Position numbers and translations under genes: made by a program
Shown here: positions 1-64,000 of the stretch, piece after piece
How positions within the stretch are numbered: the first letter of the stretch is position 1
Layout of the letters: every line of letters begins with the position of its first letter
Notes under the pieces: model-generated
The model's input: only the letters and a program-made list of their open reading frames with translations
What the model was told of the DNA's origin: nothing
Databases searched by the model: none
Source of the DNA: Candidatus Bipolaricaulota bacterium
GTDB taxonomy: Bacteria; Bipolaricaulota; Bipolaricaulia; UBA7950; UBA9294
DNA: 64,000 bases
Reading direction: 5' to 3'
NCBI GenBank assembly: GCA_028277345.1
Contig: JANQGM010000011.1
Location: 206 to 64,205, forward strand

Positions 1-197
1 ACAACGAGGATTCCCAGCAATGGGTGGACATTCTCTTGCTGCTCTTCGGAGATGTGGCTCCCGGACAACTGAACGTGAATCTACAGAACGGCGGCCGCGT
101 TCGCGCCGTCTATCGGCAGTTCGTCGAACTCTACTAGACGATCCGCATGATTGAGGGGCTCCTCCGGGAGCCCCTATTCTTTGGACAATCTCTTTGC

Positions 198-1316
198 TCA
201 ATCTCCGTAGCGCTCGCGAAACCATGCACGCGCTTGCCGCTCGTTGGAAAACATGCGGACTTGATCCTGGCGCATGCAGGCGCCGAACACCGAGCGAATA
301 TCATCGACGTGCGGATGAGGGCGAAGCGAGTCCGTCAAGAAAACGACCACGTGACAGGATTGGTAAAGCACTTCGGTGGCGATCTCCAAATCTCCCCCCT
401 GAGGTCCCGATCGGTACCGATGAACGCGCGAAGCCAACGATGGAGCCGCTTCCATCACCATCTTCCCCGTGGTCCCCGTACAGAGGATGCGCGAGAAGTT
501 GTCTCGCAGTTGGGGCTCGTGGTCGATCACAAATTGGCGCATGCGATCCTTCATCTGATCGTGTGCAATCAACGCGATGACCGCTTCATCCGGCGTAGAT
601 AGGATGTCGTGATAGGACGTCGTCTCAACCAGCCCTGATGGCGCACAAATCTTGTAGACGGTTCCCGCTCGGTCATGTCGGCTAACCTCAGCCGCTCGAA
701 TCGGAATCGCACGCCCCGTTCCTTCCAAGATGATGGAGGGCGGCCACGGAACAGGATGTCCATCCACAGCTTGGGAGGCAGACAATGCCGCCCACTCCAA
801 CACGGATCCAACGTTCATGAACGTGCTGACGTGCAAGAGGTCGGCCAACCTGAACAACGCAAGGTTTTCAGGATGCAGCCAGTGGCTGGTAGTCGGAGAG
901 AAGAAGGGCCACAGAAGCCGAATGGTCCCACGAGCGACAAGACATCCCAGCAGAATGCCCCCGCCCTCTGACTTGCCCTCGGGCAAACGCAAGACGCCGC
1001 ACGTGTTGTGAATCCAATCCCACGTCGCATCGTTGACTGGCCGGATGCCGCCGCCTTTTCCGGTCACGACGCGTACGTACGTTCCTCCGGAGAACGCAAA
1101 CGCATACTCACGCCACCACGGCTTCTCGCCGTGCTGTGCATGGAGTTCTTCCAGAAGCCGTGCCAATGAATCGTTGCGATTCGTCGAATCGCGACTCGCC
1201 AGGACGCCGATCAACGTCTTGTTCACCGTCTCCACCTCGCTTTCCGGTGTCGTGCCTGAGGCCCTAACCCGTACCGCCCCAGACTGTTTTTCGAAGCCCC
1301 AGCATGGGTCCTCCAT
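198..1316 (-). CDS. MGS-like domain protein (C-terminal methylglyoxal synthase-like fold: AHDxxK...TGTTG...GGD motifs) with N-terminal domain of unknown function
   Basis: 372-aa ORF; C-terminal ~120 aa (ALIAHDQMKD...CTGTTGKMV...SGPQGGDLEIA...HVVVFLTD) matches the methylglyoxal-synthase-like fold signature; N-terminal half unassigned. Start codon has poor RBS spacing. Confidence 0.4.
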   Translation of the reverse strand: MEDPCWGFEKQSGAVRVRASGTTPESEVETVNKTLIGVLASRDSTNRNDSLARLLEELHAQHGEKPWWREYAFAFSGGTYVRVVTGKGGGIRPVNDATWDWIHNTCGVLRLPEGKSEGGGILLGCLVARGTIRLLWPFFSPTTSHWLHPENLALFRLADLLHVSTFMNVGSVLEWAALSASQAVDGHPVPWPPSIILEGTGRAIPIRAAEVSRHDRAGTVYKICAPSGLVETTSYHDILSTPDEAVIALIAHDQMKDRMRQFVIDHEPQLRDNFSRILCTGTTGKMVMEAAPSLASRVHRYRSGPQGGDLEIATEVLYQSCHVVVFLTDSLRPHPHVDDIRSVFGACMRQDQVRMFSNERQARAWFRERYGD

Positions 1317-1396
1317 CCCTCCGTGTCAAGAACGCCGTCTCCAAATCCACGTTGCCGCCTGGGCAAACAGCGGGCGCTTCCCCAGGCGGCAGAGGC

Positions 1397-3613
1397 ATGA
1401 GGGATCACGTATCCTATAGGCATCCGAATCTGGATGGGGGGAGTTCGTTGGATCGCGTACTTGAGATTCTAAAGCAGTATTGGGGGTACGAAACCTACCT
1501 TCCTCAACAGCGTGAGGCCATCGCCTGTGGCGTGGCGGGCCGTGATTCGCTCGTCGTCCTGCCCACGGGAGGCGGGAAATCCCTCTGTTTTCAAGTTCCC
1601 GCCATGCGTTTGCCGGGAATGGCCATCGTCGTCAGCCCGCTACTGTCGCTCATGAAGGATCAAGTCGACGCCCTCACCGAGAACGGCATCGCCGCCGCCC
1701 GGATTGACAGCACGCAGACCCCGGATGAGCGAGACGACGTTCTCGCTTCCATTCGGCGTCAGGAACTCAAGATCGTTTACGTGAGTCCCGAACGCTTGAT
1801 GATGAACGGATTCGCCGACTTCTTGAAGCAGCATCCCATCTCCATGATCGCCATCGATGAAGCGCACTGCGTCAGCATGTGGGGACACGATTTCCGTCCC
1901 GAATATCGCCGTTTGGGGCAGCTGAAAACCACATTCCCGGACACAGCCATCCACGCCTATACCGCCACGGCAACGCAGCACGTCCGCGATGATATCGTCG
2001 AGCAACTGCATTTGGTCAATCCGAAGGTCCTCGTGGGGTCGTTCGATCGGCCGAACCTCATTTATTCCGTTGAACGCCGAACCGAGGTTCTACGTCAAGT
2101 TCGGGAAGTCCTCGATCGCCACAAGGGGGAATCATCCATCGTCTACTGCATTCGCCGGGCCGACGTGGATGATCTGGTTGACCAACTTCGCGATGTCGGC
2201 TATCGCGTCGCCGGGTATCACGCCGGGCTGCTGGATCGGGAGCGCAAAGCGGCGCAGAACGCGTTCATTCGAGATGAAGTCGATATCATCGTTGCCACCG
2301 TCGCCTTCGGCATGGGGATCAACAAGCCCAATGTCCGCGCCGTCATCCATGCCGGTATGCCGAAGTCCCTGGAGCACTACCAGCAAGAATCCGGACGCGC
2401 GGGGCGCGATGGACTCGACGCCGAGTGCGTTCTGCTCTATGGCGGAAACGACTACGGTACCTGGAAATACATCATCGAACAGTCCGAATCCGAGCAGGCC
2501 GTTCGCATCGCCCTTCAGAAGTTGGGAGACATGTCCTCGTATGCATCGGGCGTCATCTGCCGCCATCGTGCGCTTGTGGAGTACTTCGGCCAAACCTTGG
2601 AGGCCGACAACTGCAAGGCCTGTGACGTGTGTTTCGGAGATTTGGAGTTGGCTGAGGACGCCCTCGTCGTCTCGCAGAAGATCCTGTCCTGCGTCTTCCG
2701 CCTCGACCAACGCTTTGGCGCCGATTACACCGCCAACATCCTGTTAGGGTCGAAGGAACAGCGCATTCTGCAAGCGGGGCACAATGACCTCTCCACCTAT
2801 GGACTGCTATCGGAGTTCACCAAGAAACGTGTTCGCGACTGGATCGAACAGCTGGTGGGGCAAGGCTATCTCGTCAAGGGCGGGGAGTACAACGTCCTCT
2901 CCATCTCGGAGCGCGGTTGGAAGGCCCTCCGCGGAGAAGAGACGCCGCGGCTACTGAAACCTGCCGAGCGCTCGCGCAAGCATACGGTTCTTGAGGATTC
3001 TTGGGAAGGCGTCGATCGCGGGCTGTTTGACACGCTTCGCGTGCTCCGGCGCAAACATGCGACCGCGCGAAACGTCCCCGCCTACATCGTGTTCGGGGAT
3101 GCCTGCCTGCGTGACATGGCGCGTCGGCGTCCATCGTCCATCGAGGGATTTCTTGAGGTCAGCGGCGTCGGACAAGCGAAAGCCCGGCAATACGGCGAGG
3201 AGTTCGTGGCCACGATTGCCGAGTACTGCCGCACTCACGCGCTCGATCGGGATATCGATCCATCCGTGAAGCCGGTTCCGAAACCCGCTCGGTGCAAGAA
3301 ACGCACGCGGGCGACCCTCGACCTTTCCCGGCAACTCGCCTTTGGACGCTTCGAGAAGGGCGAATCCATCATCGCCGTCTCCGACGCCATCGAGAAGAAG
3401 CCGGAGGTTGCCATCAAGTACCTACTCGACTACATCGCGCAAGAGGGTCTTACCACGCCTGAACCGTGGGTTGATCTGGGCACCTTCGATCGCATCGCCG
3501 ACGTCGCCAAGATCAAGGGAACAGCGAGGATTATGGCAATCCTGAAAGAGGTTTCAGATGTTGCGGACTATGACCAGGTCAAGATTTCCATTGAATGCCT
3601 CAAGAACCTCTAG
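1397..3613 (+). CDS. recQ: ATP-dependent DNA helicase RecQ (with ~130-aa extra C-terminal extension after HRDC)
   Basis: Helicase motifs I-VI (LPTGGGKSLCFQ, DEAHC, SATAT, RQC zinc region CRH...CKACDVC), HRDC-like segment; start moved to internal ATG (MRDHV) to avoid overlap with upstream minus-strand gene. Confidence 0.9.
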   Translation: MRDHVSYRHPNLDGGSSLDRVLEILKQYWGYETYLPQQREAIACGVAGRDSLVVLPTGGGKSLCFQVPAMRLPGMAIVVSPLLSLMKDQVDALTENGIAAARIDSTQTPDERDDVLASIRRQELKIVYVSPERLMMNGFADFLKQHPISMIAIDEAHCVSMWGHDFRPEYRRLGQLKTTFPDTAIHAYTATATQHVRDDIVEQLHLVNPKVLVGSFDRPNLIYSVERRTEVLRQVREVLDRHKGESSIVYCIRRADVDDLVDQLRDVGYRVAGYHAGLLDRERKAAQNAFIRDEVDIIVATVAFGMGINKPNVRAVIHAGMPKSLEHYQQESGRAGRDGLDAECVLLYGGNDYGTWKYIIEQSESEQAVRIALQKLGDMSSYASGVICRHRALVEYFGQTLEADNCKACDVCFGDLELAEDALVVSQKILSCVFRLDQRFGADYTANILLGSKEQRILQAGHNDLSTYGLLSEFTKKRVRDWIEQLVGQGYLVKGGEYNVLSISERGWKALRGEETPRLLKPAERSRKHTVLEDSWEGVDRGLFDTLRVLRRKHATARNVPAYIVFGDACLRDMARRRPSSIEGFLEVSGVGQAKARQYGEEFVATIAEYCRTHALDRDIDPSVKPVPKPARCKKRTRATLDLSRQLAFGRFEKGESIIAVSDAIEKKPEVAIKYLLDYIAQEGLTTPEPWVDLGTFDRIADVAKIKGTARIMAILKEVSDVADYDQVKISIECLKNL

Positions 3614-3759
3614 TGCCCCAGGATTGCCAATCGAAGGTCCCACACTTGGGATCTTCGATCAAGCAACTGGGAACTATGCCATGGGCCAGTTCCTTCGAGG
3701 AGTCTTTCGACTCCTCGGGGCAAACACGAAAACCTCGCGAGGGCAATCCAAGAGATGAT

Positions 3760-4400
3760 GCCCTCGCAAGCGGCTCCTTCCAATAATCAAATGAGCCGCC
3801 AGTTGCCGATGGCTGGGAACTCTTCGAGTTCCGACGAGCACATCATCTCTTGGACTGTGCTCGTGTTCGTTTAGGAGCTTGATGGCGAAGCATCTTACGA
3901 CGACATCACAATTAGCCTCGCCTGTCTAGAAAACGGCAACTAGGCCATGAGCCAGTTGCTGGGGAGAAGCTTCCAGCTTCTCCGATCCACGCTCTTTCAA
4001 TATCGACATGAGGCGTTGGCAGCGCATGCAAGTATTAGAAGGCGCTGTCTACGACCGCATCAAGTCAACGACTGCGTTCGAAATACGTTGTCGATCCCGA
4101 GGACACTCAAAGACTTGATGTCCTCGCCAAGCAACTAGCCCTTGGCATAGTTGCCAGACCCTTCCAATGGTTACATGGGCAGCCAATGGCCGGGAACTCT
4201 TCGAGTTCCTACGAGCACATCATCTCTTGACTGTGCTCGTGTCCGATCAAGAGTTGAACGGCGAGGCCAGCTACGACGACATAAAATAAGCATCGCATGC
4301 CTCATCAACCTTGGGTAGCCCATACACGAGGACGATCAGAGACTTGATGTCCTCGTCGCGGCTCCCCCGATCGTTGAATGAGCCGCCACTCGTAGCGCGC
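3760..4400. repeat. Cluster of REP/MITE-like hairpin modules in a ~1-kb gene-poor 3' intergenic region; includes ~110-bp imperfect direct repeat (3795-3916 vs 4179-4291) each containing tandem hairpins GGAACTC-ttc-GAGTTCC and CGAGCACA-N13-TGTGCTCG
   Basis: Seen directly: near-identical segments 'gggaactcttcgagttcc(g/t)acgagcacatcatctctt(g)gactgtgctcgtgt' at both sites; module 'agacttgatgtcctcg..gcaact' recurs at 3760, 4111, 4340; core 'gttgccagacccttccaatggttacatg' at 4150. Confidence 0.6.
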
Positions 4401-4563
4401 GCTGAGCTGTTCGAACCAGAGAAATGGATACTTTCTGGTATCCATTTCTCTGAGGAACGCGCTCATGGCAGCGTTCCCAGCTCATCATTGCCGCTTGCCG
4501 CCAGATGTTTGGCGCAGTTGCGCCAAACTCTGACCTGCCCCTTCTATGCGACAAATGGGCAGG

Positions 4564-5130
4564 CTATGGCACCGGCGGCGCCTCGATGGTAATGGTAAAG
4601 CTGAATCTCAGGCCGTTACAGCTTCGCACCTCTCCCACCCGGAGATCGAGGTACAACTGCCCGTAGGGCGGGCAACACGGAATATCGCAAATCAGCGGCG
4701 TGTAGCAGTCGCAAAGGCATGCACAGAAGGATCGGCACGCATCGACGATGCGAACGGGATAGGCCACATCCGAATCCGTCGTCATCACGATGACGTTGTA
4801 GTAGCCGGGCGCCACGATCTGGCCGTCTTCGTTCGCCAAATCCCATTCCATGACTTCCAACCGGTTGCGCGGTTCGCCATCGAAAACGACGGTTCGAACG
4901 ACGTTTCCTTCTTTGGTTTCGATACGCCATCCGAAGATCCGTGGATTCTGCGTATAGCCATTGACCTGAAACCAATCCATCGGCACGACAAGTGAGAACT
5001 CAATCGTCTCGTTGGTTTTGAAGACAAGATAGCAGTCCGGATCGACATCGATACCGCAGCCGCATTGGGAAGTCGCGATCAACGATGTCGAAAGAACAAG
5101 AAAGAGCGCAAGGATGCCAACAGATCTCAT
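4564..5130 (-). CDS. Secreted cysteine-rich hypothetical protein (signal peptide; Cys-rich C-terminus)
   Basis: 188 aa; N-terminal hydrophobic signal MRSVGILALFLVLSTSLIA; strong GGGAGG RBS upstream of ATG; many Cys in C-terminal third. Preferred over overlapping + ORF 4546..4995. Confidence 0.6.
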   Translation of the reverse strand: MRSVGILALFLVLSTSLIATSQCGCGIDVDPDCYLVFKTNETIEFSLVVPMDWFQVNGYTQNPRIFGWRIETKEGNVVRTVVFDGEPRNRLEVMEWDLANEDGQIVAPGYYNVIVMTTDSDVAYPVRIVDACRSFCACLCDCYTPLICDIPCCPPYGQLYLDLRVGEVRSCNGLRFSFTITIEAPPVP

Positions 5131-5397
5131 GGTGTACCTCCCCTTTTCTCAGACCAAAGCCGTTTGGTTCCCACTCACGTCAGACCTACTCGCCCCAATC
5201 GAGAAAGTTTCACGCCCCGTTTTATGCACGAGCGTCTCCAGGATATGGCTGCGCAGAATTCCTTCATCACACCTTCGCGCCAACCACATACCCCACAGCC
5301 ATTCTTAGTTCGCCCGAACCGATGACGCATCGGGCGAAACAAGCCAGCCCAGGCAGTCGGCGTCCTCGCCGCGACACAACAAGGGCAGGAGGATAGG

Positions 5398-6990
5398 ATG
5401 AAGAGATTGGACGCAAGGACACTCACAGTGGCGACAGCTCTTGTCGTGACGCTTGCCATCGCCGGACTCGGCCAACGCGTGGGGACGCACGACGATTTCG
5501 ACCTCACCGCCGTCATCGAAGAAGCTTACTGGTATTCGCGCTACAACCTCGGTCATCTCACCATGCGCGCCGGCATGGGAGACACCTTCATGCCGGATAT
5601 GGAGATGGTCGAGATGATGATCGCCATGGCCGACGCCGATCCGGCTGACGGCGACATCGTCAGCCCTCCAATGAATCCCGCGCTGCTCAAGAGCGTGTTC
5701 GCCTCAGGAGAACCGTTCTGGACACAGCCCGCCGCCCCCTCAGATTTCGCCACCTTGCGGTGGGATCCATCGACCTTCGATACCCGCGTCACCGGGTCCG
5801 CCCTAGGGTGGACGATCCTGAAGGAGTTGGAGTGGGCCAAGCAGTTCCACATCGACTGGCACTTCGGGACCGTGGACGATGACTTCGGAGCCCAATGGCG
5901 GTTCATGGGACTGGTTCTGACCGCAATGGCCGAAATGCAGGCGCTGGATTGGATCGAACGCCATGCCGCCGGAGAGATGACGATGGTCGACAAATCCGAC
6001 CCGTTCGTCATGCTGATGGCCCTCTCCAGCCTCGCCGATGTGCTCGGCGCCGACGCCATGCCGCATAGCCGGTCCAATCGCTACTACGATCCCGAAAGCG
6101 CCGCGCTCTTCAGGCGCGTTGCCAACGAGCAGTTCGATCGCGTAGTCGTAATCCCGAGTGAGAGCATGACGGTCAAAGAACTGGCCACCGCCATCCAAGG
6201 ACTGGTGTGGTATGCCTCTATCACTGCGGATCAGGGTCGGCATCGCCGGGCGTTGGATCACATCGCGACGTTGGGAGAGCTGCTACGCGAGCGTTCGGCA
6301 TTGACAGCGGCGGCCAAGGGCTACGCCATCCGCGGCCTCATCGAGGTCTTCCGCGTCCTCGATGATCGCGACGCCCTGAATGCAGCCGATCGCTTGGTCG
6401 AGGAACTCTCGATGGACTATGACGAGGACTACGGCATCTTCAGATCCCAGTTGAACTACTCGATCGATGATGTCGCCGCCATCGTCGGCGGGCTGAACGC
6501 CGCCATGCTGCATGGCGATGTGCACGGTGCGCTGGCGGAAAAGCTGCTGGTCGGATTCTTCGAAGCGGCCGTCAATCTCAGTGGACTTCAGCTGAGTGCG
6601 CCTCCTGCGGAAGCCGGGAAGAGCGCCTTTGAGCTTGGAGCGCCCGACCTTTATTACCGCTATCCCACCCTTCCGCTTCCCGGAGAGGTGGGAGACTACG
6701 GCGTCGCTCCCGTCACGGCGTCATCGGTCGCGTTTGATCCCAGCTCGAACACATGGACCGTCACGAATACCCGCTTTGATACCGCCGGCGCCATGCATGC
6801 GGCCAACGAGTTCATCTGGCTGCATGCCAACCAGGTCAACGGCTTCCCCATCGTCGGCGAGCGGGCGCACACAGAGCCGATGTCAGCGCAAACCGAGGAG
6901 AGGACCCGGCTTCCGTTGCTGGTTCGTCTCATCGGCCACGTGGGCCTCGTTTTGCTGGTGGCGCTGCTTGTGACCATGATTCGAGATTAA
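5398..6990 (+). CDS. Hypothetical exported/membrane-anchored protein (N-terminal signal/anchor, C-terminal TM helix)
   Basis: 530 aa; RBS GGAGG before ATG; N-terminal hydrophobic segment and C-terminal LIGHVGLVLLVALLVTMI helix; no recognizable catalytic motif. Confidence 0.55.
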   Translation: MKRLDARTLTVATALVVTLAIAGLGQRVGTHDDFDLTAVIEEAYWYSRYNLGHLTMRAGMGDTFMPDMEMVEMMIAMADADPADGDIVSPPMNPALLKSVFASGEPFWTQPAAPSDFATLRWDPSTFDTRVTGSALGWTILKELEWAKQFHIDWHFGTVDDDFGAQWRFMGLVLTAMAEMQALDWIERHAAGEMTMVDKSDPFVMLMALSSLADVLGADAMPHSRSNRYYDPESAALFRRVANEQFDRVVVIPSESMTVKELATAIQGLVWYASITADQGRHRRALDHIATLGELLRERSALTAAAKGYAIRGLIEVFRVLDDRDALNAADRLVEELSMDYDEDYGIFRSQLNYSIDDVAAIVGGLNAAMLHGDVHGALAEKLLVGFFEAAVNLSGLQLSAPPAEAGKSAFELGAPDLYYRYPTLPLPGEVGDYGVAPVTASSVAFDPSSNTWTVTNTRFDTAGAMHAANEFIWLHANQVNGFPIVGERAHTEPMSAQTEERTRLPLLVRLIGHVGLVLLVALLVTMIRD

Positions 6991-7173
6991 CGGAGAGAAC
7001 GCCGTCGCCTGCAGACGACGGCGTATCCAAAGGAAGCAGCCCGCTCATCCAGAGCGGGTTGCTTTCGTCTTGCAGGGGTCTAATCACGACCTCATCGAGA
7101 AAACGTCATCCGCGCAGCTAGCTCTACAGTCCTGAGCGTCCCATCCCAGGAACCGGATTCCGGCCCCAATCCT

Positions 7174-7189
7174 GTGTGATACGTATCAC
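7174..7189. promoter_or_regulatory. Perfect 16-bp palindrome TGTGATACGTATCACA (CRP/FNR-type TGTGA-N6-TCACA) at 5' end of MFS transporter ORF
   Basis: Seen in sequence; matches the CRP-family half-site spacing exactly; overlaps the annotated GTG of ORF 7176. Confidence 0.35.
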
Positions 7190-8573
7190 AGAAACATGCA
7201 GGGGCGACTCACCGCTGATCAGAACCGATGTCCCACTGATTCCCCGATGGAACTCGCTTATCATCACTGCCGGACGGAATCCCGCGCAAGGCAAGTCCAC
7301 GCCAATCGGGATCGACGTTCAGGGGGAACGTTTGACCGCATCCAGACGGTACATTCAACGAATCCAACAATTTGGCTCAAATGCTCGGTGGTACCTTCTG
7401 TTCAGCATGATGAGCGGCTTCGCCTTGGGCATCATCCGCCTGCTTTTCAACTTCTACGTCCTTTCCATTGGCTACGAATCAAGTGTGATGGGACTGCTGG
7501 TCGGACTCCCTCCGCTCATCATTACCTTCGCCGCCATCCCCATGGGAATCCTTGGGCATCGTGTCGGGTTCCGGCTCGCACTCATGATTGGAGCGGGACT
7601 GATGACGACGGCCATGTTGGGGCTCTCCTTGTCATCGGCTATGGTGGGACTCATTGCCTTCTCAATCCTGAGAGGCTTCGCGATGACGTTGCTCCAGGTG
7701 AGCAGCGCGCCATTCATGGCGGAAAACTCGGATGTTGGAGAACGCACGCATCTGTTCAGCGTCCAGTTTGCCTCGCGGTCCATGGCGAACTTCGGAGGAT
7801 TGCTTCTCGCAGGCGTGTTGCCGGGCATCGTCGCCGCCCTCCTCGGGGTCGATCCAGAATCGACGACCGCCTACCGGGGCGCCATCATGACAGGTGCCGC
7901 CATCTATGCGCTGTCCATCCTGCCTCTGTTGCGAACTCGAGTTCCTGAAACGGCGTTCGATCGAAGGATGACGTTCCGCTGGAAAGAGATGTTCCATCCC
8001 CCCGGGTTGCTCTTGAAGCTGTTCCTCCCCCAAGTCGTCATCGGGTTTGGTGCCGGAGCATTGGTGCCATTCCTTAATGTGTTCTTCAAGACCAAGTTTG
8101 ATATGGGCGATTCATGGTTGGGATTGCTGTTCGCTTTCCAGTCGGGCTTCATGGCTTTGGCCACGTTCTCGGGACCGATGCTAGCCGAGCGCTGGGGGAA
8201 GGTACGATCTGTTATCGGCGTTCAACTCTCGTCGATTCCCTTCCTAATCTTGCTTGGCTACTCGCCCATCCTCTCCCTTTCCGCTGTGGGTTTCTTGCTC
8301 CGTGCCGCCTTGATGAATGCCGCCAACCCGCTCTACACCGCCTTCGCCATGGAGCAGGTCTCGGCCAAACAGCGCGGCACCGCCAGTGCGTTGATGCAAA
8401 TGAGTTGGCAAGGCACACGCTCCATCAGCTCGTTCATGAGCGGCGCGCTCCAAGAAGTCAGCGGCTTCTCTGCCTTGTTCCCCATTACGATCGTCATGTA
8501 CCTATCAACATCTGTACTCATGTACTTCTTCTTTGTGAGAAACAGGACAAAGACGACCGGACAAGGAGAGTGA
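7176..8573 (+). CDS. MFS family transporter (true start probably downstream, near 7346-7408)
   Basis: 12 predicted TM helices, typical MFS loop motifs (GxLaDRxGrR-like 'GILGHRVGFR'); N-terminal 75 aa of ORF non-hydrophobic and probably not translated. Confidence 0.75.
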   Translation: MIRITETCRGDSPLIRTDVPLIPRWNSLIITAGRNPAQGKSTPIGIDVQGERLTASRRYIQRIQQFGSNARWYLLFSMMSGFALGIIRLLFNFYVLSIGYESSVMGLLVGLPPLIITFAAIPMGILGHRVGFRLALMIGAGLMTTAMLGLSLSSAMVGLIAFSILRGFAMTLLQVSSAPFMAENSDVGERTHLFSVQFASRSMANFGGLLLAGVLPGIVAALLGVDPESTTAYRGAIMTGAAIYALSILPLLRTRVPETAFDRRMTFRWKEMFHPPGLLLKLFLPQVVIGFGAGALVPFLNVFFKTKFDMGDSWLGLLFAFQSGFMALATFSGPMLAERWGKVRSVIGVQLSSIPFLILLGYSPILSLSAVGFLLRAALMNAANPLYTAFAMEQVSAKQRGTASALMQMSWQGTRSISSFMSGALQEVSGFSALFPITIVMYLSTSVLMYFFFVRNRTKTTGQGE

Positions 8574-8673
8574 GGGCGATCGCCAGCTTCAACGTCATCC
8601 CGTTCGAAACGCCCATGGCTACCATTCTCAGTCATGGCCACGAAAAAACTGAATTCCCAAGGAGGAAAACAGG

Positions 8674-9549
8674 ATGACTGTTCCCGCCCTCTTGCTTGCC
8701 TTGGCCGCAACGCTCTGCTGGTCAACCACCTGGGTTCTCATGAAGGCGGGAGTCGATCGCATGGATCGCACCACCCTCGGCTTTCTCCGTCCGTGGATGG
8801 GTCTGCTTTTCATCGTTCCCTATGCCTGGGCAACGAACGGCTTCGTCTTCGGATCGCCTTCGCTGGTTTGGATAGGACTGGGAAGCGGATTCCTGAACGC
8901 CTTCCTCGGCGTAGCCCTTTTCTATTTCGCGCTTTCGCAAGGATCGATGCACCAGACCAACATCTTGGCTGGCACCAATCCGTTCTGGGGCGCACTCAGT
9001 GCCATCCTCATTCTCAACGAGCCGGCTCGAGGGTCCACATTCATCGCCGCAGGGCTGATCGTCGCGGGAACTTATTTCCTCGCACGGCGAAGCCGCGGCG
9101 ACTCGTCGAAAGCCCACCGGCTGCTCCCGACCCTTGCTGCGCTGGGCGCCGGTGTCTTGTGGGGGTTTACCGTCGCCGTCCCGAGCAAGTACTGCATCAT
9201 GAACGGCATGAGCCCGATCGCCTACCAGCTGCTGTTTACCGCGACTGGGGCTATAGGATGGACACTCGTTGCCATGCCGCGCTTGGTTCGCCGGACGCTC
9301 GCGATCTCTCGAAAAGGCGTTTGGATTGCACTTGTCTCCGCCTTCACAGGTTTCTTCGTTGGTTGGGTGTTCTGGCTACGGGCCATGCGCCAGGTGGATG
9401 CCAGCGCATTGGCCCCGCTCAACGGACTCACCCTCTTCTTTGCAGTTCTCCTCGGCGCTCTGTTCTTTAAACAGCGAATCACGCTGCGCATCGCGCTCGG
9501 AGGAGCGCTCATGCTGGCCGGCGTTACAGTGATTTCGCTATTCGGCTAG
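8674..9549 (+). CDS. EamA/DMT superfamily permease
   Basis: 291 aa, 10 TM segments in two EamA-like halves; RBS GGAGGAAAACAGG before ATG. Confidence 0.85.
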   Translation: MTVPALLLALAATLCWSTTWVLMKAGVDRMDRTTLGFLRPWMGLLFIVPYAWATNGFVFGSPSLVWIGLGSGFLNAFLGVALFYFALSQGSMHQTNILAGTNPFWGALSAILILNEPARGSTFIAAGLIVAGTYFLARRSRGDSSKAHRLLPTLAALGAGVLWGFTVAVPSKYCIMNGMSPIAYQLLFTATGAIGWTLVAMPRLVRRTLAISRKGVWIALVSAFTGFFVGWVFWLRAMRQVDASALAPLNGLTLFFAVLLGALFFKQRITLRIALGGALMLAGVTVISLFG

Positions 9550-9622
9550 CCTTGCCTTCACAACCCATTGCGCGTTGCTTGCCGTTCGTAACTCTCCAGA
9601 TCATCTCACACGAGCGAAATCT

Positions 9623-9691
9623 AAGACCTGATGTCCCCGCTGAGCAACTAGCCCGTCGCATAGTTGCCAAGCCCTTCCAATACGCAGATGG
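9623..9691. repeat. Copy of dispersed REP-like element (GATGTCC(C/T)CGC..GCAACTAGCCC..GTTGCCA(A/G)(G/A)CCCTTCCAAT)
   Basis: ~85% identical over ~70 bp to element at 4111-4180. Confidence 0.6.
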
Positions 9692-9738
9692 ATTACCAAT
9701 CTCAAAAACAGCTGATTGGGAGAAAATGACAACGTAAA

Positions 9739-9891
9739 GAACCGCTACGGTCTGTGGTCCAGACGTTGTTCCCGCGCACGATCGACCTTGTGCCGTATCG
9801 CTTCGTCCTCTTGAGATGGGTGCAATATCCCATACACGCCCCAAAGCACCGCATAGGTTAGTAGAAGCACGAAGAGTATCCCAAGCATGTT
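9739..9891 (-). CDS. Possible small hydrophobic protein (50 aa, MLGILFVLLLTYAVLWGVYGIL...)
   Basis: Not in ORF track (<60 aa); single TM helix, GGGAGG 13 nt upstream of ATG; weak evidence. Confidence 0.25.
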
Positions 9892-10074
9892 AGCCGCCAA
9901 ACCTCCCGGCAAGAGAGTCGTGGTCTCACCCTATCTCATCTACTATCAAATGTGAATACCTGTAAAAGAAACCTTTGGGCGGCAGACCATGCGCTAGCCA
10001 AATGAACGCGCTCCATCATTCAGGGCCTCGATCCTATCGCTGGACAGGATCGAGGCTCAGCCAGCGTCAGAAAC

Positions 10075-11007
10075 TCAGATCGCGTTTGTGTCTCCAGGCG
10101 TTTTGGGGAACAGCCGCGCCTCTTCGATGCGATCGAGGCCGGCGATGTAGCGCGTCAATCGCTCAATGCCGATGCCGAACCCTGCCGACCGTGGGACCCC
10201 GCGCTCGACTTCTTCGAGATAGCGTTCGAACTTGGCTTTTGGAATGCTGTCACGATCGAGCCGGTCGTGAATGCGGGCCAACTCATACTCACGCTCACCG
10301 CCGGACAGTGCCTCGCCATAGCCCTCGGGATACATCAGATCCATGTCCAACAACACCTCCGGACGTTCCGGATCTTCGCGGTCGTAGAATTCGCGAATGC
10401 GGCGCGGAAAGTCGACGACCCACGCCGGTCCTACCAGCGTCGTCGACAGCGCATCGTCAAACGGCTCGCCGAAGCGCGCTGCGGCATCCGCATAGCTGAC
10501 GCGCTCAAACGGCACGCTCGGCACCGCAATCTCGCGTTCCAGCACCGTCAGCTCCTCGGCACATGATTCGCGAACCGCACTCAGGATGGCTACGACAAGT
10601 CCTTCGCCAACGGCCATGATGTCGTCCCGGCTCGCATCGCGCACTTCCAAGTCAAGCTGCACGAACTCGGCCAAGTAGCGTCCGGCACTCGCTCGCTCGG
10701 CGGGCTCCATCCGTACGTTGGGGGCAAAGCAGAAGATCTTGGGCAACGTTCGTAGCGCGATCTGCTTGTGGAAGATCATGCTCTTCATCAGCTGATAGGG
10801 AACGCCATAGAAATCGACCGCGCCATCGTAGGTCTCGTGGTGCAAGGGATCGGTCACCGGGGACAGCAAGACGGGAAGGATTTCGACAAATCCCTTGGAT
10901 CGCAAATACTCGCCAGCGCTTCGCACAATCTCGCTCTTGATCGTCAATACAGCTCGTCGTTCACTCTCAGTTCTAATCCTCATGATGATGTCCTTTGATG
11001 ATTTCAT
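10075..11007 (-). CDS. Class II aminoacyl-tRNA-synthetase-like catalytic core without anticodon-binding domain (AsnA-type asparagine synthetase / AsnRS paralog-like)
   Basis: Class II motif 1 (GFVEILPVLLSP), motif 2 (FCFAPNVRMEP...R), motif 3 (SAGFGIGIERLTRYIAG); 310 aa. Alternative start at MRIR (10983) has AAAGGA RBS. Confidence 0.55.
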   Translation of the reverse strand: MKSSKDIIMRIRTESERRAVLTIKSEIVRSAGEYLRSKGFVEILPVLLSPVTDPLHHETYDGAVDFYGVPYQLMKSMIFHKQIALRTLPKIFCFAPNVRMEPAERASAGRYLAEFVQLDLEVRDASRDDIMAVGEGLVVAILSAVRESCAEELTVLEREIAVPSVPFERVSYADAAARFGEPFDDALSTTLVGPAWVVDFPRRIREFYDREDPERPEVLLDMDLMYPEGYGEALSGGEREYELARIHDRLDRDSIPKAKFERYLEEVERGVPRSAGFGIGIERLTRYIAGLDRIEEARLFPKTPGDTNAI

Positions 11008-11421
11008 TCAGGTCCGAAAAGCGGACGATTGGGTTGATGGGACCGCCATTCCGCTATAGCCGCCCGAGAAAGACATCATTCAGCTTTCTCGAAGCAACTT
11101 GCAGAGTTGCCAGGCGCCGCATGTTCAAACCAAACCGGGCGGCCAACTGACCGCAGGGCTAGGCTTGTCTAGACGGGAGTGCTCGCGTCAGCGAGCCGTC
11201 GTCTAGGCGGCGTTCGGATTAGCTTGTTGAGAGAAGAGGGGATGTTGATTCTGCTGCACGTCGTTCCTTCGATTGAAAGTTCGCGCGCATGTTGCTGTTG
11301 CCATGATTACCACCTCTTCATTTGAGATGAGCCACTATAGCGTGAGACGTCTTCAAGACCAAATGCCAATGTCTCCCACGCCAAGGGACGACGATATACT
11401 TGAACCCTGGGAAGGAGAGCC

Positions 11422-12483
11422 ATGGAACCCGTTCGTACCGTTCGACCCGTTCGCATCGCGCTCATCGGCGCAGGCAATCTGGGCCGCCGTTTCAGCCGCA
11501 TCGTGATGGACAAGCATGAGGAGCTGATCTCACGCTACAGCCTCGATCTGCAACTCATCGGCGTCGCCGACTCGGGTGGTGCCGCCATCGATCCCGAGGG
11601 ATTGGACGGCCATGCCATCGCCCGCATCAAGGAACGCGGCGGCAGCGTGGGCGAGCTACCTGACGCAGGACATCCCGGTATGAGCGGATTGGAGCTACTG
11701 GACGCCGTCGATGCGGATGTGCTGTGCGAAGCCGGACCCGTGAATCTCGACGCGAACAGCGAACCCGGACTCTCTCACGTTCGCCGTGCGCTGGAGAAGG
11801 GCATGCACGTCTCCACCCCCAACAAGGGTCCCATGGTGCTGGCTTACCAGGAGCTGGTGGCCCTAGCCGCAACGAACGGTGTGCAATTGCACTTCGACGG
11901 CACCGTCGCCGGAGGCCTGCCTGCCATGGCCTTGGGAGCCCGCGATCTACGCGGCGCGACCATTGAGAGAATCGAAGCCGTGCCCAACCTCACCACTGGG
12001 TATGTCCTCGACCTCCTTGCCGATGGCCTGGCCTGGGATGACGCCGTCGGGCAAGCGCGCGATGCCGGAGCCCTGGAAGGCGATGGAGTCTGGGATCTCG
12101 ACGGCTGGGACGCAACCGCCAAGCTCGCCATCCTCGCGCAAGCCGTGTTGGACGTCAACGTCAATCTGCACGACATCCCCATGACCGGCATCCGAGACAT
12201 CGACTTGAACTGGATACAACACTCCAGACGAGAGGGCTCGATTGTGCGATTGCTCGCCACCGCCGTCCGATGTCCCGAAGGGGCGTATCAACTCAACGTC
12301 GAACCGGCCGTACTCGGTTCCGACCATCCCCTCGGCCATCTCGGCGCCAAACACATGGGCATCGTCTACCGCACCGACCTCTTCGGAACCATCACATCCG
12401 TGATCGAAGAAGAAACGCCCGTACCGAGCGCCGCTTCGATGCTCAGGGATATCATGAGTATCGTAGCAGCTAACCCCATCTAG
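11422..12483 (+). CDS. hom: Homoserine dehydrogenase family protein
   Basis: N-terminal Rossmann GAGNLG, catalytic-domain signature (NKGPMVLAYQEL...FDGTVAGGLP); GGAGAG RBS. Confidence 0.8.
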   Translation: MEPVRTVRPVRIALIGAGNLGRRFSRIVMDKHEELISRYSLDLQLIGVADSGGAAIDPEGLDGHAIARIKERGGSVGELPDAGHPGMSGLELLDAVDADVLCEAGPVNLDANSEPGLSHVRRALEKGMHVSTPNKGPMVLAYQELVALAATNGVQLHFDGTVAGGLPAMALGARDLRGATIERIEAVPNLTTGYVLDLLADGLAWDDAVGQARDAGALEGDGVWDLDGWDATAKLAILAQAVLDVNVNLHDIPMTGIRDIDLNWIQHSRREGSIVRLLATAVRCPEGAYQLNVEPAVLGSDHPLGHLGAKHMGIVYRTDLFGTITSVIEEETPVPSAASMLRDIMSIVAANPI

Positions 12484-12540
12484 AGAACGGCCTCACGAGC
12501 TTCGCCGTTCTCACAAGCTGGCCCTTCATTGGTGACATGG

Positions 12541-12660
12541 CCAGCCGATGTCCTCGAAAGCAACGCCCTCCAGTATTCACATGCGTTGCCGTTGCCAGAC
12601 CCTTCCACAAGGACAGTTAAAGAATCGATGTCCTTGCAAGCAATGCGAAGCATTGCCACT
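12541..12660. repeat. Copy of dispersed REP-like element (two GATGTCCTCG..GCAA modules flanking GTTGCCAGACCCTTCCACAAGGACAG)
   Basis: Shares core with elements at 4111, 9623, 25580. Confidence 0.55.
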
Positions 12661-12741
12661 GATGACGGCTGCGCCACTCATTCTTCAGCCGGATAAGCTA
12701 TATCCCCCTTGGATTAAGTACGATTTGGTTGTAGGGGTTGG

Positions 12742-13587
12742 GTGTGGTGTATGATTGATCGAGGAGGATTTACATACGTGGCGGTCAAAAGACGTATCTT
12801 CGAGATCCTAGAAGTAGCCCATGTCGGCGATTTGGCGAGCCGCTGGTTTGATGTATTCATCATTGGCCTGATCGCACTAAACGTGCTAACACTCATTCTG
12901 GGCACCGTTCCGTCATTGCATGGTGCCTATCAGGTTTTCAGGATCTTCGAGATTATCTCTGTGATTGTCTTCACCATCGAGTACGCGCTGAGATTGTGGA
13001 CCTGCAAGGAGAATCCGGATGTAACACTCAAGCGGTTTCCCCGGCTACGTTTCGCAGGTCGAGGAATGTTGATCATCGATCTCATGGCCATCCTTCCGTT
13101 CTACATTGCGTTGCTAGTACCAGCGGCGAGAGCGCTTGACTTACGTGTATTGCGAGCGATTCGCCTCACTCGCATCTTCCGGCTGTTCAAGTTAGGTCGG
13201 TACTCGGAATCGCTCAAAATCATGGGCAAGGTTTTTCGTGCCAAGCGTGAGGAATTAGGTATCACCGTCTTCGTACTCGTGATTCTCCTGATCATCGCTT
13301 CGTCGCTCATGTATTTCATTGAGAACCCAGGCCAGCCAGACGCCTTCTCCAGCATTCCAGCCTCGCTGTGGTGGGGGGTTGCGACCCTGACAACCGTCGG
13401 GTACGGCGATATTGTTCCCTTGACTGCACTCGGCAAAGCACTGGGAATGATTATTGCAGTACTTGGAATCGGACTTTTCGCTCTGCCTGCAGGCATTCTC
13501 GGTTCCGGTTTTGTCGAAGCTTTCGGTAGTTCCAAAGGCGAGCAACTGGTTTGCCCGCACTGCGGAAAAGGGATCCGAATGTCATGA
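12742..13587 (+). CDS. Voltage-gated potassium channel (Kv-like; S1-S4 sensor with RxxRxxRxxR S4, pore TVGYGD), C-terminal CxxC tail
   Basis: Selectivity filter TTVGYGD, S4 'RVLRAIRLTRIFRLFKLGR'; stop TGA overlaps hsdR ATG (ATGA). Confidence 0.85.
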   Translation: MWCMIDRGGFTYVAVKRRIFEILEVAHVGDLASRWFDVFIIGLIALNVLTLILGTVPSLHGAYQVFRIFEIISVIVFTIEYALRLWTCKENPDVTLKRFPRLRFAGRGMLIIDLMAILPFYIALLVPAARALDLRVLRAIRLTRIFRLFKLGRYSESLKIMGKVFRAKREELGITVFVLVILLIIASSLMYFIENPGQPDAFSSIPASLWWGVATLTTVGYGDIVPLTALGKALGMIIAVLGIGLFALPAGILGSGFVEAFGSSKGEQLVCPHCGKGIRMS

Positions 13588-16433
13588 CCACACCGGAAGA
13601 ACGCGCAAGAGAAACTATCGACGCCAAGCTCGCCGAGTCAGGTTGGGTCGTTCAATCGCGAACAGAGATCAATCTCTCTGCTGGCCCAGGCGTCGCCATT
13701 CGCGAATTCCCGATGGCCAACGGCACGGGCTATGCTGACTACCTTCTCTTCGTGAACGCCGAAGCAGTAGGCGTCCTCGAAGCCAAACCTGAAGGACACA
13801 CACTCACCGGAGTCGAGATCCAGACTAATGACTACACCAATGGCTTCGCCTACGACATTCAAACGCCGATCGAGCCACTTCCTTTCCGTTATATCAGCAC
13901 GGGGACGGAAACCATCTTCTGGAACCATCTCGATCCTCACCCTCGCAGCCGAGAGATCTTCCAGTTTCATCGCCCGGACACACTGAAGGAATGGATCGGC
14001 TTCGAGAAGCTTCCGGAATGGTGCAGCGATTGGCATCCACAAGAGGGGCCCTATGCACCAGATCCAAGCTATCCATCGTCGTTGCGATCCAGGATTCAGA
14101 CGCTGCCCTCAGTCAACAAGAGCACACTCTATCCCAACCAGCTGCAAGCGGTTCAGAATCTCGAAGCATCACTCAAAGCCGATCACCCGCGAGCACTCAT
14201 TCAGATGGCCACTGGCTCCGGCAAGACAATCATGGCCATCACTGCCGTCTATCGTTTGATCAAATACGGTGGTGCTCGCCGCATTCTGTTCCTCGTCGAT
14301 CGCGGCAATCTGGGCGAGCAGGCTGAGAAGGAGTTCGCAAACTTCGTCACGCCTGACAGCAACCGCAAGTTCACTGAACTCTACAACGTCCAGCGACTTC
14401 TATCGAACACCGTCGGCTCGTCAACCAAAGTCGTGATCTCAACGATTCAACGGTTGTACTCAATGCTCAAGGGCGAGCCCGAGTTCGATCCAGCAGACGA
14501 GGAACAATCCCTTTATGGAGCCGGAATCGATGAGAAACGCGAACCCTGGCCGGTGGTCTACAACGAGACCATTCCCCCCGAGTATTTCGATGTCATCGTG
14601 ATCGACGAGTGTCATCGCTCCATCTACTCCGTCTGGCGGCAAGTGCTCGACTACTTCGACGCCTACCTCATCGGCCTTACTGCCACTCCGGCGAAGCACA
14701 CGTTCGGCTTCTTCAAGAAGAACCTCGTCATGGAGTATCGACACGAGGATGCCGTCGCCGACAACGTCAACGTCGATTTCGAGGTCTACAACATCCGTAC
14801 CAGGATCTCGCAAGAAGGCGCAACGCTCAAAGCATCTGAGACGCCTGCCATCGGCATTCGCGATCGACAAACCCGCGCCGTGCGCTGGGAGCAACCGGAT
14901 GAAGACATCGAATACGCAGGCAAGGATCTCGACCGATCGGTGGTTGCCGAAGACCAAATCCGCACCATCCTCACGACTTATCGAGACAAGGTGCGAACCG
15001 AAATCTTTGCAGGAAGGAAGCACGTCCCGAAGACTCTCATCTTCGCCAAGAGCGATGCACACGCCGAAGACATCGTCCGAATCGCGCGCGAGGTCTTTGA
15101 GAAGGGCAACGACTTCATCCAGAAGATCACCTACAAGACCACAGGCGCGAAACCCGCAGACCTGATCCAGCACTTCCGCAACAGCATGTATCCACGTATC
15201 GCTGTCACCGTGGACATGATTGCTACCGGCACCGACATCCGGCCCATCGAGGTCGTGATGTTCATGCGCATGGTCAAGAGCCGGGTACAGTTCGAACAGA
15301 TGAAGGGACGCGGCGTTCGCATCATCGATCCCAACGAACTGAAATCGGCCACGCCCGATGCCGAAGCCAAGACGCACTTCGTCCTGGTCGACTGTGTCGG
15401 CGTGACCGAGAGTAAATCACGCGATACACAGCCACTTGAGCGTAATAAGTCGATTGCCTTCAAAGCGCTGCTCGAACACGTTGCCCTTGGCGGCACGAAT
15501 CCCGACATGCTCAGTTCGCTGGCCAGTCGTCTCGCGCGACTCGATAAGCAATGTGACGAGAAGCAGCGCGCACACTTGACTGAAGTCGCTGGGGGCAAGC
15601 GTCTCTCGGAAATCGACCACGCTATCATCCGCGCGCTCAATCCCGATGAGCATGAAGCGAGAGCCCGGCAAACGCACGGGCTGAGCGAAGGCCAAGAACC
15701 GTCTGAAGGCCAGCTCGAAGCGGCTCGGCGTGAATTGCTGAAGGAAGCGGCAGAGCCGCTGGCCACCAACCCCGAGCTACGTAAGACATTGATCGAGACC
15801 AAGCGTTCGTTCGACCAGATCATCGATGACATCAGCCTCGACGAGTTGCTCAAAGCCGGTCCGTCTGTCGATGGCACCGAGAAGGCAAAGACTATTATCG
15901 CGTCGTTCGAGGAATTCCTAGCTACCCACAAGGATGAGATCGCCGCGCTTCAGTTCTTCTACGCTCAGCCGTACGGCAAGCGATTGACCTACGACGATAT
16001 CAAGACGCTACACGAAGCGATCCAAGCACCGCCACGATTGCTGACGCCCCAAAAGCTGTGGGCGGCGTACAAGACGCTGGAGGCCAACAAGGTTCGCGGT
16101 GCGAGCGCCCAGCGGCGATTGACCGACATTGTCAATCTTGTCCGTTTCGCGCTGCATCAGGCCGACGAGTTGGTACCCTATCCGGACGAAGTAGAATCTC
16201 GTTTCGAGAAGTGGCTCAATCTACAAGAAGCTCGGGGGCGATCGTTCACGTTGGAGCAGAAGCGGTGGCTGGTGATGATTCGCGATCATATTGCACAGAG
16301 CTTGGAGATCGACTTCGGTGATTTCGATTTCGTGCCGTTCAATGCCGAGGGCGGCATCGGCAAGGCTCGGGAGTTGTTTGGGACGGAGCTGAGGGCGCTG
16401 ATGGATGAGCTAAATGGGGTGTTGGTGTCGTGA
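13584..16433 (+). CDS. hsdR: Type I restriction enzyme R subunit (HsdR)
   Basis: HsdR_N domain (ETIDAKLAESGW...ADYLLF), SF2 helicase motifs (MATGSGKT, DECH as VIVIDECHRS, SAT-like, QxxGRGxR as KGRGVRI). Confidence 0.9.
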   Translation: MTTPEERARETIDAKLAESGWVVQSRTEINLSAGPGVAIREFPMANGTGYADYLLFVNAEAVGVLEAKPEGHTLTGVEIQTNDYTNGFAYDIQTPIEPLPFRYISTGTETIFWNHLDPHPRSREIFQFHRPDTLKEWIGFEKLPEWCSDWHPQEGPYAPDPSYPSSLRSRIQTLPSVNKSTLYPNQLQAVQNLEASLKADHPRALIQMATGSGKTIMAITAVYRLIKYGGARRILFLVDRGNLGEQAEKEFANFVTPDSNRKFTELYNVQRLLSNTVGSSTKVVISTIQRLYSMLKGEPEFDPADEEQSLYGAGIDEKREPWPVVYNETIPPEYFDVIVIDECHRSIYSVWRQVLDYFDAYLIGLTATPAKHTFGFFKKNLVMEYRHEDAVADNVNVDFEVYNIRTRISQEGATLKASETPAIGIRDRQTRAVRWEQPDEDIEYAGKDLDRSVVAEDQIRTILTTYRDKVRTEIFAGRKHVPKTLIFAKSDAHAEDIVRIAREVFEKGNDFIQKITYKTTGAKPADLIQHFRNSMYPRIAVTVDMIATGTDIRPIEVVMFMRMVKSRVQFEQMKGRGVRIIDPNELKSATPDAEAKTHFVLVDCVGVTESKSRDTQPLERNKSIAFKALLEHVALGGTNPDMLSSLASRLARLDKQCDEKQRAHLTEVAGGKRLSEIDHAIIRALNPDEHEARARQTHGLSEGQEPSEGQLEAARRELLKEAAEPLATNPELRKTLIETKRSFDQIIDDISLDELLKAGPSVDGTEKAKTIIASFEEFLATHKDEIAALQFFYAQPYGKRLTYDDIKTLHEAIQAPPRLLTPQKLWAAYKTLEANKVRGASAQRRLTDIVNLVRFALHQADELVPYPDEVESRFEKWLNLQEARGRSFTLEQKRWLVMIRDHIAQSLEIDFGDFDFVPFNAEGGIGKARELFGTELRALMDELNGVLVS

Positions 16434-17968
16434 GGAACTTCGTTCCGGCTGGCTGGAAAATCGCAGAGCTCGATTCGGTAGCTGGGATCACGCTCGGCCA
16501 AAGCCCTCCGAGCTCGACGTACAACACGGTCGGAGACGGGCTACCGTTCTTTCAGGGGAAGGCTGAGTTTGGGGCGCTGTCACCGACCCCAGTCAAGTGG
16601 TGCTCAGCCCCGGTCCGTGTTGCTCATCCCGGAGATGTGCTGATCTCGGTTCGTGCGCCGGTCGGCCCTACGAACTTGGCGGACACAGAATGCTGCATAG
16701 GACGTGGCCTGGCAGCGATCACGCCTCTTGGGGGTATGCCGTCCAAGTACTACCTCTACTACCTTCGTCACTCCGTTGAAGAACTGGTGCGTCAAGCAAC
16801 GGGCTCAACGTTCCAAGCCATCAACGGCAAGCAGCTCCGAGCCCACACAACCCTCGTCCCACCGCTTCCCGAGCAGCGCCGCATCGTCGAGACGATTGAG
16901 TCGCATCTGACGCGGCTCGATGATGCTGTTGCCTCGCTGGAGCGTGTACAGCGGAACCTCGAACGCTATCGCGCATCCGTCCTCAAGGCCGCCGTCGAAG
17001 GCCGCCTCGTCTCCACCGAAGCCGAACTGGCTCGCCAAGAAGGCCGAGACTATGAGACTGCCGACGTTCTCCTCGAACGCATTCTCGCCGAACGCAAGAC
17101 CCGCTGGATCGGAGACGCCGCCGAGAAGTCCCGCGCCAAGGCCGAAGCAAAAGCCCTCAAGGCGAGCAAGCCTTGGACTCTCGAAGACAAAGCCAAGGCG
17201 CGGGTGACCGCCGAAACCAAGTATAAGGAGCCACAGGCACCCGACACCACCGACCTCGCAGACCTCCCCGAAGGCTGGTGCTGGACCACGATCGACATCA
17301 CATCGAAGAATCATTCCCGTTCGATCTGCGCGGGCCCATTCGGGACGATCTTTAAGGCGAAGGATTTCCGGCCTGAGGGTGTTCCTATCATCTTCCTGAG
17401 GCATGTGAAGCCAGATGAGTACAGAAGGGGGAAGCCCACCTACATGGATCGCGCCAAGTGGGATGAGCTCTTTGAGCAGTACTCGGTCTTCGGGGGGGAA
17501 CTGCTGGTGACCAAGCTGGGTGATCCCCCTGGGGAGTGCGCTGTCTTCCCTAGGAGCGAAGGGACTGCGATGCTCACGCCTGACGTGATGAAGCTTGAGG
17601 TCCACAGAGAGTTGTCACCTCGCTACATCATGCACTACATGAACTCCCTGATCGCAAAGCAGTTCGCGTTCGGTGTCGCATTCGGCACAACGCGGCTCCG
17701 CCTCACGCTCCCCTTGTTCAGATCGCTCCTCGTCCCCATCCCACCGCTTGACGAGCAGGATCGGATTGTCGAGGCAGCGGATCGTCAGCTCTCGCTCGCC
17801 AAGAGCCTCGAGGACGAGGCCGAGATGGGCCTGCGTCGGATCGGCAGACTGCGGCAAGCGATTCTCAAGTGGGCCTTCGAGGGGAAGCTGGTCGAGCAGG
17901 ATCCAGCTGACGAGCCCTCGTCGGCGCTCTTGGATCGGATCCGATCGAGGGAAGCAGGTGCTGGATGA
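16430..17968 (+). CDS. hsdS: Type I restriction-modification specificity subunit (HsdS), two TRDs with conserved central and C-terminal coiled-coil repeats
   Basis: Duplicated TRD architecture and conserved 'LPPLxEQxRIVexxd' repeats after each TRD; GTG overlaps hsdR stop. Confidence 0.85.
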   Translation: MRNFVPAGWKIAELDSVAGITLGQSPPSSTYNTVGDGLPFFQGKAEFGALSPTPVKWCSAPVRVAHPGDVLISVRAPVGPTNLADTECCIGRGLAAITPLGGMPSKYYLYYLRHSVEELVRQATGSTFQAINGKQLRAHTTLVPPLPEQRRIVETIESHLTRLDDAVASLERVQRNLERYRASVLKAAVEGRLVSTEAELARQEGRDYETADVLLERILAERKTRWIGDAAEKSRAKAEAKALKASKPWTLEDKAKARVTAETKYKEPQAPDTTDLADLPEGWCWTTIDITSKNHSRSICAGPFGTIFKAKDFRPEGVPIIFLRHVKPDEYRRGKPTYMDRAKWDELFEQYSVFGGELLVTKLGDPPGECAVFPRSEGTAMLTPDVMKLEVHRELSPRYIMHYMNSLIAKQFAFGVAFGTTRLRLTLPLFRSLLVPIPPLDEQDRIVEAADRQLSLAKSLEDEAEMGLRRIGRLRQAILKWAFEGKLVEQDPADEPSSALLDRIRSREAGAG

Positions 17969-18486
17969 GTAATCAGGAACTCAACGCCGCACGCGAGCGG
18001 GTCGACTCAAAGCTACGGTATGCCTACGTCATGCAGGCTGATCTCCGCGGGATGCCTCGACGCGGAAGTGACGACGAACGTGCTCATCAGGAGGCGTTTC
18101 TCTTCCACCTGCTGGGTACACGAGATGCTTTGCTCCAGGAGATGAACGTATTCTACGGTCTGGGGTTGGATAGGAAGTCTGTGAGCATTGGCTCCATCCG
18201 CGACGGGCTTGCCGCCGCAGGCAAGTCGTCCGGTGCACTCACGAAGCTCGTCGCGATCGAGAGCGATTCCTCAAGTTGGCTGAACTGCGCCAAGGACATG
18301 AGGAACCATGCAACACATCGCGCCAATGTGGGCCGACACTTCTATCAGGGCGGCCCGAAGAGCGGTCAGGCATCACTGAGAGACACGAGAACGGGCAAGG
18401 AGATCGATAAGGACTATGTTGACCTTCACGATGACTGGCTAAACAAAATGGGCAAACTCGTGACAGACCTGAGAACCCTGATGTAG
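17965..18486 (+). CDS. HEPN-like (DUF4145-like) protein inserted between hsdS and hsdM
   Basis: 173 aa, predicted all-helical; C-terminal Rx4H motif (RNHATHR) typical of HEPN RNase superfamily; ATG overlaps hsdS stop (ATGA). Family assignment is inference. Confidence 0.5.
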   Translation: MSNQELNAARERVDSKLRYAYVMQADLRGMPRRGSDDERAHQEAFLFHLLGTRDALLQEMNVFYGLGLDRKSVSIGSIRDGLAAAGKSSGALTKLVAIESDSSSWLNCAKDMRNHATHRANVGRHFYQGGPKSGQASLRDTRTGKEIDKDYVDLHDDWLNKMGKLVTDLRTLM

Positions 18487-18494
18487 GAGGGACA

Positions 18495-20033
18495 TTGGCG
18501 GACAACAGCAACGGCGCACTCGCAGCGAAGCTCTGGTCCTACTGCCATCTGCTCCGCGACGATGGACTGAGCTACCAGGACTATCTCGAGCAACTCACTT
18601 TCCTGCTCTTCCTCAAAATGGCTGAAGAGCGCGAAAACATGACTGGGGAACCGACGCCGATTCCCGAAGGCTATCGGTGGAGCAACCTATCAGCACCGGC
18701 GATGACAGGCGAGAAGCTGGAGGCGCATTACCGCAAGACTTTAGAGGAACTAGCCAAAGCATCGGGTATGCTCGGGCTTATCTTCCGCAAGAGCCAGAAC
18801 AAGATTCAGGACCCGGCCAAGCTGCGCCAACTCATCATCGAACTCATTGGTAAAGAAGACTGGCTATCCATGACGTCCGACGTGAAGGGCGATGCCTACG
18901 AGGCGTTGCTGGAACGGAACGCCCAGGACACAAAGTCAGGCGCAGGCCAGTACTTCACCCCTCGCCCGCTGATCGATGCTCTCGTGGACTGTGTCCAGCC
19001 ACATCCGGACGAGGTCGTGTGCGATCCGGCCTGCGGTACCGGAGGCTTCCTACTCTCGGCCTATCAGTTCATGAGCAAGGGCGAGCTTGATCGGGATGAG
19101 AAGCGACATCTGAAGTACCACGCGCTTCGGGGCGTAGAACTTGTGGATGGCGTCAGCCGCCTCTGCGCGATGAACCTCTTCCTTCACGGCATCGGCCCGG
19201 ATGACGGCGAGTACGAGCCACCCATTCGCACCGACGACAGCCTGCGTAATGAACCAGCAGAACACTACCCGGTCGTCGTCACAAATCCGCCATTCGGGAA
19301 GAAATCGAGCATCACCATCGTCAATGAAGCGGGAGAGACCGACAAACAGGCAATCAGCTACAACCGTCCTGACTTCTGGACCACAACCACCAACAAGCAA
19401 CTCAACTTCGTCCAGCATATCAAGAGTCTGCTTGCCCAGAACGGCCGCGCCGCTGTCGTCGTGCCCGACAATGTGCTCTTCGAAGGTGGCGCGGGCGAGA
19501 CCGTGCGGCGGAAGCTGATGCACGAGTGTAACCTCCACACCATCCTGCGCCTGCCAACCGGCATCTTCTATGCCCAAGGCGTGAAAGCGAACGTCATCTT
19601 CTTCGAGCGCAAGCCCGCCAGTGAGACACCGTGGACAAAGACCGTCTGGATCTACGATCTACGCACCAACAAGCACTTCACCCTCAAGCAGAACCGTATG
19701 AAACGCGCCGACCTCGACGAGTTCGTTGCCTGCTACAACCCCGAGAACAGGCACGAACGAACGCCGACCTGGTCCGAGGGGAATCCTGATGGCCGCTGGC
19801 GCGCCTATGCCTACGACGAAATCATCGCCCGCGACAAGGCTAGCCTCGACATCTTCTGGCTCCGCGACGAAGGCCTCGAAGATAGCGCCAACCTCCCAGA
19901 TCCCGACATCCTCGCCGCCGAAATCATCGAGGACCTCCAATCCGCCCTTGAAGAACTCCAGGCCATCTCTGTCGACCTCGCCCAAACCCCAGGAGCTCAA
20001 GAAAGGAGAAGAAATGCAAACACCTCCCAGTAG
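18495..20033 (+). CDS. hsdM: Type I restriction-modification N6-adenine DNA methyltransferase subunit (HsdM)
   Basis: HsdM_N domain, SAM motif I (DPACGTGGFL), motif IV NPPFG. Confidence 0.9.
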   Translation: MADNSNGALAAKLWSYCHLLRDDGLSYQDYLEQLTFLLFLKMAEERENMTGEPTPIPEGYRWSNLSAPAMTGEKLEAHYRKTLEELAKASGMLGLIFRKSQNKIQDPAKLRQLIIELIGKEDWLSMTSDVKGDAYEALLERNAQDTKSGAGQYFTPRPLIDALVDCVQPHPDEVVCDPACGTGGFLLSAYQFMSKGELDRDEKRHLKYHALRGVELVDGVSRLCAMNLFLHGIGPDDGEYEPPIRTDDSLRNEPAEHYPVVVTNPPFGKKSSITIVNEAGETDKQAISYNRPDFWTTTTNKQLNFVQHIKSLLAQNGRAAVVVPDNVLFEGGAGETVRRKLMHECNLHTILRLPTGIFYAQGVKANVIFFERKPASETPWTKTVWIYDLRTNKHFTLKQNRMKRADLDEFVACYNPENRHERTPTWSEGNPDGRWRAYAYDEIIARDKASLDIFWLRDEGLEDSANLPDPDILAAEIIEDLQSALEELQAISVDLAQTPGAQERRRNANTSQ

Positions 20034-20508
20034 TCCCCAACTCAACGGATACCAAGAATCACTGGAGCTGGTAAGGTATGAGGGGAGCCTACTGTGGCAG
20101 ATCTTTGGAGCGTTTCTGCTTGCACACACAGTCTTCCTTGGGTTTGCTTTGAGCCTCGCTCTCACTGAAGACGCGCTTGCTCAGTGGCAACTGGGATCGT
20201 TCCTTCTCGGACTCATGGGCCTTCTTCTTTGCCTGCCCTGGTGGTCGTGTTTCCGGCGCAATTCCATCTACTACATCTTTCGCATGGCACAAGCCCGGGA
20301 GAAGGAACCGGTGGGATGGGATCTTGTCGCGGGCAAGGGGAAGAGACTCGCCGAGGGGGAGTGTGTACAGGTTGGAGGTGAATGCCATCAGATCCGCGGT
20401 GTTTCACGATGGCTTCGTACCAGAAGAGCCGTTCCGCTCCTGATCATTGCCTTTGCGTTGGCGTACGCTTTCGTGGTCGCTGCGAGTGGTCCCTGGTGGA
20501 TCAAATGA
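20014..20508 (+). CDS. Small 3-4 TM membrane protein, translationally coupled to hsdM (start overlaps hsdM 3' end)
   Basis: 164 aa from ATG 20014 with AAGGAGAAGAA RBS; three hydrophobic helices; longer ORF-track start (19726) rejected because it overlaps hsdM in another frame. Confidence 0.55.
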   Translation: MQTPPSSPQLNGYQESLELVRYEGSLLWQIFGAFLLAHTVFLGFALSLALTEDALAQWQLGSFLLGLMGLLLCLPWWSCFRRNSIYYIFRMAQAREKEPVGWDLVAGKGKRLAEGECVQVGGECHQIRGVSRWLRTRRAVPLLIIAFALAYAFVVAASGPWWIK

Positions 20509-20562
20509 TGTGCTTTCGTGGATTCCCTACTGGCAGAGCCCTGAAATCTCAAGGAGACCGAG

Positions 20563-21492
20563 ATGCTGATATCAGAGGCTGAGCAGTACCACGCTGCACC
20601 TTTCGAGTCAGAGGCCGAGCTCGAGCAGGTTGTTTGGGAGAACTCGGAACTCCTCTTCGGCGCAAACGCCATCTTCCTTCCCAAAGCTAAGATAGGAATC
20701 TCAAGCAAGGCTCAGACAATCCCGGATGGATTCGCCATCGACCTTGAGTCCAATCGCTGGTTCATCGTTGAAGCCGAGTTGGCGTCTCATGGAACCTGGC
20801 ACCACATCGCGCCTCAGATCTCCAAGCAGGTCACTGCACTTGAGGCTCCAGAGACTCGCGAGAAAATCCTGGGAATGGCTCTGGCCGCGATTCAGGATGA
20901 TGAGCAGGTCAAAGACGCGATCGCGGATCTGGGCATCCCTGAGATTGAGATTCACGGCAGGCTACAAGCAGTCTTGAGGAAGCCACCAGTCGTCGCCATC
21001 CCTATCGATGCTGTTCCAAGAGACCTTGAATCTTGGACACGCTCACTCAAGTACGATGTGCAGACGTGGATTATCGAGAAGTACGTCACGCTCGACGGCA
21101 CGAAGGTCATGTACTCCCTGCCTGAGCAGAACAGACCAACGATTCCAACACCTCGTGACGACGGGAACTCCGGCTCCACAGGCACGCAGCCCTATGCGGA
21201 TCTTCTCAATGCTGAGATGATCCAGGTCGGGCAGAAGGTGCACATGAAGTACGGCCCGAAGAGCGGACGCAAGGAGATTTTCCACGGCCTCTTGCGCGAA
21301 GAGGGTGTAGAAGTCAATGGGCGGGTCATGTCACTCAGCACCGCCGCACTGCTTTGCATTCGAACGATCAACCCTGCGCGCAAATCCGTCAATGGCTGGA
21401 AGAAATGGAAGACTGAGGACGGCGATACCCTAAACGAGATCTATGCAAGATACGAACAGCAGGCTGCAGAAACCGAGAAAGAGAGTGACTAG
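20563..21492 (+). CDS. Two-domain hypothetical protein: N-terminal PD-(D/E)xK-like nuclease core (IPDGFAID...WFIVEAEL), C-terminal ~100-aa domain of unknown function (KYGPKSGRKE...GRVMSLSTAALLCI)
   Basis: Motif-level resemblance to restriction-endonuclease fold; defence-island context. No catalytic Lys unambiguously placed. Confidence 0.5.
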   Translation: MLISEAEQYHAAPFESEAELEQVVWENSELLFGANAIFLPKAKIGISSKAQTIPDGFAIDLESNRWFIVEAELASHGTWHHIAPQISKQVTALEAPETREKILGMALAAIQDDEQVKDAIADLGIPEIEIHGRLQAVLRKPPVVAIPIDAVPRDLESWTRSLKYDVQTWIIEKYVTLDGTKVMYSLPEQNRPTIPTPRDDGNSGSTGTQPYADLLNAEMIQVGQKVHMKYGPKSGRKEIFHGLLREEGVEVNGRVMSLSTAALLCIRTINPARKSVNGWKKWKTEDGDTLNEIYARYEQQAAETEKESD

Positions 21493-21536
21493 CAAGTACA
21501 AGTTCTCGAATCGACTGCATTGGATGTAAGACCCTG

Positions 21537-23018
21537 ATGATCACTGCATCAATGCTCTATAGCTTCTCGTGCTGCCCACACCGGGTTACGCTCGACCTAT
21601 TCGGAGATCCTACTGTGAGGGATCCCATCAGCCCTTTCGTTCAACTGTTTTGGGAGCGGGGGCATGCCTTCGAGGTTGACACCATCAAGAACCTCGGAGT
21701 TCCCTTTCTCAACCTGCGTGATGTCCCGCTTGCCGAAAGAGAGGAATTGACCTCGCGCGCCATGGTGCAGGGGGAAGAGCTAATCTATGGAGGCCGGATC
21801 TCTCATAGCAATTTGCTCGGTGAGCCCGATCTCTTGCGGAAGACAGATGACGGCTATATCCCAGGCGACATCAAGAGCGGAGCAGGTTTGGAGGGCACGT
21901 CCGAAGAGGTGACCGGCAAACCCAAGAAGCAGTACGCTCTGCAGCTCGCGCTGTATTCCGACATCCTGCAAAGAAAAGGGTCAGCACTCACCCGCGATTC
22001 CTTCATTTGGGATATCCATGGGCAGGAAGTTGTCTATAACCTTTCGGAGCGTCGTGGCCCCAGAACACCTCACACCATGTGGGAGGAGTATGAGGACGCG
22101 CTGGAGACAGTCACCGGCATTTCGAAGAAAGCGGTCGAGACTCAGCCCGGATTGATCGGTGAGTGCAAGCTTTGTCCATGGCAAAGCCACTGCCGCCGGG
22201 AAATCCTGCGAGCGGATGATCTGACCTTGATCACGAGCCTCGGCCTGAGCAAACGATCCGGATTCCCTCCTGAGATTCGCACGGTTCAGGCCTTGGCGGA
22301 TGCCGATATCGAGACGTACATCCAAGGAAAGAAGACAGCGATTCCTGGGATTGGCGCGAACACCTTGCGGACCTTTCATGCCCGCGCCGTACTGCAGAAA
22401 ATGCCTAATGCAATCCCCTATTTCACAGACCCGGTCGACCTTCCCAGGTCTCCCATCGAACTATTCTTCGATATCGAAACCGATCCATTCCGCGATCTCT
22501 GCTATCTGCACGGTTTCGTCAAACGCGAACATGGGAACAACGATTCGGAAGAATTCATTGCGTTCACGGCTGATGAAACCACCCCAGAGCAGGAGAAGGC
22601 AGCTTTCGCTCAAGCGTGGGAATTCGTTCAGGAATACAGCGATGCCTTCGTCTATTACTACTCACACTATGAGCGAACGACGTGGAAGAAGCTGGCCCGA
22701 CGCTATCCGGATGTAGCATCCGAGGACGACGTGATAGCCCTGTACGAGCAGCCGCGCTTCGTTGATCTGTACAATGATGTCGTGCGATCGAAGATGATCT
22801 GGCCCACGCATTCCCTGTCCATCAAGCCGTTGGCCAAGTCCATCGGATTCCAATGGCGAGACACTGATCCTTCTGGAGCTGCATCGGTTCAGTGGTTCAA
22901 TGACTGGGTGGAGTCCGGCAACGTAACCATCTGGAATCGCATCCTCCAATACAACGAGGATGACTGCCGAGCCATGCGCATCCTCGCCGATGAACTCCGA
23001 CGATTGGAAAGCTCGTAG
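21537..23018 (+). CDS. RecB-family nuclease, TM0106 type (Cas4-like N-terminal PD-(D/E)xK with Fe-S cysteines + C-terminal RNase H-like exonuclease domain)
   Basis: N-terminal Cys (SCCPHRV), DIK motif, C-x2-C-x5-C (CKLCPWQSHC), HhH-like segment, then 'LFFDIETDP' RNase-H-like acidic motif. Confidence 0.75.
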   Translation: MITASMLYSFSCCPHRVTLDLFGDPTVRDPISPFVQLFWERGHAFEVDTIKNLGVPFLNLRDVPLAEREELTSRAMVQGEELIYGGRISHSNLLGEPDLLRKTDDGYIPGDIKSGAGLEGTSEEVTGKPKKQYALQLALYSDILQRKGSALTRDSFIWDIHGQEVVYNLSERRGPRTPHTMWEEYEDALETVTGISKKAVETQPGLIGECKLCPWQSHCRREILRADDLTLITSLGLSKRSGFPPEIRTVQALADADIETYIQGKKTAIPGIGANTLRTFHARAVLQKMPNAIPYFTDPVDLPRSPIELFFDIETDPFRDLCYLHGFVKREHGNNDSEEFIAFTADETTPEQEKAAFAQAWEFVQEYSDAFVYYYSHYERTTWKKLARRYPDVASEDDVIALYEQPRFVDLYNDVVRSKMIWPTHSLSIKPLAKSIGFQWRDTDPSGAASVQWFNDWVESGNVTIWNRILQYNEDDCRAMRILADELRRLESS

Positions 23019-23076
23019 CTCCTCATCGTGCGGGCTATCAGGTGACAAGGGTGCATAGGTAAGTATTGTAGACAAA

Positions 23077-23107
23077 ATGCATACGATCGTATACGATAAG
23101 CATACGG
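23077..23107. promoter_or_regulatory. Operator-like palindrome ATACGATCGTAT flanked by GCATACG direct repeats, immediately upstream of wHTH-nucleotidyltransferase gene
   Basis: Seen in sequence (aaatGCATACGATCGTATACGATAAGCATACGgtg); likely autoregulatory site for the wHTH domain. Confidence 0.4.
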
Positions 23108-23116
23108 TGATAAAGC

Positions 23117-23713
23117 ATGCTCACAAAGCTGTTTGGATCGAATGCGCGCGTCAAGGTTCTAGAGCTCTTTGCGCTCAATGCTAGCAGCGAGTTCTACCTA
23201 CGCGAGATCGCGCAGCGGACAGGCCTAGCACTTCGATCTGTGCAACGAGCCGTAGAAGACCTCACAGAGATACACATTCTGATTCGAGAGAAGCGTGGTA
23301 ACGCCGTCTATTTCCGGCTGAATGGTGAGAATCCCATTACCGAGGACTTGAAGTCGATACTGCTGAAGACCGTCGGGCTCGCTGACCTGATTCTCGCGGA
23401 GCTAGGAGCCGAGTCGAGGATCGATGTGGCATTCATCTTCGGATCGGTCGCGAAGGGCGAAGAGCTGCCAACCAGCGATATCGACATCGCACTCGTTGGG
23501 GACATCCTTTCTCGCAGGCTCGCGGACCTTGTTGAGCGCCTCGAACAGAAAACGAAGAGGGAAGTTAACATTACCCCGTTCAGCTGCGAGGAATGGGGGG
23601 AGCGGATCTCGGCGGGTGATCACTTCGCGACAACACTACTCAGAGAGCCGAAGATCATGCTGCTCGGCCACACGAAGGAGCTGAAAACACTTGGGAGGGC
23701 GAATGAATCCTAG
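23117..23713 (+). CDS. Winged-HTH + nucleotidyltransferase (MNT-type, GSxxxG...DIDIAL) antitoxin-like protein
   Basis: N-terminal wHTH (ArsR-like), minimal NTase motif FGSVAKGEELPTSDIDIALV. Confidence 0.75.
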   Translation: MLTKLFGSNARVKVLELFALNASSEFYLREIAQRTGLALRSVQRAVEDLTEIHILIREKRGNAVYFRLNGENPITEDLKSILLKTVGLADLILAELGAESRIDVAFIFGSVAKGEELPTSDIDIALVGDILSRRLADLVERLEQKTKREVNITPFSCEEWGERISAGDHFATTLLREPKIMLLGHTKELKTLGRANES

Positions 23714-24005
23714 GATGCAGCCCACTTCGTCTGCCGAGATCAAAAGCTTGATGGCTATCGTCGAGCGCGATCTGCGGCAAGCAGATCTTCCTGGACTGCA
23801 TTCTGATGGGGTCTTTGGATTTCTCTACAACGCAGCTCTTTAGCTGGCAACAATCCTGGTCCGGCTCGAAGGTGAGCGATTTGGAGGCGCAGGCCACCAT
23901 CGTGAGTCGATTCGCCGTGCCCGCGACCTTGTTACTGACGACCTGAGTTCGGCGATCATTGTGTTCGAAAACATCACGACGGAAGCGCAACGCGTCGGTC
24001 TATGA
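23703..24005 (+). pseudogene. Candidate toxin-partner ORF downstream of MNT, interrupted by in-frame amber stop (TAG at 23841-23843); possibly degenerated HEPN-type protein
   Basis: ATG overlaps MNT stop; 46 codons, TAG, then 53 more sense codons in the same frame (LATILVRLEGERFGGAGHHRESIRRARDL...). HEPN assignment is inference from position only. Confidence 0.35.
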
Positions 24006-24224
24006 CAAGGTGTGAGTGATTACACAGACAGACATCACAAACTTGAGAGAGGCCATCGACTCGATCAAATCGTGGGTTCAGGAACAAGCCAAACCCTTGT
24101 TGGACGAGTAGTTTCAGCAGTTCAAGGAATACATGCCGCAACTCCACGCGCCCGCAAGATATGGTATATATCGCCAAACTATGAACTAAACGTATGGTCC
24201 ACGGCTCTCTAACCCAAGCAGTAC

Positions 24225-24400
24225 TATGATCGATATTTAAAACTTTCGATCATAACCTTCATTCATCGTGATCGCCTTGCTCAAGTCAATCGCAGCTATG
24301 ATCGATTTAGCTCTCTTTCGAATATAATTTGATGCTCGTGTGTCAGCATCGATCTTGTATCGCACGCTTATGATCGATATACTTTGATATCGATCATAAG
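24225..24400. promoter_or_regulatory. AT-rich (low-GC) leader with three ATGATCGAT-type inverted repeats; best copy CTTATGATCGATAT-N6-ATATCGATCATAAG (24367-24400) abuts Fic RBS
   Basis: Seen in sequence; perfect 14-bp arms; GC content drops sharply relative to flanks. Confidence 0.5.
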
Positions 24401-24408
24401 GAGGAGCC

Positions 24409-25554
24409 ATGCCACAGCCGGGACGCTGGATCGAGCTCCCCGAAGGATACACTGTATTCCTTCCCGAGCCTTTGCCCCCATCGTTTGACTGGACGACTCG
24501 GCTGATCAACGCACTGTCGGATGCGGACCGCGCTGTAGGGCGTTTGGCCGGAGAGGGACGCCGTCTGCCCAACCCCCACATTCTCATCCGCCCGTTTGTG
24601 GCCCGAGAGGCCGTTCTGTCGAGCAAGATCGAAGGAACACAGGCCACGCTGGGAGAATTGCTCGCTGCGGAAGCCGGCGCTGTCGTCAATCACAGCCCTG
24701 ACGATCTTCGTGAAGTTGCCAACTACGTCGTTGCGTTGGAACACGGCATGGCCCAACTGGACACCACCGGCTTGACCGTGGAGTTGCTTCGCGAGGTTCA
24801 TGCCAAATTACTGGTCGGTGTGCGAGGAGAACACGCCCGCCCCGGCGAGTTCAGAGACAGGCAAAACTGGATTGGGTTGCCCGGCTCAACTCCGCACACC
24901 GCCGTCTTCGTTCCGCCTCCGCCCGGAGAGGTTGCCTCGCTACTGGAGTCCCTCGAGCGCTTTCTGCAGCAAGAATCGCTTCCTCCGCTTGTCTCGATTG
25001 CACTTGCCCACTACCAGTTCGAAGCCATCCATCCCTTCCTCGATGGAAACGGCCGGGTGGGGCGGTTGTTGATTACGCTCTTCTTCCATGCGCGCAAGGT
25101 GCTCCCCTCGCCGCTTCTGTACCTAAGCGCATTCTTCGAAGCATCGCGCCGAGAGTACTACAGCGAACTTCGCGCCGTCTCAGAGCAGGGGGTTTGGGAG
25201 GACTGGTTGGTCTACTTCCTCAACGGAGTGGCCCGCCAGTCTGAGGATGCCGTCGATCGCTCCACACGGATGCTCGCGTTGATGGATACGTGGCGGTTGC
25301 GGGCCGCTGCGCTGTCGTCAGATACACCGTTGCGCGTGCTGGAGTTACTCGCCGGCAATCCCTTCCTAACCGCCGCCGGAGTCGAAGCTCAACTCGGCGT
25401 CGCACGGTCAACCGCCGCGAGAGCGATCACGCGCCTCGTCGAGCTAGGAATCGTCGAACCCGCAGACGAGCGCCAACGGGATCGCGCCTACTGCGCGCGC
25501 GCGTTACTGAAAATCCTGGAAGAGCCGACGAGATTAGAGATTCGGCACCCCTAG
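24409..25554 (+). CDS. Fic family protein (AMPylator-type; HPFxDGNGR motif) with C-terminal wHTH
   Basis: Fic motif HPFLDGNGRVGR; Fic_N-like N-terminus; GAGGAG RBS. Confidence 0.9.
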   Translation: MPQPGRWIELPEGYTVFLPEPLPPSFDWTTRLINALSDADRAVGRLAGEGRRLPNPHILIRPFVAREAVLSSKIEGTQATLGELLAAEAGAVVNHSPDDLREVANYVVALEHGMAQLDTTGLTVELLREVHAKLLVGVRGEHARPGEFRDRQNWIGLPGSTPHTAVFVPPPPGEVASLLESLERFLQQESLPPLVSIALAHYQFEAIHPFLDGNGRVGRLLITLFFHARKVLPSPLLYLSAFFEASRREYYSELRAVSEQGVWEDWLVYFLNGVARQSEDAVDRSTRMLALMDTWRLRAAALSSDTPLRVLELLAGNPFLTAAGVEAQLGVARSTAARAITRLVELGIVEPADERQRDRAYCARALLKILEEPTRLEIRHP

Positions 25555-25579
25555 CCTATACCATTCGGCCCGAGCACGA

Positions 25580-25644
25580 TGGCAGCGCATTTGACCACAT
25601 AAGGCGCTGCCAGACCCTTCCATTGTTACATGCGCTGCCATACC
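25580..25644. repeat. Copy of dispersed REP-like element (GCTGCCAGACCCTTCCATTGTTACATGCGCTGCCATACC)
   Basis: Matches core of 4150-4190 element. Confidence 0.5.
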
Positions 25645-25655
25645 TTTTCCCCACT

Positions 25656-25799
25656 ATGACCAAAGGAATCGTGCTCGAAGAAGTCGAAGGCGTCTATCGG
25701 GTGATCAAGCTATCGCAGCTATGTGAGACTCCTGGGGTTCAGTTTGATGTTGGCCGCCCATTTGACTACAGAAGGGACAGCTTAGGAGAACGGAAATAA
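25656..25799 (+). pseudogene. 47-codon remnant duplicating the N-terminus of the downstream cupin gene (MTKGIVLEEVEGVYRVIKLSQL...)
   Basis: ~75% nt identity to 25902-26000; terminates after 47 codons. Confidence 0.4.
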
Positions 25800-25901
25800 G
25801 AAGAAGCTCGTTCTCCATTGACGATTCGGGAGTCTCCCGCAATCGCATGCTGCCCGACGAAACCATGGCCGTCGGCGAGCTTTCGCAGTACTCTCTTCAA
25901 C

Positions 25902-26450
25902 ATGCACAAAGGGATCGTTTTAGAGGAAGTTGAGGGAGTATACAGGGTGTTGCTGCTATCGCGATTGCGTGAAACACCGGGAGTTGCGTTCGACGTTTTG
26001 CCCCCGAGATTGGTGCCACGGGTGGATGCCATCGACCGGGTCATTCACGCAGCAGGGGCACTGTCTCCAGGATCGGTCGGTGAGATTGAACGACCTTGGT
26101 ACATGCATCCAAACCAAGACGATCACCTGATGGTGCTGGACGGCAAACGCTATGTGGATCTCTATTCGCCACTCGTCGGTCGCGTGATTTCGTTCGAAGT
26201 CGAGCCCGACTGCGTCATTCGGAAAGATGAGGTCATCTGCCAATCTGCAAGTTTGCTCGTCTGGCCTCGCGGTGTGTTCCATCGAATCCGAAGCGATGCG
26301 GCCACTGGATCCCGTTCGGTCAACCTCGCCACGCACTATCCGGGTTTCGATATCGATACTAACTTCAGCATCTACGACCTGAACGTCGAAACCGGGGAGT
26401 ATCACGTCATTAGAGAAGGGTCGGCGGACCAAAACATACTACCAGAGTAA
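25902..26450 (+). CDS. Cupin-fold protein (RmlC/WxcM-like sugar-isomerase/epimerase-type cupin)
   Basis: 182 aa; cupin-like motifs (WYMHPNQDDHLMVLDG, VWPRGVFHRI); assignment to specific family tentative. Confidence 0.5.
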   Translation: MHKGIVLEEVEGVYRVLLLSRLRETPGVAFDVLPPRLVPRVDAIDRVIHAAGALSPGSVGEIERPWYMHPNQDDHLMVLDGKRYVDLYSPLVGRVISFEVEPDCVIRKDEVICQSASLLVWPRGVFHRIRSDAATGSRSVNLATHYPGFDIDTNFSIYDLNVETGEYHVIREGSADQNILPE

Positions 26451-26559
26451 TCGGAGTTCCTAGTTCCGAGCAGAGAGTCGGGAGTTCCAGACATGTATGG
26501 CCAGCGACGCGTTTACTTCTGGGCAAACCTCGCTTTGGTATCCAACCTCTTCGAAGCCG

Positions 26560-26895
26560 CTACCCGATGATCTCATTCAAACCTTCGATGAGTCGGGAGA
26601 TCTGCTCTGTTGAGAGCATGTCAATGGGTTCCCCAATTCGGCTCACCGATAGCGTACGGATCTGGCTGAGCTTGGCCCAAGATCGTTTGGGGAGTGCGCT
26701 GGTTTCGAGCTCTAGCGCCAAGGGGAAGCCTGCACGCTGTGGCTGACTGGTAATCGCCATGGCAATAACGGTTCTCGAGCGCTCGTTGAAAACATTGTGG
26801 CTGACGATCACGACAGGACGTCTCCCACCCTGTTCGTGCCCGCGGACAGGATTCAGATCTGCCCAGCGAATCTCCCCTCTCAGTACTCGGGCCAT
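26560..26895 (-). CDS. mazF: MazF/PemK family endoribonuclease toxin
   Basis: Signature '[15 protein letters not shown]...TVIAMAITS'. Confidence 0.85.
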
Positions 26896-27143
26896 TCCGA
26901 ATACTCCGCCCCAAGCCCTTCTTCAGCCAATGCCTGCTCCTCGGAGGGATCAAGCTTAGCACATTCCTCAGCCAGGCGTGTCTTCTTTAGTCGATTGAGT
27001 TTCTCTGCCACCGCTTCCTGAATCGCTTTGCTTCGGCTTGGGAACACGTTGCTTTTCACGAGTTCGTCAAGCTCTTCCAGCGTTGCTTTCTCGATGCTGA
27101 TTGCAACCTTTGCCATGGTCATGCTCATCACCGGTACTACCAT
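26880..27143 (-). CDS. Ribbon-helix-helix (CopG/MazE-like) antitoxin
   Basis: RHH beta-strand '[16 protein letters not shown]'; overlaps mazF start. Confidence 0.7.
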
Positions 27144-27182
27144 AGGTCATACTCATGGCCGATACAAGCCAACACTCAGTTG

Positions 27183-27349
27183 TCACACAGTGTCGGCAGT
27201 GGGTGCAAGAAGGTGGCCGCCCATGCTTGCACGGCGGGGGCGGCTTGTGAGAACAGCGCACGCCAAATCCCGTTCTCATAAGGCGGTGACTTGCACCCTC
27301 TGCTGCCGCTAATTAATCGTCACGCAGTGTCGGCAGTGGGTGCAAGAAG
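27183..27349. repeat. 32-bp direct repeat TCAC(A/G)CAGTGTCGGCAGTGGGTGCAAGAAGGT (27183-27214 and 27318-27349); second copy is the 3' end of the VOC gene
   Basis: Seen in sequence; indicates local partial duplication. Confidence 0.6.
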
Positions 27350-27681
27350 GTTTGGAGCTCGATGTTGCGGCCTTCGGGGTCTTTGCCGAAGAAATTATAG
27401 ATGCGGTACGTGACGTTCTCTCGAGGCTCGGTCGTCGCCCATTCCTTCAGCTTCACATACATCGCGTCGACATCTTCCCGAGTGTCGTAGAAGAACGTCA
27501 GCAGTGAATCGATGTCGGCGTCCGGTTGGCGATGTAGGCCGACAAGCAGATTGCCGAATCGAAGAATGCTGATGTCGGGCTGTTCAAGCCAAACCGTCAT
27601 CCCAACGCGTTCAAGATAGAACGCCTTCACGGCGTCAAACTGCGCGGTCCTGACGAATACGATGCCTCCAGCCATGAACAT
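27313..27681 (-). CDS. VOC/glyoxalase-like family protein
   Basis: 122 aa, beta-alpha-beta-beta-beta VOC pattern. Confidence 0.7.
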   Translation of the reverse strand: MFMAGGIVFVRTAQFDAVKAFYLERVGMTVWLEQPDISILRFGNLLVGLHRQPDADIDSLLTFFYDTREDVDAMYVKLKEWATTEPRENVTYRIYNFFGKDPEGRNIELQTFLHPLPTLRDD

Positions 27682-27708
27682 AGTTTACGATACCTCTGTG
27701 AAATGCTC

Positions 27709-27981
27709 CTACCGATAGGCTTGATCACGTTTAGCGATCTTGATGACGAGAATGATCAGAAGGTCGTCTTTGATTTCGTAGAGAATTCGGTAGTTTCCGA
27801 CTCGAATTCTATAGTGATCCCGTTCGGTGAGCTTTTCTGCTCCGTGTGGGCGGGGATCATCCATCAACCCTTCTATCCTCTTGAGGATACGATTGACGTC
27901 CTTCTTGGGGATCGAGCGAAGATCCTTAGCAACCGATGTCTTGACTTGAAGACTATAGCTTGCCATTCGCCTTGAGATCAT
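27709..27981 (-). CDS. RelE/ParE family toxin
   Basis: 90 aa; C-terminal 'RIRVGNYRILYEI...IILVIKIAKRDQAY' RelE/ParE signature. Confidence 0.8.
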   Translation of the reverse strand: MISRRMASYSLQVKTSVAKDLRSIPKKDVNRILKRIEGLMDDPRPHGAEKLTERDHYRIRVGNYRILYEIKDDLLIILVIKIAKRDQAYR

Positions 27982-28186
27982 CGAGAAGAGCCTGATACGT
28001 CATCGTAGGCTCGGCGACGCGCTTCGAGATTGCACCCAGATCCTCTTGGTCTTCACTCAAGACTTGGCGCACAGCTTCGTTCACTAAATCGGAGATCGAG
28101 CGATCAGTACTCGCGGCTTTCATGCGCAAAGCCATGTGAATCTCAGGTTCGAAATAAACCGTCGAACGCTTGACCATGGACGTCAC
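27953..28186 (-). CDS. RHH-type antitoxin (ParD/CopG-like)
   Basis: 77 aa, 'STVYFEPEIHMALRMKAASTDRSISDLVNEAV' RHH; overlaps toxin start. Confidence 0.7.
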   Translation of the reverse strand: MTSMVKRSTVYFEPEIHMALRMKAASTDRSISDLVNEAVRQVLSEDQEDLGAISKRVAEPTMTYQALLDDLKANGKL

Positions 28187-28487
28187 CTCGACCGTATTCT
28201 AACGTTTTAGCGTTATAGCATCAAGACATTCCCATGGCACCACCTATCCTTCGTGCTCTTGATCCTGTTCCTATCTCATGAAAAGATCAGAATTCCCCGG
28301 CATACAGGTACGTTCTGCATCTGGATTGAGGTCATCACGAGCCGCGCAGAGATGGCACGCCCGCGAGTTCCTTTCTGCATCCGCACCTTATTGTTTAATT
28401 CACCTATTACATTCAACTCGAATGTGATGCCATCGTCTCCGTCTTGCCGTATGATACTCTTCGGTCACAAGAAACAAGGAGGCCTTT

Positions 28488-28970
28488 ATGCCCAGTCTGT
28501 TCGGTTTGGACTCACGAGTCAGTCTTTGGGTGCTGTTAATCGGGGTGGTCGTTCTCCAGACTGCCGGTATTCAGCTCTTCTTCCGTGGGAGTAAGCGGCA
28601 CGCTTGGGATAGTGCGCTTGCGATCACGCCCCGTATCCGCCGCGCCATCATCGCCTATTGGATTCAACATGTGCTCAGCGGGTTGCCCAGTTTGGCCGTC
28701 ATCGCGGTCGCTTTGCTCGGAGGTTTTGCCATCACCACAGCCGTCGTGCTACTTGCCGCTCTTCTGCTTGTCGGTCTGGGCATCACGTTCTGGATTAACT
28801 TCATCGGCGGCATCCACATCACGCGAGCGGGATTTCGTCCACGCTTCGTTCTGTTTACGCTGTCGGGGGGGACACGTACCCTCTACGTCTTCTATCAGAT
28901 TGCCGCCAACGCAGTCACTGTGGCACTCCTGTGGTGGCTGCTCGTTCAGCAACTGGAGGTCCGCCTTTAG
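28488..28970 (+). CDS. Hypothetical 4-TM membrane protein
   Basis: 160 aa, AAGGAGG RBS, four hydrophobic helices. Confidence 0.5.
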   Translation: MPSLFGLDSRVSLWVLLIGVVVLQTAGIQLFFRGSKRHAWDSALAITPRIRRAIIAYWIQHVLSGLPSLAVIAVALLGGFAITTAVVLLAALLLVGLGITFWINFIGGIHITRAGFRPRFVLFTLSGGTRTLYVFYQIAANAVTVALLWWLLVQQLEVRL

Positions 28971-29109
28971 CTCATCCGCTTCAGTCGCTGTGGATACTCA
29001 TAGACTTGGGAATCGTTGACATGGTTCGGCGACAACGCGAAGACTCCATCTCTTCTTCATCACCCGTCCACACCCATCGTGTTTTCTAGTGTGGGAGGAT
29101 GGAAAAGAT

Positions 29110-29841
29110 ATGGATGCTGAACGCAAGACGAAACCCGCATGTCAGCCGCTCGTTATTATTGCGATTCTTGCCGTTGTCGCTCTGGTCGTTGGATTGTTGA
29201 TTCGCCAGCCGGCACGAACGGCAGACGCTGCAGCGAAAGAGGAAACCGAGATGGGCACAGATGTCACCGAGAATACCGAGGTTAAGGAAGCCATCTTCGC
29301 GGGCGGCTGCTTCTGGTGCATCGAGGCCGCCTTCGAGTTGATGCCGGGCGTGGTTGAGGCCATCTCCGGCTATACCGGCGGACATGTCGAGAACCCGACG
29401 TATCAGCAGGTGATCACCGGAACGACCGGGCACTACGAAGCCGTACTCGTTCGCTACGACCCGGCACAGGTCACGTACGCGCAGTTGCTCGAGCAGTTCT
29501 GGCGGAACATTAACCCCACCGATGAAGGCGGACAGTTCTACGACCGCGGGAGTCAGTACTCGACCGCCGTCTTCTATCTGGATGACGAGCAGCGGGATCT
29601 AGCCGAGGCATCGAAGCAGGAGCTTGAAGAATCCGACGTCTTCGACCATCCCATCGTCACGCAGATTCTTCCGGCGTATCCCTTCTACGTGGCCGAGGAT
29701 TACCATCAGGACTACTACAAGACCTATCTGGCACAATACAAGGCGTACAGCACAGCGTCCGGACGTAAAGCCTATTTGGAAGAGACCTGGGAAGATCAAG
29801 ACGATGTTTCGCTGTTGCCGGATGAGGAATCGGACCCCTAA
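29110..29841 (+). CDS. msrA: Peptide-methionine (S)-S-oxide reductase MsrA, membrane-anchored
   Basis: GCFWC active site; N-terminal TM anchor; GGGAGG RBS before ATG 29110. Confidence 0.85.
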   Translation: MDAERKTKPACQPLVIIAILAVVALVVGLLIRQPARTADAAAKEETEMGTDVTENTEVKEAIFAGGCFWCIEAAFELMPGVVEAISGYTGGHVENPTYQQVITGTTGHYEAVLVRYDPAQVTYAQLLEQFWRNINPTDEGGQFYDRGSQYSTAVFYLDDEQRDLAEASKQELEESDVFDHPIVTQILPAYPFYVAEDYHQDYYKTYLAQYKAYSTASGRKAYLEETWEDQDDVSLLPDEESDP

Positions 29842-30002
29842 GCGAGAAGGACGTTCGCCGTACGATCCTCTCCAAATCCGAGACCATTGATCGACGTTCG
29901 TATCGCCTGCCCCCAATACGTGGGACGCTTCAGAAGATGATGGCTTCTGCCACCTCATCACGTCAGCAAGCGCAAGCAGCAAAGGTCGTCGAGGACGGCT
30001 GA

Positions 30003-30224
30003 TTAGGAAATCCCGTCCTCGTAGTGGAAAACCTCTTCGAGGGCCTTTCCGAAGGCACGAGCCAGTCGAAACGCCAAGGCCAGCGATGGCGCATATTTCC
30101 CCTTCTCGATGGCAATGATCGTTTGACGCGCAACACCGACGATATCGGCCAGCTGCTGTTGGGTCATCTCGGCATGCTCGAAACGAAGCCGGCGCAAGCT
30201 ATTGCGAATTCGGTCGTCGGTCAT
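30003..30224 (-). CDS. XRE-family HTH transcriptional regulator (small, YozG-like)
   Basis: HTH 'MTQQQLADIVGVARQTIIAIEKG'. Confidence 0.8.
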   Translation of the reverse strand: MTDDRIRNSLRRLRFEHAEMTQQQLADIVGVARQTIIAIEKGKYAPSLALAFRLARAFGKALEEVFHYEDGIS

Positions 30225-30227
30225 CGT

Positions 30228-30662
30228 CTACGCTCCCTGCCGGCGGTAGACGATAAGGGCGGCCGTCGACGATGTCAGCAGAAAGACGAAATAGGCAATA
30301 TAGATCAGCGAGGGCAGATCGTGGATGGTGACCGTTCCCAAGGGCCCCATGAACAGGCTGACGAGGACGGCCCCGGTGACGATCGCAAAGGTTGCCGTCG
30401 CGCCGATTCCCCATGCGCGGCGCTCAATCTCCAAATCACGCTCGTCGGCGATGCCACGCTTCTTCCACCTCCAATCCAACAGAACAAGGAGGATCAGCGG
30501 AATCGTGCTGATCAGGCCAAGAACCCGGTAGGTGAAGTGATCGCTCGGATTCGAAAGGCTCATGTCTCGAGCCGACACGATCAGCAATAACCCCGTCATC
30601 AACCCAATCCCCATGACTGAGATCAGAAGCCTCAACCACGTGTGTCGTTGCGCTTTGCTCAT
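30228..30662 (-). CDS. Membrane protein (DUF2178-like) co-transcribed with XRE regulator
   Basis: 144 aa, 4 TM helices; conserved pairing with small XRE regulator is established knowledge; family assignment by architecture. Confidence 0.55.
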   Translation of the reverse strand: MSKAQRHTWLRLLISVMGIGLMTGLLLIVSARDMSLSNPSDHFTYRVLGLISTIPLILLVLLDWRWKKRGIADERDLEIERRAWGIGATATFAIVTGAVLVSLFMGPLGTVTIHDLPSLIYIAYFVFLLTSSTAALIVYRRQGA

Positions 30663-30770
30663 ACTGCTCCTTTCTTTCCATCGTAGAGTTCAACCCACCG
30701 ATGCACGTTCCGTTTCCGACAGTCCGCATGTTGCTGAAAACGTCGCCTGGCTAGAAAGTCATGTTCGTGC

Positions 30771-30802
30771 GACATAATGTAATTTATAAATTACATTATG
30801 TC
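30771..30802. promoter_or_regulatory. Perfect 32-bp AT-rich palindrome GACATAATGTAATTTATAAATTACATTATGTC upstream of the XRE-membrane operon
   Basis: Seen in sequence; candidate operator for the XRE regulator; related TGTAAT-N4-ATTACA motif at 33543-33558. Confidence 0.45.
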
Positions 30803-30978
30803 AAGAATATTTTACTACGCTGTTTCCGTTAATCGCTGTGCATGCTGCGTGCAATCACCCCCGCCTGGGAAGCCTCCTGAACTGCGGAGGTGGCATGATC
30901 AACGTCCCTCGTAGCAGTTAGGTTTATAGCTTTATCGGATACACTGCGGGCCTCACCTCAAGACAAAGGAGTTCCCCC

Positions 30979-31977
30979 ATGAACCAACTGCCCGATGGAT
31001 TCGTTGATCGCCCCGGAACACTGGATGATGCCGAGGCGCTTGCGCTGCTTCTCAACACCTATGGACAACGGGTCATTGGGGCTGATCTGATCTCTGCTGA
31101 ACGCTTGGCGGGGCAGATACAGATGCCGGGGTTTTCGGTTGAAGAAGATATCCGCCTTATCTTCGATGTCGGTGGTGCATTGGTCGGTGCGGGCGTCGTG
31201 ATGGACATGGCCGAACCCCACGTCAATGTCACCGCGTGGGGAATCGTCGGCGCCAGCCATCAAGGACGAGGACTTGGCACGTTCCTGTACGATTGGATTT
31301 ACACGCGTGCGCAGCTGGCTGTGGCCAAAGCGCCTGTGGGGACACGCGTTGTCCTCAACCAAGAAGTCTTTGAGACGGACTCCGCCGCTATCAACTTCCT
31401 GGAAGCACGTGGATTCTCATCGACACGCCATTTCTGGCGAATGGCCATCGCGTTTTCCGGAGGATTGGACACCCCTATTTGGCCGAACGGCATGGTCGTA
31501 CGGTCTGTCGATGTCGAACGCGAGCTGGAGCAATCGGTCCGCGCGGCTGACGAAGCGTTCAAAGATCACTACGGCCACGTTGACCGTCCGATCGAGGAGC
31601 AAATCGAGCGCATTCGCCAACGCATCGAAAGGGATCCCAATTACGATCCCGAACTCAACTTCGCGGTTTGGGATGGGAATGAGATCGCCGGATTCTGTTA
31701 CGCCGATCCCATCTCCGGAACGGATGAGACGACCGGCTACATCAACGCCCTCGGCGTCCTGCGTCCGTGGCGGAAGAAGGGACTCGGCCTGGCCATTCTT
31801 CTTGAAGCCTTCGACCGCCTCGCAAGCCGAGGGAAGGAGGGCGCACACCTCCACGTCGATGCCGCCAGTCTGACAGGGGCAACGCGCCTTTATCAGAAGG
31901 CGGGCATGCAGGTTGATCAGCTCAATCATGAATACACCCTGGAGCTTCGCCCCGGAGTGGATCTCACCACCCGGTAG
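30979..31977 (+). CDS. Tandem-GNAT N-acetyltransferase (MshD-like architecture)
   Basis: Two GNAT cores (QGRGLGTFL; RKKGLGLAILL). Confidence 0.8.
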   Translation: MNQLPDGFVDRPGTLDDAEALALLLNTYGQRVIGADLISAERLAGQIQMPGFSVEEDIRLIFDVGGALVGAGVVMDMAEPHVNVTAWGIVGASHQGRGLGTFLYDWIYTRAQLAVAKAPVGTRVVLNQEVFETDSAAINFLEARGFSSTRHFWRMAIAFSGGLDTPIWPNGMVVRSVDVERELEQSVRAADEAFKDHYGHVDRPIEEQIERIRQRIERDPNYDPELNFAVWDGNEIAGFCYADPISGTDETTGYINALGVLRPWRKKGLGLAILLEAFDRLASRGKEGAHLHVDAASLTGATRLYQKAGMQVDQLNHEYTLELRPGVDLTTR

Positions 31978-32099
31978 AGGCGATCAAGCATCCCCATCGC
32001 TCAAGTGGGGTGAAGGTCACTCTTGGAGTTCCTCCTGAATCGGCGGTGTTCGGCTTTTTAGCTGTATTCTGCTGAACGGAGGTCATTTTGGCGGATGCC

Positions 32100-32385
32100 G
32101 TGCTGAGCGTCTCAATGAAGCGTGTCTCTCCGCGATAATCGCCCTCCTGGCCAACAACGGAGTCGCGCTTCAGGTCGATGGTCGCGTCATCCTGCACTCG
32201 TGGGAGAACGTCCTGCCGGATGGCGGCGGCGCTCGATCGCTGGCCACAACTATCTCGCTGGATGCAGGACCTCACCTCTTCGAACTGTGGTACTACGAAT
32301 GGGAAGGCAGCGCTCCTGCACTTCGATACGAACATAGCTCCTCGATCCATGGACACGACATCGACAGATCTTTAGAAAGCGGCTG
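32100..32385 (+). pseudogene. PA14-domain gene fragment (C-terminal half only)
   Basis: Translated frame gives 'LQVDGRVILHSW...LDAGPHLFELWYYEWEGSAPALRYEHSS', matching PA14 consensus (DG..v.d......L.aG.H.i...YyE.gG.A.l.L.W); no start, no N-terminal half. Confidence 0.35.
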
Positions 32386-32475
32386 GGTATCGAGATCACG
32401 TGCCTGCGCCTTTCAAGGTTTCCTTAACGCCGGTCCTTCGCTAGAGTGGTTGGGGACCTCAAGGAGGGAACCATG

Positions 32476-32944
32476 TGGAATCGCATCGTCGCCTTCGGCG
32501 CACAGGCGCTGGCTGTGTAAGCGGCACCGTGAAGGACATCCAACTCTTCACGTCCGTCCTAGCGACACCGGATAACGTCAAGATGCTCACACCAATGCCC
32601 AGATCTACGGCGGCGAAATCCGCAACTACAACGGCTATGAGACTCGGCGTATCGACCTTACTGTAGGCATCGGATATGGCGACTCCATTGACTCCGCTTT
32701 CGCAACCGCCATGGATCTGATGGCGAGTGATTCGCGCGTTCTCGAGGAGCCTGCTCCTGGGGTGATGCTCAGCGAACTCGCCGATTCCAGTGTCAATCTT
32801 AATCTGCGCCTGTGGGTCGTTGCCACCGAGTATTGGGATGTGCTGTTCGATCTCACTCGACGCGGAAAGGAGACGTTCGATGAACAGGGAATCGAAATCC
32901 CCTACCCACAAACCGTTGTGCATCGTGCGGAGAGAGCTGAGTAG
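32476..32944 (+). pseudogene. Mechanosensitive channel MscS remnant: TM region missing, frameshift near 32595
   Basis: Frame A 'GTVKDIQLFTSVLATPDNVKMLTP', then frame B 'NAQIYGGEIRNYNGYETRRIDLTVGIGYGD...GIEIPYPQTVVH', matching MscS beta and C-terminal domains. Confidence 0.55.
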
Positions 32945-33073
32945 ACGAGGGCACTGAATGGGCTTCGAGCCGAGGGTCTCACCGGCCCGCTCTTGACCCC
33001 ATACCGTTTGCTTGCTTTTCCCCAGCGAGACCTGGCAGAATATGGCAGATCAGGCAAGATAGGAGCACGCTGT

Positions 33074-33346
33074 ATGAGCCAATCTCGGGATCGATCCAAG
33101 GATCTGCTGGATGCGTATTACGATCCTGAACTGAAGAAGGCCGGTCCCTGCAAATTCTGCGGAAACACACTATTGGCCATGGCCGAGTCATCGCCTGCGC
33201 CGATCATTCCGCGCCCCACCTGGCGAATCCTGTGTACGCGCTGTGGCGGCCTTGGCCCCTGCGGGGCCTCCAAGGCCATGGCCGTTACCTATTGGAACGG
33301 CCATTTCGAGCGCGTCATCACGCTGCCCGAACTCGACATTTTCTAA
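33074..33346 (+). CDS. Lar-family restriction-alleviation-like zinc-finger protein
   Basis: 90 aa; CxxC...CxxC (PCKFCGN...CTRCGG) and C-terminal 'AVTYWN' resembling Lar family; AGGAG RBS. Confidence 0.45.
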   Translation: MSQSRDRSKDLLDAYYDPELKKAGPCKFCGNTLLAMAESSPAPIIPRPTWRILCTRCGGLGPCGASKAMAVTYWNGHFERVITLPELDIF

Positions 33347-34165
33347 GCCGCCCACCGAGAGTGACACGCCCGAACCTTGCGTATCCGCCATCGTCGCTTC
33401 ACAGTAGCGGGCACCACCATCGCCGTAGAGGATGCCCTCCATCCACTGCACCGATCTCCTTTCGAATGGCGCGATACACAAAGATCGGCCCTGCGCATGA
33501 CAAAACTCGACAAAACAGATCGAATCCGTCCCGACTTAGATGTGTAATATCCATTACATATAAACTTTAGAAGTTTCGGACTTTATCGAGCTTTACCAGG
33601 AACTGGCAGACGTCTATTTAATTCAGCCGACACAAGGTCAGAAATGGCGGGAGAAAGCACGGTACGCCGCCCAAGCGAAGTCGACGGTGCTAGAGACGTC
33701 GTCTCCAAGGCACACGTCATCGGCGACTTCGGGCCCCCGAGCGCACGAACCGCTGTGGTCATCGTTCATCGAGCGCCTCCGGAATGCTCGAATCGAGACT
33801 ACGCGCCTCTGCTCGAGGCACCAAAAGTGAGGGAGCTGAGCATCTACTTTTCTCGCCTTTCGCACGAGTCGTTGATCGTTTTCACGATAGCCCCATCGAG
33901 CAAAAGAGTTTGAAGGGTGGCAGGCGTGAAACGAGAATGGCGAACGATTGGCTGCGCAGGATGTGGAATTCAGCGATCGGCAATCGCGACACTCAATTCG
34001 GAACGCCCCGTTAGCCGATGCGTCGCATGCGCGCAATGCGGATTGTCCGGGATCATCGCTCCATACGTTCGCATCTCACCATGTACATCGAGTAAGGTGT
34101 CGCAACAACAAGCCCGTGACGCATTCTGATCGGATGAATCACCTGCTCAACGTCAAAGGAGCATT

Positions 34166-34360
34166 ATGTCAGGCAATTCGACGATGCACGATGTGCGAGC
34201 GTTCAACCTCAAGTGCGAGGAATGCGGCACCGCCATTGAGGAACTCCCTTTCCTTCCCTTGACATCCAGCCGCCCCGTCTACTGCCGAGAGTGCAACTCC
34301 AAGCGCAAACCTGCGAAGAAGAAACCCTACAAAGGCCGTCCCAAGAAACGCCGCCGATAG
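34166..34360 (+). CDS. Small zinc-ribbon protein with Lys/Arg-rich C-terminal tail
   Basis: 64 aa; CEECG...CRECN; AAAGGAG RBS. Confidence 0.4.
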   Translation: MSGNSTMHDVRAFNLKCEECGTAIEELPFLPLTSSRPVYCRECNSKRKPAKKKPYKGRPKKRRR

Positions 34361-34553
34361 GTTGTTGCCTCACCCCATACGAACTCATGGACGCTGACAC
34401 AGTTTGCCGCCGCGAAGGAGCGCCGGTCGACAAAGCATCCGATCCAATAAGGTCCGCAGTTCATGTCCGCTTCACGGCCGATCCATGTTGATCGTACAGA
34501 ATCCTCACAACTTCAAGGGACCATGGAGGTATCCCATGAGGAGGTGAAGGATC

Positions 34554-35234
34554 ATGGCCGGACTTGCTCAACCTCTTGCACGCGATCGTCTGTTTGAAGA
34601 CGACTACGTTCCGGCGGCGGTTGAAACGGCATCCTTCGCCATGGGGTGTTTCTGGGGGCCGGACGGACTGTTCGGCGTCCTTCCCGGCGTCATCCGGACC
34701 CGAGTCGGCTACGCTGGAGGAACGCACGAGGCTCCGTCGTACCACAACCTCGGCAACCATGCCGAGACGGTTGAGATCGACTACGATCCCAGTCAGATTC
34801 GCTACGGATGTTTGCTGGACGTGTTCTGGCGGAATCATGACGGATTTGCGAAGCCATACTCCGGACAGTACCGCTCCATCATCTTCTATCGAAACGCCGC
34901 CCAACGGGACGAGGCGTGTGCGCTGTTGACGCATGCTGAATCCGAACGGGGAATCCGGCCTGTTACCGTACTTTCTCATGCCGACACGTTCACTCGAGCC
35001 GAGGCCTATCATCAGAAATACCGCCTGCAAAGTGCGTTTTCGTTACGCCCGCTGGTCGCCGAACTGTTGGATCGATACGGCGATTTTGATGGATTCGTTA
35101 ACTCGACGGTGTCCGCACGTCTCAATGGGTTCGTCGCTGGGTGGGCATCTCGCGACCAACTTGTTCCCGCGCTCCATCGCTACGGACTTTCGGAGCCCGC
35201 GAAGGAAGACCTCCTCAAGACGATTCGCTCTTAG
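34554..35234 (+). CDS. msrA: Peptide-methionine (S)-S-oxide reductase MsrA (second copy, with C-terminal extension)
   Basis: GCFWG active site and MsrA core; extra ~70 aa C-terminal. Confidence 0.85.
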   Translation: MAGLAQPLARDRLFEDDYVPAAVETASFAMGCFWGPDGLFGVLPGVIRTRVGYAGGTHEAPSYHNLGNHAETVEIDYDPSQIRYGCLLDVFWRNHDGFAKPYSGQYRSIIFYRNAAQRDEACALLTHAESERGIRPVTVLSHADTFTRAEAYHQKYRLQSAFSLRPLVAELLDRYGDFDGFVNSTVSARLNGFVAGWASRDQLVPALHRYGLSEPAKEDLLKTIRS

Positions 35235-35652
35235 CGGACGATTCACCGCCCTGTCCCATCTTGGACATCAATTGAAGTGCCGCTGAGTTGATGCAATAGC
35301 GCACGCCTGAGGGGCGAGGCCCATCGGAGAAAACGTGTCCCAAATGCGCGCCGCACCGCGCGCATGTTGCCTCCATTCGCACCATGCCAAGGCTATGATC
35401 CTCATGGATCTCGATATGGTCCTTGGCAGCAACATCCCAGAAGCTGGGCCAGCCGCTTCTGGAGTCATACTTCGCCGTGGATTCGAAGAGGGGCAAATCG
35501 CAGGCAACGCAAGCGTAGATTCCTGAAGCCGTCTCATGCACGTAGGCGCCCGAAAAGGGCATTTCGGTGCCGCGTTCGCGCACGATGCGATACTGCTCAG
35601 GCGTCAAGCGCTTGCGCCATTCGTCTTCCGATCTGATGAGTTTGTCGACCAT
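35215..35652 (-). CDS. msrB: Peptide-methionine (R)-S-oxide reductase MsrB
   Basis: SelR motifs (CxxC...CxxC zinc site, RYCINSAAL catalytic Cys); start set at MVDK with GAGGAGG RBS; 3' end overlaps msrA2 by 20 bp (convergent). Confidence 0.85.
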   Translation of the reverse strand: MVDKLIRSEDEWRKRLTPEQYRIVRERGTEMPFSGAYVHETASGIYACVACDLPLFESTAKYDSRSGWPSFWDVAAKDHIEIHEDHSLGMVRMEATCARCGAHLGHVFSDGPRPSGVRYCINSAALQLMSKMGQGGESSAKSESS

Positions 35653-36097
35653 GAGCACCTCCTCTGAAATCCAGTATCGACCGGCGTCGTGAGCATCCTC
35701 GATAGATTGCGTGTGGAGGTTGCGAAGCTCCGCCGGTTGCAGAGGCATTAGGGGCTCCGTACAATGCCGCATCAACTTGGAGGTAGTTTGCATGCTTCGC
35801 ATCAACGTCGTACTCAGCCAGACCGTTCACACCGGACTCCGCCTCCATCATCATTGCATTCACCGTTAGATCGCGCGTCGTTCTTCCACTCGCTGATCGT
35901 GTCGTGATTGGACAGCGAGTCCGTTCGTTCGTTTACTGAGGTGAATGTATGTTTCCACGAAGTCGCAACCTATGTTGCCCTCCCTATCGAGATTGGCACG
36001 GTCCCTCCCGGGACCTCATCAGATCGCAGGTGCTCTGACGTAAACAAGGAGCTGCGCCGAGAAAGCTCCTTAAACCCAATCTCACCATGGAGGAACC

Positions 36098-36883
36098 ATG
36101 AACAAGCTAAGAAACAGAAGTGTTGTCTGTCTACTCGTAGCCATTGGATGCATGCTCACTGGAGTGGGCGCCGCCGGGCAGTCGAAGGTCTATGTCGATG
36201 GAATCGATGCCGCCTTTCCGCCGTTTTCGTTCATCGACGCCTCGGGCCAACCCTCGGGATTCGACGTCGAAGTCGTCCAGTGGATTGCCGCTGAACTCGG
36301 ATTTGAAGTTGAAATCGTCCCCGTCGAATGGGATGCCATCATTCCCACCTTGCTGACCGGCGATATCGACTTCATTGCATCGGGGATGTCGATCACGACT
36401 CAGCGCGCACAACGTGTGAACTTCACGGATGACTATTGGTCGGTTGATCTGGCCGTCGTCGTTCGTGAAGGCACCGATGATGACGGCGAGCCGCTTCCCG
36501 AATTCAATCCCTTCACCGTGATCCAAGCCGATCGCAGGATTGGCGTTCAACGTGGGACGACGTCCCAAACCTGGCTTGAGGAGAACGTCAGCGCTTCGGG
36601 GATAGACATCGAGCTCGTGCTCTATGATAGCTTCCTGCTCGCGCTAGAGGATTTGGAAATCGGCCGCCTGGATGGAGCGGTGATGGACGGCCCCACCGCC
36701 GTGGCTTCCATCGAGGGGCGTTCCCTCGCCATCGTTGGAACGATTGCGACTGGAGAGATCTACGGTTACGCCACACGGCCACAAGATGCCGAACTCCTGG
36801 GTCTACTTAACGAAGGACTTCGGCGTATCAAACTAACCGGCGTTTGGGACGAACTCGTCCAGAAATGGCTGGTTGGCAGCTAG
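36098..36883 (+). CDS. Amino-acid ABC transporter substrate-binding protein (SBP_bac_3)
   Basis: Signal peptide, polar amino-acid SBP signature (GFDVEV...ASGMSIT..R). Confidence 0.85.
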   Translation: MNKLRNRSVVCLLVAIGCMLTGVGAAGQSKVYVDGIDAAFPPFSFIDASGQPSGFDVEVVQWIAAELGFEVEIVPVEWDAIIPTLLTGDIDFIASGMSITTQRAQRVNFTDDYWSVDLAVVVREGTDDDGEPLPEFNPFTVIQADRRIGVQRGTTSQTWLEENVSASGIDIELVLYDSFLLALEDLEIGRLDGAVMDGPTAVASIEGRSLAIVGTIATGEIYGYATRPQDAELLGLLNEGLRRIKLTGVWDELVQKWLVGS

Positions 36884-36932
36884 ACCTCCTAAGACGGCGG
36901 GGAGTCCGCTCCCCGTCGTCACTCCTGCATCC

Positions 36933-37610
36933 ATGGCCGACCTCCAGCTTCTCCTTCCCATTCTGTTGAAAGGGGCAGGCACCTCCATGCTCCTGCTGCT
37001 GCTCGCGTTCAGCCTCGGCGGACTGCTCGGACTCCCGTTGGGGATCTTGCGCGTCTTCGGACCCGCCCCACTTCGGTGGGTACTGCAAGCCTTCGACCTC
37101 GTCATGCGCGGCTTCCCCGCGATCGTTCTGCTGTTCCTGATCTACTTCGGGCTGGGGAGTCTTCCCCAGGTCCGTTTGACATCGCTCCAAGCCGCCGTGC
37201 TCGCCCTCGGCTTGCGGAGCGCCGCGTATCAGGCGCAGTTGATGAGTGGCGCCATTCGAATGGTGGACCCCGGGCAGTTGGAGGCTGCGCGTGCGTTGGG
37301 ATTCTCACTGATCGGCGGACTGAGGCTCGCCGTTCTGCCGCAGGCGCTGCGTTTTGCCCTTCCTGGGCTGGCGAACGAATCCTCGGTCGTGCTCAAGGAT
37401 ACGTCGCTGGCATTCACCGTCGGGGTCCTTGAACTGATGAGCCGAGCCAAGTTTCTCGCGGCCAGCACACGCGACATCGTACTCGTCTATCTCCTCGCCG
37501 CCGCCATCTTCTGGCTATTAACCCAGGCGGGAACGTTGGGATTCGCGGCTCTCGAACGTGTGTCGCGACTCCCGGGGATTGGGGTCGAGAGGAAGCGCGA
37601 TCGGCAATGA
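36933..37610 (+). CDS. Amino-acid ABC transporter permease (HisMQ-type)
   Basis: 5 TM, EAA-like loop 'EAARALGFSLIGGLRLAVLPQA'. Confidence 0.8.
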   Translation: MADLQLLLPILLKGAGTSMLLLLLAFSLGGLLGLPLGILRVFGPAPLRWVLQAFDLVMRGFPAIVLLFLIYFGLGSLPQVRLTSLQAAVLALGLRSAAYQAQLMSGAIRMVDPGQLEAARALGFSLIGGLRLAVLPQALRFALPGLANESSVVLKDTSLAFTVGVLELMSRAKFLAASTRDIVLVYLLAAAIFWLLTQAGTLGFAALERVSRLPGIGVERKRDRQ

Positions 37611-38260
37611 ACTACATCGAATTGCTGGCGCAATTGCTGAAGGGACTTGGAACAACGCTTCGCCTCATCGCCGTTTCCGCCCCACTCGGCCTCCTGCTTG
37701 GCATCGCGGTTGGGTTCAGCAACGTCTATGCGCCTCGGCCTATCCGTGGGCTCGCCATCTTGTATCGGAGCGTTCTACGCGGTGTTCCGCTTGTGCTTCA
37801 GCTTTTCGTCCTGTACTACGTGCTCCCGCGAGCCGGCATCCTGCTCCAGCCGTTCGCCGCCGCCACACTCGCGTTCGCGCTTTGCAGCGGCGCCTATCAC
37901 AGCGAATACATACGCAGCGCGCTCCTATCCATCCCACCGGGGCAGATGGAGGCTGCTCGCGCATTGGGCATGTCTCGCTTCACAGCGATACGCTCAATAC
38001 TCCTTCCCCAGGCCCTTCGACGCGCACTTCCCGGATGCGGGAATGAATTCACCTACCTAATTAAGTATTCTTCCCTCGCATACTTGGTTACGCTCGTCGA
38101 TATCACCGGAGCAGGCCGCCTTCAGGCATATGCCTCATTTCGCTTCTTCGAGGTCTTCGTCTATGTCGGCGTCTTTTATCTCGCACTCGTCGGCATCGCT
38201 CGTTCAGGACTGCATGTTCTTCAGCGGAGATGGCGACGCAGTAGTGGGGGATTGCACTAA
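37607..38260 (+). CDS. Amino-acid ABC transporter permease (second)
   Basis: EAA loop 'EAARALGMSRFTAIRSILLPQA'; ATGA overlap with upstream permease. Confidence 0.8.
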   Translation: MNYIELLAQLLKGLGTTLRLIAVSAPLGLLLGIAVGFSNVYAPRPIRGLAILYRSVLRGVPLVLQLFVLYYVLPRAGILLQPFAAATLAFALCSGAYHSEYIRSALLSIPPGQMEAARALGMSRFTAIRSILLPQALRRALPGCGNEFTYLIKYSSLAYLVTLVDITGAGRLQAYASFRFFEVFVYVGVFYLALVGIARSGLHVLQRRWRRSSGGLH

Positions 38261-38388
38261 GCCGGGTCGAGTTCGATGAACTTCTCACCGATATGGGAGT
38301 ACGTACGTAAGATGATCGACGCGTTGCCCGTGTTTGCATTGGCATCATAGAATCAGAGACATGCTAGGGAACAGTTCTATCAGATGAG

Positions 38389-39804
38389 GTGATAGATATG
38401 CTACGAAAGATGACAACAGCGTTGCTTCTTATGGGATTGATCGGAGCTCTCGCCGGCAGCGCACTCGCCGAAACCCCGATTCGCGGGTTCGGCTACGGCG
38501 GAGCCTTCGGCATGGCCTTCTTCCCGGACATGACGGGAATCAACGCCTTCATGTCGGAGAACGGATTTGAGCCGATGGACAACTTCCTCGCCGGGCCGGG
38601 CGGCAATGGACGGGGCGGCATCATCGGAGGTCCGGCCTTCGGCGGCGGTGGGTGGGGCTTGATGGCCCTCTCCGGAACCGAGGATCGTTATGCTGAGCTT
38701 ATCTCCGCCGGCGGCGGATTCGATCTCGGCGCCGCCATCGGTGGGGACGATTCATCCGTTCTCACGATCGGCGCCGTTCTGGGCGGAGGCGCCAACCTGT
38801 TGTCGATTACCGGCTACATCTATCCCACCGTTGATCCGCAGGGGATCGTTCCGGAACCCACGTATCGCGAAATCGGATACGCGCATGGATTTGTCCAGCC
38901 GTACCTGTCGATGGCCGCACAGATCTTCCCGTGGATGGGCTTCGAGTTCCGACTCGGCTATCTCTTCCCGGTCGTCGGATTCGAGTTCGGCGACCTGCTC
39001 GGCATTCCCGCCCCCTCGCTGGAGTTGTCTGGACCGACGGTCAGCTTTGGCCTCAGCTTCGGCGGCATCGGCTCCGTCCATTCAGACGCTGAAGAGGATG
39101 ATGTATCCCACGGCGGAAGCCAGGAGATCACGATTACCAGCGAAGGCTCGCTCGTTCTTGAAGAGGATGCGGAGCTCGTGATCGAGAACAGGGTCGGAGA
39201 GATCGTTATCCACTCCTATGCCGTCGAAGCCGACGCGTCGTCTGAACTGCGGGTTGAATGGACGGCGGCTCGAACGGCCAAAGAGAAGCACATGGACCAA
39301 CTGCAAATCACGTCGGAGGCCGCTGATCTTCAATCCACTCTTTCGACGTCCGGAGATGGGCAGGTGGATTACGAGATCCGAATTCCGGCGGGCGTCGACT
39401 TGAACGTCAAGAACGGCGTCGGCACGATTACCGTGCTGGGACATCGGGCGCAAACCATCATTGTGGAGAACGGCGTCGGAGAGATTGAGCTAAAGGAGCT
39501 TGACGCAGTCGCGCTGATTGTCGCAGGCGGTCTTGGCAGCCTGGAGATGGACGACGTTGTAGCGCAATCGTTGATTGCCAATGTCGGCATCGGTGAGATC
39601 CTCCTTGAGCTTCCCATCGATACATCGGCTCGATTGCTTGCACGCGCCAACCTGGGAGATGTCGAACTCGACCGCTTCCCAGGAATGACGGGAGGCGTCA
39701 GCGGATTTCTCGGCAAGCGTGCCAATGCGACGCTGGGACACGGCGAAACAATGATCGAACTTGGCGTTAAGCTGGGGCGCATCGCCATCTCATCGATCCC
39801 ATAA
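38389..39804 (+). CDS. Secreted Gly-rich protein with C-terminal DUF4097-like (toastrack/beta-helical adhesin-like) repeats
   Basis: Signal peptide; repeated 'VxNGVGxIxV/L' strands in C-terminal 200 aa. Confidence 0.55.
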   Translation: MIDMLRKMTTALLLMGLIGALAGSALAETPIRGFGYGGAFGMAFFPDMTGINAFMSENGFEPMDNFLAGPGGNGRGGIIGGPAFGGGGWGLMALSGTEDRYAELISAGGGFDLGAAIGGDDSSVLTIGAVLGGGANLLSITGYIYPTVDPQGIVPEPTYREIGYAHGFVQPYLSMAAQIFPWMGFEFRLGYLFPVVGFEFGDLLGIPAPSLELSGPTVSFGLSFGGIGSVHSDAEEDDVSHGGSQEITITSEGSLVLEEDAELVIENRVGEIVIHSYAVEADASSELRVEWTAARTAKEKHMDQLQITSEAADLQSTLSTSGDGQVDYEIRIPAGVDLNVKNGVGTITVLGHRAQTIIVENGVGEIELKELDAVALIVAGGLGSLEMDDVVAQSLIANVGIGEILLELPIDTSARLLARANLGDVELDRFPGMTGGVSGFLGKRANATLGHGETMIELGVKLGRIAISSIP

Positions 39805-39909
39805 ACGGCTCAGCCTGATCGCAGGAGGCCGTCGGCACGCCAGTGGAAAGCGCCGGGCCTCGGTCTCCTGCCTCTCGATGGGGGAATCATCAGCACCCAG
39901 CGCACAGAA

Positions 39910-40749
39910 CTAGGGCATCACGGTAACGCGATCGCGGAAAGGAAATCGCAATTCCTGAATGTAGTGCGTAGCCCACTGAGGATCTCGATAACTCAGCGAC
40001 CCCCGCGCTGAACGCGCAGGTCCTGCGGGGTGATCGAGCGGCACCGATAGTGTGAACTCAAGTCGAATCGTATCCCCCGGTTCCAGGTCACGATGTTGCT
40101 GGCCGTCACTGGTGATCATCCCGATAACGTCCATCCCCTCACGATACGTGCTGGACCAATCCCAGCCTCCGGGGTTCAGTTCCGGAATGGGGAGATGCGC
40201 ATAGACGATCGTGCAGTCGCCCACATCGTGTTCAGTCCCTCCCAATTTCGCCGTCTGAGTTGCCGACGGCATCCCCTCAAGCGGAAAACCATCTCCGTTT
40301 CGCGTCGGCAACAGGCAGTAGAGCAAGACGCCGTGATGGGCGACGCCGTCGGAAAAGTAGCGACGACGCAGAGCAGGGATGCCTTCGGTGTTGGTCGTCG
40401 TAAGGGTGTAGTGAAGTGAATCACCGGGACTCGCGCTCTGTGGCATCACAGAGGTTTCCATGTCAAGAAGCAGCCAACCGTCTCGGCGGTAAAACGGTTC
40501 CAACCAGCCGGTGAAATGGGTGATGGTCAGGATGGCGGCCGCCAACAGGAATCCCTTGGCGATATTTCGAGCGAGCTCCGTGCGCTCGATGGGAAGCCTC
40601 CCAAGCCCCACGAACCCGACTCCCAACCCTCCCATCACGGCGGCCAGAATCCAGACAGGGATACTGGCCAGAAGGGCAAACGGAATGGCGAAAAAAAGCA
40701 TGGCGAACATCACGGTGGACACTCGCCAGGTTCCGGATCGTATGCGCAT
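39910..40749 (-). CDS. Hypothetical membrane-anchored protein
   Basis: 279 aa, two N-terminal TM helices; downstream of ABC exporter in same orientation. Confidence 0.5.
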   Translation of the reverse strand: MRIRSGTWRVSTVMFAMLFFAIPFALLASIPVWILAAVMGGLGVGFVGLGRLPIERTELARNIAKGFLLAAAILTITHFTGWLEPFYRRDGWLLLDMETSVMPQSASPGDSLHYTLTTTNTEGIPALRRRYFSDGVAHHGVLLYCLLPTRNGDGFPLEGMPSATQTAKLGGTEHDVGDCTIVYAHLPIPELNPGGWDWSSTYREGMDVIGMITSDGQQHRDLEPGDTIRLEFTLSVPLDHPAGPARSARGSLSYRDPQWATHYIQELRFPFRDRVTVMP

Positions 40750-40770
40750 GATCAGCTCCTTGTCAGAGGG

Positions 40771-42555
40771 CTACACGATTTCCGTCTCAACGCCGTCTCC
40801 AATCGGTTCTCCCCACAGATCGTCGGCCGTCTGGACGCGATTGAGAAAGCGGTACAGTCCATCGCTCGCCATGAGTTCCTCATGACGTCCTTGCTCGGCA
40901 ATGCGTCCGTCCTTCAACACAACGATCGTGTCCGCGCTCCGGATCGTCGACAACCGATGCGCGATGACCAGCGTCGTCCGACCTTCCATCAGCCGCTCCA
41001 GAGCTTGCTGAATGAGCAACTCGGTTTCAGTATCCACCGAGGATGTGGCTTCATCGAGAATGAGGATCGGAGCATCTCGCAAGACGGCGCGAGCGATGGC
41101 CAAACGCTGTCGCTGACCGCCCGACAGCTTGACGCCACGCTCCCCGATCATGGTCTCAAAGCCATTGGGAAGCTCTCGGATGAAGTCGGCCGCATTCGCG
41201 ATCGTTGCTGCTTCTACCAGAGCCGCATCGGAAGCGTCCGGCCGGCCGAAGAGAATGTTCTCTCGGACCGTTCCGTGAAACAGGAAGACATCCTGGAGCA
41301 CAATGCTGATCTGGTTGCGGAGACTCTCCAGAGAAAGGTCTCGTATATCGCGTCCATCCAATGTGATCGCGCCCGCAGTCACGTCATAAAATCTGGGGAT
41401 GAGCATGGACAATGTGGACTTTCCGACGCCGGTCGGCCCCACCAAGGCGACAACCGAGCCGGGAGCAATGTCGAGATCAATGTCGCGCAAGACCACGTCT
41501 CCAACCGCATACTGAAAACTCACGTTGTCCAATCGGATGGCTCCACGGGCGCGATCGTCCAGGACATGGGCGTCGGCCCGCTCCGCGACATCAGGCTCCT
41601 GTTCAAGCAGTTCGGCGATACGATCCGCACCGGCCAATGCCTGTTGAATGTTCTCCCAGACGTTGCTCAATGCGCGAACGGGCTGGTAAAGAAGCTCCAG
41701 GTACAAGAAGAAGGCGACAAGATCTGCCAAGGGAAGCGCACCTCCCAATGCAAGCCGTCCGCCAAAATAGATAAGAACGATGGTTCCCAGGGCCGCCGCG
41801 AATTCGACCGAGGGGTGAAACACGGCCATCAACTTCAGCGCCTTCAAGAGCGAATCGCGATGACGCACGATGCGCTCCCAAATGCGTTCGGATTCGTTAT
41901 CTTCCCGCGTGAAGGCTTGGATCTCACGAATGCCGGAGATGTTGTCATTGAGCGCTGCGTTCAACTCGCCCAGTTCGACCTGCCGCTGCCGAAAGGCCGG
42001 ACGCACATACTTGGCAAATCCGCGCATGCCTAAGACGATGAGTGGAATCGGAAGCATGCTGAGCAGGGCCAATGGCCAACTCATGCTGACGAGCACCGCG
42101 GTCACGCCGATCAGCATCAAGACGTTGACAAGCACATCCGGAATCGCGTGGGCCACCAGTTGCTCAAGCAAATTGGAATCGTTGACGGTCCTCGACATCA
42201 GCTGACCCGTTTGTTTGTCCTCGTAGAAGCGGAGCGACAGCCGCTGAAGATGTCGGTAGACCTCGTGACGGACATCGGCCACCACATGCCACCCGGCGAC
42301 ATGCGCTGAGTAACTGCGTACGAAACGCAGCATCGCGCGAAATACGTAAACCACGAGCGCTAGAAGCGCGAGACGCGTCACCGTTCCTATCGCATCGCTC
42401 CCCGCCTCCGGATCGGTCACCGTCGAGATCATGGTTCGAATGAGTTGAGGGGCGATGAGTTGAATGCCCACCAAGGCCAGCATACTGAGCACAGTCAAGG
42501 TCAGAGCAAGCTTGTACTTCTTCAAGTGCCGAACGACCGTTCTCAATGACTTCAC
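40771..42555 (-). CDS. ABC transporter permease/ATP-binding protein (MsbA-like exporter)
   Basis: 6 TM + Walker A (GPTGVGKST), signature LSGGQRQRLAIARA, Walker B ILILDEATS. Confidence 0.9.
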   Translation of the reverse strand: MKSLRTVVRHLKKYKLALTLTVLSMLALVGIQLIAPQLIRTMISTVTDPEAGSDAIGTVTRLALLALVVYVFRAMLRFVRSYSAHVAGWHVVADVRHEVYRHLQRLSLRFYEDKQTGQLMSRTVNDSNLLEQLVAHAIPDVLVNVLMLIGVTAVLVSMSWPLALLSMLPIPLIVLGMRGFAKYVRPAFRQRQVELGELNAALNDNISGIREIQAFTREDNESERIWERIVRHRDSLLKALKLMAVFHPSVEFAAALGTIVLIYFGGRLALGGALPLADLVAFFLYLELLYQPVRALSNVWENIQQALAGADRIAELLEQEPDVAERADAHVLDDRARGAIRLDNVSFQYAVGDVVLRDIDLDIAPGSVVALVGPTGVGKSTLSMLIPRFYDVTAGAITLDGRDIRDLSLESLRNQISIVLQDVFLFHGTVRENILFGRPDASDAALVEAATIANAADFIRELPNGFETMIGERGVKLSGGQRQRLAIARAVLRDAPILILDEATSSVDTETELLIQQALERLMEGRTTLVIAHRLSTIRSADTIVVLKDGRIAEQGRHEELMASDGLYRFLNRVQTADDLWGEPIGDGVETEIV

Positions 42556-42768
42556 GGCTCACCCCTTCTGGAATTCATACGGCGTCGATGTTGACTGCAT
42601 CTGTACATTGCCAGTGAGTCTTCTGACAAGCTCGGTTTGCGGAATCTTCGACTTGAGTGTACGGCGACATCGCAAAAAACTCACCCTGTCACACCAAGGC
42701 GACGGATCGACTCCAGAAAAGAAAGACCCCTGGATGCGGTCGCACCCAGAGGCCTTGTTGATCAAGAA

Positions 42769-43686
42769 CTACAGTTCGATAAAGGGAGGCCAGAAGATAG
42801 TGAACAGGCTCGAAATCTCAACGACATACGACGCTGGCGCTCCATCATTGTCGATGACCGTTAGAACAACCGTAAAGGTCCCAACCGACTCGAAGGTATG
42901 CGTAATGGTCGCCCCACTCCCCGTGCCGCCATCTCCAAAGTCCCATTGATAGGCGACGATCGTGCCATCGGGATCATAGGAGGACGTCGCGTCAAACTGC
43001 ACATCAAAGGGGAAGAAGCCGGTCTCCGGATCGGCGGAAAAAGACGCGACAGGAACGGCATTGCCAGGTTCGGTCACAAGAATCGCCGTCGTCGCTGTAT
43101 CCGAAAGCCCATCTGCATCGGTCACCGTGAGCGTCACGATATAGGCGCCTTGAGAGCTGTAGGTGTGAATGTTGACTGGAGCGGACGATGTGCTTCCGTC
43201 TCCGAAATCCCATTCGAAGGTCAGCGTCGTTCCATCCGGATCGTTTGATGCAGACCCATTGAAGGCGACGGACAGCGGGGCTTCTCCGGATGTTGGAGCG
43301 GCCGTAAACTCAGCGGACGGCGCCTCGTTCTCAGGCTCCGTCACCAAGACGGAACGGCTCATCATGGCTTCTTGGCCGTTTGGATCGGTCACCACAAGGC
43401 GGATCTCGTACGTTCCGGGCGCAGTGTAGGTATGGAACCCACTGGCCGCTGAGGAGGCAGGCGTGCTGTCTCCGAAATTCCACGCATAGGTGAGGACGTC
43501 ACCGTCAGGATCGGATGATCCCGACCCATCATAGTGCAACGAAAGGGGCGCGGGTCCGCTGGCCGGCGTCACGGTGAAGCTCGCCACAGGCGGGCTGTTG
43601 AACAACGTACACCCTGCCAACAGTGCCAATGCAGCGACGCTGCCAAAGATGGCCATCCATCGTCGTCTCATCATCATCAATATCAC
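42769..43686 (-). CDS. Lipoprotein with three PKD domains
   Basis: Lipobox LLAGC; three repeats of 'PxSGxAPLxVxFDxSxSxDPDG...YxWDFGDG...HTY...GTYxVxLTVTD'. Confidence 0.8.
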   Translation of the reverse strand: MILMMMRRRWMAIFGSVAALALLAGCTLFNSPPVASFTVTPASGPAPLSLHYDGSGSSDPDGDVLTYAWNFGDSTPASSAASGFHTYTAPGTYEIRLVVTDPNGQEAMMSRSVLVTEPENEAPSAEFTAAPTSGEAPLSVAFNGSASNDPDGTTLTFEWDFGDGSTSSAPVNIHTYSSQGAYIVTLTVTDADGLSDTATTAILVTEPGNAVPVASFSADPETGFFPFDVQFDATSSYDPDGTIVAYQWDFGDGGTGSGATITHTFESVGTFTVVLTVIDNDGAPASYVVEISSLFTIFWPPFIEL

Positions 43687-43764
43687 CCCGGTTCAGCTTA
43701 ATCCTGAATCAGCCATTGTGGCAAATCTTGGGGGCAAGCCCTCAAATTCGGTAGAGTCAGTTCT

Positions 43765-44208
43765 ATGTCTCTCTCGATTCACGATTATGGTGTGCTCGTC
43801 TATTGGATCGTGTATGTGGCGCTCACGCTGCTTCCCCGATTGCTCTACCGGCAGTTCGCGTCATTCGATCTGCAGACGGTGATCGAGCACCATCCACGGT
43901 TCTTCCGGTTGATCGACATGTGGCCCCGGCTCACAAGCGGAATGACCGTCCTGCTACTTATCCTCGTCTTCGCCATGTGGATGAGCCCAACGTACGAGCG
44001 CGCCATCACCATGCATGTCGTCGGAGTTGGATATGGCGCGTTGCTCTTGCTTGACGCCGGTCTCGCATGGATCACGCGGATACGGCCAATCTCCGGACTC
44101 CGCCAGCGCTATATCGTCAACATCGAACGGTCATGGCGCCCCCTCCTGCAGCTGGGGTTGGCCTGCGCTTACGTAGTGATTCCCGTCATCGCACTCCTAA
44201 CCAGTTGA
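43765..44208 (+). CDS. Hypothetical 4-TM membrane protein
   Basis: 147 aa, hydrophobic helices; weak. Confidence 0.4.
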   Translation: MSLSIHDYGVLVYWIVYVALTLLPRLLYRQFASFDLQTVIEHHPRFFRLIDMWPRLTSGMTVLLLILVFAMWMSPTYERAITMHVVGVGYGALLLLDAGLAWITRIRPISGLRQRYIVNIERSWRPLLQLGLACAYVVIPVIALLTS

Positions 44209-44214
44209 CGTTCT

Positions 44215-45744
44215 TCACTGCGGTTCCGAAATCATGAGCGTGTAATCAAAGGCCTCTTCATCGAAGTAGCTTTCCACCACCACGTAGTAGGTTCCGGGTT
44301 CAAAGTAACTCTCAATCCGGCTCCAGCGGCCATTCCCATCGTCGTTGTAGGCGACTTCCCATAATTCTTCGTCGAACACCGATAGCGTGGTGTCGTACGA
44401 CGTCGACTCACCGGCACGAGGCGAGGTCTCTAGGATGAGCGTCATCGCCTCGGTCAGCGTGAACTGAAACGAATCCACGTCTCCACTTAAGTCGATCGCC
44501 GCCTCCATCAACAGAGCTTCGCCGGTCTGCCACACAATGGGTTGAGACGTTTCATCCGTATCGTTTGGCTCGATCTCAACGACGGTGCGCATCGATTGAA
44601 CCGATAGGTACAGCGCATACGGGACCAGGTCCTCTGATGCGCTTCCCGACTCCACGCTGATGAAATAGACGCCCGCTTCTAGAGGGACCGAAATGGAGCT
44701 CCAAGCGGTGTTTCTCGAGTTATCGTTCTCTGCCAACAAATCTCCGGACGAGGTGTACACGCGAAGGATCGTATCGAACTCCCCGACTCCAGGCTGAGGT
44801 TCGGTCGAAGCATGAAGAAGAAACCGCGATTCTAGGGTCAAGCGCACGAAATCCTCATCGTCATCCCCACCCAGCACTCCGGCCATCACCACGTTAGATC
44901 GGTCCGAAGATAGGACATCGAGGTCCTGCGCTGTTGCGGACGTGTCGTTCGGCTCCTCGTCCGAAAGCAGCGTCATGGGCTCAAGTGAGAGATAGTACCG
45001 ATCGATACCGAGAATTGGGAACGTCGTTTCCTCAACGCGTACGGCGTACCGAGCGCCGGGCTCCGGACGGATGAGCAAGCGACTCCAATACTCGTTTCCT
45101 GAATCGTCATCCAACGCAATGGGAAGATAACGTCCGGCATCGTCATCGAAGCGATACAGGACAAGGACTGTGTCGTCCGAGCGCGGACCGCCCGTACGAA
45201 TTCGAAGGGCATTCGCTCCGTTCGCCAGCCCACCATCGGAAATATCAAATCGAAAGACATCCATGTCCCCGGCAGGAAGCAGGGCACCGAGCAACAGCTG
45301 CGCGCCTTCAACCGTCCCCACGTCATTGGCCTCGGCAATGCCCTCATTGGATTCGCGCTCGTAGCCATTCGACAGGAGAAGCGTGTAGTCGGTCGCTCCG
45401 GACCCCGTGTTGTCCACGCGGATCAGATAGGCCCCCGCCGCCAAGGCTCGTTCCAAGTCACCGTTCTCCGATCCGGCAAGATACGTCTCATTCGAATCGA
45501 AAAGCAGCGCTCTCGTATCCGCCCCTTCAAGCCGAATGAATAGCCGGGTGTCTTCCGTATCGATTGAAAAGGCATACCACTGAAGGGCCCCTGGATGCGC
45601 CAAGGTTCCTTCAGCCGTTGCCGTCATGTACGCGGCATCATCAAATGGTCCAAGGTGGATGGCCTCTGATTGCGCCGACAGAGGATGCGACAACGCAAGC
45701 AAGCCGATCGCAAGTCCAATCGCCAAACGACAATAGATTCTCAT
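44215..45744 (-). CDS. Secreted protein with ~5 pre-peptidase C-terminal (PPC)-like repeat domains
   Basis: Signal peptide; AAGGAG RBS; repeated 'DxDxFxFxLxxxxxLxxxT....DTxLxLxD..G..LAxNDD' modules. Confidence 0.65.
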   Translation of the reverse strand: MRIYCRLAIGLAIGLLALSHPLSAQSEAIHLGPFDDAAYMTATAEGTLAHPGALQWYAFSIDTEDTRLFIRLEGADTRALLFDSNETYLAGSENGDLERALAAGAYLIRVDNTGSGATDYTLLLSNGYERESNEGIAEANDVGTVEGAQLLLGALLPAGDMDVFRFDISDGGLANGANALRIRTGGPRSDDTVLVLYRFDDDAGRYLPIALDDDSGNEYWSRLLIRPEPGARYAVRVEETTFPILGIDRYYLSLEPMTLLSDEEPNDTSATAQDLDVLSSDRSNVVMAGVLGGDDDEDFVRLTLESRFLLHASTEPQPGVGEFDTILRVYTSSGDLLAENDNSRNTAWSSISVPLEAGVYFISVESGSASEDLVPYALYLSVQSMRTVVEIEPNDTDETSQPIVWQTGEALLMEAAIDLSGDVDSFQFTLTEAMTLILETSPRAGESTSYDTTLSVFDEELWEVAYNDDGNGRWSRIESYFEPGTYYVVVESYFDEEAFDYTLMISEPQ

Positions 45745-45809
45745 GCTATCTCCTTATTCTGAGGCGGCCGTACGCCATACCGCCTTCGCCGCATCGGAAC
45801 AATGCCACG

Positions 45810-46628
45810 CTAGGCGTCCCACTGTGGAGCGATGTCAGGGTTCGTCATTCGCCCATCCGGCATCGCCAATGCGTGAATCTGCCGCATCTCATCGGCCGTC
45901 AACTGAAAGTCGAAGATCTCGAAATTCTCCGCGATATGCGCTCGTTGCGAGGCCTTGGGAATGGCGCCCACCGATGATTGCTGCACGAGCCAGCGGAGCG
46001 CGACCTGGGATGCCGATTTCTCATAGCGGCTGCCGATGCGAGCCAGCTCGTGATCCCCCTGGCAGGCGCCCTTAGCCAACGGGCTGTAAGCCATCAACAT
46101 CGAACAGGTCTCTTGCGCCGCATTCAAGACGACGTCCTGAGCAAGGTACGGATGGTACTCCACTTGATTGCAGGCGATCGGACCCACGGCGGCAGCGCGG
46201 GCATGCAGGACGGCGGGGAAGTTGCTCACACCTACCGCGCGGACCGTACCCGCTGCCACATGTTTCATCATGGCTTCGATCGTTTCTTCGATCTTGAACC
46301 GGGGATTCGGCCAATGGACAAGCCAAAGGTCGATGCACTCGACATCGAGCGCTCGGAGGCTTCCATCCAAGCTTCGAGCGACGCCATCCTCGGAGAGATC
46401 GTCCATCCACGCCTTGGTGGTCAGAAACAGTTCGCCGCGAGGAACTCCGCTCTCCTGGATCCCGCGTCCGACATCGGCTTCATTCTCGTAGATCTCCGCT
46501 GTATCGAGATGCCGGTACCCGATCTTCAACGCGTCCGTGACAGCGCTCGCACACGCATCTCCCTTGAGGCGAAAGGTACCGAAACCCAGAGCCGGAATCT
46601 TGATTCCGTTTGCGTCCACGTACTTCAT
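45810..46628 (-). CDS. Aldo/keto reductase (2,5-diketo-D-gluconate reductase-like)
   Basis: AKR catalytic tetrad context (D-Y-K-H: 'YRHLDTAEIYENE', 'LWLVHWP'); GGAGG RBS. Confidence 0.9.
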   Translation of the reverse strand: MKYVDANGIKIPALGFGTFRLKGDACASAVTDALKIGYRHLDTAEIYENEADVGRGIQESGVPRGELFLTTKAWMDDLSEDGVARSLDGSLRALDVECIDLWLVHWPNPRFKIEETIEAMMKHVAAGTVRAVGVSNFPAVLHARAAAVGPIACNQVEYHPYLAQDVVLNAAQETCSMLMAYSPLAKGACQGDHELARIGSRYEKSASQVALRWLVQQSSVGAIPKASQRAHIAENFEIFDFQLTADEMRQIHALAMPDGRMTNPDIAPQWDA

Positions 46629-46673
46629 ATCAACCTCCTAGTCATGAGGTTTTCTGTCTGACGCAGTGTACAC

Positions 46674-47369
46674 CTAGATGGTGAATCGTGATCCAACGTG
46701 AAAGTCCAAACAGTCCGCATCAAAAGCCTCGCGAAAGGCAGCGATCCCCACATCGCCCGTACAATGCCCCGGACACACCTGTTTCACTCGAAGATGCTTC
46801 AAGGTCCGTATCTCCCGATCAATCTCATCCGCCGAGCTCTTGTACAAGTGGAAGCCACCGATGACAAGGGCGAGCGGCGCTCCCGCACGCTCGGATGCAC
46901 GCGTCGCCCATCGTCCGATTCCAGCATGGGCACAGCCCGTCAGCAGTACAGGGCCGCGTTTCCCGTCCAGGATGAGCGCCTGTTCCGGAATCTGACGACC
47001 CATTTGTCCCACAGAGTGGATTCCTGGAGCGATCCGCTCAGGCCGCCGGACGCCATGAAGCGTGATCCCGTCCTTTCGGACCGTCGCATAGTGGCGAACG
47101 GCTGCACGTGGGACAAACAATTCCAGCCCACGGTGGAGCACAGCGGAGAGCGCGCCCGTGTGATCGCAATGGTCGTGACTGAGCACGAGACCTTGAACGG
47201 CCTTGAGATCGATGCCAAGACAGCGCGCGTTGTGTTCGAGCACCATGGCGTCCGCGCCACAGTCGAACAGCACGTCGTGCGCCTCGGTTCGAATGAGCAC
47301 GGAATATCCGAACCCCGGGCGACACTCCCTCTCTGCTCGGTTGTCATAGAGCACGATCAGTTCAGTCAC
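46674..47369 (-). CDS. MBL-fold metallo-hydrolase
   Basis: HxHxDH motif (LSHDHCDHTG). Confidence 0.8.
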   Translation of the reverse strand: MTELIVLYDNRAERECRPGFGYSVLIRTEAHDVLFDCGADAMVLEHNARCLGIDLKAVQGLVLSHDHCDHTGALSAVLHRGLELFVPRAAVRHYATVRKDGITLHGVRRPERIAPGIHSVGQMGRQIPEQALILDGKRGPVLLTGCAHAGIGRWATRASERAGAPLALVIGGFHLYKSSADEIDREIRTLKHLRVKQVCPGHCTGDVGIAAFREAFDADCLDFHVGSRFTI

Positions 47370-47395
47370 GATTCACTCCGAATATGCATTCGCAC

Positions 47396-48238
47396 CTACC
47401 CGCCGAATCCAAAGGTCATGTTCACGCCGAGTTCGGCGCGAACGCCTCCCCCAGCAACTCCGGCGGCGGCATAGGCCGTGAAATTGTGAAGCCGGAAATC
47501 GAGCCGCAGATCGAATCCCACGCCGAACACCGGAAGCAGAAACGCACGAACCGTGGCTCCCGCCCGAAGCAGCGCCGGAGATTCGCGAAACAGCGGAAGA
47601 ACGGATTCCGCACGCGCGAGCACCTCCCAATCGATCGTCCATCCGCCGTCTGAAATGAGCCATGCTCCCTCAATGACCGTGCGAAGGCTCATGTCAAGGG
47701 AAGACTCCCATACCGTATTCAGTTGCCACATCGCGCCGGCATCTGCCGTCCCGGCAGCAGCATGCGTCCACCCCGCCGCTGGAGTCCACTCCGGCCCCCA
47801 TCCTAGCGTCCCCGCAAGCGTGAGGAGGGGATTGCTCGCAAGAACCCAAGGCATGGGATGAAACGCGAGCTCTCCCCCAGTCGAAAGCAGGGACCAGGGG
47901 ATCAACGACAGGTCGATGCTCGCCGCCGCCGACCACCACTCAAAATCCAGCCCCGTCGACAACGTATGCCGGGCTGAAAACGCCGGTGTAAGGGGAATTT
48001 CGGTCCATCCTGTCGTAAAGAAGGGGAAGACCTGAAGCCATGCGCCGCTGGAGAGGACAACGCCCCTTCCCGCGATCGTGCACCCCACGTCAAGAACGAA
48101 CACATCATCCCGATCCGGCCAGGTGGGATCCTCTCCCACAAAGCGCGGGTCGCCCTGCCCACGGAGCTCGCCTTGCCCCCACGTCACTATCGCCACAGTC
48201 AGTAGGAGAAGAACGGACAGCCGGTTTCGTCGGTTCAT
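47396..48238 (-). CDS. Secreted hypothetical protein (possible beta-barrel)
   Basis: Signal peptide MNRRNRLSVLLLLTVAIVTWG; aromatic-rich alternating pattern; RBS GAGGGGG. Confidence 0.5.
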   Translation of the reverse strand: MNRRNRLSVLLLLTVAIVTWGQGELRGQGDPRFVGEDPTWPDRDDVFVLDVGCTIAGRGVVLSSGAWLQVFPFFTTGWTEIPLTPAFSARHTLSTGLDFEWWSAAASIDLSLIPWSLLSTGGELAFHPMPWVLASNPLLTLAGTLGWGPEWTPAAGWTHAAAGTADAGAMWQLNTVWESSLDMSLRTVIEGAWLISDGGWTIDWEVLARAESVLPLFRESPALLRAGATVRAFLLPVFGVGFDLRLDFRLHNFTAYAAAGVAGGGVRAELGVNMTFGFGG

Positions 48239-48353
48239 GACACCCCCTCATCTCAACGCAGGCCCCGGCCGTTGCGTTGGATTCAATACGTTTCTAGCCA
48301 TTCTTGCGTGAAAGGGCAAATGCACTTAGCCTAGCACGGTAAAGGAGCGTGAC

Positions 48354-49040
48354 ATGAAGAAGATTGTGGTGTTGGGGACAATTGGAGTATTGCTTTTCGC
48401 AAGCGGTTTGGCCTTCGCGCAAGATGCACCCGTGTTGGATGCGGAAACGGGCATTCGTTTGATCGCCGACCTCGCTGAATCGGCCGTCTCGAACCTCATT
48501 GAGAAGATGCATGTCATGACAGCAACCGCCAACTTGCGGACCGGAGATTGGGATCAGATGGTCGATCTTCTTGCCCAGTTCGAGCAATCTGACCTGTCGT
48601 ACAACGCTTGGTTCCTTCAATCGGACGGAAGCTATTACAAGGTTGCGACCGGGCTTGCTTCGGCCAACCTCTCGGACCGCGCGTATTTCTCACGGGTCAT
48701 GGCCGGTGAAACCACGTGGGGCGATCTCGTCGTCAGCCGATCGACCGGGCGAAAATCAGCCATCCTCACCGCTCCCATCTTTAACGGCCCCACCGTCATT
48801 GGCGCGCTCGGCGTCACGCTTTATCTCGATGACTTCAGCGACTACCTCTATCGCCGGGTTCAGTTGCCGGACGATCTCGCCTTCTATGCCTATCATGTCG
48901 CCGATTCCATCGTTACCGTTCATACGGATGCTGCTTCACTCTTGGAGCCGGTGGCCTCTGTTGCCAACCTGCCTGAAGCCGACGCAACCCAGATCTCGGA
49001 GGTCTTGGGATGGGGGTTCGTGCTCGGGCAGCGCCCATAG
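48354..49040 (+). CDS. Stand-alone periplasmic Cache/PDC-like sensor domain protein
   Basis: Signal peptide; Cache-like signature (GDWD...YNAWFLQSDGSYY...DRAYF...GETTWGDLVVSRSTGRKSAILTAPIF). Confidence 0.55.
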   Translation: MKKIVVLGTIGVLLFASGLAFAQDAPVLDAETGIRLIADLAESAVSNLIEKMHVMTATANLRTGDWDQMVDLLAQFEQSDLSYNAWFLQSDGSYYKVATGLASANLSDRAYFSRVMAGETTWGDLVVSRSTGRKSAILTAPIFNGPTVIGALGVTLYLDDFSDYLYRRVQLPDDLAFYAYHVADSIVTVHTDAASLLEPVASVANLPEADATQISEVLGWGFVLGQRP

Positions 49041-49158
49041 AGCGTCGATCCGAATCTCAGCCGCCGGGCGGCGCCCCATCGCACGTCCGGCAACCGCTTC
49101 ACTTCCCACATGGCGACTTCACCCTTCCTTCACGGAAGCCGTGTAGGCTCATGACCTC

Positions 49159-49773
49159 ATGCGATATCGAAGGGGCACCCTTGCGACACTGGCACTGCTC
49201 GCTGGACTGGCTTTGTTGAACGCCTGTACGCTGCCTGCAGAGCCGGAACCTGTGATTCATGCGAGTCGCCTTCGCGGCTATCCACCGCTGGAGGTGTCGT
49301 TTGACTCCGGGCTTTCTGGCGGCACGGAGGCCGATATCGTCAGCTATCACTGGGATTTCGATGATGGTGAGTTCGCCGAATCGGCCTCTCCCGTGCACCT
49401 CTTCGAAAGCAAGGGCGAGCACACCGTTCGTTTGACAATCACGGATACCGAAGGAAAAACCAGGGTGGGAACGCTCGTCATTCATGTACTGAATCGAGTG
49501 CCTCATGCCAGCTTCCGCATTTCCCCTTTCGGCGCGCCCCGCGATTATCCCGTCCAATTCGATGCATCCGAATCCTATGATTCGGATGGCGAGATCGTCT
49601 CCTATCTCTGGGATTTCGGGGATGGCGAGATCGCCGAAGGCATGAACGTCGAACACGTCTTTCCCCGCCAACATGAAGAGTATCGCGTAACGCTCACGGT
49701 GACGGATGAGGACGGTGCGTCCAACAGCACCATCCGCACGGTTATCGTATTGGGATGCGATACCTGCGGCTAA
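49159..49773 (+). CDS. Lipoprotein with two PKD domains
   Basis: Lipobox LLNAC; two PKD repeats (YHWDFDDG; YLWDFGDG...TVTDEDG). Confidence 0.8.
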   Translation: MRYRRGTLATLALLAGLALLNACTLPAEPEPVIHASRLRGYPPLEVSFDSGLSGGTEADIVSYHWDFDDGEFAESASPVHLFESKGEHTVRLTITDTEGKTRVGTLVIHVLNRVPHASFRISPFGAPRDYPVQFDASESYDSDGEIVSYLWDFGDGEIAEGMNVEHVFPRQHEEYRVTLTVTDEDGASNSTIRTVIVLGCDTCG

Positions 49774-49923
49774 CAGCGCCAGTCCGGGCACAGCCCTATC
49801 GCCCTTGCCCACGTCCCTTTACCTCCAGTGGATGCGTTGCGCGGAAACCTCCCCCATAGGATGGCCTGACCAGCACGCAGGGGCACAGTTGCTCGGAAAG
49901 CACGACTGCTAGAAAATCGTCCT

Positions 49924-51090
49924 ATGGACCGAATGACGCACGTGCGCGAACTCGCGGAGAAGATCGGACCTCGGGGATCGACAACGCCTGAGGAGCGTGC
50001 GGCTGCTCGTTACATCCAGAAAACCCTGTCTCTGCTCGGGTATAAGCCTAAGCAAGAATCCTTTCGCAGCGCGCGCTCGGCGTGGCTTCCAGCGGCACTA
50101 TTCTGGAGCACTCTACTGGCCGCTGGATTTCTGTATCTTGGAAGCGGGCGGATCGGCGGCATACTCGCGCTGATTCTCGCCTGCGGAAGCTTGGCATCGA
50201 TGCTGATGGAACTGAGTTTTCGATCCAATCCGCTTCGCTGGATTCTTCCCAAGGAAGAGAGTCAGAACGTGTGGGCAGTGCGTCCATGCGAACGCGAGGA
50301 AAAACACCGGATGGTCTTCGTCGCGCACATGGATACCCATCGAACGCCGCTCGTCTTCTCCAATGCATCGTGGGTTCGATGGTTTGAACGGCTTGTTCCG
50401 ATCGGAATGGGATTCGCGGTGTTGTTGATTCTACTGCTGCTCATTAGCCTCTTTTTCAAGGCCCCTTGGCTATACTGGCTGGCCACACTTCCCATGACGG
50501 CTTCATTCGGAATGCTAATCCTGATGCTACAAGCCGATTTCACTCCGTTCTCACACGGCGCCAATGATAATGCGTCAGGCGTTGCCGCCGTCCTTGGACT
50601 GGCCGAGAGCCTATTAGATCGACCCCTTCTCCATACGTCCGTCTGGTTTGTCTTTACGGGGTGTGAAGAAGTCGGCTGCTATGGGGCGGACGCCTTCCTT
50701 CGCCGCCATCGCGAAGCCCTCGAAGATGCGTTTTGGATCACGCTGGACAACGTCGGGAGCACCGACGGCCATCCCGTCGTCTTATCTCGCGAAACTTTCC
50801 TCCTGACGTCCCAGAGCGATCCTCACCTGCTTCGCACAATGGAGTCCGTCGCGCCCGCCGCTGTCAAGACGATTGCGATGAAAGGCGCCTACACCGAGGG
50901 CGCCATGGGGCGGCGGCATGGCCTACGGGTGCTTACGCTGGAAAGCCATGATGACGATGGCAACCTGACGGACTGGCATCGTCCGACCGATACGATGAAG
51001 AATGTATCATCCGACTGCATCGCCGAAACGGAGCAGTTGGCTCTCAACCTCGCCCGAGCCATCGATGCGGACGCCCCCTTCTCCACATGA
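49924..51090 (+). CDS. M28-family peptidase with N-terminal multi-TM region
   Basis: Zn-ligand motifs (FVAHMDTH; ANDNASGVAAVL; CEEVG). Confidence 0.75.
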   Translation: MDRMTHVRELAEKIGPRGSTTPEERAAARYIQKTLSLLGYKPKQESFRSARSAWLPAALFWSTLLAAGFLYLGSGRIGGILALILACGSLASMLMELSFRSNPLRWILPKEESQNVWAVRPCEREEKHRMVFVAHMDTHRTPLVFSNASWVRWFERLVPIGMGFAVLLILLLLISLFFKAPWLYWLATLPMTASFGMLILMLQADFTPFSHGANDNASGVAAVLGLAESLLDRPLLHTSVWFVFTGCEEVGCYGADAFLRRHREALEDAFWITLDNVGSTDGHPVVLSRETFLLTSQSDPHLLRTMESVAPAAVKTIAMKGAYTEGAMGRRHGLRVLTLESHDDDGNLTDWHRPTDTMKNVSSDCIAETEQLALNLARAIDADAPFST

Positions 51091-51144
51091 GGGCAGCCTC
51101 CGAGAGGCGGAGGCTGCGACTCGAAAACCACACCGACAACGCGT

Positions 51145-51543
51145 CTAGTTCAATCTCTGATTGATTTCAATAAGATTTCCATCCGGGTCGTGGAAATGGG
51201 CCGTACGAAGATTCCAGTCCGCATGCGTCCGCGGAGCCAACGCGAACTTTACACCACGACCGGAAAGATCCTGAAAGGCCTGATCCACATCCGGAACGGC
51301 GAACGCCAAGGCCACATGGGGGCGCCCTTCGTGCTTCGGCTCAGAGAGGCCGAGGGCCTTGGACATCTCTGACCGCTGAAACAATGCTAGTCGAATGCCG
51401 GATCCTTCGAATTCGGAATAGCCCGATTCAAGGTCTCCCTGAAGCAAAGGCAAGCCCAGCGTATCCCGATAGAATCGAACGGCGTCGCGGTAGTTCTCAA
51501 CAAGTAGTCTCACGTAGTTGAATTGATACTCCATGCCATCCAC
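51145..51543 (-). CDS. VOC/glyoxalase-like family protein
   Basis: 132 aa; VOC fold pattern. Confidence 0.7.
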   Translation of the reverse strand: MDGMEYQFNYVRLLVENYRDAVRFYRDTLGLPLLQGDLESGYSEFEGSGIRLALFQRSEMSKALGLSEPKHEGRPHVALAFAVPDVDQAFQDLSGRGVKFALAPRTHADWNLRTAHFHDPDGNLIEINQRLN

Positions 51544-51665
51544 CTCCTGCCTTTAGGATGACTCGCGAAATCAGAATTTCGGTGATGCGCTTGTGGACAT
51601 TCCGTGACGATGCAAAGTTGGCCTAACCTCATTTCCTCTCTAGCATGTGATACAAAGGAGGCATC

Positions 51666-52124
51666 ATGAGGATTCAATCCTTGAGAGTCGGCCTGGTCAT
51701 CGCCGTCACGCTCGCCACGGTTGGCGGAATCGCCCTATCCGTCCAAGCGGGGCGATCGGAGTTCGGATTCGGACTGCCCGTCACCACATCGTTCAGCTTC
51801 TCATCCTACAGCGTCGCGTTTGATGCGTACTATCGCTTGCTTGGCTCCCTGCTGGCTTGGGAAATCGCGCTTCAGAGCAACCCCAGCTTCAGCAGTCTTT
51901 ACCTACGGAACACACTGGCCACGGCGGGCGCGATCCACCTGTGTATCGGCCACATCACGAATCTGATGCCCTACTTTGGCTCCACCGCCTTCACCGTGGG
52001 CCTTGGCGTGACATTGGGGCGGCTCCTCGTGTTCAGAACAGCGTTCAATCTCGCTTTCTCATACAGCATGGGAAGCTTCTATTTCTTCCCAGAGATTCGT
52101 TTCCAAGTCGGAGTCGACCCGTAG
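51666..52124 (+). CDS. Hypothetical exported protein
   Basis: Signal peptide; AAAGGAGG RBS; no motifs. Confidence 0.45.
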   Translation: MRIQSLRVGLVIAVTLATVGGIALSVQAGRSEFGFGLPVTTSFSFSSYSVAFDAYYRLLGSLLAWEIALQSNPSFSSLYLRNTLATAGAIHLCIGHITNLMPYFGSTAFTVGLGVTLGRLLVFRTAFNLAFSYSMGSFYFFPEIRFQVGVDP

Positions 52125-52520
52125 CGGAGGTGGAGGTTATTGAATCCGCAGCATGTTGATCGGTGAGTGGGCGTTGAGAGCCTGGGAGCCTGTCACCCGC
52201 TATCGGTGCACCTCGGAAGCGCGAAAGGCGAGTCTCTTAATCCCGACAATGCAAAATGATACCTTGGGCAAACAGGTCCCAGGTTCTCGTCATTCCATGG
52301 GTGTGCTCATCCTGAAAGGGCTAAGCACGGGTTTCTGCTGTTTCACCGCCACCCTACGTTCAGCTGGAGTGAAGGTGCGATAAAGCGCGCGTTATATTTG
52401 AGTGATATAGGCCCCGCCCGCTTCCAGCCCTGACTTGGGAAAAGCTATTCCTGATGGAATTATCCGTTCTATCTCCAACGCGCGCTGAGTTGCCGCGGTC
52501 CAGACGCCGGAAATCGGATT

Positions 52521-53597
52521 GTGCCGCCGGAATGGATGGAGTACTTTGTCGACGTGTTGATGAACGGGGTACGACGGCTGGCGGCCAGCAGAAGCGTGTG
52601 GACAGGCCTAATTATTTGTGCAATCTTGGTCCTCACCCTCGGCTCCATGTTCTCCATTCGTCGCGTCCGTCAATCGCTACTTCAACGCGCCATCCGCGAT
52701 ACCACCTTGACCGCCGAATCATTTGCGACCGCCGTTGCCCAGTGGCTAGACGAAGACGAACTATCGACCCTTCAACGGGTCGCCCAGATTATGCTCGCGG
52801 GAAGCTCATTGTACGTTCACGTCGTCGACCGGGGCTCGCTGATCCTCCGCGAAGACCACCCGGCATTGAACACAATCGTCGAGCCACTCAATCTTCAAAT
52901 TGAAGCGTTGTCGCGAACCGAGGTCTCGTTTGTGCGTTTCGGCTCTACGTGGTGCCTCGATGCTCGCGTGCCGTTGACCAAGACCGAGATTCCCCAGGGA
53001 TACATACGTATCGGGACGGATGTGGGATTTCTCAAGGGAAAGGTCGTGAGCACCGGGCTGCAAGTGGGGGGGGCAAGCGCAGGCATCGTCACCCTCTTGT
53101 GCGGCTTGGCGTGGGGCATGCAGCGCCGCTACCGCTCCTCGCACGATGGTGTATCTCTGCCCGTAGACGGCGAGGCCGTCGATCCAGCCTCCGATGAGCC
53201 CCGAAACCCGCTGGATATGCAGCGAGGCCCGCTACGCATCGACATCTCGCTCAAATCGGCGTCACTGAACGGACAGAGCCTCAGCTTGCCGCCCAAACTC
53301 TATACCTTGTTATGCCTGCTTGCCGAGAACGACCACCGCGTGGTTGCCGAAAATGAAATCGTGGAAGCGATCTGGCCACCTTCCTTCCGCGCGTCGTCGA
53401 ATGATGTCCGCCAATGCATCCATCGCTTGCGAAAAGGGCTTCGAGAAGCGAGCCCGGGCGCTGAGCGGAGCATTGTCAATGTCAAGGGATTCGGGTATCG
53501 CTTCGATCGTACGAACCTGTCCGAAAGCCCAAGGGGCGCGGAAGACGCGTCTTCCCCCACTCAGAAGGGGCCATCGCTGGAAAGGAGTATCGAATGA
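52521..53597 (+). CDS. Membrane-tethered transcriptional regulator: 2 TM helices flanking a periplasmic sensor loop, C-terminal OmpR/PhoB-type winged-helix DNA-binding domain (no kinase/receiver)
   Basis: TM1 ~res 27-47, TM2 ~res 178-202; C-terminus 'LYTLLCLLAENDHRVVAENEIVEAIWP...VNVKGFGYRFD' = Trans_reg_C signature. Confidence 0.65.
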   Translation: MPPEWMEYFVDVLMNGVRRLAASRSVWTGLIICAILVLTLGSMFSIRRVRQSLLQRAIRDTTLTAESFATAVAQWLDEDELSTLQRVAQIMLAGSSLYVHVVDRGSLILREDHPALNTIVEPLNLQIEALSRTEVSFVRFGSTWCLDARVPLTKTEIPQGYIRIGTDVGFLKGKVVSTGLQVGGASAGIVTLLCGLAWGMQRRYRSSHDGVSLPVDGEAVDPASDEPRNPLDMQRGPLRIDISLKSASLNGQSLSLPPKLYTLLCLLAENDHRVVAENEIVEAIWPPSFRASSNDVRQCIHRLRKGLREASPGAERSIVNVKGFGYRFDRTNLSESPRGAEDASSPTQKGPSLERSIE

Positions 53598-55042
53598 CGC
53601 GCAAATGCCTGCCTATCGCCTTCGCGTTGGGTGCCATCCTCGTTCTGTGTTCCTGCATCGCGTGGGGAACGGGATTTATGTTCAGCGGAGAACCTCTTCG
53701 CGATCTCTCGACGCTTGCCGATGCCGTCGAGTTTGCGCTCTTCCTATCCAAGAACGCCCTCTTGAGCCCTAGCACTGCGGACCTTGGCGCCACCAGCCGT
53801 GAGGTTGTCGCACTGTTACGCGGAGACGTCGTCGACGGGTCCACCCCCTCGAACATCGGATTGCTCGACGGCCTTCAACTGATCCAAGGCGGTATCGATC
53901 AATTGGCGCTTCCGGATTCCACGCGGTGGGAAGTCGATCGCACCCTGCGGCGTATCGTCTCGCTCCTTGAGGCAACGGAACGTGAGATGGCGGCGATCGC
54001 CGATGCATCGTCCAGCGACCCGGAAACCGCCATGTTGCGTGCCTATGCCTACATCGCCGCCGCCCTAGGAAGTGAGGGATTGACGTCCCATCTGCCCGGC
54101 ATCCTCACTGTCATCAATCTTCTTCCCAATGCGACGATCACCGTCCTGCCAGGGGAGTCGTTGCAGAGCGCGATCGATGATCTCCTTCCCGGCGGAACGT
54201 TGCTGTTGGCCTCGGGCATTCATGAGATACGGGGAACGCTTCGCATTGAGAAATCGGTCACCATCGAAACGCAAACAATGGGACAGTCTCCAACCGAAAT
54301 CCGCGCCATGCCCGCCCAACCCCCCTATCCTGCCATTCACATCACCAACGACAGCGACTCAATACCGATACAAGTCCAACTCTCGTCTCTGACCATTGCC
54401 AACGCCCGAGACGGCATCATTGCAGGCGACATCTTTTGGGGTCCCATTGAGCTAACCCTAAAGGACGTGACACTTGAAGCCTGCCTTCGCGCGGGCCTGG
54501 CGCTCTCAGGAGCCGCCGCCGTCCTTGAGGCATGCGCCATCCGCGACAATGGCGAACTGGGCGTGGTCGCTTCCAGGGGGGCTCGCGCCATTCTCGAATC
54601 CTGCACAATCACCGCGAATGGCTCGCTAGAGTACGCCCGGGCGTCCTATCGCATCACGAGCGGCATTCACGTTGTCGATGATGCCGCCGTCACCCTTTCC
54701 AACTGCTCGATCGATGCCAACTTGGGATCAGGAATCCGAGCCGAGAATCAGAGCGCCGTTCATGTCAAACACTCGTCGATCAATGAAAACCTGCTCGACG
54801 GCATTCTCATGTGGGACAAGACAACCTTGGAGCTCGACGATTCGCGCGTTCTTGGCAATCAGGGGATGGGAATCCGTTTCCACGCCTCGGAGTGCGAAAT
54901 TCTCCCTGACGAATTCACGGGGAGGCACTTCGTGGGACAGGTTTCAGGACGCGGGAATACGATCCCAGCGCCAGGGGATCCCCACGCAAATGCGCTCGGA
55001 TCGGTGTGCCCGGAGGCATATGTCACACTCGCACGCCCCTGA
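53594..55042 (+). CDS. Secreted right-handed parallel beta-helix repeat protein
   Basis: Signal peptide; repeated 'NxSIxxNxxxGI' beta-helix rungs; ATGA-coupled to upstream regulator. Confidence 0.55.
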   Translation: MTRKCLPIAFALGAILVLCSCIAWGTGFMFSGEPLRDLSTLADAVEFALFLSKNALLSPSTADLGATSREVVALLRGDVVDGSTPSNIGLLDGLQLIQGGIDQLALPDSTRWEVDRTLRRIVSLLEATEREMAAIADASSSDPETAMLRAYAYIAAALGSEGLTSHLPGILTVINLLPNATITVLPGESLQSAIDDLLPGGTLLLASGIHEIRGTLRIEKSVTIETQTMGQSPTEIRAMPAQPPYPAIHITNDSDSIPIQVQLSSLTIANARDGIIAGDIFWGPIELTLKDVTLEACLRAGLALSGAAAVLEACAIRDNGELGVVASRGARAILESCTITANGSLEYARASYRITSGIHVVDDAAVTLSNCSIDANLGSGIRAENQSAVHVKHSSINENLLDGILMWDKTTLELDDSRVLGNQGMGIRFHASECEILPDEFTGRHFVGQVSGRGNTIPAPGDPHANALGSVCPEAYVTLARP

Positions 55043-55067
55043 TCCGAGCGCGTAGAATCGATGCATC

Positions 55068-56018
55068 ATGACACCACGCCTCCATGTCCTCGTCTATGTG
55101 CGCGAATCATTGCTCAGATATCGAGATCGCCTGCATGATTCCGAGTCCGTGACGTTTCATTTCTGTTGCTCCACAGAGGACGCTGAGGCCGTCATCGAGC
55201 ACGTGGACGTCATCCTCGGCTCCGTTCTTTTTCCGGCCACCCTGCTCGAAAGGGCGTTTCGCACAAAATGGATTCACGTCGCGGGCGCGGGCGTCGATGC
55301 GTTTCTTGCCGGCAGCCGTCCGTGGCGACACGATATCCTTCTGACGCGATCCAGCGTCTCGTTCGGAAACCAAATCGCCGAATACATCCTCGGACACCTA
55401 CTCGCCATGACGCAGCGCGTCTGTGATCTGCATCACCTTCAGCAGGAGTACCGATGGCAACCGCTAGAGCTTGAGTTCATCCGCGGTCGAACGCTCGGGA
55501 TCGCCGGCGCCGGTACGATCGGACGAACCGTGGCTGCTCGCGCCCGTGGAATGGGCATGCGGACTCTGGGCCTTGCCACCTCGGAAAGACACCTTCCGGA
55601 ATTCGATGCCGTCTACACTCCGCTCCAACTCGAGGCGTTCCTGCCTCAACTGAATGTTCTCGCGATTTGTTTGCCGCTCACTCCCGACACCGCAGGCCTA
55701 TTCGGCAAGCATGAGCTCGCCCTATTGCCTCCATCCGCCGTGCTTATCAACGTCGGACGAGGCGCCATCGTCGATGAAGGGGCTCTGCTTCATGCACTCA
55801 AGACCAAGCAGCTTCGCGCCGCCATCCTCGATGTGTTCGAGCGCGAACCACTTCCTACCGATCACCCATTTTGGTCCATGCCGAATGTCACGATCACGCC
55901 ACATCACTCCGGCCACAACATCCCCGATGAAATCATCGATACCTTTCTCGATAACCTGGAGCGATGGCAGGACGGCCGCTCCCTGATCGGCGTCGTGGAC
56001 CCATCGCGCGGATACTGA
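55068..56018 (+). CDS. D-isomer-specific 2-hydroxyacid dehydrogenase (PGDH-like)
   Basis: NAD-binding GIAGAGTIGRTVAARARGMG, catalytic R/E/H region. Confidence 0.85.
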   Translation: MTPRLHVLVYVRESLLRYRDRLHDSESVTFHFCCSTEDAEAVIEHVDVILGSVLFPATLLERAFRTKWIHVAGAGVDAFLAGSRPWRHDILLTRSSVSFGNQIAEYILGHLLAMTQRVCDLHHLQQEYRWQPLELEFIRGRTLGIAGAGTIGRTVAARARGMGMRTLGLATSERHLPEFDAVYTPLQLEAFLPQLNVLAICLPLTPDTAGLFGKHELALLPPSAVLINVGRGAIVDEGALLHALKTKQLRAAILDVFEREPLPTDHPFWSMPNVTITPHHSGHNIPDEIIDTFLDNLERWQDGRSLIGVVDPSRGY

Positions 56019-56085
56019 TCGGCGGCCCTTACCTTCCTCGTGCCGTACAATCACCGCATCATCTTCCCGAAAGCGAGAGTTCCCA

Positions 56086-56796
56086 ATGGTAAAACCCAAT
56101 CGATGGACGCAGCTTGCCACCATCATCTCCATGGCCCTCCTGCTTGCTCTTTCCGGCTGCGATGCGGAGCCAACGCAATCGCCCGCCCCCTCGGACACAG
56201 CATCCACAGACGCTGAACAGGCTCCTTCACCTTCGATGGGAACCTCTGACACGGATGCGGAAAGCGCATCGCCCGTTCCCGATCCAGCCCCACCCGCAGA
56301 GTCTGAGGCCGTAGCAAGTGCCACGGCCATCGACGGCATCGTCTCCGAAGGTGAATATGCCCACACGAGAACCATTGCCGATGTCGTGCTTCACTGGTCA
56401 ACGGACAACGACACGCTCACCATGGCGATGGCCGCCCCCTGCACCGGTTATGTCACTGTCGGATTCGATCCCGAAAACCGTAAGGAAGGCGGCAATTACA
56501 TCATTGGGTATGTGGTGGACGGCGTGGCCGTCGTCCGCGATCACGTCGGCACGCGCGGAAACTTGCATGAGGCGGACGTCGATCTCGGCGGCGAAGACAA
56601 TCTCGTCGCCTATGCCGGATTCGAGGCAGATGGATGGACCACCTTGGAGTTCGTCATTCCACTCGATTCAGGCGACGATCTGGACAAGCCGCTCGTGCCG
56701 GGCAACAAACATATCGTCCTGGTCGCGTATCAGCGCAACCGGGATGATTTGATCTCCGTTCACACGCGCCACGGTGTCGCGCAGGTTGAACTTTAG
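56086..56796 (+). CDS. Lipoprotein with DOMON-like domain (paralog 1 of 3)
   Basis: Lipobox LALSGC; conserved core shared with 57633 and 58476 ORFs (TGYVxxGFDP...GxNYIIG...VRDxxG...GGxDNxxA...EFVIPLDSGDxLDKPLxPG...LVAY...HTRxG). Confidence 0.6.
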   Translation: MVKPNRWTQLATIISMALLLALSGCDAEPTQSPAPSDTASTDAEQAPSPSMGTSDTDAESASPVPDPAPPAESEAVASATAIDGIVSEGEYAHTRTIADVVLHWSTDNDTLTMAMAAPCTGYVTVGFDPENRKEGGNYIIGYVVDGVAVVRDHVGTRGNLHEADVDLGGEDNLVAYAGFEADGWTTLEFVIPLDSGDDLDKPLVPGNKHIVLVAYQRNRDDLISVHTRHGVAQVEL

Positions 56797-57449
56797 CTCG
56801 ACGCGATCCCGTCGTTCTCACGCGCTCGGAGAATCGATCCCAGCGTTTTTCCGAGCTTGACCGCGCGTTGGCGGGGTTCCTCCTGTTCGGAGAAGGGCGG
56901 GGGACGATGCTCTTCTAGAATACAATCCAGAAACCCGTGTGCCGCAACGACGGAGCCAACCGCACAATCCTCGCCGAACCCACAGTCATAGCATTGGGAT
57001 ACACCGTCGGCGCGAAGCGAGCCAACGACCGGCATGAGATTGGAAGTCATGACCCTCTGGATAAATGCAAGAACGGGGGACTCCGTTCGAGACCGATCGA
57101 TGGCCACGGCGATGCCCAGTTTCCCCGCAAGGGTGAAGGTTTCCCGATGCCGAAAGCAGAACGTTCGCTCCAAACAGGCATGCCCCAGCGCATTCAGGGT
57201 TCCGTAGTAGTTGGGAGCGCCGAACACCACGGCATCAGCTGCGATCATTCGCTCGGCAATCGCCGGCCAATCATCGGAGACCACACACCGATTGTCCGCC
57301 GCGCACCCCACGCAGCCCAGACAGCCGGAAATCCGTTTGCCCGCCAAACTGATGAACTCCGTCGGCAAGCTCGTTGCATCGAGAACGGCGTGAACGGCAT
57401 CGCTGGTCACGCTTTGCGTCCTTCCGCTGGCGCTGATGCCAAGGATCAT
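56793..57449 (-). CDS. Iron-sulfur flavoprotein (Isf-like; NADPH-dependent FMN reductase fold with compact CxxCxxCx5C cluster)
   Basis: Flavodoxin-like fold; GCLGCVGCAADNRC; AAAGGAG RBS. Confidence 0.7.
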   Translation of the reverse strand: MILGISASGRTQSVTSDAVHAVLDATSLPTEFISLAGKRISGCLGCVGCAADNRCVVSDDWPAIAERMIAADAVVFGAPNYYGTLNALGHACLERTFCFRHRETFTLAGKLGIAVAIDRSRTESPVLAFIQRVMTSNLMPVVGSLRADGVSQCYDCGFGEDCAVGSVVAAHGFLDCILEEHRPPPFSEQEEPRQRAVKLGKTLGSILRARENDGIASS

Positions 57450-57632
57450 GGGTCTCCTTTCGACCGCGTAAACTTGATTTCCAGGTCAAGTATCCCACGG
57501 CAAGAGTCACCTCGCAATGCGCGTCAACGCCGATTCAGGCCTCGTCATCGCCTCCATGCGGCATCCAGGGTTTTGCTCGTGAAAACCCGAGCGATCCGCT
57601 CGCGCCTGTGAAGGCGCCGGGTTTGACGGCGA

Positions 57633-58397
57633 GTGTGTTCCCAAGGCATTCTCTACAATGAATCGTCCCCCAAGGAGGAAATCATGGGAAAAACGATACT
57701 GTATATCCTGGTTGGAACCGCCGTTGCCGGCGCACTGGCCGTTCTTCTGCTTCTTGCACCCATGACCCAGCAGCCCACAGTGATTGACGAAAGCCCTGTC
57801 GCAACGAGCATCGACACGCCCCCTGAGGACACGGCTGCCCTCCCGACAGAGGGCGTCGAGGAGGATGAGGCTGTCGACGCCATGCCGGAGACGCCCATCG
57901 CTGCACCGCCGACGATCGCCATCGACGGCACGATCGGATCCAGCGAGTACCCTCACCAAGCGGATATCGCCGGTGTCGACGTCTACTGGGCAAACGACAC
58001 CCACCGGCTTTTCATCGGGCTTGTATCGCCGGGAACAGGATTCGTTTCGATTGGGTTCGATCCCGTCCTTCAAATGGAAGGCGCCAACTACATTATCGCA
58101 TCCGTTCATGAGGGAGAACTGACGATCCGAGACGATTACGGACACGAGCCCTTGGGACATATTGACGATACCGCCCGGGGAGGCGTAGACAACATCCTGG
58201 CCGCGGCGGGCAACGAATGGCCGGATCAAACCGTCGTCGAGTTCGTCATTCCGTTGGACTCGGGAGATGCCATGGATAAGCCGCTCCGTCCCGGGCAAGA
58301 CGTCACGGTTCTGGTGGCCTATCACAGCCTCTTGGACAGCTTTACCAACCGTCACACGCGGAGGGGCAGCGGATCCATCCAATTGGATCTCTACTAG
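57633..58397 (+). CDS. Membrane-anchored secreted DOMON-like domain protein (paralog 2 of 3)
   Basis: AAGGAGG RBS; N-terminal TM anchor; paralogy with 56086 and 58476. Confidence 0.6.
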   Translation: MCSQGILYNESSPKEEIMGKTILYILVGTAVAGALAVLLLLAPMTQQPTVIDESPVATSIDTPPEDTAALPTEGVEEDEAVDAMPETPIAAPPTIAIDGTIGSSEYPHQADIAGVDVYWANDTHRLFIGLVSPGTGFVSIGFDPVLQMEGANYIIASVHEGELTIRDDYGHEPLGHIDDTARGGVDNILAAAGNEWPDQTVVEFVIPLDSGDAMDKPLRPGQDVTVLVAYHSLLDSFTNRHTRRGSGSIQLDLY

Positions 58398-58475
58398 CCG
58401 AGGACACGGTTCGCCTGATTTGGGTCGCGGCCCACATTCGTTTACAGTGCTACTGACGAATCTCCACGGGGGTGA

Positions 58476-59216
58476 ATGGCTATGTGGGCGATCGATCAGT
58501 CGGACCTTATTCTCATTGGTGTTCTTGTCGGCTTGGCGCTTTTTGTCGGCGTGCTCTTCCTCGTAACACCTTCGGACGCGCCGCAACCCGTCAGTATTGT
58601 GACTCACCCGGAAGCGCCGGTTCCCCCATCTCCGGCTGAACCACTGCCTCCACAAGAGGTTCCCATGCCTGCCGTTGAGCCTCCTCAGATCGATGTCAGC
58701 ATGCCCGAGTCTTCCTTGCCATCGGTTCCCATCGTTGACGGCATCATCCAGACCGAAGAGTATGCGCATGCCATGGAAGCCGGCGGATTTCGCGTCTTCT
58801 GGTCAAACGACGCCGCCATTCTGAGAATGGGCTTGTTCAGCCCGGGAACCGGCTACGTCGCCATCGGCCTCGACCCGGATCATCGCATGCAGGGCGCCAA
58901 CTACATCATCGGCACGGTTCGAGACGGGCAGGTGGACGTTCGCGATGATTATGGGCTAGGTCCCCTCACCCACGGCGCCGATACCGACCATGGGGGCGTT
59001 GACAACATCCTGGCCTCGGCGGGGAAGGAACTCAACGGCCAGACAACGATTGAATTCGTCATTCCCCTGGATTCCGGCGACCCCTTGGACAAGCCGTTGG
59101 TTCCTGGAGAAACGTACGAAATCCTTGTCGCCTTCCACGCGTCCTCGGATACGTTCTCCACTCGCCATTCTCAGCGCGGCTCAGGGGAGATCCGTCTTGA
59201 CGATCCGCGCCCATAG
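58476..59216 (+). CDS. Membrane-anchored secreted DOMON-like domain protein (paralog 3 of 3)
   Basis: N-terminal TM anchor; Pro-rich linker; same conserved core. Confidence 0.6.
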   Translation: MAMWAIDQSDLILIGVLVGLALFVGVLFLVTPSDAPQPVSIVTHPEAPVPPSPAEPLPPQEVPMPAVEPPQIDVSMPESSLPSVPIVDGIIQTEEYAHAMEAGGFRVFWSNDAAILRMGLFSPGTGYVAIGLDPDHRMQGANYIIGTVRDGQVDVRDDYGLGPLTHGADTDHGGVDNILASAGKELNGQTTIEFVIPLDSGDPLDKPLVPGETYEILVAFHASSDTFSTRHSQRGSGEIRLDDPRP

Positions 59217-59286
59217 CTTGATTTGCCCTTCTCATCGAGGTAGCATCCCGCTTCGTTGCAGAAACTGATGAGTGAGGACCCCAACC

Positions 59287-59970
59287 ATGCCAACGTCATC
59301 TCAACGCGCACGCCGCGCCATTCACCGTCGCGCCATTGTGCAGTGGTCAATCGTCGGCATCGTTCTCATCACGATCGGCCTGGGTTGGTGGTTTCCCTGG
59401 CTTGGTTTTTCCGTTCCCATCGTGATGGCCATGGGCGTTATCGGATCGCTTTTCAACGGCCGCTATGTCTGTGGGAACCTCTGTCCACGGGGATCGTTCT
59501 ATGACCGTTTGATGCCCCCCCTCAGCCGAAAACGTCCCATCCCGAACTGGATAAGGTCTTCCGCCTTTCGCTGGACCCTGTTTGCATTACTGATGGGATT
59601 TATGGTCTTTCGCATTCTTCAAAACCCAACGGATCCGATGCACTGGGGCCGAGTCTTTTGGGTGATGTGCGTCGTGACCACGCTCATCGGGATCCCGCTC
59701 GCCCTTCTTATTCATCCCCGAACCTGGTGTTCGTTCTGTCCGATCGGAACCGTTCAGTCCGCCATCGGAGGCGGCCGTGGCCAGCTACAGATTGATGCGA
59801 AGGCCTGCCGAACCTGCGGGCTGTGCGAGAAGAAATGCCCCATGGGATTGTCGATTGCCGAACACAGGCAGGATGAATGCCTCCCTCACCGTGATTGCTT
59901 GCGATGCTCTGAATGTGTAGCCATCTGCCCGGTCGGCGCTCTCGAATGGCCGTCTCGCCCGCCAGACTAG
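59287..59970 (+). CDS. Membrane-bound 4Fe-4S polyferredoxin (NapH/MauN-like)
   Basis: 4 TM helices + two CxxCxxCxxxCP clusters (CRTCGLCEKKCP; CLRCSECVAICP). Confidence 0.7.
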   Translation: MPTSSQRARRAIHRRAIVQWSIVGIVLITIGLGWWFPWLGFSVPIVMAMGVIGSLFNGRYVCGNLCPRGSFYDRLMPPLSRKRPIPNWIRSSAFRWTLFALLMGFMVFRILQNPTDPMHWGRVFWVMCVVTTLIGIPLALLIHPRTWCSFCPIGTVQSAIGGGRGQLQIDAKACRTCGLCEKKCPMGLSIAEHRQDECLPHRDCLRCSECVAICPVGALEWPSRPPD

Positions 59971-60050
59971 CGCCACCCCGTCACACCAAAACGTCCACCC
60001 GCTTTTCTCCGCTCCAGCGCCTATGCTAGTATGCTCAGAAGGAGGGAGCG

Positions 60051-61304
60051 ATGGCGAAACGGGGAATACTGTGTCTGATGACGATCGTCCTTACGGCTTG
60101 GGTAGGCCAAGCCGCCTCGAACCTTGAGGTATTGGAAGGAATTTTCCGGCAAACCACGGCGTACACCTATACCCTCACGTTGGAACCGGATAGCCGAACC
60201 GCCGACGCGCGAATCGCCTCGCTATCGCCCGTTGACCAGCCTTGGTACCGCGTTCAAATCATGTCGCAAACCCTGGCGGCGAACACCCCATGGGACGTCC
60301 GGCAAGACCAAGAGGACAAGAACGGCAATCGCATCGCCGAATTGCTTTGGCGGCACGCCTCCGAAGAAATCGTGATCACCCGGACCGTACAAGCCGTTAG
60401 CGAGGCGGTCTATGGCCCCATGACGCTTTCCGATCCCTATCCCATCGCCGCCGCGTCCGTTCCGTGGTCCATCCGGAGCGCTCTCCAGCCCGGCAGCCAA
60501 TATCAAAGCGACGACGCTTCCCTTCGTGCCATGGCGCGAGGAGTTACCGAGGGCAGTCTGAGTCAGTTGGATGCCGTCGTTCGCGTCCTGTCCTGGATCC
60601 GCCGCGAGGTCCGCTACGCCTGCGGGAAGGATCTCTGTGATCCCGTCTATCGGGTCGATGCGCTCGCGACCTTGGAGAAGAAGATCGGCAACTGCGTTTC
60701 GTATGCCAACCTCGCCATCGCCATGCTGCGTGCGATCGGCGTGCCTACCGTAGAGGTCACCGGCTTTGTCGCTGATCGAGCCGAATCACGCGCCGCGCAC
60801 GCATGGATCGCGTGCTATTTCCCAAGTGTGGGATGGGTTGAGTTTGAATCCGCGGACTGGATGCCCGCCTACAGGGAAGCCCCCATGACGTACCTCATGC
60901 CGCAACACATCACGATCTGGAACGCTATCGTCGACGCAGGCATTTCAAGCGCGCCCTTCTCCGAACTCCACGAAGCAACGTTTTCGATCTCTCAACGCCC
61001 GGACCTTCGCACTCACGTCGAGGGAACCGTCGCGGCCGGTCACCCCATTGCCTGGGTGATCACCGTTTCACGCCCAACCACAGACGACGCCTGGCTATCC
61101 CTGGCCATCCAGGATCTTCCGGATGGCTGGAAGGCGGCGCTCTCCGAACAGGAAGTTTTCCTTGGAGAGAACGATCTGGGCGCAACACTGGACGTCCTCG
61201 TCACGATTATCCCGTCGGCCGTTGGCTCCGGTTCCTTGTCGGTGGTCTGCCGCCAGGACGGTGAGGAAGTTGGCCGGGTCCAATTCGATGTGATCGCCCA
61301 CTGA
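60051..61304 (+). CDS. Transglutaminase-like superfamily protein (secreted)
   Basis: Signal peptide; Cys-His-Asp core 'GNCVSYANLAIAMLRAIGVPT...HAWIACYF...W'. Confidence 0.8.
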   Translation: MAKRGILCLMTIVLTAWVGQAASNLEVLEGIFRQTTAYTYTLTLEPDSRTADARIASLSPVDQPWYRVQIMSQTLAANTPWDVRQDQEDKNGNRIAELLWRHASEEIVITRTVQAVSEAVYGPMTLSDPYPIAAASVPWSIRSALQPGSQYQSDDASLRAMARGVTEGSLSQLDAVVRVLSWIRREVRYACGKDLCDPVYRVDALATLEKKIGNCVSYANLAIAMLRAIGVPTVEVTGFVADRAESRAAHAWIACYFPSVGWVEFESADWMPAYREAPMTYLMPQHITIWNAIVDAGISSAPFSELHEATFSISQRPDLRTHVEGTVAAGHPIAWVITVSRPTTDDAWLSLAIQDLPDGWKAALSEQEVFLGENDLGATLDVLVTIIPSAVGSGSLSVVCRQDGEEVGRVQFDVIAH

Positions 61305-61313
61305 TCACGCATC

Positions 61314-62408
61314 CTATTTCATCCCTGGATGATTCCCCGCGCGAAACCGCCCATTCAACGCGGCAATGGCCATCCATTGGCCGGGCAAGGAGGATGCCGT
61401 TCCCGGAGACTGAATCCGCCCACGCAGGACTGCCCCATGCAGACGTTGTGGGTCGTTGACGACCCAACTCATCGGATTGACGGTCGCATCCAGCGTACGA
61501 AGCCAAGTCTCCAGACTGCATTGTCCATCGTTCGTCCGAGGACTGTGCAGCCCGATCACGCAACCGTCTCGAAGCTCCAACGCGATTCCCAAACCGCACT
61601 CAAGGTAAAGCACGACATGCGTTCCCGCGCCCTCTCGCTCAACCGCTTGCGGCAATCGCGCATGCTCCACCGCACGAATCCAGTCCCGAACCGTCTTGGC
61701 CCGCTCGTAGTCTTGAGCATCTGCCGCGAGGTGCATTTGCCGATGCCAGCGATCCATCTGACATTGGGTGGGATGTCGAAGAAAGTTGGCCGCTCGGCGC
61801 ACGTGGTCTTGATATGCATCTGCGGAGGCCCCTTCCGCACAGGGAGCAAGACATCGCCCTTGGTCGGCTCGGTCACACGGACGATCCGGCAACGTATGAC
61901 AAATGCGTAGCGGAAAGAGCTCACGCATCGCATCGAGAATCCGGTTTCGTATTCGCCAGCCGGTGTACGGACCGAAGAGTTCCCGCATCTCCTCGCATTC
62001 CGTCAGCACAGCGAGCGACGTGCGCCCCGTTCGGGTACCCACAAAGCGAGGGAAGGCCTCATCCGTTAGAGCAATGTAGTAGTAGGAGTCTTCGTCGTGA
62101 GTAAAGCGGCTGTTGAAGAGGGGCGTGTGATGGCGAATGAGATTGCTCTCCAAAACGAGAGCCTCCCGTTCGTTGCGAACGAGAATGACGTCTATCTGAC
62201 GAATCCGAGAGATCATCTCCGATTTGCGATGGGGTGTTGATGACGTCCGAAAGTACGAGACCAAGCGGCGGCGGAGGTTCACGGCCTTGCCGACATAGAG
62301 GACACGGCCATCAGCATTCTTCATCAGATAGCAGCCTGGATGTTCTGGATAGCGGGCAGCGGAGAACGAGAACGCCCCCACCTGGCTTTCGGTTCGATCC
62401 GCGCGCAT
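61314..62408 (-). CDS. UvrC-homolog (Cho-like) GIY-YIG excision nuclease lacking UvrC C-terminal RNaseH/HhH domains
   Basis: GIY-YIG (PGCYLMKNADGRVLYVGKAVNLRRR...E), UvrC Cys-rich region, UVR motif (DYERAKTVRDWIRAVE). Confidence 0.7.
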   Translation of the reverse strand: MRADRTESQVGAFSFSAARYPEHPGCYLMKNADGRVLYVGKAVNLRRRLVSYFRTSSTPHRKSEMISRIRQIDVILVRNEREALVLESNLIRHHTPLFNSRFTHDEDSYYYIALTDEAFPRFVGTRTGRTSLAVLTECEEMRELFGPYTGWRIRNRILDAMRELFPLRICHTLPDRPCDRADQGRCLAPCAEGASADAYQDHVRRAANFLRHPTQCQMDRWHRQMHLAADAQDYERAKTVRDWIRAVEHARLPQAVEREGAGTHVVLYLECGLGIALELRDGCVIGLHSPRTNDGQCSLETWLRTLDATVNPMSWVVNDPQRLHGAVLRGRIQSPGTASSLPGQWMAIAALNGRFRAGNHPGMK

Positions 62409-62449
62409 GCCACACCGTACTGCGCCAGGACGTGGGCGTCAACGCATCA

Positions 62450-62477
62450 TTGACAAGTCGCGTAACAGTGTTACAAT
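62450..62477 (+). promoter_or_regulatory. Near-consensus sigma70-type promoter TTGACA-N16-TACAAT; predicted TSS at the A of ATG 62484 (leaderless)
   Basis: Seen in sequence: cattTTGACAagtcgcgtaacagtgtTACAATaggtgcATG. Confidence 0.4.
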
Positions 62478-62483
62478 AGGTGC

Positions 62484-62630
62484 ATGAGACGACTAATCGG
62501 AATTATCTTTGGAATCGTTGTCGCCGCGTTCGTGCTGTCCGGCATCATTTGGCTATTATGGTGGTTGTTTGTGATCGCCGCCATCGTCGCCGTGGCCGGC
62601 CTCGTTTGGCGAGCGGTGACGCAACGCTAG
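62484..62630 (+). CDS. 48-aa hydrophobic peptide (two predicted TM helices; MRRLIGIIFGIVVAAFVLSGIIWLLWWLFVIAAIVAVAGLVWRAVTQR)
   Basis: Below ORF-track length cutoff; directly downstream of strong promoter; preferred over overlapping 110-aa ORF 62480..62812. Confidence 0.3.
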   Translation: MRRLIGIIFGIVVAAFVLSGIIWLLWWLFVIAAIVAVAGLVWRAVTQR

Positions 62631-62845
62631 CTCAGCGCGAATCCTTCGACAAGACGGCATCATCGTATCGCGAAAGCGGCGTGGCTGGATGCATGCACGT
62701 ATCCAGGCACTTCGGTCGCTTGCGTTGGTGGGGTAGCCTTGAGCATCCCTCAAACCGCCGCCCCAACACACGCCTTTCCCATTCCTCAGTCATGTTCCGT
62801 TCACATCTGTGAATTGGAATAGCACTAGGAAAGGGAGAGGAGAGA

Positions 62846-63937
62846 ATGATGAGACGCATGCGAACGGGGGTGGCCGCCGCCATCCTTACGTATTTATTGG
62901 CAGTCATGGCATTGGGGCAAGTCGCGGAGCTTCAAGACCGGTTGATTTCGGTCTTTGAAGCTACCGCCCCTGCCGTTGTCCATATCACCGTTCGAGGCAC
63001 GGCTGAAGATCTCTTCATGCGGCCTGTACCGGTCGAGGGATCCGGTTCCGGTTTCCTCTACGATGATCTTGGCCATATCGTCACGAACTACCACGTCATT
63101 GAGGGAGCCGATGAGATCCTCGTGGCGTTCGACGAAGTGGTCTGTTGTCGCGCTGTTGTCGTTGGGACGGATCCATCGACCGATCTCGCGGTAATCAAGG
63201 TTGAACCCACGGATCTGCCTGCTCCTTTGGCATTGGCGGACTCGGATCATCTCCGCATCGGGCAGTTCGTCGTCGCGATCGGCAACCCATTCGGCCTCGA
63301 TCAAACCATGACCTTTGGTATCGTTAGCGCGCTGGAACGCACCATTCGGAGTCCTGACGGCCGTTTCGTCGGAGAAGCGATCCAAACGGACGCCGCCGTC
63401 AATCCGGGCAACTCCGGAGGCCCTCTTCTTGATCTACATGGGCACGTTATCGGCGTCACCTCACAAATCATCAGTCCCGTGCGCGCATCCGCAGGTATTG
63501 CCTTCGCCATCTCTTCGAACACCGTTTCACGCGTCGTTCCCGCCCTCATCGAAACCGGACGATATCCGCACGCGTACCTCGGCCTATCCGGCGTGGGGTT
63601 GACCGCCGCCGTTCGCCAGCAATTCGCCGAAAGCGGTATCACGCTTCCTTCGGAAACCGGGATTCTCGTCACGGATGTGGCAGAAGGCGGGCCGGCGCAA
63701 CTGGCCGGAATTCTTCCGGGAACGGAATCGGTCACCATTCGCGGTTTTGATCTTCAGATCGGCGGCGATATTCTGCTGTCCATTGACGGCCGCCCGCTGA
63801 ACTCATTGACGGATCTTGTCTTCTACTTGGATGTCGAAACCCGGGTGGGAGATACCGTGGAACTAGGTCTACTCCGAAGCGGCGAACGGATCGATGTGGA
63901 GGCCATTCTTCAAGAGCGTCCGGAAAGCAACTCTTAA
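62846..63937 (+). CDS. htrA: HtrA/DegP-family serine protease with PDZ domain
   Basis: Catalytic triad context (H..D..GNSGGPL), C-terminal PDZ; GGAGAGGAGAG RBS. Confidence 0.9.
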   Translation: MMRRMRTGVAAAILTYLLAVMALGQVAELQDRLISVFEATAPAVVHITVRGTAEDLFMRPVPVEGSGSGFLYDDLGHIVTNYHVIEGADEILVAFDEVVCCRAVVVGTDPSTDLAVIKVEPTDLPAPLALADSDHLRIGQFVVAIGNPFGLDQTMTFGIVSALERTIRSPDGRFVGEAIQTDAAVNPGNSGGPLLDLHGHVIGVTSQIISPVRASAGIAFAISSNTVSRVVPALIETGRYPHAYLGLSGVGLTAAVRQQFAESGITLPSETGILVTDVAEGGPAQLAGILPGTESVTIRGFDLQIGGDILLSIDGRPLNSLTDLVFYLDVETRVGDTVELGLLRSGERIDVEAILQERPESNS

Positions 63938-64000
63938 GTACCAGTGACCGTCGAATACACGGTGAATTCGGCGGTCACTGACGCCACGTCTAGTCCTCCG

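Follow-up and report, generated by a model that had tools for sequence, protein, structure and literature searches.

Organisation of the locus

Ten tightly packed genes, all on the + strand, occupy positions 12742 to about 24005 of the window, the 64,000-nucleotide stretch of DNA analysed here (Table 1). Every open reading frame of the co-oriented run described in the initial annotation is present at its coordinates. Nearly all the domain calls made there are upheld, including those of the HEPN-like protein, the two-domain PD-(D/E)xK protein, the TM0106/Cas4-like nuclease and the wHTH-nucleotidyltransferase with its degenerate partner. A SoFic gene, absent from that annotation, extends the island past 24005. 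The same assembly of the 10.5-kb gene string was obtained independently from two sequencing runs.

The Kch/hsdR junction, read directly in the DNA, is ATGA. Overlaps of 4 nt between hsdR and hsdS (16430 vs 16433) and between hsdS and the gene for a 173-aa protein (17965 vs 17968) are implied by the ORF coordinates. The next overlap, between hsdM and the 3-TM gene, is of 20 nt, with AAGGAG located 5 nt 5' of the ATG, and the gaps beyond the 3-TM gene are of 54, 44 and 98 nt. A terminator scan gave candidates no commoner than in shuffled sequence.

Repeated elements surround the block. The left REP-like element pairs with 27215-27258; it also resembles copies around 4014-4188 and 25579-25641, sharing with them the pattern GCCAGACCCTTCCA..TTACATGG.CAGCC, which had zero matches in shuffles. 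The right element contains an 18-mer common to 12590 and 4149. Three further 32-nt palindromic repeats, spaced 72 nt, lie directly 5' of the SoFic gene.

Table 1. Genes and other features of the locus (window positions)
Feature	Position	Strand	Evidence
REP-like palindromic intergenic element, left of block	12503..12607	.	repeat comparison
Voltage-gated-type K+ channel (Kch), 6TM, C-terminal CPHCG	12742..13587	+	Pfam Ion_trans 1.6e-37
hsdR, type I restriction subunit, EcoAI/EcoEI-like	13584..16433	+	Pfam, PADLOC
hsdS, specificity subunit, two target-recognition domains (TRDs)	16430..17968	+	Pfam, PADLOC
Embedded 173-aa HEPN-like protein, DUF6586-related, invariant R113-x4-H118	17965..18486	+	
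hsdM, N6-adenine methyltransferase subunit	18495..20033	+	Pfam, PADLOC
Conserved hsdM 3' end, translational-coupling socket for exchangeable genes	19905..20016	+	DNA alignment
164-aa three-TM (3-TM) protein, putative 8xMP family (PF24838), hsdM overlap	20014..20508	+	
309-aa protein, NucS-like PD-(D/E)xK domain and C-terminal RAMA, solitary defence-type gene	20563..21492	+	
493-aa TM0106-family protein, Cas4/RecB-like Fe-S nuclease and RNase H-fold (DEDD-like)	21537..23018	+	TIGR03491
wHTH-nucleotidyltransferase, PDC-M05A candidate, MntA-like	23117..23713	+	PADLOC 2e-48; NCBIfam MntA-like 8e-10
Decayed, frameshifted PDC-M05B remnant	23691..24005	+	PADLOC 6.9e-08
Three 32-nt palindromic repeats, TATGATCGATA...TCGATCATAA	24224..24399	.	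family D2/inverted repeat I2
SoFic-type Fic protein, C-terminal wHTH	24409..25554	+	PADLOC SoFic 1.1e-114, full length; Pfam Fic_N and Fic
REP-like palindromic element, right of block	25579..25641	.	inverted repeat I3

A type I RM operon with an embedded HEPN-like gene

The core of the locus is an EcoAI/EcoEI-like type I RM operon of the order hsdR-hsdS-HEPN-hsdM, in which HsdR, an HsdS with two TRDs and HsdM are encoded together with overlapping junctions. HsdR combines a nuclease N-domain with an SF2 translocase (Pfam ResIII, SWI2_SNF2, Helicase_C, EcoEI_R_C and HSDR_N; PADLOC REase_I 5.4e-48). HsdS matches Methylase_S in two stretches (PADLOC Specificity_I 2.7e-72), its gene carrying internal 40-nt repeats at 16852 and 17734 (repeat D1), and HsdM matches N6_Mtase (1.2e-68) and HsdM_N (PADLOC MTase_I 9e-194). 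The gene order, initially considered atypical, is normal for this RM subfamily: all 37 related loci in which the three subunits were detected have the order R-S-M. Other relatives carry AAA_13, GmrSD_N, Schlafen/AlbA_2, HipA_C or DUF3800 genes in the slot between hsdS and hsdM.

Among loci with an HsdM of 81% identity or more, seven of eight distinct ones have a homologue of the 173-aa protein (43-87% identity) between hsdS and hsdM; no locus with an HsdM less than 78% identical has one. This position in the closest clade indicates that the protein belongs to the RM system; the R-S-M order and the embedded gene alike have been inherited within one RM clade. The sequence R113-N-H-A-T-H118, which conforms to the R-x4-6-H motif of the HEPN superfamily, is invariant across 28 homologues. 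The best Foldseek matches are HEPN proteins, but they are not significant (E at least 0.33), and the Pfam HEPN_Cthe2314 score of 20 bits lies under the cutoff of 27. Sequence-profile comparison with the PDB gave no match, nor did PADLOC or NCBIfam. On this motif and these non-significant fold matches, the protein is a putative RNase.

Alternatively, the 173-aa protein could serve the RM complex without catalysis, as a subunit or as a regulator, for example in the control of assembly, restriction alleviation or expression, instead of being a toxin-like RNase. Its strict co-inheritance with the RM clade, the translational coupling of its gene at both sides, the lack of an antitoxin-like partner and the statistical weakness of the HEPN assignment are all compatible with such a role. 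However, the protein combines its invariant R-x4-H with conserved acidic residues and histidines, as catalytic HEPN domains typically do, and it evolves much faster than HsdM (43-87% vs 81-90% identity). Moreover, a distant member of the family, whose genomic contexts were sampled in a small number of look-ups (four), is solitary in a mobile-element context without RM, and the gene appears dispensable for RM because a close RM relative (L094) is without it. A purely structural or regulatory role is therefore considered unlikely, and the putative RNase is retained as the preferred reading.

The 3' end of hsdM as a position for exchangeable genes

Within its last codons, hsdM has a conserved Shine-Dalgarno motif followed by an ATG, and it is there that unrelated genes start in different relatives. 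In an alignment of six loci, the hsdM 3' DNA is conserved through ...CAAGAAGGAGAnnnnnATG to the ATG, and the downstream sequence is unrelated. In the window this segment ends in AAGGAG (20003-20008), followed by the ATG of the cargo gene (20014-20016). Five of the six loci have their ATG in this alignment column; the sixth (L095) has TTG in its place. In 28 of 75 informative loci hsdM is followed by a coupled ORF of 90 aa or more, the products forming 23 sequence clusters. Cargoes among the relatives include DUF4268/PDC-S11, Mrr_cat/PDC-S02, an AbiJ-like protein and a K-pore membrane protein, together with others without annotation.

In the source genome this position is occupied by the 3-TM gene. 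The closest homologue of its product (67% identity, locus L186) likewise overlaps the end of an 85%-identical hsdM, with 77.6% nucleotide identity over both genes. As for the 309-aa RAMA protein, the two closest homologues are encoded directly 3' of hsdM or of an hsdM remnant: one, 75% identical, is immediately next to the hsdM of an EcoR124-type RM system unrelated to the present one, and another, in a BREX locus, directly follows a remnant of HsdM, 38 C-terminal residues at 79% identity. Since the closest homologues of both genes adjoin hsdM, each seems to use the post-hsdM position singly, as interchangeable cargo.

The genes downstream of hsdM

The 3-TM protein has transmembrane segments at residues 26-52, 60-78 and 136-163. 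Its Pfam 8xMP score of 24.5 bits is under the gathering cutoff of 30, and most of its 44 homologues have a precomputed PF24838 match. Neither this gene nor that of the 173-aa protein has a PADLOC model. The reported coupling of the 3-TM gene to hsdM has a counterpart in L186, the one further and diverged locus with this arrangement, whereas homologues at about 50% identity occur in non-defence contexts, within a small sample of three look-ups.

The 309-aa protein consists of a predicted N-terminal nuclease, a helical linker of about 100 residues and a C-terminal RAMA domain with the expected fold. Its active site is D...ExE versus the canonical D...ExK, so that catalytic competence is not assured. 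PADLOC matches to PDC-S14 and PDC-S57 are weak and confined to the RAMA domain. The 598 neighbours of the family in 80 genomes fall in 563 clusters, without a conserved neighbour.

The TM0106 protein matches TIGR03491 at 244 bits (cutoff 97), residues 2-485 aligning with positions 1-460 of the 462 in the model, and contains the Pfam domains PDDEXK_1 and RNase_H_2. It is encoded in none of the RAMA, 3-TM and hsdM comparison loci. On plasmids, the family usually makes up the N-terminal third of a larger, roughly 1100-aa protein whose gene neighbours WYL regulators; the protein of the window shares with the family the full-length match, a Cas4-like Cys cluster and the C-terminal RNase H-fold, but stands alone, and the nuclease role of the family is itself putative.

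The next two genes are a decayed MNT/HEPN-type pair, in which PDC-M05A is intact and PDC-M05B is not. Of the latter, the first 50 or so codons (23691-23843) match model positions 15-55 of 146 before a stop, with no match past it. The SoFic protein scores 159 bits against the NCBIfam equivalog (cutoff 550), and a 68%-identical copy adjoins a related RM system in locus L178.

It had been suggested that the products of the three trailing genes (3-TM, RAMA, TM0106) form an RM accessory module, restriction-enhancing or acting by abortive infection. The three genes are on one strand with short gaps (54 and 44 nt), terminator-like candidates do not exceed shuffles and none lies between these genes, and two samples gave an identical assembly of the entire string. 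Their distribution nevertheless largely refutes a dedicated module. Among RAMA-family loci, 0 of 80 had a relative of the 3-TM or TM0106 protein within 10 kb, and among the loci closest in hsdM, 0 of 80 had any of the three downstream of that gene. Locus L186 has the hsdM::3-TM arrangement without RAMA and TM0106, loci L083 and L086 have RAMA without the other two, and 3-TM homologues are also found in housekeeping contexts. Such a module is accordingly regarded as very improbable, and the three genes as independent passengers.

Membrane proteins as possible partners

The product of the gene preceding hsdR has the TVGYGD filter and conserved S4 arginines (R138/R141/R144/R147/R153) of a voltage-gated-type channel. 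It is intact, being full length against plasmid homologues, and matches phrog_7872 (4.7e-49). DNA homology of the locus to its relatives starts at the hsdR ATG, and there is no sign of a separate promoter for the RM genes. The channel would be a neighbour co-transcribed with the RM genes by accident of juxtaposition, not a component of the system.

It could be argued instead that this RM clade has genuine membrane-protein partners, the channel and/or the 8xMP protein serving as an effector that depolarises upon restriction failure or as an anchor that places RM at the DNA entry site. The channel gene is coupled to hsdR by ATGA, REP-like elements bracket it together with the island, and channel homologues occur on plasmids and phages. 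The hsdM::3-TM arrangement is kept in two diverged loci, so that a functional tie instead of mere cargo is possible. In L095 another protein, with several TM segments and a K-channel pore (TSVGFGD), starts inside the hsdM end; membrane cargo is thus present in three of eight distinct closest-clade loci. Against this, the channel gene, initially linked to the RM operon, lies upstream of hsdR in no relative, about two dozen of which offer enough upstream sequence. Plasmid homologues of the channel are often found among ion-transport genes, 8xMP homologues occur without any RM, and membrane proteins make up only two of the 23 cargo clusters. In addition, no PADLOC match was obtained for the channel, the 3-TM protein or the K-pore protein of L095. 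A true partnership seems improbable, and accidental juxtaposition is preferred for the channel.

Relation to known systems and proposed function

The interpretation as a composite defence locus is upheld: the locus is probably a defence island that has a type I RM operon as its scaffold, with an embedded HEPN-like gene and independent add-on genes. As the three downstream genes are independent passengers, it is a fairly ordinary island with a few uncharacterised genes. Defence genes embedded in type I RM operons, PrrC included, have been described (bioRxiv 10.1101/2024.01.29.577857). Like these, the present operon and its relatives have variable, unrelated defence-type genes within or at the end of the RM operon, with PDC-S11 and PDC-S02 after hsdM in relatives and PDC-M05 in the window; in contrast, the HEPN-like and 3-TM genes are without a PADLOC model.

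The RM complex would methylate self DNA and restrict unmodified DNA in the usual way. The 173-aa protein may be a latent RNase restrained by this complex and released once a phage disables restriction, which would follow the logic of PrrC/EcoprrI minus the ATPase domain of PrrC. As with PrrC/EcoprrI and RloC, a putative HEPN-type nuclease gene is nested among hsd genes, inherited with RM and without its own antitoxin, with the RM complex as the likely silencer and, as for PrrC/EcoprrI, an anti-restriction protein of the phage as the likely trigger (PMC3710099; bioRxiv 10.1101/2024.01.29.577857). However, the protein is a bare HEPN-like domain without the N-terminal ABC-type ATPase, which rules out membership of the PrrC/RloC family and limits the likeness to the way of working. 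It shows no sequence similarity to PrrC, and its gene differs in lying between hsdS and hsdM of an R-S-X-M operon.

The RAMA nuclease may act alone, as a modification-reading, type IV-like endonuclease. In nuclease fusions, RAMA has been predicted to read m6A (PMC4738411, PMC11037411), although the m6A preference of RAMA itself is disputed (PMC11037411). The combination of a PD-(D/E)xK-fold nuclease with RAMA resembles type IV reader-nuclease enzymes with winged-helix, SRA or predicted RAMA readers (PMC4738411, PMC11037411). Most genomes have the gene on its own, which fits an enzyme that needs no cognate methylase. The protein departs from these enzymes in its D...ExE site and in an activity and modification dependence that are predicted, and its domain order is unlike that of GIY-YIG-RAMA and RAMA-Mrr-NTPase fusions (PMC4738411, PMC11037411). 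The arrangement also recalls the immigration control region of E. coli (hsdRMS by mrr and mcrBC), a type I RM system flanked by solitary modification-dependent nucleases. Indeed, Mrr_cat proteins are encoded directly 3' of hsdM in relatives and a reader-nuclease fusion is present in the window; here, however, the gene after hsdM is either translationally coupled to it or no more than about 50 nt away, and the fusion pairs a RAMA reader with a NucS-like nuclease instead of Mrr.

No description of a Shine-Dalgarno and ATG junction inside the conserved 3' end of hsdM was found in the literature examined. Add-on genes could accumulate by recombination at this conserved end and be co-transferred with the RM scaffold. 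Loci of this kind are already known (PrrC, "guilt by embedding"); new here are the candidate passengers.

A type I restriction-modification (RM) operon is the scaffold on which this defence island has been built. The scaffold carries a clade-specific embedded HEPN-like gene and one cargo gene in a socket at the end of hsdM. Further independent, solitary genes follow: a RAMA nuclease, a TM0106-family protein, a decayed PDC-M05 pair and SoFic, a Fic-protein gene. This kind of organisation is known; the novelty lies in the candidate passengers.

Gene content and flanks

Gene identities were assigned by profile searches (Pfam, PADLOC, NCBIfam). The ORF run described in the initial annotation, from 12742 to about 24005, is uninterrupted and co-oriented on the + strand. 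The ATGA junction between channel and hsdR is present in the DNA itself, and the 4-nt overlaps at hsdR/hsdS and at hsdS/173-aa gene follow from the ORF coordinates. The 20-nt overlap of hsdM with the 3-TM gene was also confirmed, with AAGGAG 5 nt ahead of the 3-TM ATG. The degenerate partner of the nucleotidyltransferase is real: a PDC-M05B match is kept over the first ~50 codons and then meets a stop. The island extends beyond the block first delimited, to the SoFic gene, which had been omitted. The observations of that annotation stand, and its interpretation holds in part: the composite defence locus is retained, the proposed three-gene accessory module is not.

Genes and repeats of the island and its flanks (window coordinates)
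Feature	Position	Strand	Support or description
REP-like palindromic element	4014-4188; 12503-12607; 25579-25641; 27215-27258		core GCCAGACCCTTCCAnTGGTTACATGGnCAGCC
530-aa ORF	5398-6990		no Pfam match
K+ channel, voltage-gated type, 6-TM	12742-13587	+	Ion_trans, E 1.6e-37
HsdR	13584-16433	+	ResIII/SWI2_SNF2/Helicase_C, EcoEI_R_C tail, HSDR_N nuclease domain
HsdS	16430-17968	+	Methylase_S in two stretches
40-nt direct repeat within hsdS	16852-16891; 17734-17773		78% identical, 882-nt spacing
173-aa HEPN-like protein	17965-18486	+	HEPN_Cthe2314 and DUF6586, both sub-threshold
HsdM	18495-20033	+	N6_Mtase, E 1.2e-68
164-aa 3-TM protein	20014-20508	+	8xMP, sub-threshold
309-aa RAMA protein	20563-21492	+	RAMA match at C-terminus
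TM0106-family protein	21537-23018	+	TIGR03491, 244 bits (cutoff 97)
wHTH-nucleotidyltransferase	23117-23713	+	PADLOC candidate PDC-M05A, E 2e-48
Degenerate partner	from 23691	+	PDC-M05B
Three 32-nt palindromic repeats	24224-24399		TATGATCGATA...TCGATCATAA, 72-nt spacing
SoFic	24409-25554	+	PADLOC, E 1e-114
33-nt direct repeat	27182-27214; 27319-27351		97% identical

An identical 10.5-kb gene string occurs in independent assemblies from two sequencing runs. Both flanks are housekeeping-like: RecQ, MFS, EamA, an EpmA-like class II tRNA-synthetase homologue and homoserine dehydrogenase lie on the upstream side, MsrA and a GNAT acetyltransferase on the downstream side. The window belongs to a 183-kb MAG contig, and RecQ, the EpmA-like homologue and homoserine dehydrogenase are probably of bacterial type. 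The 530-aa ORF lies amid the upstream housekeeping genes. Scans of the whole window for tRNA and Rfam families were empty, and promoter and terminator scans gave candidates not above shuffled expectation.

The REP-like element is dispersed, and two of its copies bracket the block from channel to SoFic; its 18-mer has three matches in the window and none in shuffles. An 18-nt direct repeat at 12590 and 25605 had been considered as an att duplication, an idea weakened by a third copy at 4149, because of which the repeat is attributed to the REP-like element. The palindromic repeats stop 10 nt short of the SoFic start codon and resemble operator sites, which the C-terminal wHTH of SoFic itself may recognise. 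The 33-nt direct repeat is in a region with only small ORFs. Between its two copies lies the right-hand arm of a 44-nt inverted repeat, which has its left-hand arm at 12503-12546.

The RM core and its embedded gene

The comparison set comprised 80 metagenome loci coding for the closest relatives of the window HsdM (57-90% identity). HsdR, HsdS and HsdM were all detected in 37 of these loci, and every one of the 37 has them in the order R, S, M on a single strand. The R-S-(X)-M arrangement, initially regarded as atypical, is therefore the norm of the subfamily. Homology of the operon DNA starts at the hsdR start codon, upstream sequences being unrelated, and the ATGA at the channel junction belongs to the 5' end of hsdR itself. 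The internal repeats of hsdS are the conserved spacers that usually separate target-recognition domains and permit domain shuffling; HsdS identity is just 38-59% in related loci whose HsdM is near-identical.

The 173-aa protein has 31 relatives in a word-seeded search. Its family is uncommon, 490 of 1.84 billion cluster representatives being matched in an exhaustive profile search. R113-x4-H118, which has the R-x4-H signature of HEPN proteins, is invariant in the family alignment, where K16, Y19, E43, E59 and W105 are conserved too. The protein has a confident AlphaFold model (pLDDT 88), and HEPN proteins take the top Foldseek ranks, without significance. The label "HEPN-like" is used because the motif is present and the fold suggestive. 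PDB sequence searches gave no significant match, PADLOC, NCBIfam and PHROGs no match, and a literature search on DUF6586 nothing relevant.

Genomic context is stronger evidence on this gene than structure. Homologues (43-87% identity) occupy the hsdS-hsdM position in comparison loci L092, L095, L177, L178, L179, L186 and L188-191. The gene is present in seven of the eight distinct informative loci with HsdM at least 81% identical to that of the window, and absent from every comparison locus with HsdM below 78% identity. It is not needed for RM itself, since a close RM relative (L094) is without it. A distant member (44% identity) is solitary, in mobile-element-like surroundings. In a Thermotogota MAG (L178, JBDKUT010000045.1), the same R-S-HEPN-M operon (HsdR 68%, HsdM 81%, HEPN-like protein 64% identical) is set in a dense TA/defence island, where a SoFic 68% identical to that of the window lies on the other side of the operon and on the opposite strand.

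The EcoprrI hsd operon harbours PrrC, an anticodon nuclease of HEPN type that is silenced by the RM complex and set free by the T4 Stp peptide (PMC3710099; bioRxiv 10.1101/2024.01.29.577857). By analogy, the 173-aa protein may work like PrrC, although it lies outside the PrrC family and, unlike PrrC, has no ATPase domain.

Cargo exchange at the end of hsdM

Alignment of six loci shows that the DNA of the hsdM 3' end is highly conserved up to ...CAAGAAGGAGAnnnnnATG. The cargo ATG falls in the same column in five of the six, L095 having TTG there, and the sequence right after it is unrelated among them. The gene starting at this socket is the 3-TM gene in the window and L186, a DUF4268 protein (PADLOC PDC-S11) in L092, an Mrr_cat protein (PDC-S02) in L177, a 449-aa protein of unknown kind in L188-190, a 369-aa protein of unknown kind in L178, and a multi-TM protein with a K-channel pore in L095. 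More broadly, an ORF of 90 aa or longer begins no more than a few tens of nt from the hsdM stop in 28 of 75 informative loci, and these 28 ORFs form 23 sequence clusters.

The same position is used by the RAMA gene elsewhere. A 75%-identical relative abuts hsdM of an unrelated EcoR124-type RM system, in the order R-S-AAA_13-M-RAMA. A 63%-identical relative lies in a BREX locus (L086, containing PglX, AbiEi/AbiEii, PglZ and BrxL), where a 38-aa remnant of the HsdM C-terminus directly 5' of the RAMA gene (L086:9892-10005; 79% identical to window HsdM residues 471-508) looks like the footprint of a cassette transfer. In relatives, the hsdS-hsdM gap is a second variable slot, holding AAA_13, GmrSD_N, Schlafen/AlbA_2, HipA_C, DUF3800, Mrr_cat or an IS200-like gene. 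Embedded defence genes are frequent in type I RM, BREX and DISARM operons (bioRxiv 10.1101/2024.01.29.577857). The pattern of socket and slot fits this published embedding, the new element being a precise junction for the appended position.

The three genes behind hsdM

The initial annotation had proposed that the 3-TM, RAMA and TM0106 genes form an RM-associated accessory module. The gene-neighbourhood survey revealed no conserved trio, and the module is rejected on its distribution across the RAMA-family and hsdM comparison loci.

The RAMA protein has conserved acidic residues (E17, E19, E21, D55, E70, E72) that fit a nuclease site, although its motif is D...ExE. Its family is spread over many phyla of bacteria and archaea and counts at least 447 members. 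By tblastn of 80 RAMA genome loci with 10-kb flanks, an HsdM-like gene was found in only four, and relatives of the 3-TM, TM0106, channel and HEPN-like genes in none. Clustering divides the 598 ORFs of these neighbourhoods into 563 clusters. The 110 immediate neighbours that are 100 aa or longer are mostly housekeeping enzymes, with a defence minority (methyltransferases, HNH, AbiEi, PDC-S11 and others). Such a distribution marks a gene that is solitary, mobile and prone to settle in defence islands. One proposal makes RAMA a reader of N6-methyladenine that occurs in the nuclease fusions of RM systems (PMC4738411). RAMA-nuclease fusions are also suggested candidates for type IV enzymes, although it is disputed whether RAMA prefers m6A (PMC11037411).

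Most of the 44 relatives of the 3-TM protein carry PF24838 (8xMP). The closest (67% identity, L186) overlaps the 3' end of an hsdM 85.5% identical to that of the window, in an R-S-HEPN-M-3TM operon whose nucleotide identity (77.6%) is continuous through hsdM and the 3-TM gene; neither RAMA nuclease nor TM0106 gene follows. Relatives of ~50% identity lie in unrelated, non-defence neighbourhoods, one adjoining radical-SAM and AFOR genes on a Thermococcus contig, another among kinases and an acyltransferase.

In the comparison loci examined, TM0106 is never beside RAMA or 3-TM genes. Plasmids usually carry its domain as the first ~490 aa of ~1100-aa proteins adjoining WYL regulators. In plasmid loci L172-L174 the neighbours are WYL regulators, HEPN/DUF3883 genes or SbcCD-like pairs, surroundings that suggest a larger uncharacterised nuclease system. 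A phage origin was rejected: viral contigs had no relatives, and the PHROG match was only weak and Cas4-like. PDB sequence searches with the 3-TM and TM0106 proteins gave no significant match, and literature searches on 8xMP and on TM0106 found nothing relevant. A new three-gene RM accessory system does not hold; that genes are co-oriented and tightly spaced in a single genome does not show them to be a module.

The K+ channel

A functional link of the channel to RM could be read from its ATGA overlap with hsdR, the absence of an obvious promoter for RM alone, the REP-like elements around the block, the coupling of another, unrelated K-pore protein to hsdM in L095, and channel homologues on plasmids and phages. 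The link is nevertheless distinctly unlikely: the channel is intact, including a C-terminal YCPHCG motif common to its homologues, it is absent 5' of hsdR in all of some two dozen relatives with enough upstream sequence, and its homologues on halophile and Salinibacter plasmids sit among ion-transport genes. A literature search on K+ channels in defence islands found nothing relevant.

Truncation of the channel by insertion of the RM cassette was rejected, YCPHCG being conserved and one homologue ending at the same point. So was an alternative junction or island boundary at a Logan contig break near 12665, a contig from another sample spanning hom-channel-hsdR.

The L095 protein (metagenome contig Ga0307380_10010664; L095:7098-8042) is a 314-aa multi-TM protein with Ion_trans_2 and a TSVGFGD pore. 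It starts in the last codons of an hsdM whose product is 84% identical to that of the window, is not homologous to the window channel beyond the pore, and has no match in PADLOC or on plasmids. The plasmid channel homologues (L182, L183, L185, from Salinibacter ruber, Aristaeella lactis and Hymenobacter sp.; 40-47% identity) have recurrent neighbours, DUF4236 proteins in two cases and helicase-type DUF4011/DUF3320 proteins in two. One homologue has a DUF2779 protein close by, of a family weakly matching the TM0106 protein. A 50%-identical copy occurs in Halorubrum virus Humcor1.

Implications

It is conceivable, if rather doubtful, that the RM complex of this clade is a general sensor and control platform, with unrelated effectors plugged into the translational-coupling socket of hsdM and the S-M slot. 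Such effectors would range from a bare HEPN RNase and small membrane proteins to K+-pore proteins and reader-nucleases, and both their stoichiometry and their activity would depend on an intact RM complex. HsdM would then control the 8xMP protein, perhaps along with the K+ channel, as a membrane effector or anchor. If this were true, the PrrC principle would be generalised to many effector types.

As a defence island on an RM scaffold, the locus illustrates island growth by exchange of unrelated genes at a start codon inside the conserved hsdM end. If general, this junction could give bioinformatic searches a handle on new defence genes. The small HEPN-like family, whose embedding is a consistent feature of a single type I RM clade, may act as a minimal back-up of the PrrC kind.

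Follow-up and report, generated by a model that had tools for sequence, protein, structure and literature searches.

A small HEPN-like protein encoded between hsdS and hsdM of a type I restriction-modification operon

The locus described here raises the question of what a small protein does between the specificity and methyltransferase genes of a type I restriction-modification (RM) operon. The window, a stretch of 64,000 nt, contains a 173-aa open reading frame at 17965–18486 on the plus strand, in agreement with the initial annotation. The open reading frame itself, Pfam, conservation and a structural model mark its product, here called X, as a HEPN-like protein of the DUF6586/HEPN_Cthe2314 family. 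The flanking genes, all on the plus strand, are type I RM genes by Pfam, which confirms the placement of X inside an RM operon: hsdR (13551–16433, 960 aa; ResIII, 5e-38; EcoEI_R_C, 1.4e-34; Helicase_C and HSDR_N), hsdS (16430–17968, 512 aa; Methylase_S in two stretches, 2.8e-17) and hsdM (18495–20033, 512 aa; N6_Mtase, 1.2e-68; HsdM_N, 1.3e-12). Inspection of the sequence also bears out the earlier claim that X is coupled on both sides. The ATG of X shares the tetranucleotide ATGA with the stop codon of hsdS, and the junction with hsdM (18484–18497, plus strand) consists of the TAG of X (18484–18486), a GGAGGG ribosome-binding site directly after it and the TTG start of hsdM at 18495, 8 nt beyond the stop. 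The position of this TTG agrees with HsdM homologs, and the geometry of the junction is the same in homologous operons. Since hsdR and hsdS also overlap, by 4 nt, the four genes R-S-X-M form one tightly coupled unit. The dN/dS of X is 0.06 and 0.09 against its two closest relatives, similar to the 0.08–0.10 of hsdM; X is a real gene under purifying selection. Its predicted structure is mostly helical, as had been proposed.

The 3' end of hsdM is overlapped by 20 nt by a gene for a predicted membrane protein of 164 aa (20014–20508, plus strand), which matches Pfam 8xMP weakly and below threshold (25.2 bits, cutoff 30). The position after hsdM is a second variable slot, in which other loci carry an unrelated gene, and the membrane protein could be tied to the operon in function or be independent of it. 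The operon lies in a defense island that includes a RAMA-domain protein and a RecB-like nuclease as well as an MNT pair and Fic. The MNT pair, at 23117–24000, is a module separate from X.

The family of X comprises about 500 clusters and spans Pfam DUF6586 and HEPN_Cthe2314. X itself matches HEPN_Cthe2314 (PF18730) at 20.2 bits (E=6.6e-4) and DUF6586 (PF20227) at 17.9 bits (4e-3), below the respective gathering cutoffs of 27.1 and 27 bits. Among 70 diverse relatives, 63 match DUF6586 at E<=0.01 (best 6.8e-13, several above 27 bits) and 18 match HEPN_Cthe2314 (best 1.5e-8). One homolog, P0160, clears the curated cutoff of PF18730 (29.3 versus 27.1 bits) and aligns with X over its full length (E=7e-20), so the membership of X in HEPN_Cthe2314 is transitive rather than direct; another, P0202, is annotated with both Pfam families. 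The motif region of P0160 also shows weak similarity to Abi_2, and a weak likeness to an Abi PHROG was likewise seen in the motif region. For X alone, the matches to both Pfam families stay below cutoff, PADLOC and NCBIfam return no matches and PHROGs nothing usable. Searches of the PDB by sequence, with the single protein and with a profile, yielded no relative and nothing above noise, a match to a His-tag being one example. Alignment of the family profile to Swt1-type HEPN proteins with hhalign gave a probability of 0.3, a comparison of low power in view of the shallow template (Neff 1.9). HEPN families are in general hard to link to one another by profile. DUF4145 was considered as the identity of X and rejected. 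The initial annotation had called X DUF4145-like, a label that does not hold: X has no DUF4145 match at E<=1 and the 70 relatives have none at E<=0.01. The broader HEPN assignment fares well, as the profile search does find HEPN similarity and is joined by the P0160 link, a near-invariant motif and the predicted fold. The placement of X in the Cthe_2314/DUF6586 branch of the HEPN superfamily, as a minimal member with a single domain, is supported.

The predicted HEPN Rx4H catalytic motif, R113-N-H-A-T-H118, is encoded at 18301–18318 (plus strand) and is identified by conservation and by its place in helix 105–119 of the model. The motif was correctly recognized in the initial annotation but not its location, which is two-thirds along the protein and not near the C-terminus. 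The presence of a bare Rx4H is no evidence on its own, because it arises in 44% of shuffles of the composition of X (8.6% for R[NDH]x3H). What raises the motif above chance is its near-invariant conservation: R113 is kept in 67 and H118 in 68 of 70 family representatives, down to 28% identity and always with a spacing of 4, and the motif is invariant among the 31 closest relatives. Position 114 is N, D or H in 69 of the 70 (28, 27 and 14, respectively) and S in one. Along with R-[N/D/H]-x3-H, residues R12, K16, E43, E59 and W105 are each kept in at least 66 representatives. In the published HEPN signature, the arginine is followed by a polar residue, for the most part N, D or H, and helix 2 carries an acidic residue close to the motif, typically within Ex3[KR] (PMC3710099). 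The family of X agrees with this signature in the polar residue. In helix 2 it has the acidic residues E43 and E59, kept in 69 and 68 of 70, but neither with K or R at +4, so that the likeness to the acidic part of the signature is partial.

An AF2 model of X (pLDDT 97.4, pTM 0.91) comprises helix 1 (residues 3–29), helix 2 (36–63), a helical insert (75–84 and 90–100), helix 3 (105–119), a small beta insert and helix 4 (151–172). X is thus predicted to form the four-helix up-down bundle of HEPN proteins, in which helices 2 and 3 are separated by an insert and the motif ends helix 3 or opens the loop after it; helix 3 of the model carries R113 and H118 at its C-terminal end. When this model, built from a deeper alignment, was compared with 350,542 PDB chains by Foldseek, ranks 1–4 were all HEPN proteins (probability 0.60–0.89), as were 14 of the top 50 matches, with HepT-type toxins among the best. 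No match was individually significant (best E = 0.093, none at E<=1e-3). An earlier, shallower model (pLDDT 90) was uninformative, with MscS helices on top. Among the viral structures of BFVD, one 166-aa protein was matched (E=0.013, TM 0.55).

The genomic distribution of the family separates two groups. All 10 distinct relatives with at least 45% identity to X have the gene order hsdR-hsdS-X-hsdM and form one clade, whereas those at 44% identity or less occur as solo genes that share the same invariant residues and have no conserved neighbor. A short list of positions carries substitutions specific to the RM-embedded clade. Tight coupling of X to both hsdS and hsdM is kept in five of the six operons that were compared; the exception, L025, has a truncated X, and its hsdM begins 92 nt further along. 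The hsdS-hsdM junction is itself an interchangeable cargo slot. Among 60 related operons it is empty in 31, holds X in 2 and holds other cargo in 26, including AbiEii-WYL, Schlafen/AlbA-like, GmrSD_C, DUF559 and RNase H genes. A close sister operon (L028), with HsdM 86% and HsdR 80% identical, is without X, and in another operon (L006) a DUF1016 gene lies between hsdR and hsdS. Comparative evidence shows that a solo family gene entered the hsdS-hsdM junction once, in a single type I RM lineage, after which X was inherited and moved horizontally with the operon, apparently across phyla. X has no evident antitoxin, inhibitory RNA or sensor domain, and no conserved partner or antitoxin gene adjoins the solo members. 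Tandem arrays of the kind expected for a repeat-RNA antitoxin are absent from the operon and from around 12 solo members. X starts inside hsdS, so intergenic space upstream of it is absent.

From the family and the context of X, we infer that it may have an abortive-infection or toxin function, as the initial annotation had suggested. The explanation we favor, tentatively and at somewhat under even confidence, is that X is an optional second-line anti-phage effector, an autonomous HEPN RNase housed in the cargo slot of the operon. It would act as a metal-independent endoribonuclease, with a predicted active site formed by R113, N114 and H118 where helix 3 ends and probably assisted by the invariant helix 2 glutamates E43 and E59. 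Like other HEPN RNases, X is probably dimeric. Translational coupling implies that any synthesis of HsdS and HsdM is accompanied by that of X. Once a phage escapes restriction, X would cut RNA as a second line of the abortive-infection type. It seems preferable to suppose that X has kept the trigger and the autonomous activity that its solo relatives have, and that the operon would serve it chiefly in co-expression and co-transfer. Catalytic inactivity is known for some HEPN domains, that of AbiA being an example (PMC13064643).

It is conceivable, if rather unlikely, that X is instead a minimal analog of PrrC-EcoprrI that lacks a sensor, being held latent by binding directly to the HsdM2-HsdS methyltransferase core and freed as an RNase when a phage protein that counters restriction, such as Ocr, ArdA or a Stp-like one, disables the RM enzyme. 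The strict coupling in five of six operons, the retention of X in one RM sub-lineage across phyla after a single capture, the clade-specific substitutions relative to solo members and the lack of any other visible regulator of X would all fit such an arrangement, for which PrrC and the "RM guardian" concept provide a precedent (PMC3710099; PMC12707154). Against it, the solo relatives share the invariant residues and live without RM, many unrelated and apparently autonomous cargos use the same slot, the close sister operon does without X, and X has no PrrC-like ATPase or sensor domain. It is doubtful that X represents the smallest RM guardian known, a sensor-less HEPN RNase silenced on HsdM2-HsdS and unleashed by phage DNA mimics or other anti-restriction proteins. 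If it did, sensing would fall to the RM enzyme, and other hsdS-hsdM cargos might follow the same logic. We consider it improbable that X is a non-catalytic HEPN fold that binds RNA or nucleotides, or serves as a structural accessory, and tunes RM expression or assembly, such as the timing of restriction versus methylation once a new host has been entered. Coupled translation and a location between S and M would suit this role, and inactive HEPN domains are known to serve in dimerization (AbiA, PMC13064643) or RNA binding (MtlR, PMC3710099). Loss of catalysis, however, usually brings loss of the Rx4-6H motif (PMC3710099), which is nearly invariant here; moreover, 31 of 60 related operons work free of any insert and the solo relatives lie far from any RM system.

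The remaining two explanations are given little credence. X could be a generic helical bundle in which the R...H pair serves another purpose and the weak Pfam and Foldseek matches reflect convergence. The individually non-significant structural matches, the negative hhalign result and the absence of sequence relatives in the PDB point in this direction, but a family member, P0160, exceeds a curated HEPN cutoff and HEPN proteins hold the first four Foldseek ranks, making this reading very improbable. The least probable is that X penalizes loss of the RM operon, by post-segregational killing, and is not directed at phage. HEPN proteins are often the toxins of toxin-antitoxin systems (PMC3710099). 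The operon is apparently mobile across phyla, and the TA pairs HicAB and MazEF are adjacent in one homologous locus (L001). Type I RM systems, however, already show addiction-like behavior of their own, and neither the RM-embedded nor the solo members were found to have a cognate antitoxin, as gene or as RNA, next to them. The autonomous, second-line RNase remains the preferred reading.

RM-coupled HEPN RNases have been predicted since 2013 (PMC3710099), and PrrC is the only RM-embedded example that the literature found describes as experimentally worked out. X is a very small test case, with 173 aa and two obvious predicted catalytic residues, and it comes with natural controls in the X-less sister operon and the solo relatives. 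The Cthe_2314 branch gains its first conserved genomic context. The hsdS-hsdM slot, which holds known defense and toxin genes together with several unknown proteins, is a place to seek new defense genes.

The nearest known relatives of X are HEPN_Cthe2314 (PF18730) and DUF6586 (PF20227), which it resembles in sequence homology, in a length class of about 170–200 aa and in the Rx4H motif. For Cthe_2314, the 2013 survey lists Rx4H as conserved and gives the operon context as "None detected" (PMC3710099), whereas the clade of X is RM-embedded, a link that the survey does not record. Pfam continues to label DUF6586 a family of unknown function, and it is now connected to the HEPN superfamily; no experimentally studied member of the family of X and no mention of DUF6586 were found in the literature consulted. 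As proposed for X, the single-gene Abi systems AbiD/F, AbiV and AbiJ and the toxin-antitoxin pair MntA-HepT employ small HEPN RNase toxins in abortive infection. AbiF and AbiV are neutralized by upstream repeat RNAs (PMC13064643), unlike X and the 12 solo members, which have no such repeats, and HepT has an MNT antitoxin as its partner, whereas the neighbors of X are hsdS and hsdM and not MNT.

The position of X also has parallels. According to PMC5183652, a 2005 study described intervening ORFs in operons of the order R-S-M, termed mlo between hsdS and hsdM and rlo between hsdR and hsdS. These appear to be the same cargo-slot phenomenon in other bacteria and RM families. DUF4145, ApeA, EC042_2821 and pEK499_p136 are families of predicted HEPN RNases found in RM operons, for which a multi-pronged defense was proposed (Anantharaman et al. 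2013, PMC3710099). X is set apart from them by its family assignment; a weak Apea match occurs in only 1 of 31 relatives. A further parallel in arrangement is PrrC, a HEPN-type RNase in the EcoprrI type IC RM operon that, in the second-line model, fires when restriction is defeated (PMC3710099; PMC12707154). Both X and PrrC are encoded by HEPN-type genes set among the hsd genes of type I RM operons. PrrC belongs to another HEPN family and has a large N-terminal ABC-ATPase regulatory domain, whereas X is a bare 173-aa domain with no ATPase match. The RM lineages also differ, the HsdR beside X having an EcoEI-type C-terminal domain. RM-bound latency and activation by anti-restriction have been shown for PrrC; for X they would be predictions of the guardian reading. 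A HEPN gene inside an RM operon is, in any case, not unprecedented.

The open reading frame at 17965-18486 (+) is real and encodes a 173-aa protein inside a type I RM operon. In the window sequence, hsdR (13551-16433, +; ResIII, Helicase_C and EcoEI-type C-terminal domain by Pfam) overlaps hsdS (16430-17968, +; two Methylase_S target-recognition domains) by 4 nt, and hsdS overlaps the HEPN-like gene in an ATGA. The TAG stop of the latter is followed immediately by GGAGGG and, 8 nt past the stop, by the TTG start of hsdM (18495-20033, +; HsdM_N and N6_Mtase), a position that matches the N-terminus of homologous HsdM proteins. These junctions bear out the translational coupling on both sides that the initial annotation proposed. 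The arrangement shows tight co-expression with the RM system, and the GC and GC3 content of the gene is in line with the rest of the operon. Purifying selection on the gene is strong; dN/dS against the two closest relatives is 0.06 and 0.09, compared to 0.08 and 0.10 for hsdM, 0.13 for hsdR (one relative only) and 0.34-0.41 for hsdS against its closest relatives.

HEPN proteins form a superfamily of predicted RNA-cutting toxins. The protein had been labelled DUF4145-like, a label that must be dropped, since a direct Pfam search returned no DUF4145 match. The same search gave sub-threshold matches to HEPN_Cthe2314 (PF18730; E=6.6e-4, 20.2 bits, below the cutoff of 27.1) and DUF6586 (PF20227; E=4e-3). 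Searches of PADLOC and NCBIfam gave no match, PHROGs gave just two matches, both at E >= 0.1, and PDB sequence searches gave only noise. A word-indexed search found 31 homologs. When 1.84 billion representatives were searched exhaustively with a profile, 501 clusters matched at E<=1e-3, 215 of them at E<=1e-10. Of 70 full-length representatives scanned one by one, 63 have a DUF6586 match (best 6.8e-13) and 18 a HEPN_Cthe2314 match (best 1.5e-8). One relative, P0202, is annotated with both families. Another, P0160, is annotated with PF18730 alone, exceeds Pfam's own cutoff for it (29.3 bits) and aligns with the window protein over residues 8 to 171 (E=7e-20, 29% identical), the two motifs falling on each other. 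The window protein thus belongs to a single homologous group that Pfam now divides into a family of "unknown function" and a HEPN family. Its membership in HEPN_Cthe2314 is transitive rather than direct, and its proposed HEPN affinity is upheld in this form.

The RNHATH motif, previously placed near the C-terminus, occupies residues 113-118, two-thirds along the protein. A single Rx4H is not meaningful by itself. It occurs in 44% of shuffles of the protein, so the HEPN claim rests on conservation and independent evidence. The 31 closest sequences share invariant R12, K16, L17, Y19, E43, L49, G51, E59, W105, R113 and H118. The initial annotation had made its reading depend on conservation of the motif R and H among homologs; across 70 representatives, down to 28% identity, R113 is kept in 67 and H118 in 68, and position 114 is N, D or H in 69. 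E43 (69/70), E59 (68/70) and W105 (66/70) are similarly kept. The HEPN-type motif is near-invariant in the family. A 2013 computational survey describes HEPN proteins as four-helix bundles in which an insert separates helices 2 and 3, an Rx4-6H motif ends helix 3, the residue next to the R is a polar N, D or H, and helix 2 supplies a second acidic residue (PMC3710099). The family has the motif and the polar residue outright, and the acidic residue is present, though it departs from the usual Ex3[KR] pattern.

An AlphaFold2 model from the 31-sequence alignment had a pLDDT of 90 and an uncertain motif loop; with 70 sequences, pLDDT reached 97.4 and pTM 0.91. In the latter, helices 3-29 and 36-63 are followed by short insert helices (75-84 and 90-100), a helix (105-119) whose C-terminal end bears the entire motif, a beta insert of three strands and helix 151-172. 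The predicted topology is HEPN-like, corresponding to that published for the superfamily. The four highest-ranked Foldseek matches of this model in the PDB are all HEPN proteins: AF_0298 (2hsb; E=0.093, probability 0.85), 7bxo_F (a 131-residue chain of a toxin-antitoxin complex, presumably HepT; probability 0.89, TM 0.58), HI0074 (1jog_A) and SO_3166 (5yep_B). HEPN proteins, including sacsin HEPN and YutE, make up 14 of the top 50, and no PDB match reached E<=1e-3. The structural evidence is thus a consistent enrichment for HEPN proteins in which no single match is significant. Profile-profile comparison was negative for a Swt1-type HEPN family, but the template, built from the neighbor of the relative P0016, was shallow, and the result is regarded as a failed low-power test rather than a refutation. 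Among predicted viral proteins, the best structural match is BFVD A0A516KPP1 (166 aa; E=0.013, probability 1.00, TM 0.55), which may be a phage-encoded relative.

All relatives of at least 45% identity with a readable neighborhood lie between hsdS and hsdM in the same R-S-M operon type. These RM-embedded members (P0002, P0003, P0004, P0008, P0010, P0014, P0031, L022 from Lentisphaeria, L029 from a metagenome, and the window) form one clade in a neighbor-joining tree, showing a single capture into this position. The gene overlaps hsdS by 4-8 nt in these operons, and hsdM starts 8-9 nt downstream behind GGAGG or overlaps by 8 nt. The exception is locus L025 (3213-3806), where hsdM starts 92 nt after the stop. 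Its protein (P0031) is shortened to 166 aa, and the C-terminal helix that it lacks can be read in a different frame ahead of hsdM. Either this copy is a pseudogene with a frameshift or the assembly is in error; the case suggests that the gene can decay in an operon that keeps its RM genes.

Relatives of at most 44% identity have no RM genes within 6 kb and no conserved neighbor. These solo members lie beside an IS110 transposase, metabolic genes or PIN_3, beside a Swt1-type HEPN gene that adjoins phage tail-like genes, or with a GmrSD-HNH gene on one side and another HEPN gene on the other. P0016 directly follows the Swt1-type gene (L010 5325-6564 and L011 5101-6340), with a tail-spike chaperone domain (Peptidase_S74) encoded upstream, which looks like two different HEPN genes in tandem at an apparent prophage end. 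The hosts range over Thermotogota, Chloroflexota, Gemmatimonadota, Planctomycetota, Bacteroidota, Lentisphaerota and several proteobacterial classes.

The hsdS-hsdM junction was surveyed in 80 metagenomic loci with HsdM 57-90% identical to that of the window. Directly upstream of hsdM, the 60 loci with enough sequence have an abutting hsdS (31), the HEPN-like gene (2), some other gene (26) or an hsdR fragment (1). Since the slot is often empty or filled by other genes, the HEPN-like gene is an optional cargo rather than part of the RM core. It occurs only in operons with HsdM at least 80% identical (80-90%), and the L028 operon lacks it despite 86% identity in HsdM and 80% in HsdR. Across X-bearing operons, as those carrying the gene may be called, the cargo is 46-87% identical versus 80-90% for HsdM, and the two identities to the window do not track each other (L001, L006, L008, L022, L026, L029, L106 and L108); L006 has 60% and 88%, and L026 47% and 90%. 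This suggests that the cargo diversifies faster than HsdM or passes between operons by exchange, somewhat like hsdS. Other cargos include AbiEii-WYL toxins, Schlafen/AlbA_2-HATPase-HTH proteins, GmrSD_C, a DUF559 endonuclease, RNase H, HIRAN, DUF3800, DUF4926, IS200-like proteins and several proteins without a match. Several cargos without a Pfam match recur in the L026-L105 survey: a 161-aa protein (L098, L100 and L101) and proteins of 247 (L074), 241 (L088), 205 (L072) and 371 aa (L057). They are candidate defense genes of no described kind. Intervening ORFs between hsdS and hsdM (mlo) and between hsdR and hsdS (rlo) come from a 2005 study, as relayed in PMC5183652. L006 has an rlo-type insert, a DUF1016/YhcG (PD-(D/E)XK-type) gene at 3255-4427, so one operon can carry two accessory genes.

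The cargo is a constrained gene within a HEPN-related family. Judging from family and motif, its product would be a metal-independent endoRNase using R113, N114 and H118, probably acting as a dimer, and may serve as a toxic second-line effector. It has no sensor domain, and no antitoxin gene or inhibitory repeat RNA was found in its operon or with the solo members. Some restraint is required, and the methyltransferase core made alongside is the obvious candidate. PrrC and PARIS are established sensors of RM inhibition (PMC12707154), and a PrrC-like model is attractive, in which the co-translated HsdM2-HsdS core keeps the protein latent until a phage anti-restriction protein disables the RM system. 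However, the invariant residues are retained in solo relatives that have no RM system, the slot carries many self-contained systems, and a sister operon does without the gene. For these reasons, autonomous action is favored over a PrrC-style guardian.

A second variable slot follows hsdM. All X-bearing operons have a gene that overlaps the hsdM 3' end by 8-35 nt, and the encoded proteins are mutually unrelated: a membrane protein of 164 aa that weakly matches 8xMP in the window (20014-20508, +), DUF4268 in L024 (5715-6650), an Mrr-like protein in L108, and unknowns in L001 (9051-10154), L006 (8039-8737), L008 (6085-7434) and L106 (7062-7553). The adjoining stretch (20563-25554, +) resembles a defense island. 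It encodes a RAMA-domain protein (20563-21492, +; weak PDC-S14/S57 matches), a TM0106-family RecB-like nuclease with an RNase_H_2 domain (21537-23018, +), an MntA-like MNT-type protein (23117-23713, +; PADLOC PDC-M05A, E=2e-48), its partner (23691-~24000, +; PDC-M05B, E=2.5e-13) and a Fic-HTH protein (24409-25554, +). The partner has an in-frame stop at about 23841-23843, which reflects either disruption of the toxin gene or an error in sequencing. Directly upstream of hsdR is a voltage-gated-type ion channel gene (12742-13587, +; Ion_trans 1.6e-37, TVGYGD filter), and in L006 (8715-9710) and L007 the second gene after hsdM encodes an Ion_trans_2 channel; such genes may be coincidental or recurrent neighbors.

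The HEPN-like gene makes a clean lead, well supported by sequence and a predicted model and provided with natural controls, and its concept is familiar to specialists. RM-embedded HEPN RNase genes are already known from PrrC and from the 2013 survey, which places DUF4145, ApeA, EC042_2821 and pEK499_p136 in RM operons and detected no operon context for Cthe_2314 (PMC3710099). DUF6586 is not mentioned in the literature searched. What is new is the presence of this family in an RM operon, its bare single-domain architecture as an RM-embedded HEPN protein, and the finding that, in this RM lineage, the hsdS-hsdM junction is a slot with exchangeable contents. The homologous operon in L001 likewise has a flanking Fic gene, and this shared neighbor echoes the association of RM, HEPN and Fic/Doc genes described previously (PMC3710099).

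Follow-up and report, generated by a model that had tools for sequence, protein, structure and literature searches.

Tethered DOMON proteins of Candidatus Bipolaricaulota as probable b-type-cytochrome-like electron carriers beside a facultative NapH-like neighbour

Do three exported paralogs that are encoded next to an iron-sulfur flavoprotein and a membrane polyferredoxin form a single electron-transfer system with these neighbours, or are they better understood by themselves? The locus (positions 56086–59970) lies in a 64,000-nt stretch of DNA from a Candidatus Bipolaricaulota bacterium (GCA_028277345.1 JANQGM010000011.1:206-64205), which as a whole is referred to here as the window. An earlier note on this DNA had described three paralogous exoproteins, an Isf flavoprotein and a 4-TM ferredoxin with two [4Fe-4S] clusters as one candidate redox module, and all five ORFs were indeed found: the exported paralogs P1–P3, an Isf-like Fe-S flavoprotein and a NapH-like polyferredoxin (Table 1). 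The likely ATG start of P2 is preceded, 6 nt upstream, by an AAGGAGG ribosome-binding site, and that of the Fer4_5 gene agrees with the 227-aa protein P0121. The Fer4_5 gene begins 55–80 bp downstream of P3 on the same strand. The Isf-like gene, correctly placed by the earlier note on the minus strand, runs towards P1 and away from P2, and a 234-bp intergenic region is common to Isf and P2. The cluster is flanked by a 2-hydroxyacid dehydrogenase, a transglutaminase-like gene and a UvrC-like gene, and a scan of window ORFs turned up no haem or cytochrome genes.

Table 1. Genes of the DOMON locus, with positions counted in the window
Feature	Coordinates	Strand	Remarks
P1, lipoprotein-type DOMON paralog	56086..56796	+	236 aa; lipobox LALSGC
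Isf-like iron-sulfur flavoprotein	56793..57449	-	218 aa; FMN_red PF03358 match
P2, TM-anchored DOMON paralog, Met/His type	57684..58397	+	listed ORF from GTG 57633
P3, TM-anchored DOMON paralog, Met/His type	58476..59216	+	M138, H231
NapH-like Fer4_5 membrane polyferredoxin	59287..59970	+	listed ORF from 59272; PF12801

The DOMON-like character that the earlier note had suggested for the three exoproteins was borne out by the HMM search, in which all of them exceeded the gathering score of 32.7 bits for Pfam DOMON (PF03351), with 42.9 bits for P1, 39.0 for P2 and 53.7 for P3, well past chance. Across a core of ~160 aa, their pairwise identity is 38–45%. The proposed division into one lipoprotein and two TM-anchored proteins likewise held: in P1, the lipobox LSGC is followed by an Ala/Pro/Ser-rich linker and the DOMON core, and the N-termini of P2 and P3 are hydrophobic anchors followed by a Pro/Ala/Glu/Ser-rich linker of 50–60 aa with low pLDDT. 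The AF2 model of P3 (pLDDT 86.6) consists of a TM helix (residues 8–29), a disordered linker and an 11-strand sandwich (98–240). In Foldseek, the model matched EBDH gamma, the cytochrome domain of CDH and the DBH DOMON with a probability of 1.00; NxrC and CBM9 were also among the hits. Because CBM9 is among these matches, the fold alone cannot separate haem-binding from sugar-binding DOMONs. A sequence-level search of PDB chains with the DOMON paralogs gave no match, which is why the putative ligands are assigned from their spacing, their conservation and published alignments. No cytochrome b561 domain (PF03188) was found in P1–P3 in the Pfam search. The EB_dh family (PF09459), which the earlier note had offered as an option, was matched by P3 alone and at 16.6 bits vs a cut-off of 33.3; because, in addition, the window ORFs that were scanned showed no molybdoenzyme alpha/beta genes, we rejected P1–P3 as EB_dh gamma subunits.

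The DOMON core contains a Met and a His that are 93 residues apart (M138 and H231 in P3). The core alignment confirmed the earlier remark that P1 has Lys where the other two paralogs have the conserved Met (NRKEGGNYII vs LQMEGANYII and HRMQGANYII). Column statistics were compiled for 229 domains of 148 representative proteins: the position of the Met holds Met in 201 domains, His in 10 and Lys in 8, and the C-terminal His column is His in 188 of the 200 ungapped domains. Among the 109 domains of the fetched loci, the corresponding counts for the Met column are 96 Met, 10 Lys and 1 His, and both His columns are invariant. Because the Lys form is kept in two clades, with P1 orthologues in L004 and L045–L047 carrying it, Lys is suggested to be a functional variant rather than decay. 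The Met/His spacing is the same in the CYBDOM protein CG8399, whose Met286 and His379 correspond in alignment to the haem ligands of CDH (PMC10691727). H166 of P3, together with D157, D169, D202 and D205, is invariant in A2 and near-invariant family-wide. These four Asp fit the metal site, lined with Asp, that is known from the DBH DOMON. As a point against haem, the combination of Met, His and Asp could also bind a metal ion.

Several relatives carry or adjoin redox components. In some, 7 or 2 DOMONs are fused to cytochrome b561 (P0241, P0272), and in Candidatus Acetothermia a PQQ-dependent sugar dehydrogenase has a C-terminal DOMON of the same subfamily. Neighbours of the DOMON genes in other phyla include NrfC/NrfD, multihaem cytochrome c and SCO1, and in 13 loci a gene for a previously unannotated 2-TM protein of 75 aa, with two invariant His 14 residues apart, starts 7–34 bp past the DOMON stop. 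Because of the b561 and PQQ-dehydrogenase fusions and the NrfCD, multihaem cytochrome and di-His neighbours, a redox (b-cytochrome) role of P1–P3 appears well supported as a deduction from sequence. Many loci of Bipolaricaulota have a tandem of the P2/P3 type, which forms the conserved core, whereas the Lys-type P1 falls into a clade of its own whose genes usually lie at other sites. No characterised bacterial PF03351 DOMON protein was found in the searchable literature.

We favour, as probably though by no means certainly correct, the reading that P1–P3 are small tethered b-type-cytochrome-like DOMON proteins that act as one-electron carriers and are new bacterial AIR12-/CYBDOM-like members of the known haem-DOMONs. 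In this proposal, each paralog would be exposed on the outside of the cytoplasmic membrane (in the periplasm, if the lineage is diderm), held by a lipid anchor (P1) or one TM helix (P2 and P3) and a Pro-rich tether of 50–60 residues that carries a DOMON beta-sandwich of ~150 residues. The DOMON pocket would hold one haem b, with Met/His ligation in P2 and P3 and Lys/His ligation in P1, and an Asp-lined cation site would lie behind it, as in the DOMONs of DBH and CYBDOM. P1–P3 would then most probably shuttle single electrons to or from a redox enzyme in the membrane, with a donor or acceptor outside the cytoplasm at the other end; DOMONs play this part in CYBDOM ferric reductases, plant AIR12 and cellobiose/pyranose dehydrogenases. 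Domain identity, topology signals, conserved residues and neighbourhood statistics were observed directly, and haem binding, the direction of electron flow and any partner of P1–P3 are what we infer; the b-haem site proposed in the earlier note has gained a Met/His signature and redox relatives, with the haem itself still presumptive.

Because the Fer4_5 protein is the only membrane redox protein nearby, it is the best local candidate for electron entry. It matches PF12801 (E 1.6e-11; 44.4 bits vs a cut-off of 22) and has four TM segments with the N-terminus inside, one CX3CP motif, one CX2CP motif and two CX2CX2CX3CP ([4Fe-4S]) motifs. Its scores against the NapH models are below the cut-offs (TIGR02163, 53.7 vs 213 bits; NF007013, 49.3 vs 234 bits), and NapG, NapA, other nap genes, ApbE and FMN_bind were not seen in the cluster or the window ORFs scanned. 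For these reasons, we rejected NapH proper and also a flavinylated NapH-like system, which by definition has ApbE encoded in the cluster along with an FMN_bind domain or protein (PMC8238504). An alternative that we regard as possible, if on the doubtful side, makes the Fer4_5 protein a dedicated electron-entry subunit that would pass cytoplasmic (ferredoxin) or quinol electrons to the TM-anchored DOMONs outside, with Isf dispensable, as a cytochrome-type counterpart of flavinylated NapH-like systems. The close spacing to P3 would suit such a partnership, as would the order DOMON-DOMON-Fer4_5 in L002/3, L004/5, L026, L027, L029 and L082, which recurs in two different synteny backgrounds, and the invariant GWW and H-W-G..FW residues in the outer loops of the Fer4_5 family. 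Moreover, NapH-like proteins combine in a modular way with a range of extracytosolic redox partners (Meheust et al. 2021, PMC8238504), DOMON not being among those described there, and in other lineages this DOMON subfamily is found with different membrane modules for electron transfer. However, Fer4_5 lies beside DOMONs in roughly one third to one half of the loci of Bipolaricaulota and, in an unbiased species-level genome scan, in 3 of 11 tandem-DOMON loci (L026, L027, L029); it is missing from the otherwise syntenic L011 and L013–L015 and from the tandem-DOMON loci L018, L019, L025, L030 and L031, and seven unrelated genes separate it from the DOMONs in CP070725. No DOMON neighbours were found for Fer4_5 orthologues in L079–L081 (69–70% identity) and four other phyla, with stand-alone orthologues of 55–60% identity in MAGs of Thermodesulfobacteriota and Armatimonadota and on one unassigned metagenome contig. 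Loci with Fer4_5 beside DOMONs numbered 0 in other phyla, and because all positives come from one phylum, common ancestry could account for the adjacency. The earlier note had considered the parts suited to moving electrons out to extracellular haem domains, yet all 13 Cys of the Fer4_5 protein are in predicted cytoplasmic segments and its outer loops have 3 and 12 residues, and therefore no membrane-bridging cofactor or outward electron route is evident. We conclude that Fer4_5 is a facultative neighbour and a possible, unproven electron-entry partner.

A wider reading, which is speculative and in our estimate unlikely, is that the DOMON subfamily is a general extracytoplasmic haem acceptor plugged into interchangeable membrane modules, with the locus in the window as the haem-type counterpart of flavin-based NapH-like systems. 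Such modules may include the fused b561, the 2-TM di-His protein, NrfCD and the NapH-like Fer4_5 of Bipolaricaulota. We speculate that the di-His protein, as a dimer, may span the membrane as a minimal di-haem wire (a 'split CYBDOM'), and that the Lys/His-type P1 and the Met/His-type P2 and P3 may be a potential ladder on flexible tethers.

The DOMONs could also be something other than electron carriers, namely surface proteins that bind a metal ion (Ca, Cu, Fe), scavenged haem or a glycan next to unrelated redox genes, with the Asp cluster and Met/His as the sites in the case of a metal ion. The DOMON superfamily takes in the sugar-binding CBM9 as well as the DBH DOMON, for which neither haem nor sugar is a ligand and whose Asp-lined metal site the four near-invariant Asp would fit, and many hosts are fermentative anaerobes. 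Genes for P-type ATPases (two Cu-type, four P2-type), SCO1 and YHS proteins lie near some family members; the P-type ATPase association is, however, heterogeneous. Against surface binding, the Met/His pair, reportedly missing from sugar-binding DOMONs and DBH (PMC10691727), is near-invariant here, with swaps to His or Lys only, and the b561 and PQQ-dehydrogenase fusions are typical of cytochrome-type DOMONs. We thus consider surface binding improbable, and a carbohydrate-binding family with no cofactor, which the earlier note had named as part of the outcome that would overturn its reading, does not match the ligand signatures.

Returning to the electron-carrier reading, the remaining neighbour is the Isf-like protein, which matches FMN_red (PF03358; E 2.8e-13), contains the Cys motif C43-X2-C-X2-C-X5-C55 (CLGCVGCAADNRC, residues 43-55) and has no TM segment. 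No NCBIfam equivalog matched it, and its best PDB sequence match is 7d38 'Cd1' (8e-7). The weakest alternative, one five-gene system in which electrons would pass from cytoplasmic Isf to the NapH-like ferredoxin, across the membrane and on to three extracellular haem DOMONs, can point to the presence and contiguity of all parts, to the divergent transcription of Isf and P2 from their common intergenic region and to an Isf homologue at the same position in L036 (73% identity), but it is very improbable given that Isf is missing from all other DOMON loci among about 70 examined, including all other Fer4_5-bearing loci, that L036 is without a P1 gene and its sequence ends before the Fer4_5 position, that Isf lies on the opposite strand, that a membrane-crossing route is no more evident than for Fer4_5 by itself, and that neighbourhood statistics are strongly unfavourable. 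With Isf in one other locus and Fer4_5 patchy, we rejected the five genes as an obligate conserved module; the module of the earlier note did not survive the neighbourhood comparison, in which DOMON, Fer4_5 and Isf were not co-conserved across genomes. Isf is a local insertion, adjoining the DOMONs yet not co-conserved with them, and it could equally well be an oxidative-stress or a ferredoxin-linked reductase.

Bipolaricaulota (Acetothermia/OP1) are deep-branching, almost uncultured and mostly interpreted as fermenters or acetogens. If the preferred reading of P1–P3 is correct, tethered b-type cytochromes would imply extracytoplasmic one-electron chemistry, e.g. metal reduction, oxidant handling or ties to periplasmic dehydrogenases, that current reconstructions of Bipolaricaulota ignore. 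A clear ligand signature with a natural Lys variant, together with alternative membrane partners, provides handles on bacterial PF03351 DOMONs. If the pairing with the NapH-like protein is real, the concept of modular NapH-like electron transfer would widen from flavinylated to haem partners.

Among known systems, Methanosarcina Isf resembles the flavoprotein in its flavodoxin-like FMN_red fold and compact N-terminal Cys motif; we take Isf to be defined by an N-terminal CX2CX2CX4-7C cluster and the FMN_red fold. NapH and NapH-like systems (NosR, PceC/RdhC) have PF12801, four TM segments, CX3CP-type motifs and two [4Fe-4S] in common with the Fer4_5 protein, but in other phyla the orthologue of Fer4_5 stands alone. 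The gamma subunits of the EB_dh family (EbdC and NxrC, of type II DMSO-reductase enzymes) share the fold (Foldseek 2ivf_C, 7b04_C), and haem b in that family can have Lys as a ligand. The ligand pair there is Met108/Lys201, likewise 93 apart; Lys is on the His side, whereas the Lys of P1 replaces the Met-side ligand. The cytochrome domains (AA8) of CDH and PQQ pyranose dehydrogenase, in which Met/His haem b serves as a built-in electron shuttle, have the same fold as the P3 model (Foldseek 4qi3, 1d7b, 6jt6), but their identity to the window proteins is only ~10–16% and P1–P3 are not fused to a dehydrogenase.

CYBDOM proteins, in which b561 and DOMON are combined (Drosophila CG8399, human SDR2 and the Arabidopsis CRR/HYP1 ferric reductases), have PF03351 in common with P1–P3, as well as Met and His 93 apart, acidic residues round the Met, an acidic pocket behind the haem site (putative in P1–P3) and a DOMON on the non-cytoplasmic side, and the subfamily found in the window includes b561 fusions. 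They differ in that P1–P3 are without b561 and have only a lipid anchor or a single His-free TM helix, so that a membrane partner, if any, would be a separate protein and one that is not conserved. AIR12, reportedly a plant GPI-anchored stand-alone DOMON b-cytochrome with Met/His haem b (Preger et al. 2009), is by its architecture, a stand-alone lipid-anchored DOMON on the outer face, nearest to P1, although AIR12 is eukaryotic and glycosylated and has Met where P1 has Lys. We conclude that the locus can be annotated well and represents an uncharacterised member of a domain family already known, rather than a new system.

The five genes that the earlier note had listed at 56086-59970, encoding three exported DOMON paralogs (the lipoprotein P1 and the TM-anchored P2 and P3), a minus-strand Isf-like Fe-S flavoprotein, and a NapH-like membrane ferredoxin, proved to be an accurate inventory, and all five ORFs are present as described. 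The Isf-like gene is convergent with P1, overlapping its end by 4 bp, and divergent from P2, with a 234-bp intergenic region between them in which a search for an inverted repeat found none. The ATG start of P2 is preferred because a strong AAGGAGG lies 6 nt upstream; the likely start of the ferredoxin gene is preceded by GAGGA, and the identical database protein P0121 has a length of 227 aa. A promoter and terminator scan of 54900-61500 gave no signal exceeding shuffled controls. G+C varies little along the window (54-60%), giving no sign of a foreign origin for the locus. A 420-aa, Arg-rich ORF antisense to P2 and P3 (57507-58769, minus strand) is almost certainly spurious and of the type arising in GC-rich DNA; its antisense counterparts cluster across GC-rich loci, and the long antisense ORFs returned there by the crude ORF caller (clusters c1 and c22) were treated as spurious.

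Coordinates and identifiers of the features discussed (L, loci fetched from other genomes or contigs; P with four digits, database proteins or clusters)
Feature	Location or identifier	Strand	Remarks
P1	56086-56796	+	N-terminus MVKPNRWTQLATIISMALLLALSGCDA, a lipoprotein signal with lipobox LSGC
Isf-like gene	56793-57449	-	FMN_red match
P2	57684-58397	+	listed ORF starts at GTG 57633; ATG 57684 preferred
P3	58476-59216	+	DOMON
Ferredoxin (Fer4_5)	59287-59970	+	listed from 59272; likely start ATG 59287
Secreted transglutaminase-core protein	window 60051-61304; L002:7588-8856; L006:6575-7930; L082:5748-7016
Small signal-peptide protein	window 51666-52124; L004, L012, L014, L018, L019, L027	+ (window)
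hsdR	13551-16433
hsdS	16430-17968
hsdM	18495-20033		173-aa ORF without assigned function between hsdS and hsdM
Small di-His protein, Halanaerobiales/Bacillota MAGs	seven loci, L062-L068 (e.g. L068:5525-5752)
Small di-His protein, Acetothermia/Bipolaricaulota	L049:8511-8735, L050, L051, L053:8478-8699, L061:3778-3999, L077
Fused or array relatives (PQQ dehydrogenase, b561, arrays of 5-12 DOMONs)	P0257 / P0393 (MCR4404189.1), P0241, P0272, P0242, P0246

The suggestion that the three paralogs are DOMON proteins with haem sites appears well supported at the level of sequence: the Pfam DOMON (PF03351) scores of P1, P2, and P3 (42.9, 39.0, and 53.7 bits) exceed the gathering score of 32.7, and the columns of the putative Met/His(Lys) ligands are conserved. 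Pairwise identity among the paralogs is 38-45%, and the Pfam scan gave an additional, sub-threshold EB_dh match for P3. In the AF2 model of P3 (mean pLDDT 86.6), a TM helix (residues 8-29) and a Pro-rich linker of low confidence (residues ~30-90) precede an 11-stranded sandwich (residues 98-240). Foldseek with this model matched the DBH DOMON (E 5.5e-6) and, further, EBDH gamma, NxrC, the cytochrome domains of CDH and pyranose dehydrogenase, and the sugar-binding CBM9; the predicted fold by itself does not decide between a haem-type DOMON and the others. Against PDB sequences, phmmer gave no usable match either with P3, for which DARPin matches were compositional noise, or with the CDH-cyt-like domain of the relative P0246, and hmmsearch with a 57-sequence profile gave no usable bridge to solved haem DOMONs.

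In an alignment of 57 Bipolaricaulota-type sequences (A2), H166, K206, and H231 (P3 numbering) do not vary, and conservation of M138 reaches at least 90%. In the wider family, sampled as 229 domains from 148 representatives, the column of M138 holds Met in 201, His in 10, and Lys in 8; because it accepts only these three residues, it has the pattern expected of a haem axial ligand. The H231 column has His in 188 of 200, and the H166 column has His in 183 and Pro in 36. As a ligand, H231 was preferred to K206 (in DKPL), which would be a Lys ligand like that of EBDH, because K206 is less than 60% conserved in the wider family and a b561-fused relative has DHPI at the same site. The Met-His spacing of 93 is identical to that of Met286 and His379 in the CYBDOM protein CG8399, which were aligned by HHpred to the Met/His haem ligands of CDH, while the pair is missing in sugar-binding DOMONs and in DBH (PMC10691727). 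D157, D169, D202, and D205 of P3 are nearly invariant in the 229 domains; a metal site lined by Asp has been described in the DBH DOMON, where it lies behind the ligand pocket (PMC4846438), and the Asp cluster agrees with such a site. The Lys that P1 has at the Met position is kept in its orthologues (L004, L045-L047) and also found in a second clade (L020, L021, L032, L055, L060); because of this conservation, it does not represent decay.

Based on these observations, our working model, which we hold to be somewhat better than an even bet, is that P1-P3 are b-cytochrome-like DOMON domains tethered to the outer side of the cytoplasmic membrane. With their long, flexible linkers, the haem domains could move back and forth between a donor in the membrane and an acceptor in the periplasm or at the surface, and a difference in potential would be expected between the Lys/His form of P1 and the Met/His forms of P2 and P3. 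A diderm envelope with a toga-like outer layer has been reported for the first Bipolaricaulota strain brought into culture (bioRxiv 10.1101/2025.11.21.689855); if the present lineage is also diderm, "periplasmic" may suit P1-P3 better than "extracellular". Haem proteins are not foreign to the phylum, since genes for Nar, Nrf, and haem-copper oxidases are present in some Acetothermia (PMC9586279).

With respect to the other two proteins, the Isf-like protein matches FMN_red (E 2.8e-13), and its residues 43-55, CLGCVGCAADNRC, form a compact four-Cys motif known from Isf proteins. The ferredoxin matches Fer4_5 (PF12801) and several 4Fe-4S dicluster models and falls far below the NapH cut-off (53.7 vs 213 bits). 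A hydropathy scan gave four TM segments (21-39, 43-61, 98-116, and 129-147) in an N-in topology, with 6, 7, and 10 K+R in the inner segments vs 0 and 1 outside, outer loops of 3 and 12 residues, and all 13 cysteines (CGNLCP, CSFCP, two CX2CX2CX3CP motifs, and one additional Cys) in cytoplasmic segments. Its family (the window protein, P0121-P0240, and members in L007-L010) is ~225 aa long, tightly conserved (55-60% identity across the five non-Bipolaricaulota groups Thermodesulfobacteriota, Armatimonadota, Kiritimatiellae, Verrucomicrobiota, and Sumerlaeota), and appears to be undescribed in function.

The earlier note had proposed that the five genes form one redox module; as a conserved system, this is contradicted by the neighborhood data, for which all fetched loci were scanned by tblastn and HMM, in addition to gene calls annotated with precomputed Pfam matches. 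A Fer4_5 gene lies downstream of a DOMON tandem in L002/3, L004/5, L026, L027, L029, and L082, and in the complete genome CP070725 its distance to the DOMON gene is 6 kb and spans seven unrelated genes. It is missing from L011, L013, L014, and L015, which are otherwise syntenic with the window (L013 has the order 2-Hacid_dh, DOMON, DOMON, rhodanese, NfeD; L014 equals L004 gene for gene, minus Fer4_5 and P1), and from the tandem-DOMON loci L018, L019, L025, L030, and L031, in all of which the downstream sequence extends for 2 kb or more; none was found beside DOMONs in fetched loci of other phyla. Ferredoxin orthologues of 69-70% identity (L079-L081) have no DOMON within 5 kb, those of 55-60% identity are solitary genes in MAGs of Thermodesulfobacteriota (L007) and Armatimonadota (L008/L009) and on a metagenome contig with no phylum assigned (L010), and named orthologues come from Kiritimatiellae, Verrucomicrobiota, and Sumerlaeota. 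The pattern resembles a syntenic block in decay, composed of 2-Hacid_dh, DOMONs, Fer4_5, transglutaminase-like, rhodanese, and NfeD genes, each seemingly gained or lost independently of the others. A secreted transglutaminase-core protein is encoded downstream of Fer4_5 in four Bipolaricaulota loci, directly in three and, in CP070725 (L006), after one unannotated gene; this pairing is about as persistent as that of Fer4_5 and DOMON.

The recurrence of Fer4_5-DOMON adjacency in two synteny backgrounds, together with the invariant GWW and H-W-G..FW residues in the tiny outer loops of the Fer4_5 family, would be consistent with the ferredoxin being the actual electron entry for the DOMONs, yet all positive adjacency cases come from one phylum and the known cofactor ligands are all on the wrong side of the membrane, and we regard such a role as rather unlikely. 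Among the fetched loci, an Isf gene lies beside DOMON genes only in L036 (73% identity, same position), and participation of Isf in the electron chain is highly improbable.

Returning to P1-P3 as tethered b-cytochrome-like domains, the context of the wider DOMON family is indicative of redox roles. When 1.84 billion representatives were searched with a profile, 2126 relatives were returned (345 at E <= 1e-30), with multi-DOMON proteins scoring highest. Two relatives, one with seven DOMONs and one with two, have a C-terminal cytochrome b561 fusion; a five-DOMON relative is on a Cloacimonadota contig, and a 12-DOMON relative with EGF repeats, which also matches the CDH-cyt model, looks eukaryotic. 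A beta-propeller dehydrogenase (cluster name [quoted passage not shown]) has a DOMON at its C-terminus, the same arrangement as in fungal pyranose and cellobiose dehydrogenases. Redox or metal neighbors in a survey of 68 species-level genome loci include a TAT-signal NrfC-like Fe-S protein with NrfD (in an archaeon), a multihaem cytochrome c, and SCO1/SenC; further neighbors are DUF5777 and DUF6992 membrane proteins. In 13 loci, a single DOMON gene is adjoined by a gene for a small di-His protein (74-75 aa) that starts 7-34 bp past the DOMON stop codon. Of its two TM helices, TM2 holds a pair of invariant His with a spacing of 14 residues (K[YW]H...T[IFV]H). The protein, which the window does not encode, gave no Pfam match; its dimer could constitute a minimal di-haem transmembrane cytochrome b, or "split CYBDOM". 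Putatively interchangeable membrane partners of DOMON, including this protein, are the more novel lead, mostly outside the window.

The presence of YHS, SCO1, and P-type ATPase genes near DOMON genes, together with the resemblance of Fer4_5 proteins to CcoG, raised the idea of a copper link. In L024, L032, L053, L056, L058, and L073 (three phyla), P-type ATPase genes are located no more than 8 kb from DOMON genes and encode one CopB-like protein with YHS and a His-rich N-terminus, one CopA-like protein with two HMA domains, and four P2-type cation pumps; because this cluster is mixed (two Cu-type and four P2-type pumps), we do not rely on the link. Upstream of DOMON arrays in seven loci, directly adjoining them in L018, L019, and L027, is a gene for a small signal-peptide protein (152-219 aa) that is rich in alternating beta-like segments, has no Pfam match, and may form a small barrel in the outer membrane; in two loci of Cloacimonadota (L072, L074), the DOMON genes are preceded by genes for DUF5777 barrel proteins.

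Two translationally coupled genes at 52521-55042, directly upstream of the 2-hydroxyacid dehydrogenase and DOMON genes of the window, encode a Trans_reg_C (OmpR-type winged-helix) protein with a membrane anchor and a secreted beta-helix/NosD-like protein; weak beta-helix homologues occur near the DOMON loci L028, L030, L031, L045, and L078. In the methionine sulfoxide reductase A encoded at 29089-29841 (plus strand), the PMSR domain (residues 67-218) is preceded by an N-terminal extension of 66 residues; the protein may be exported, in which case an extracytoplasmic electron supply would be required. The region 13551-23018 looks like a defence island, with a type I restriction-modification system and, past hsdM, a RAMA-domain protein and a PD-(D/E)XK plus RNase_H_2 protein, followed further on by a nucleotidyltransferase and a Fic protein.

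A literature search for bacterial DOMONs with NapH-like genes, or for DOMONs in Bipolaricaulota, found no description. By family, as judged from their sequences, P1-P3 are PF03351 DOMON proteins; they differ from CYBDOM proteins in having no b561 domain and from EB_dh gamma subunits in scoring below threshold and in having no molybdoenzyme gene among the window ORFs scanned. The window ferredoxin is a Fer4_5 "NapH-like" protein rather than NapH, and the locus, for which neither the gene cluster nor the window ORFs scanned gave an FMN_bind domain or ApbE, lies outside the definition of the flavinylated NapH-like systems. AIR12 is a lipid-anchored stand-alone DOMON cytochrome and, together with the CYBDOM ferric reductases and the CDH/PDH cytochrome domains, is among the nearest functional analogues of P1-P3.
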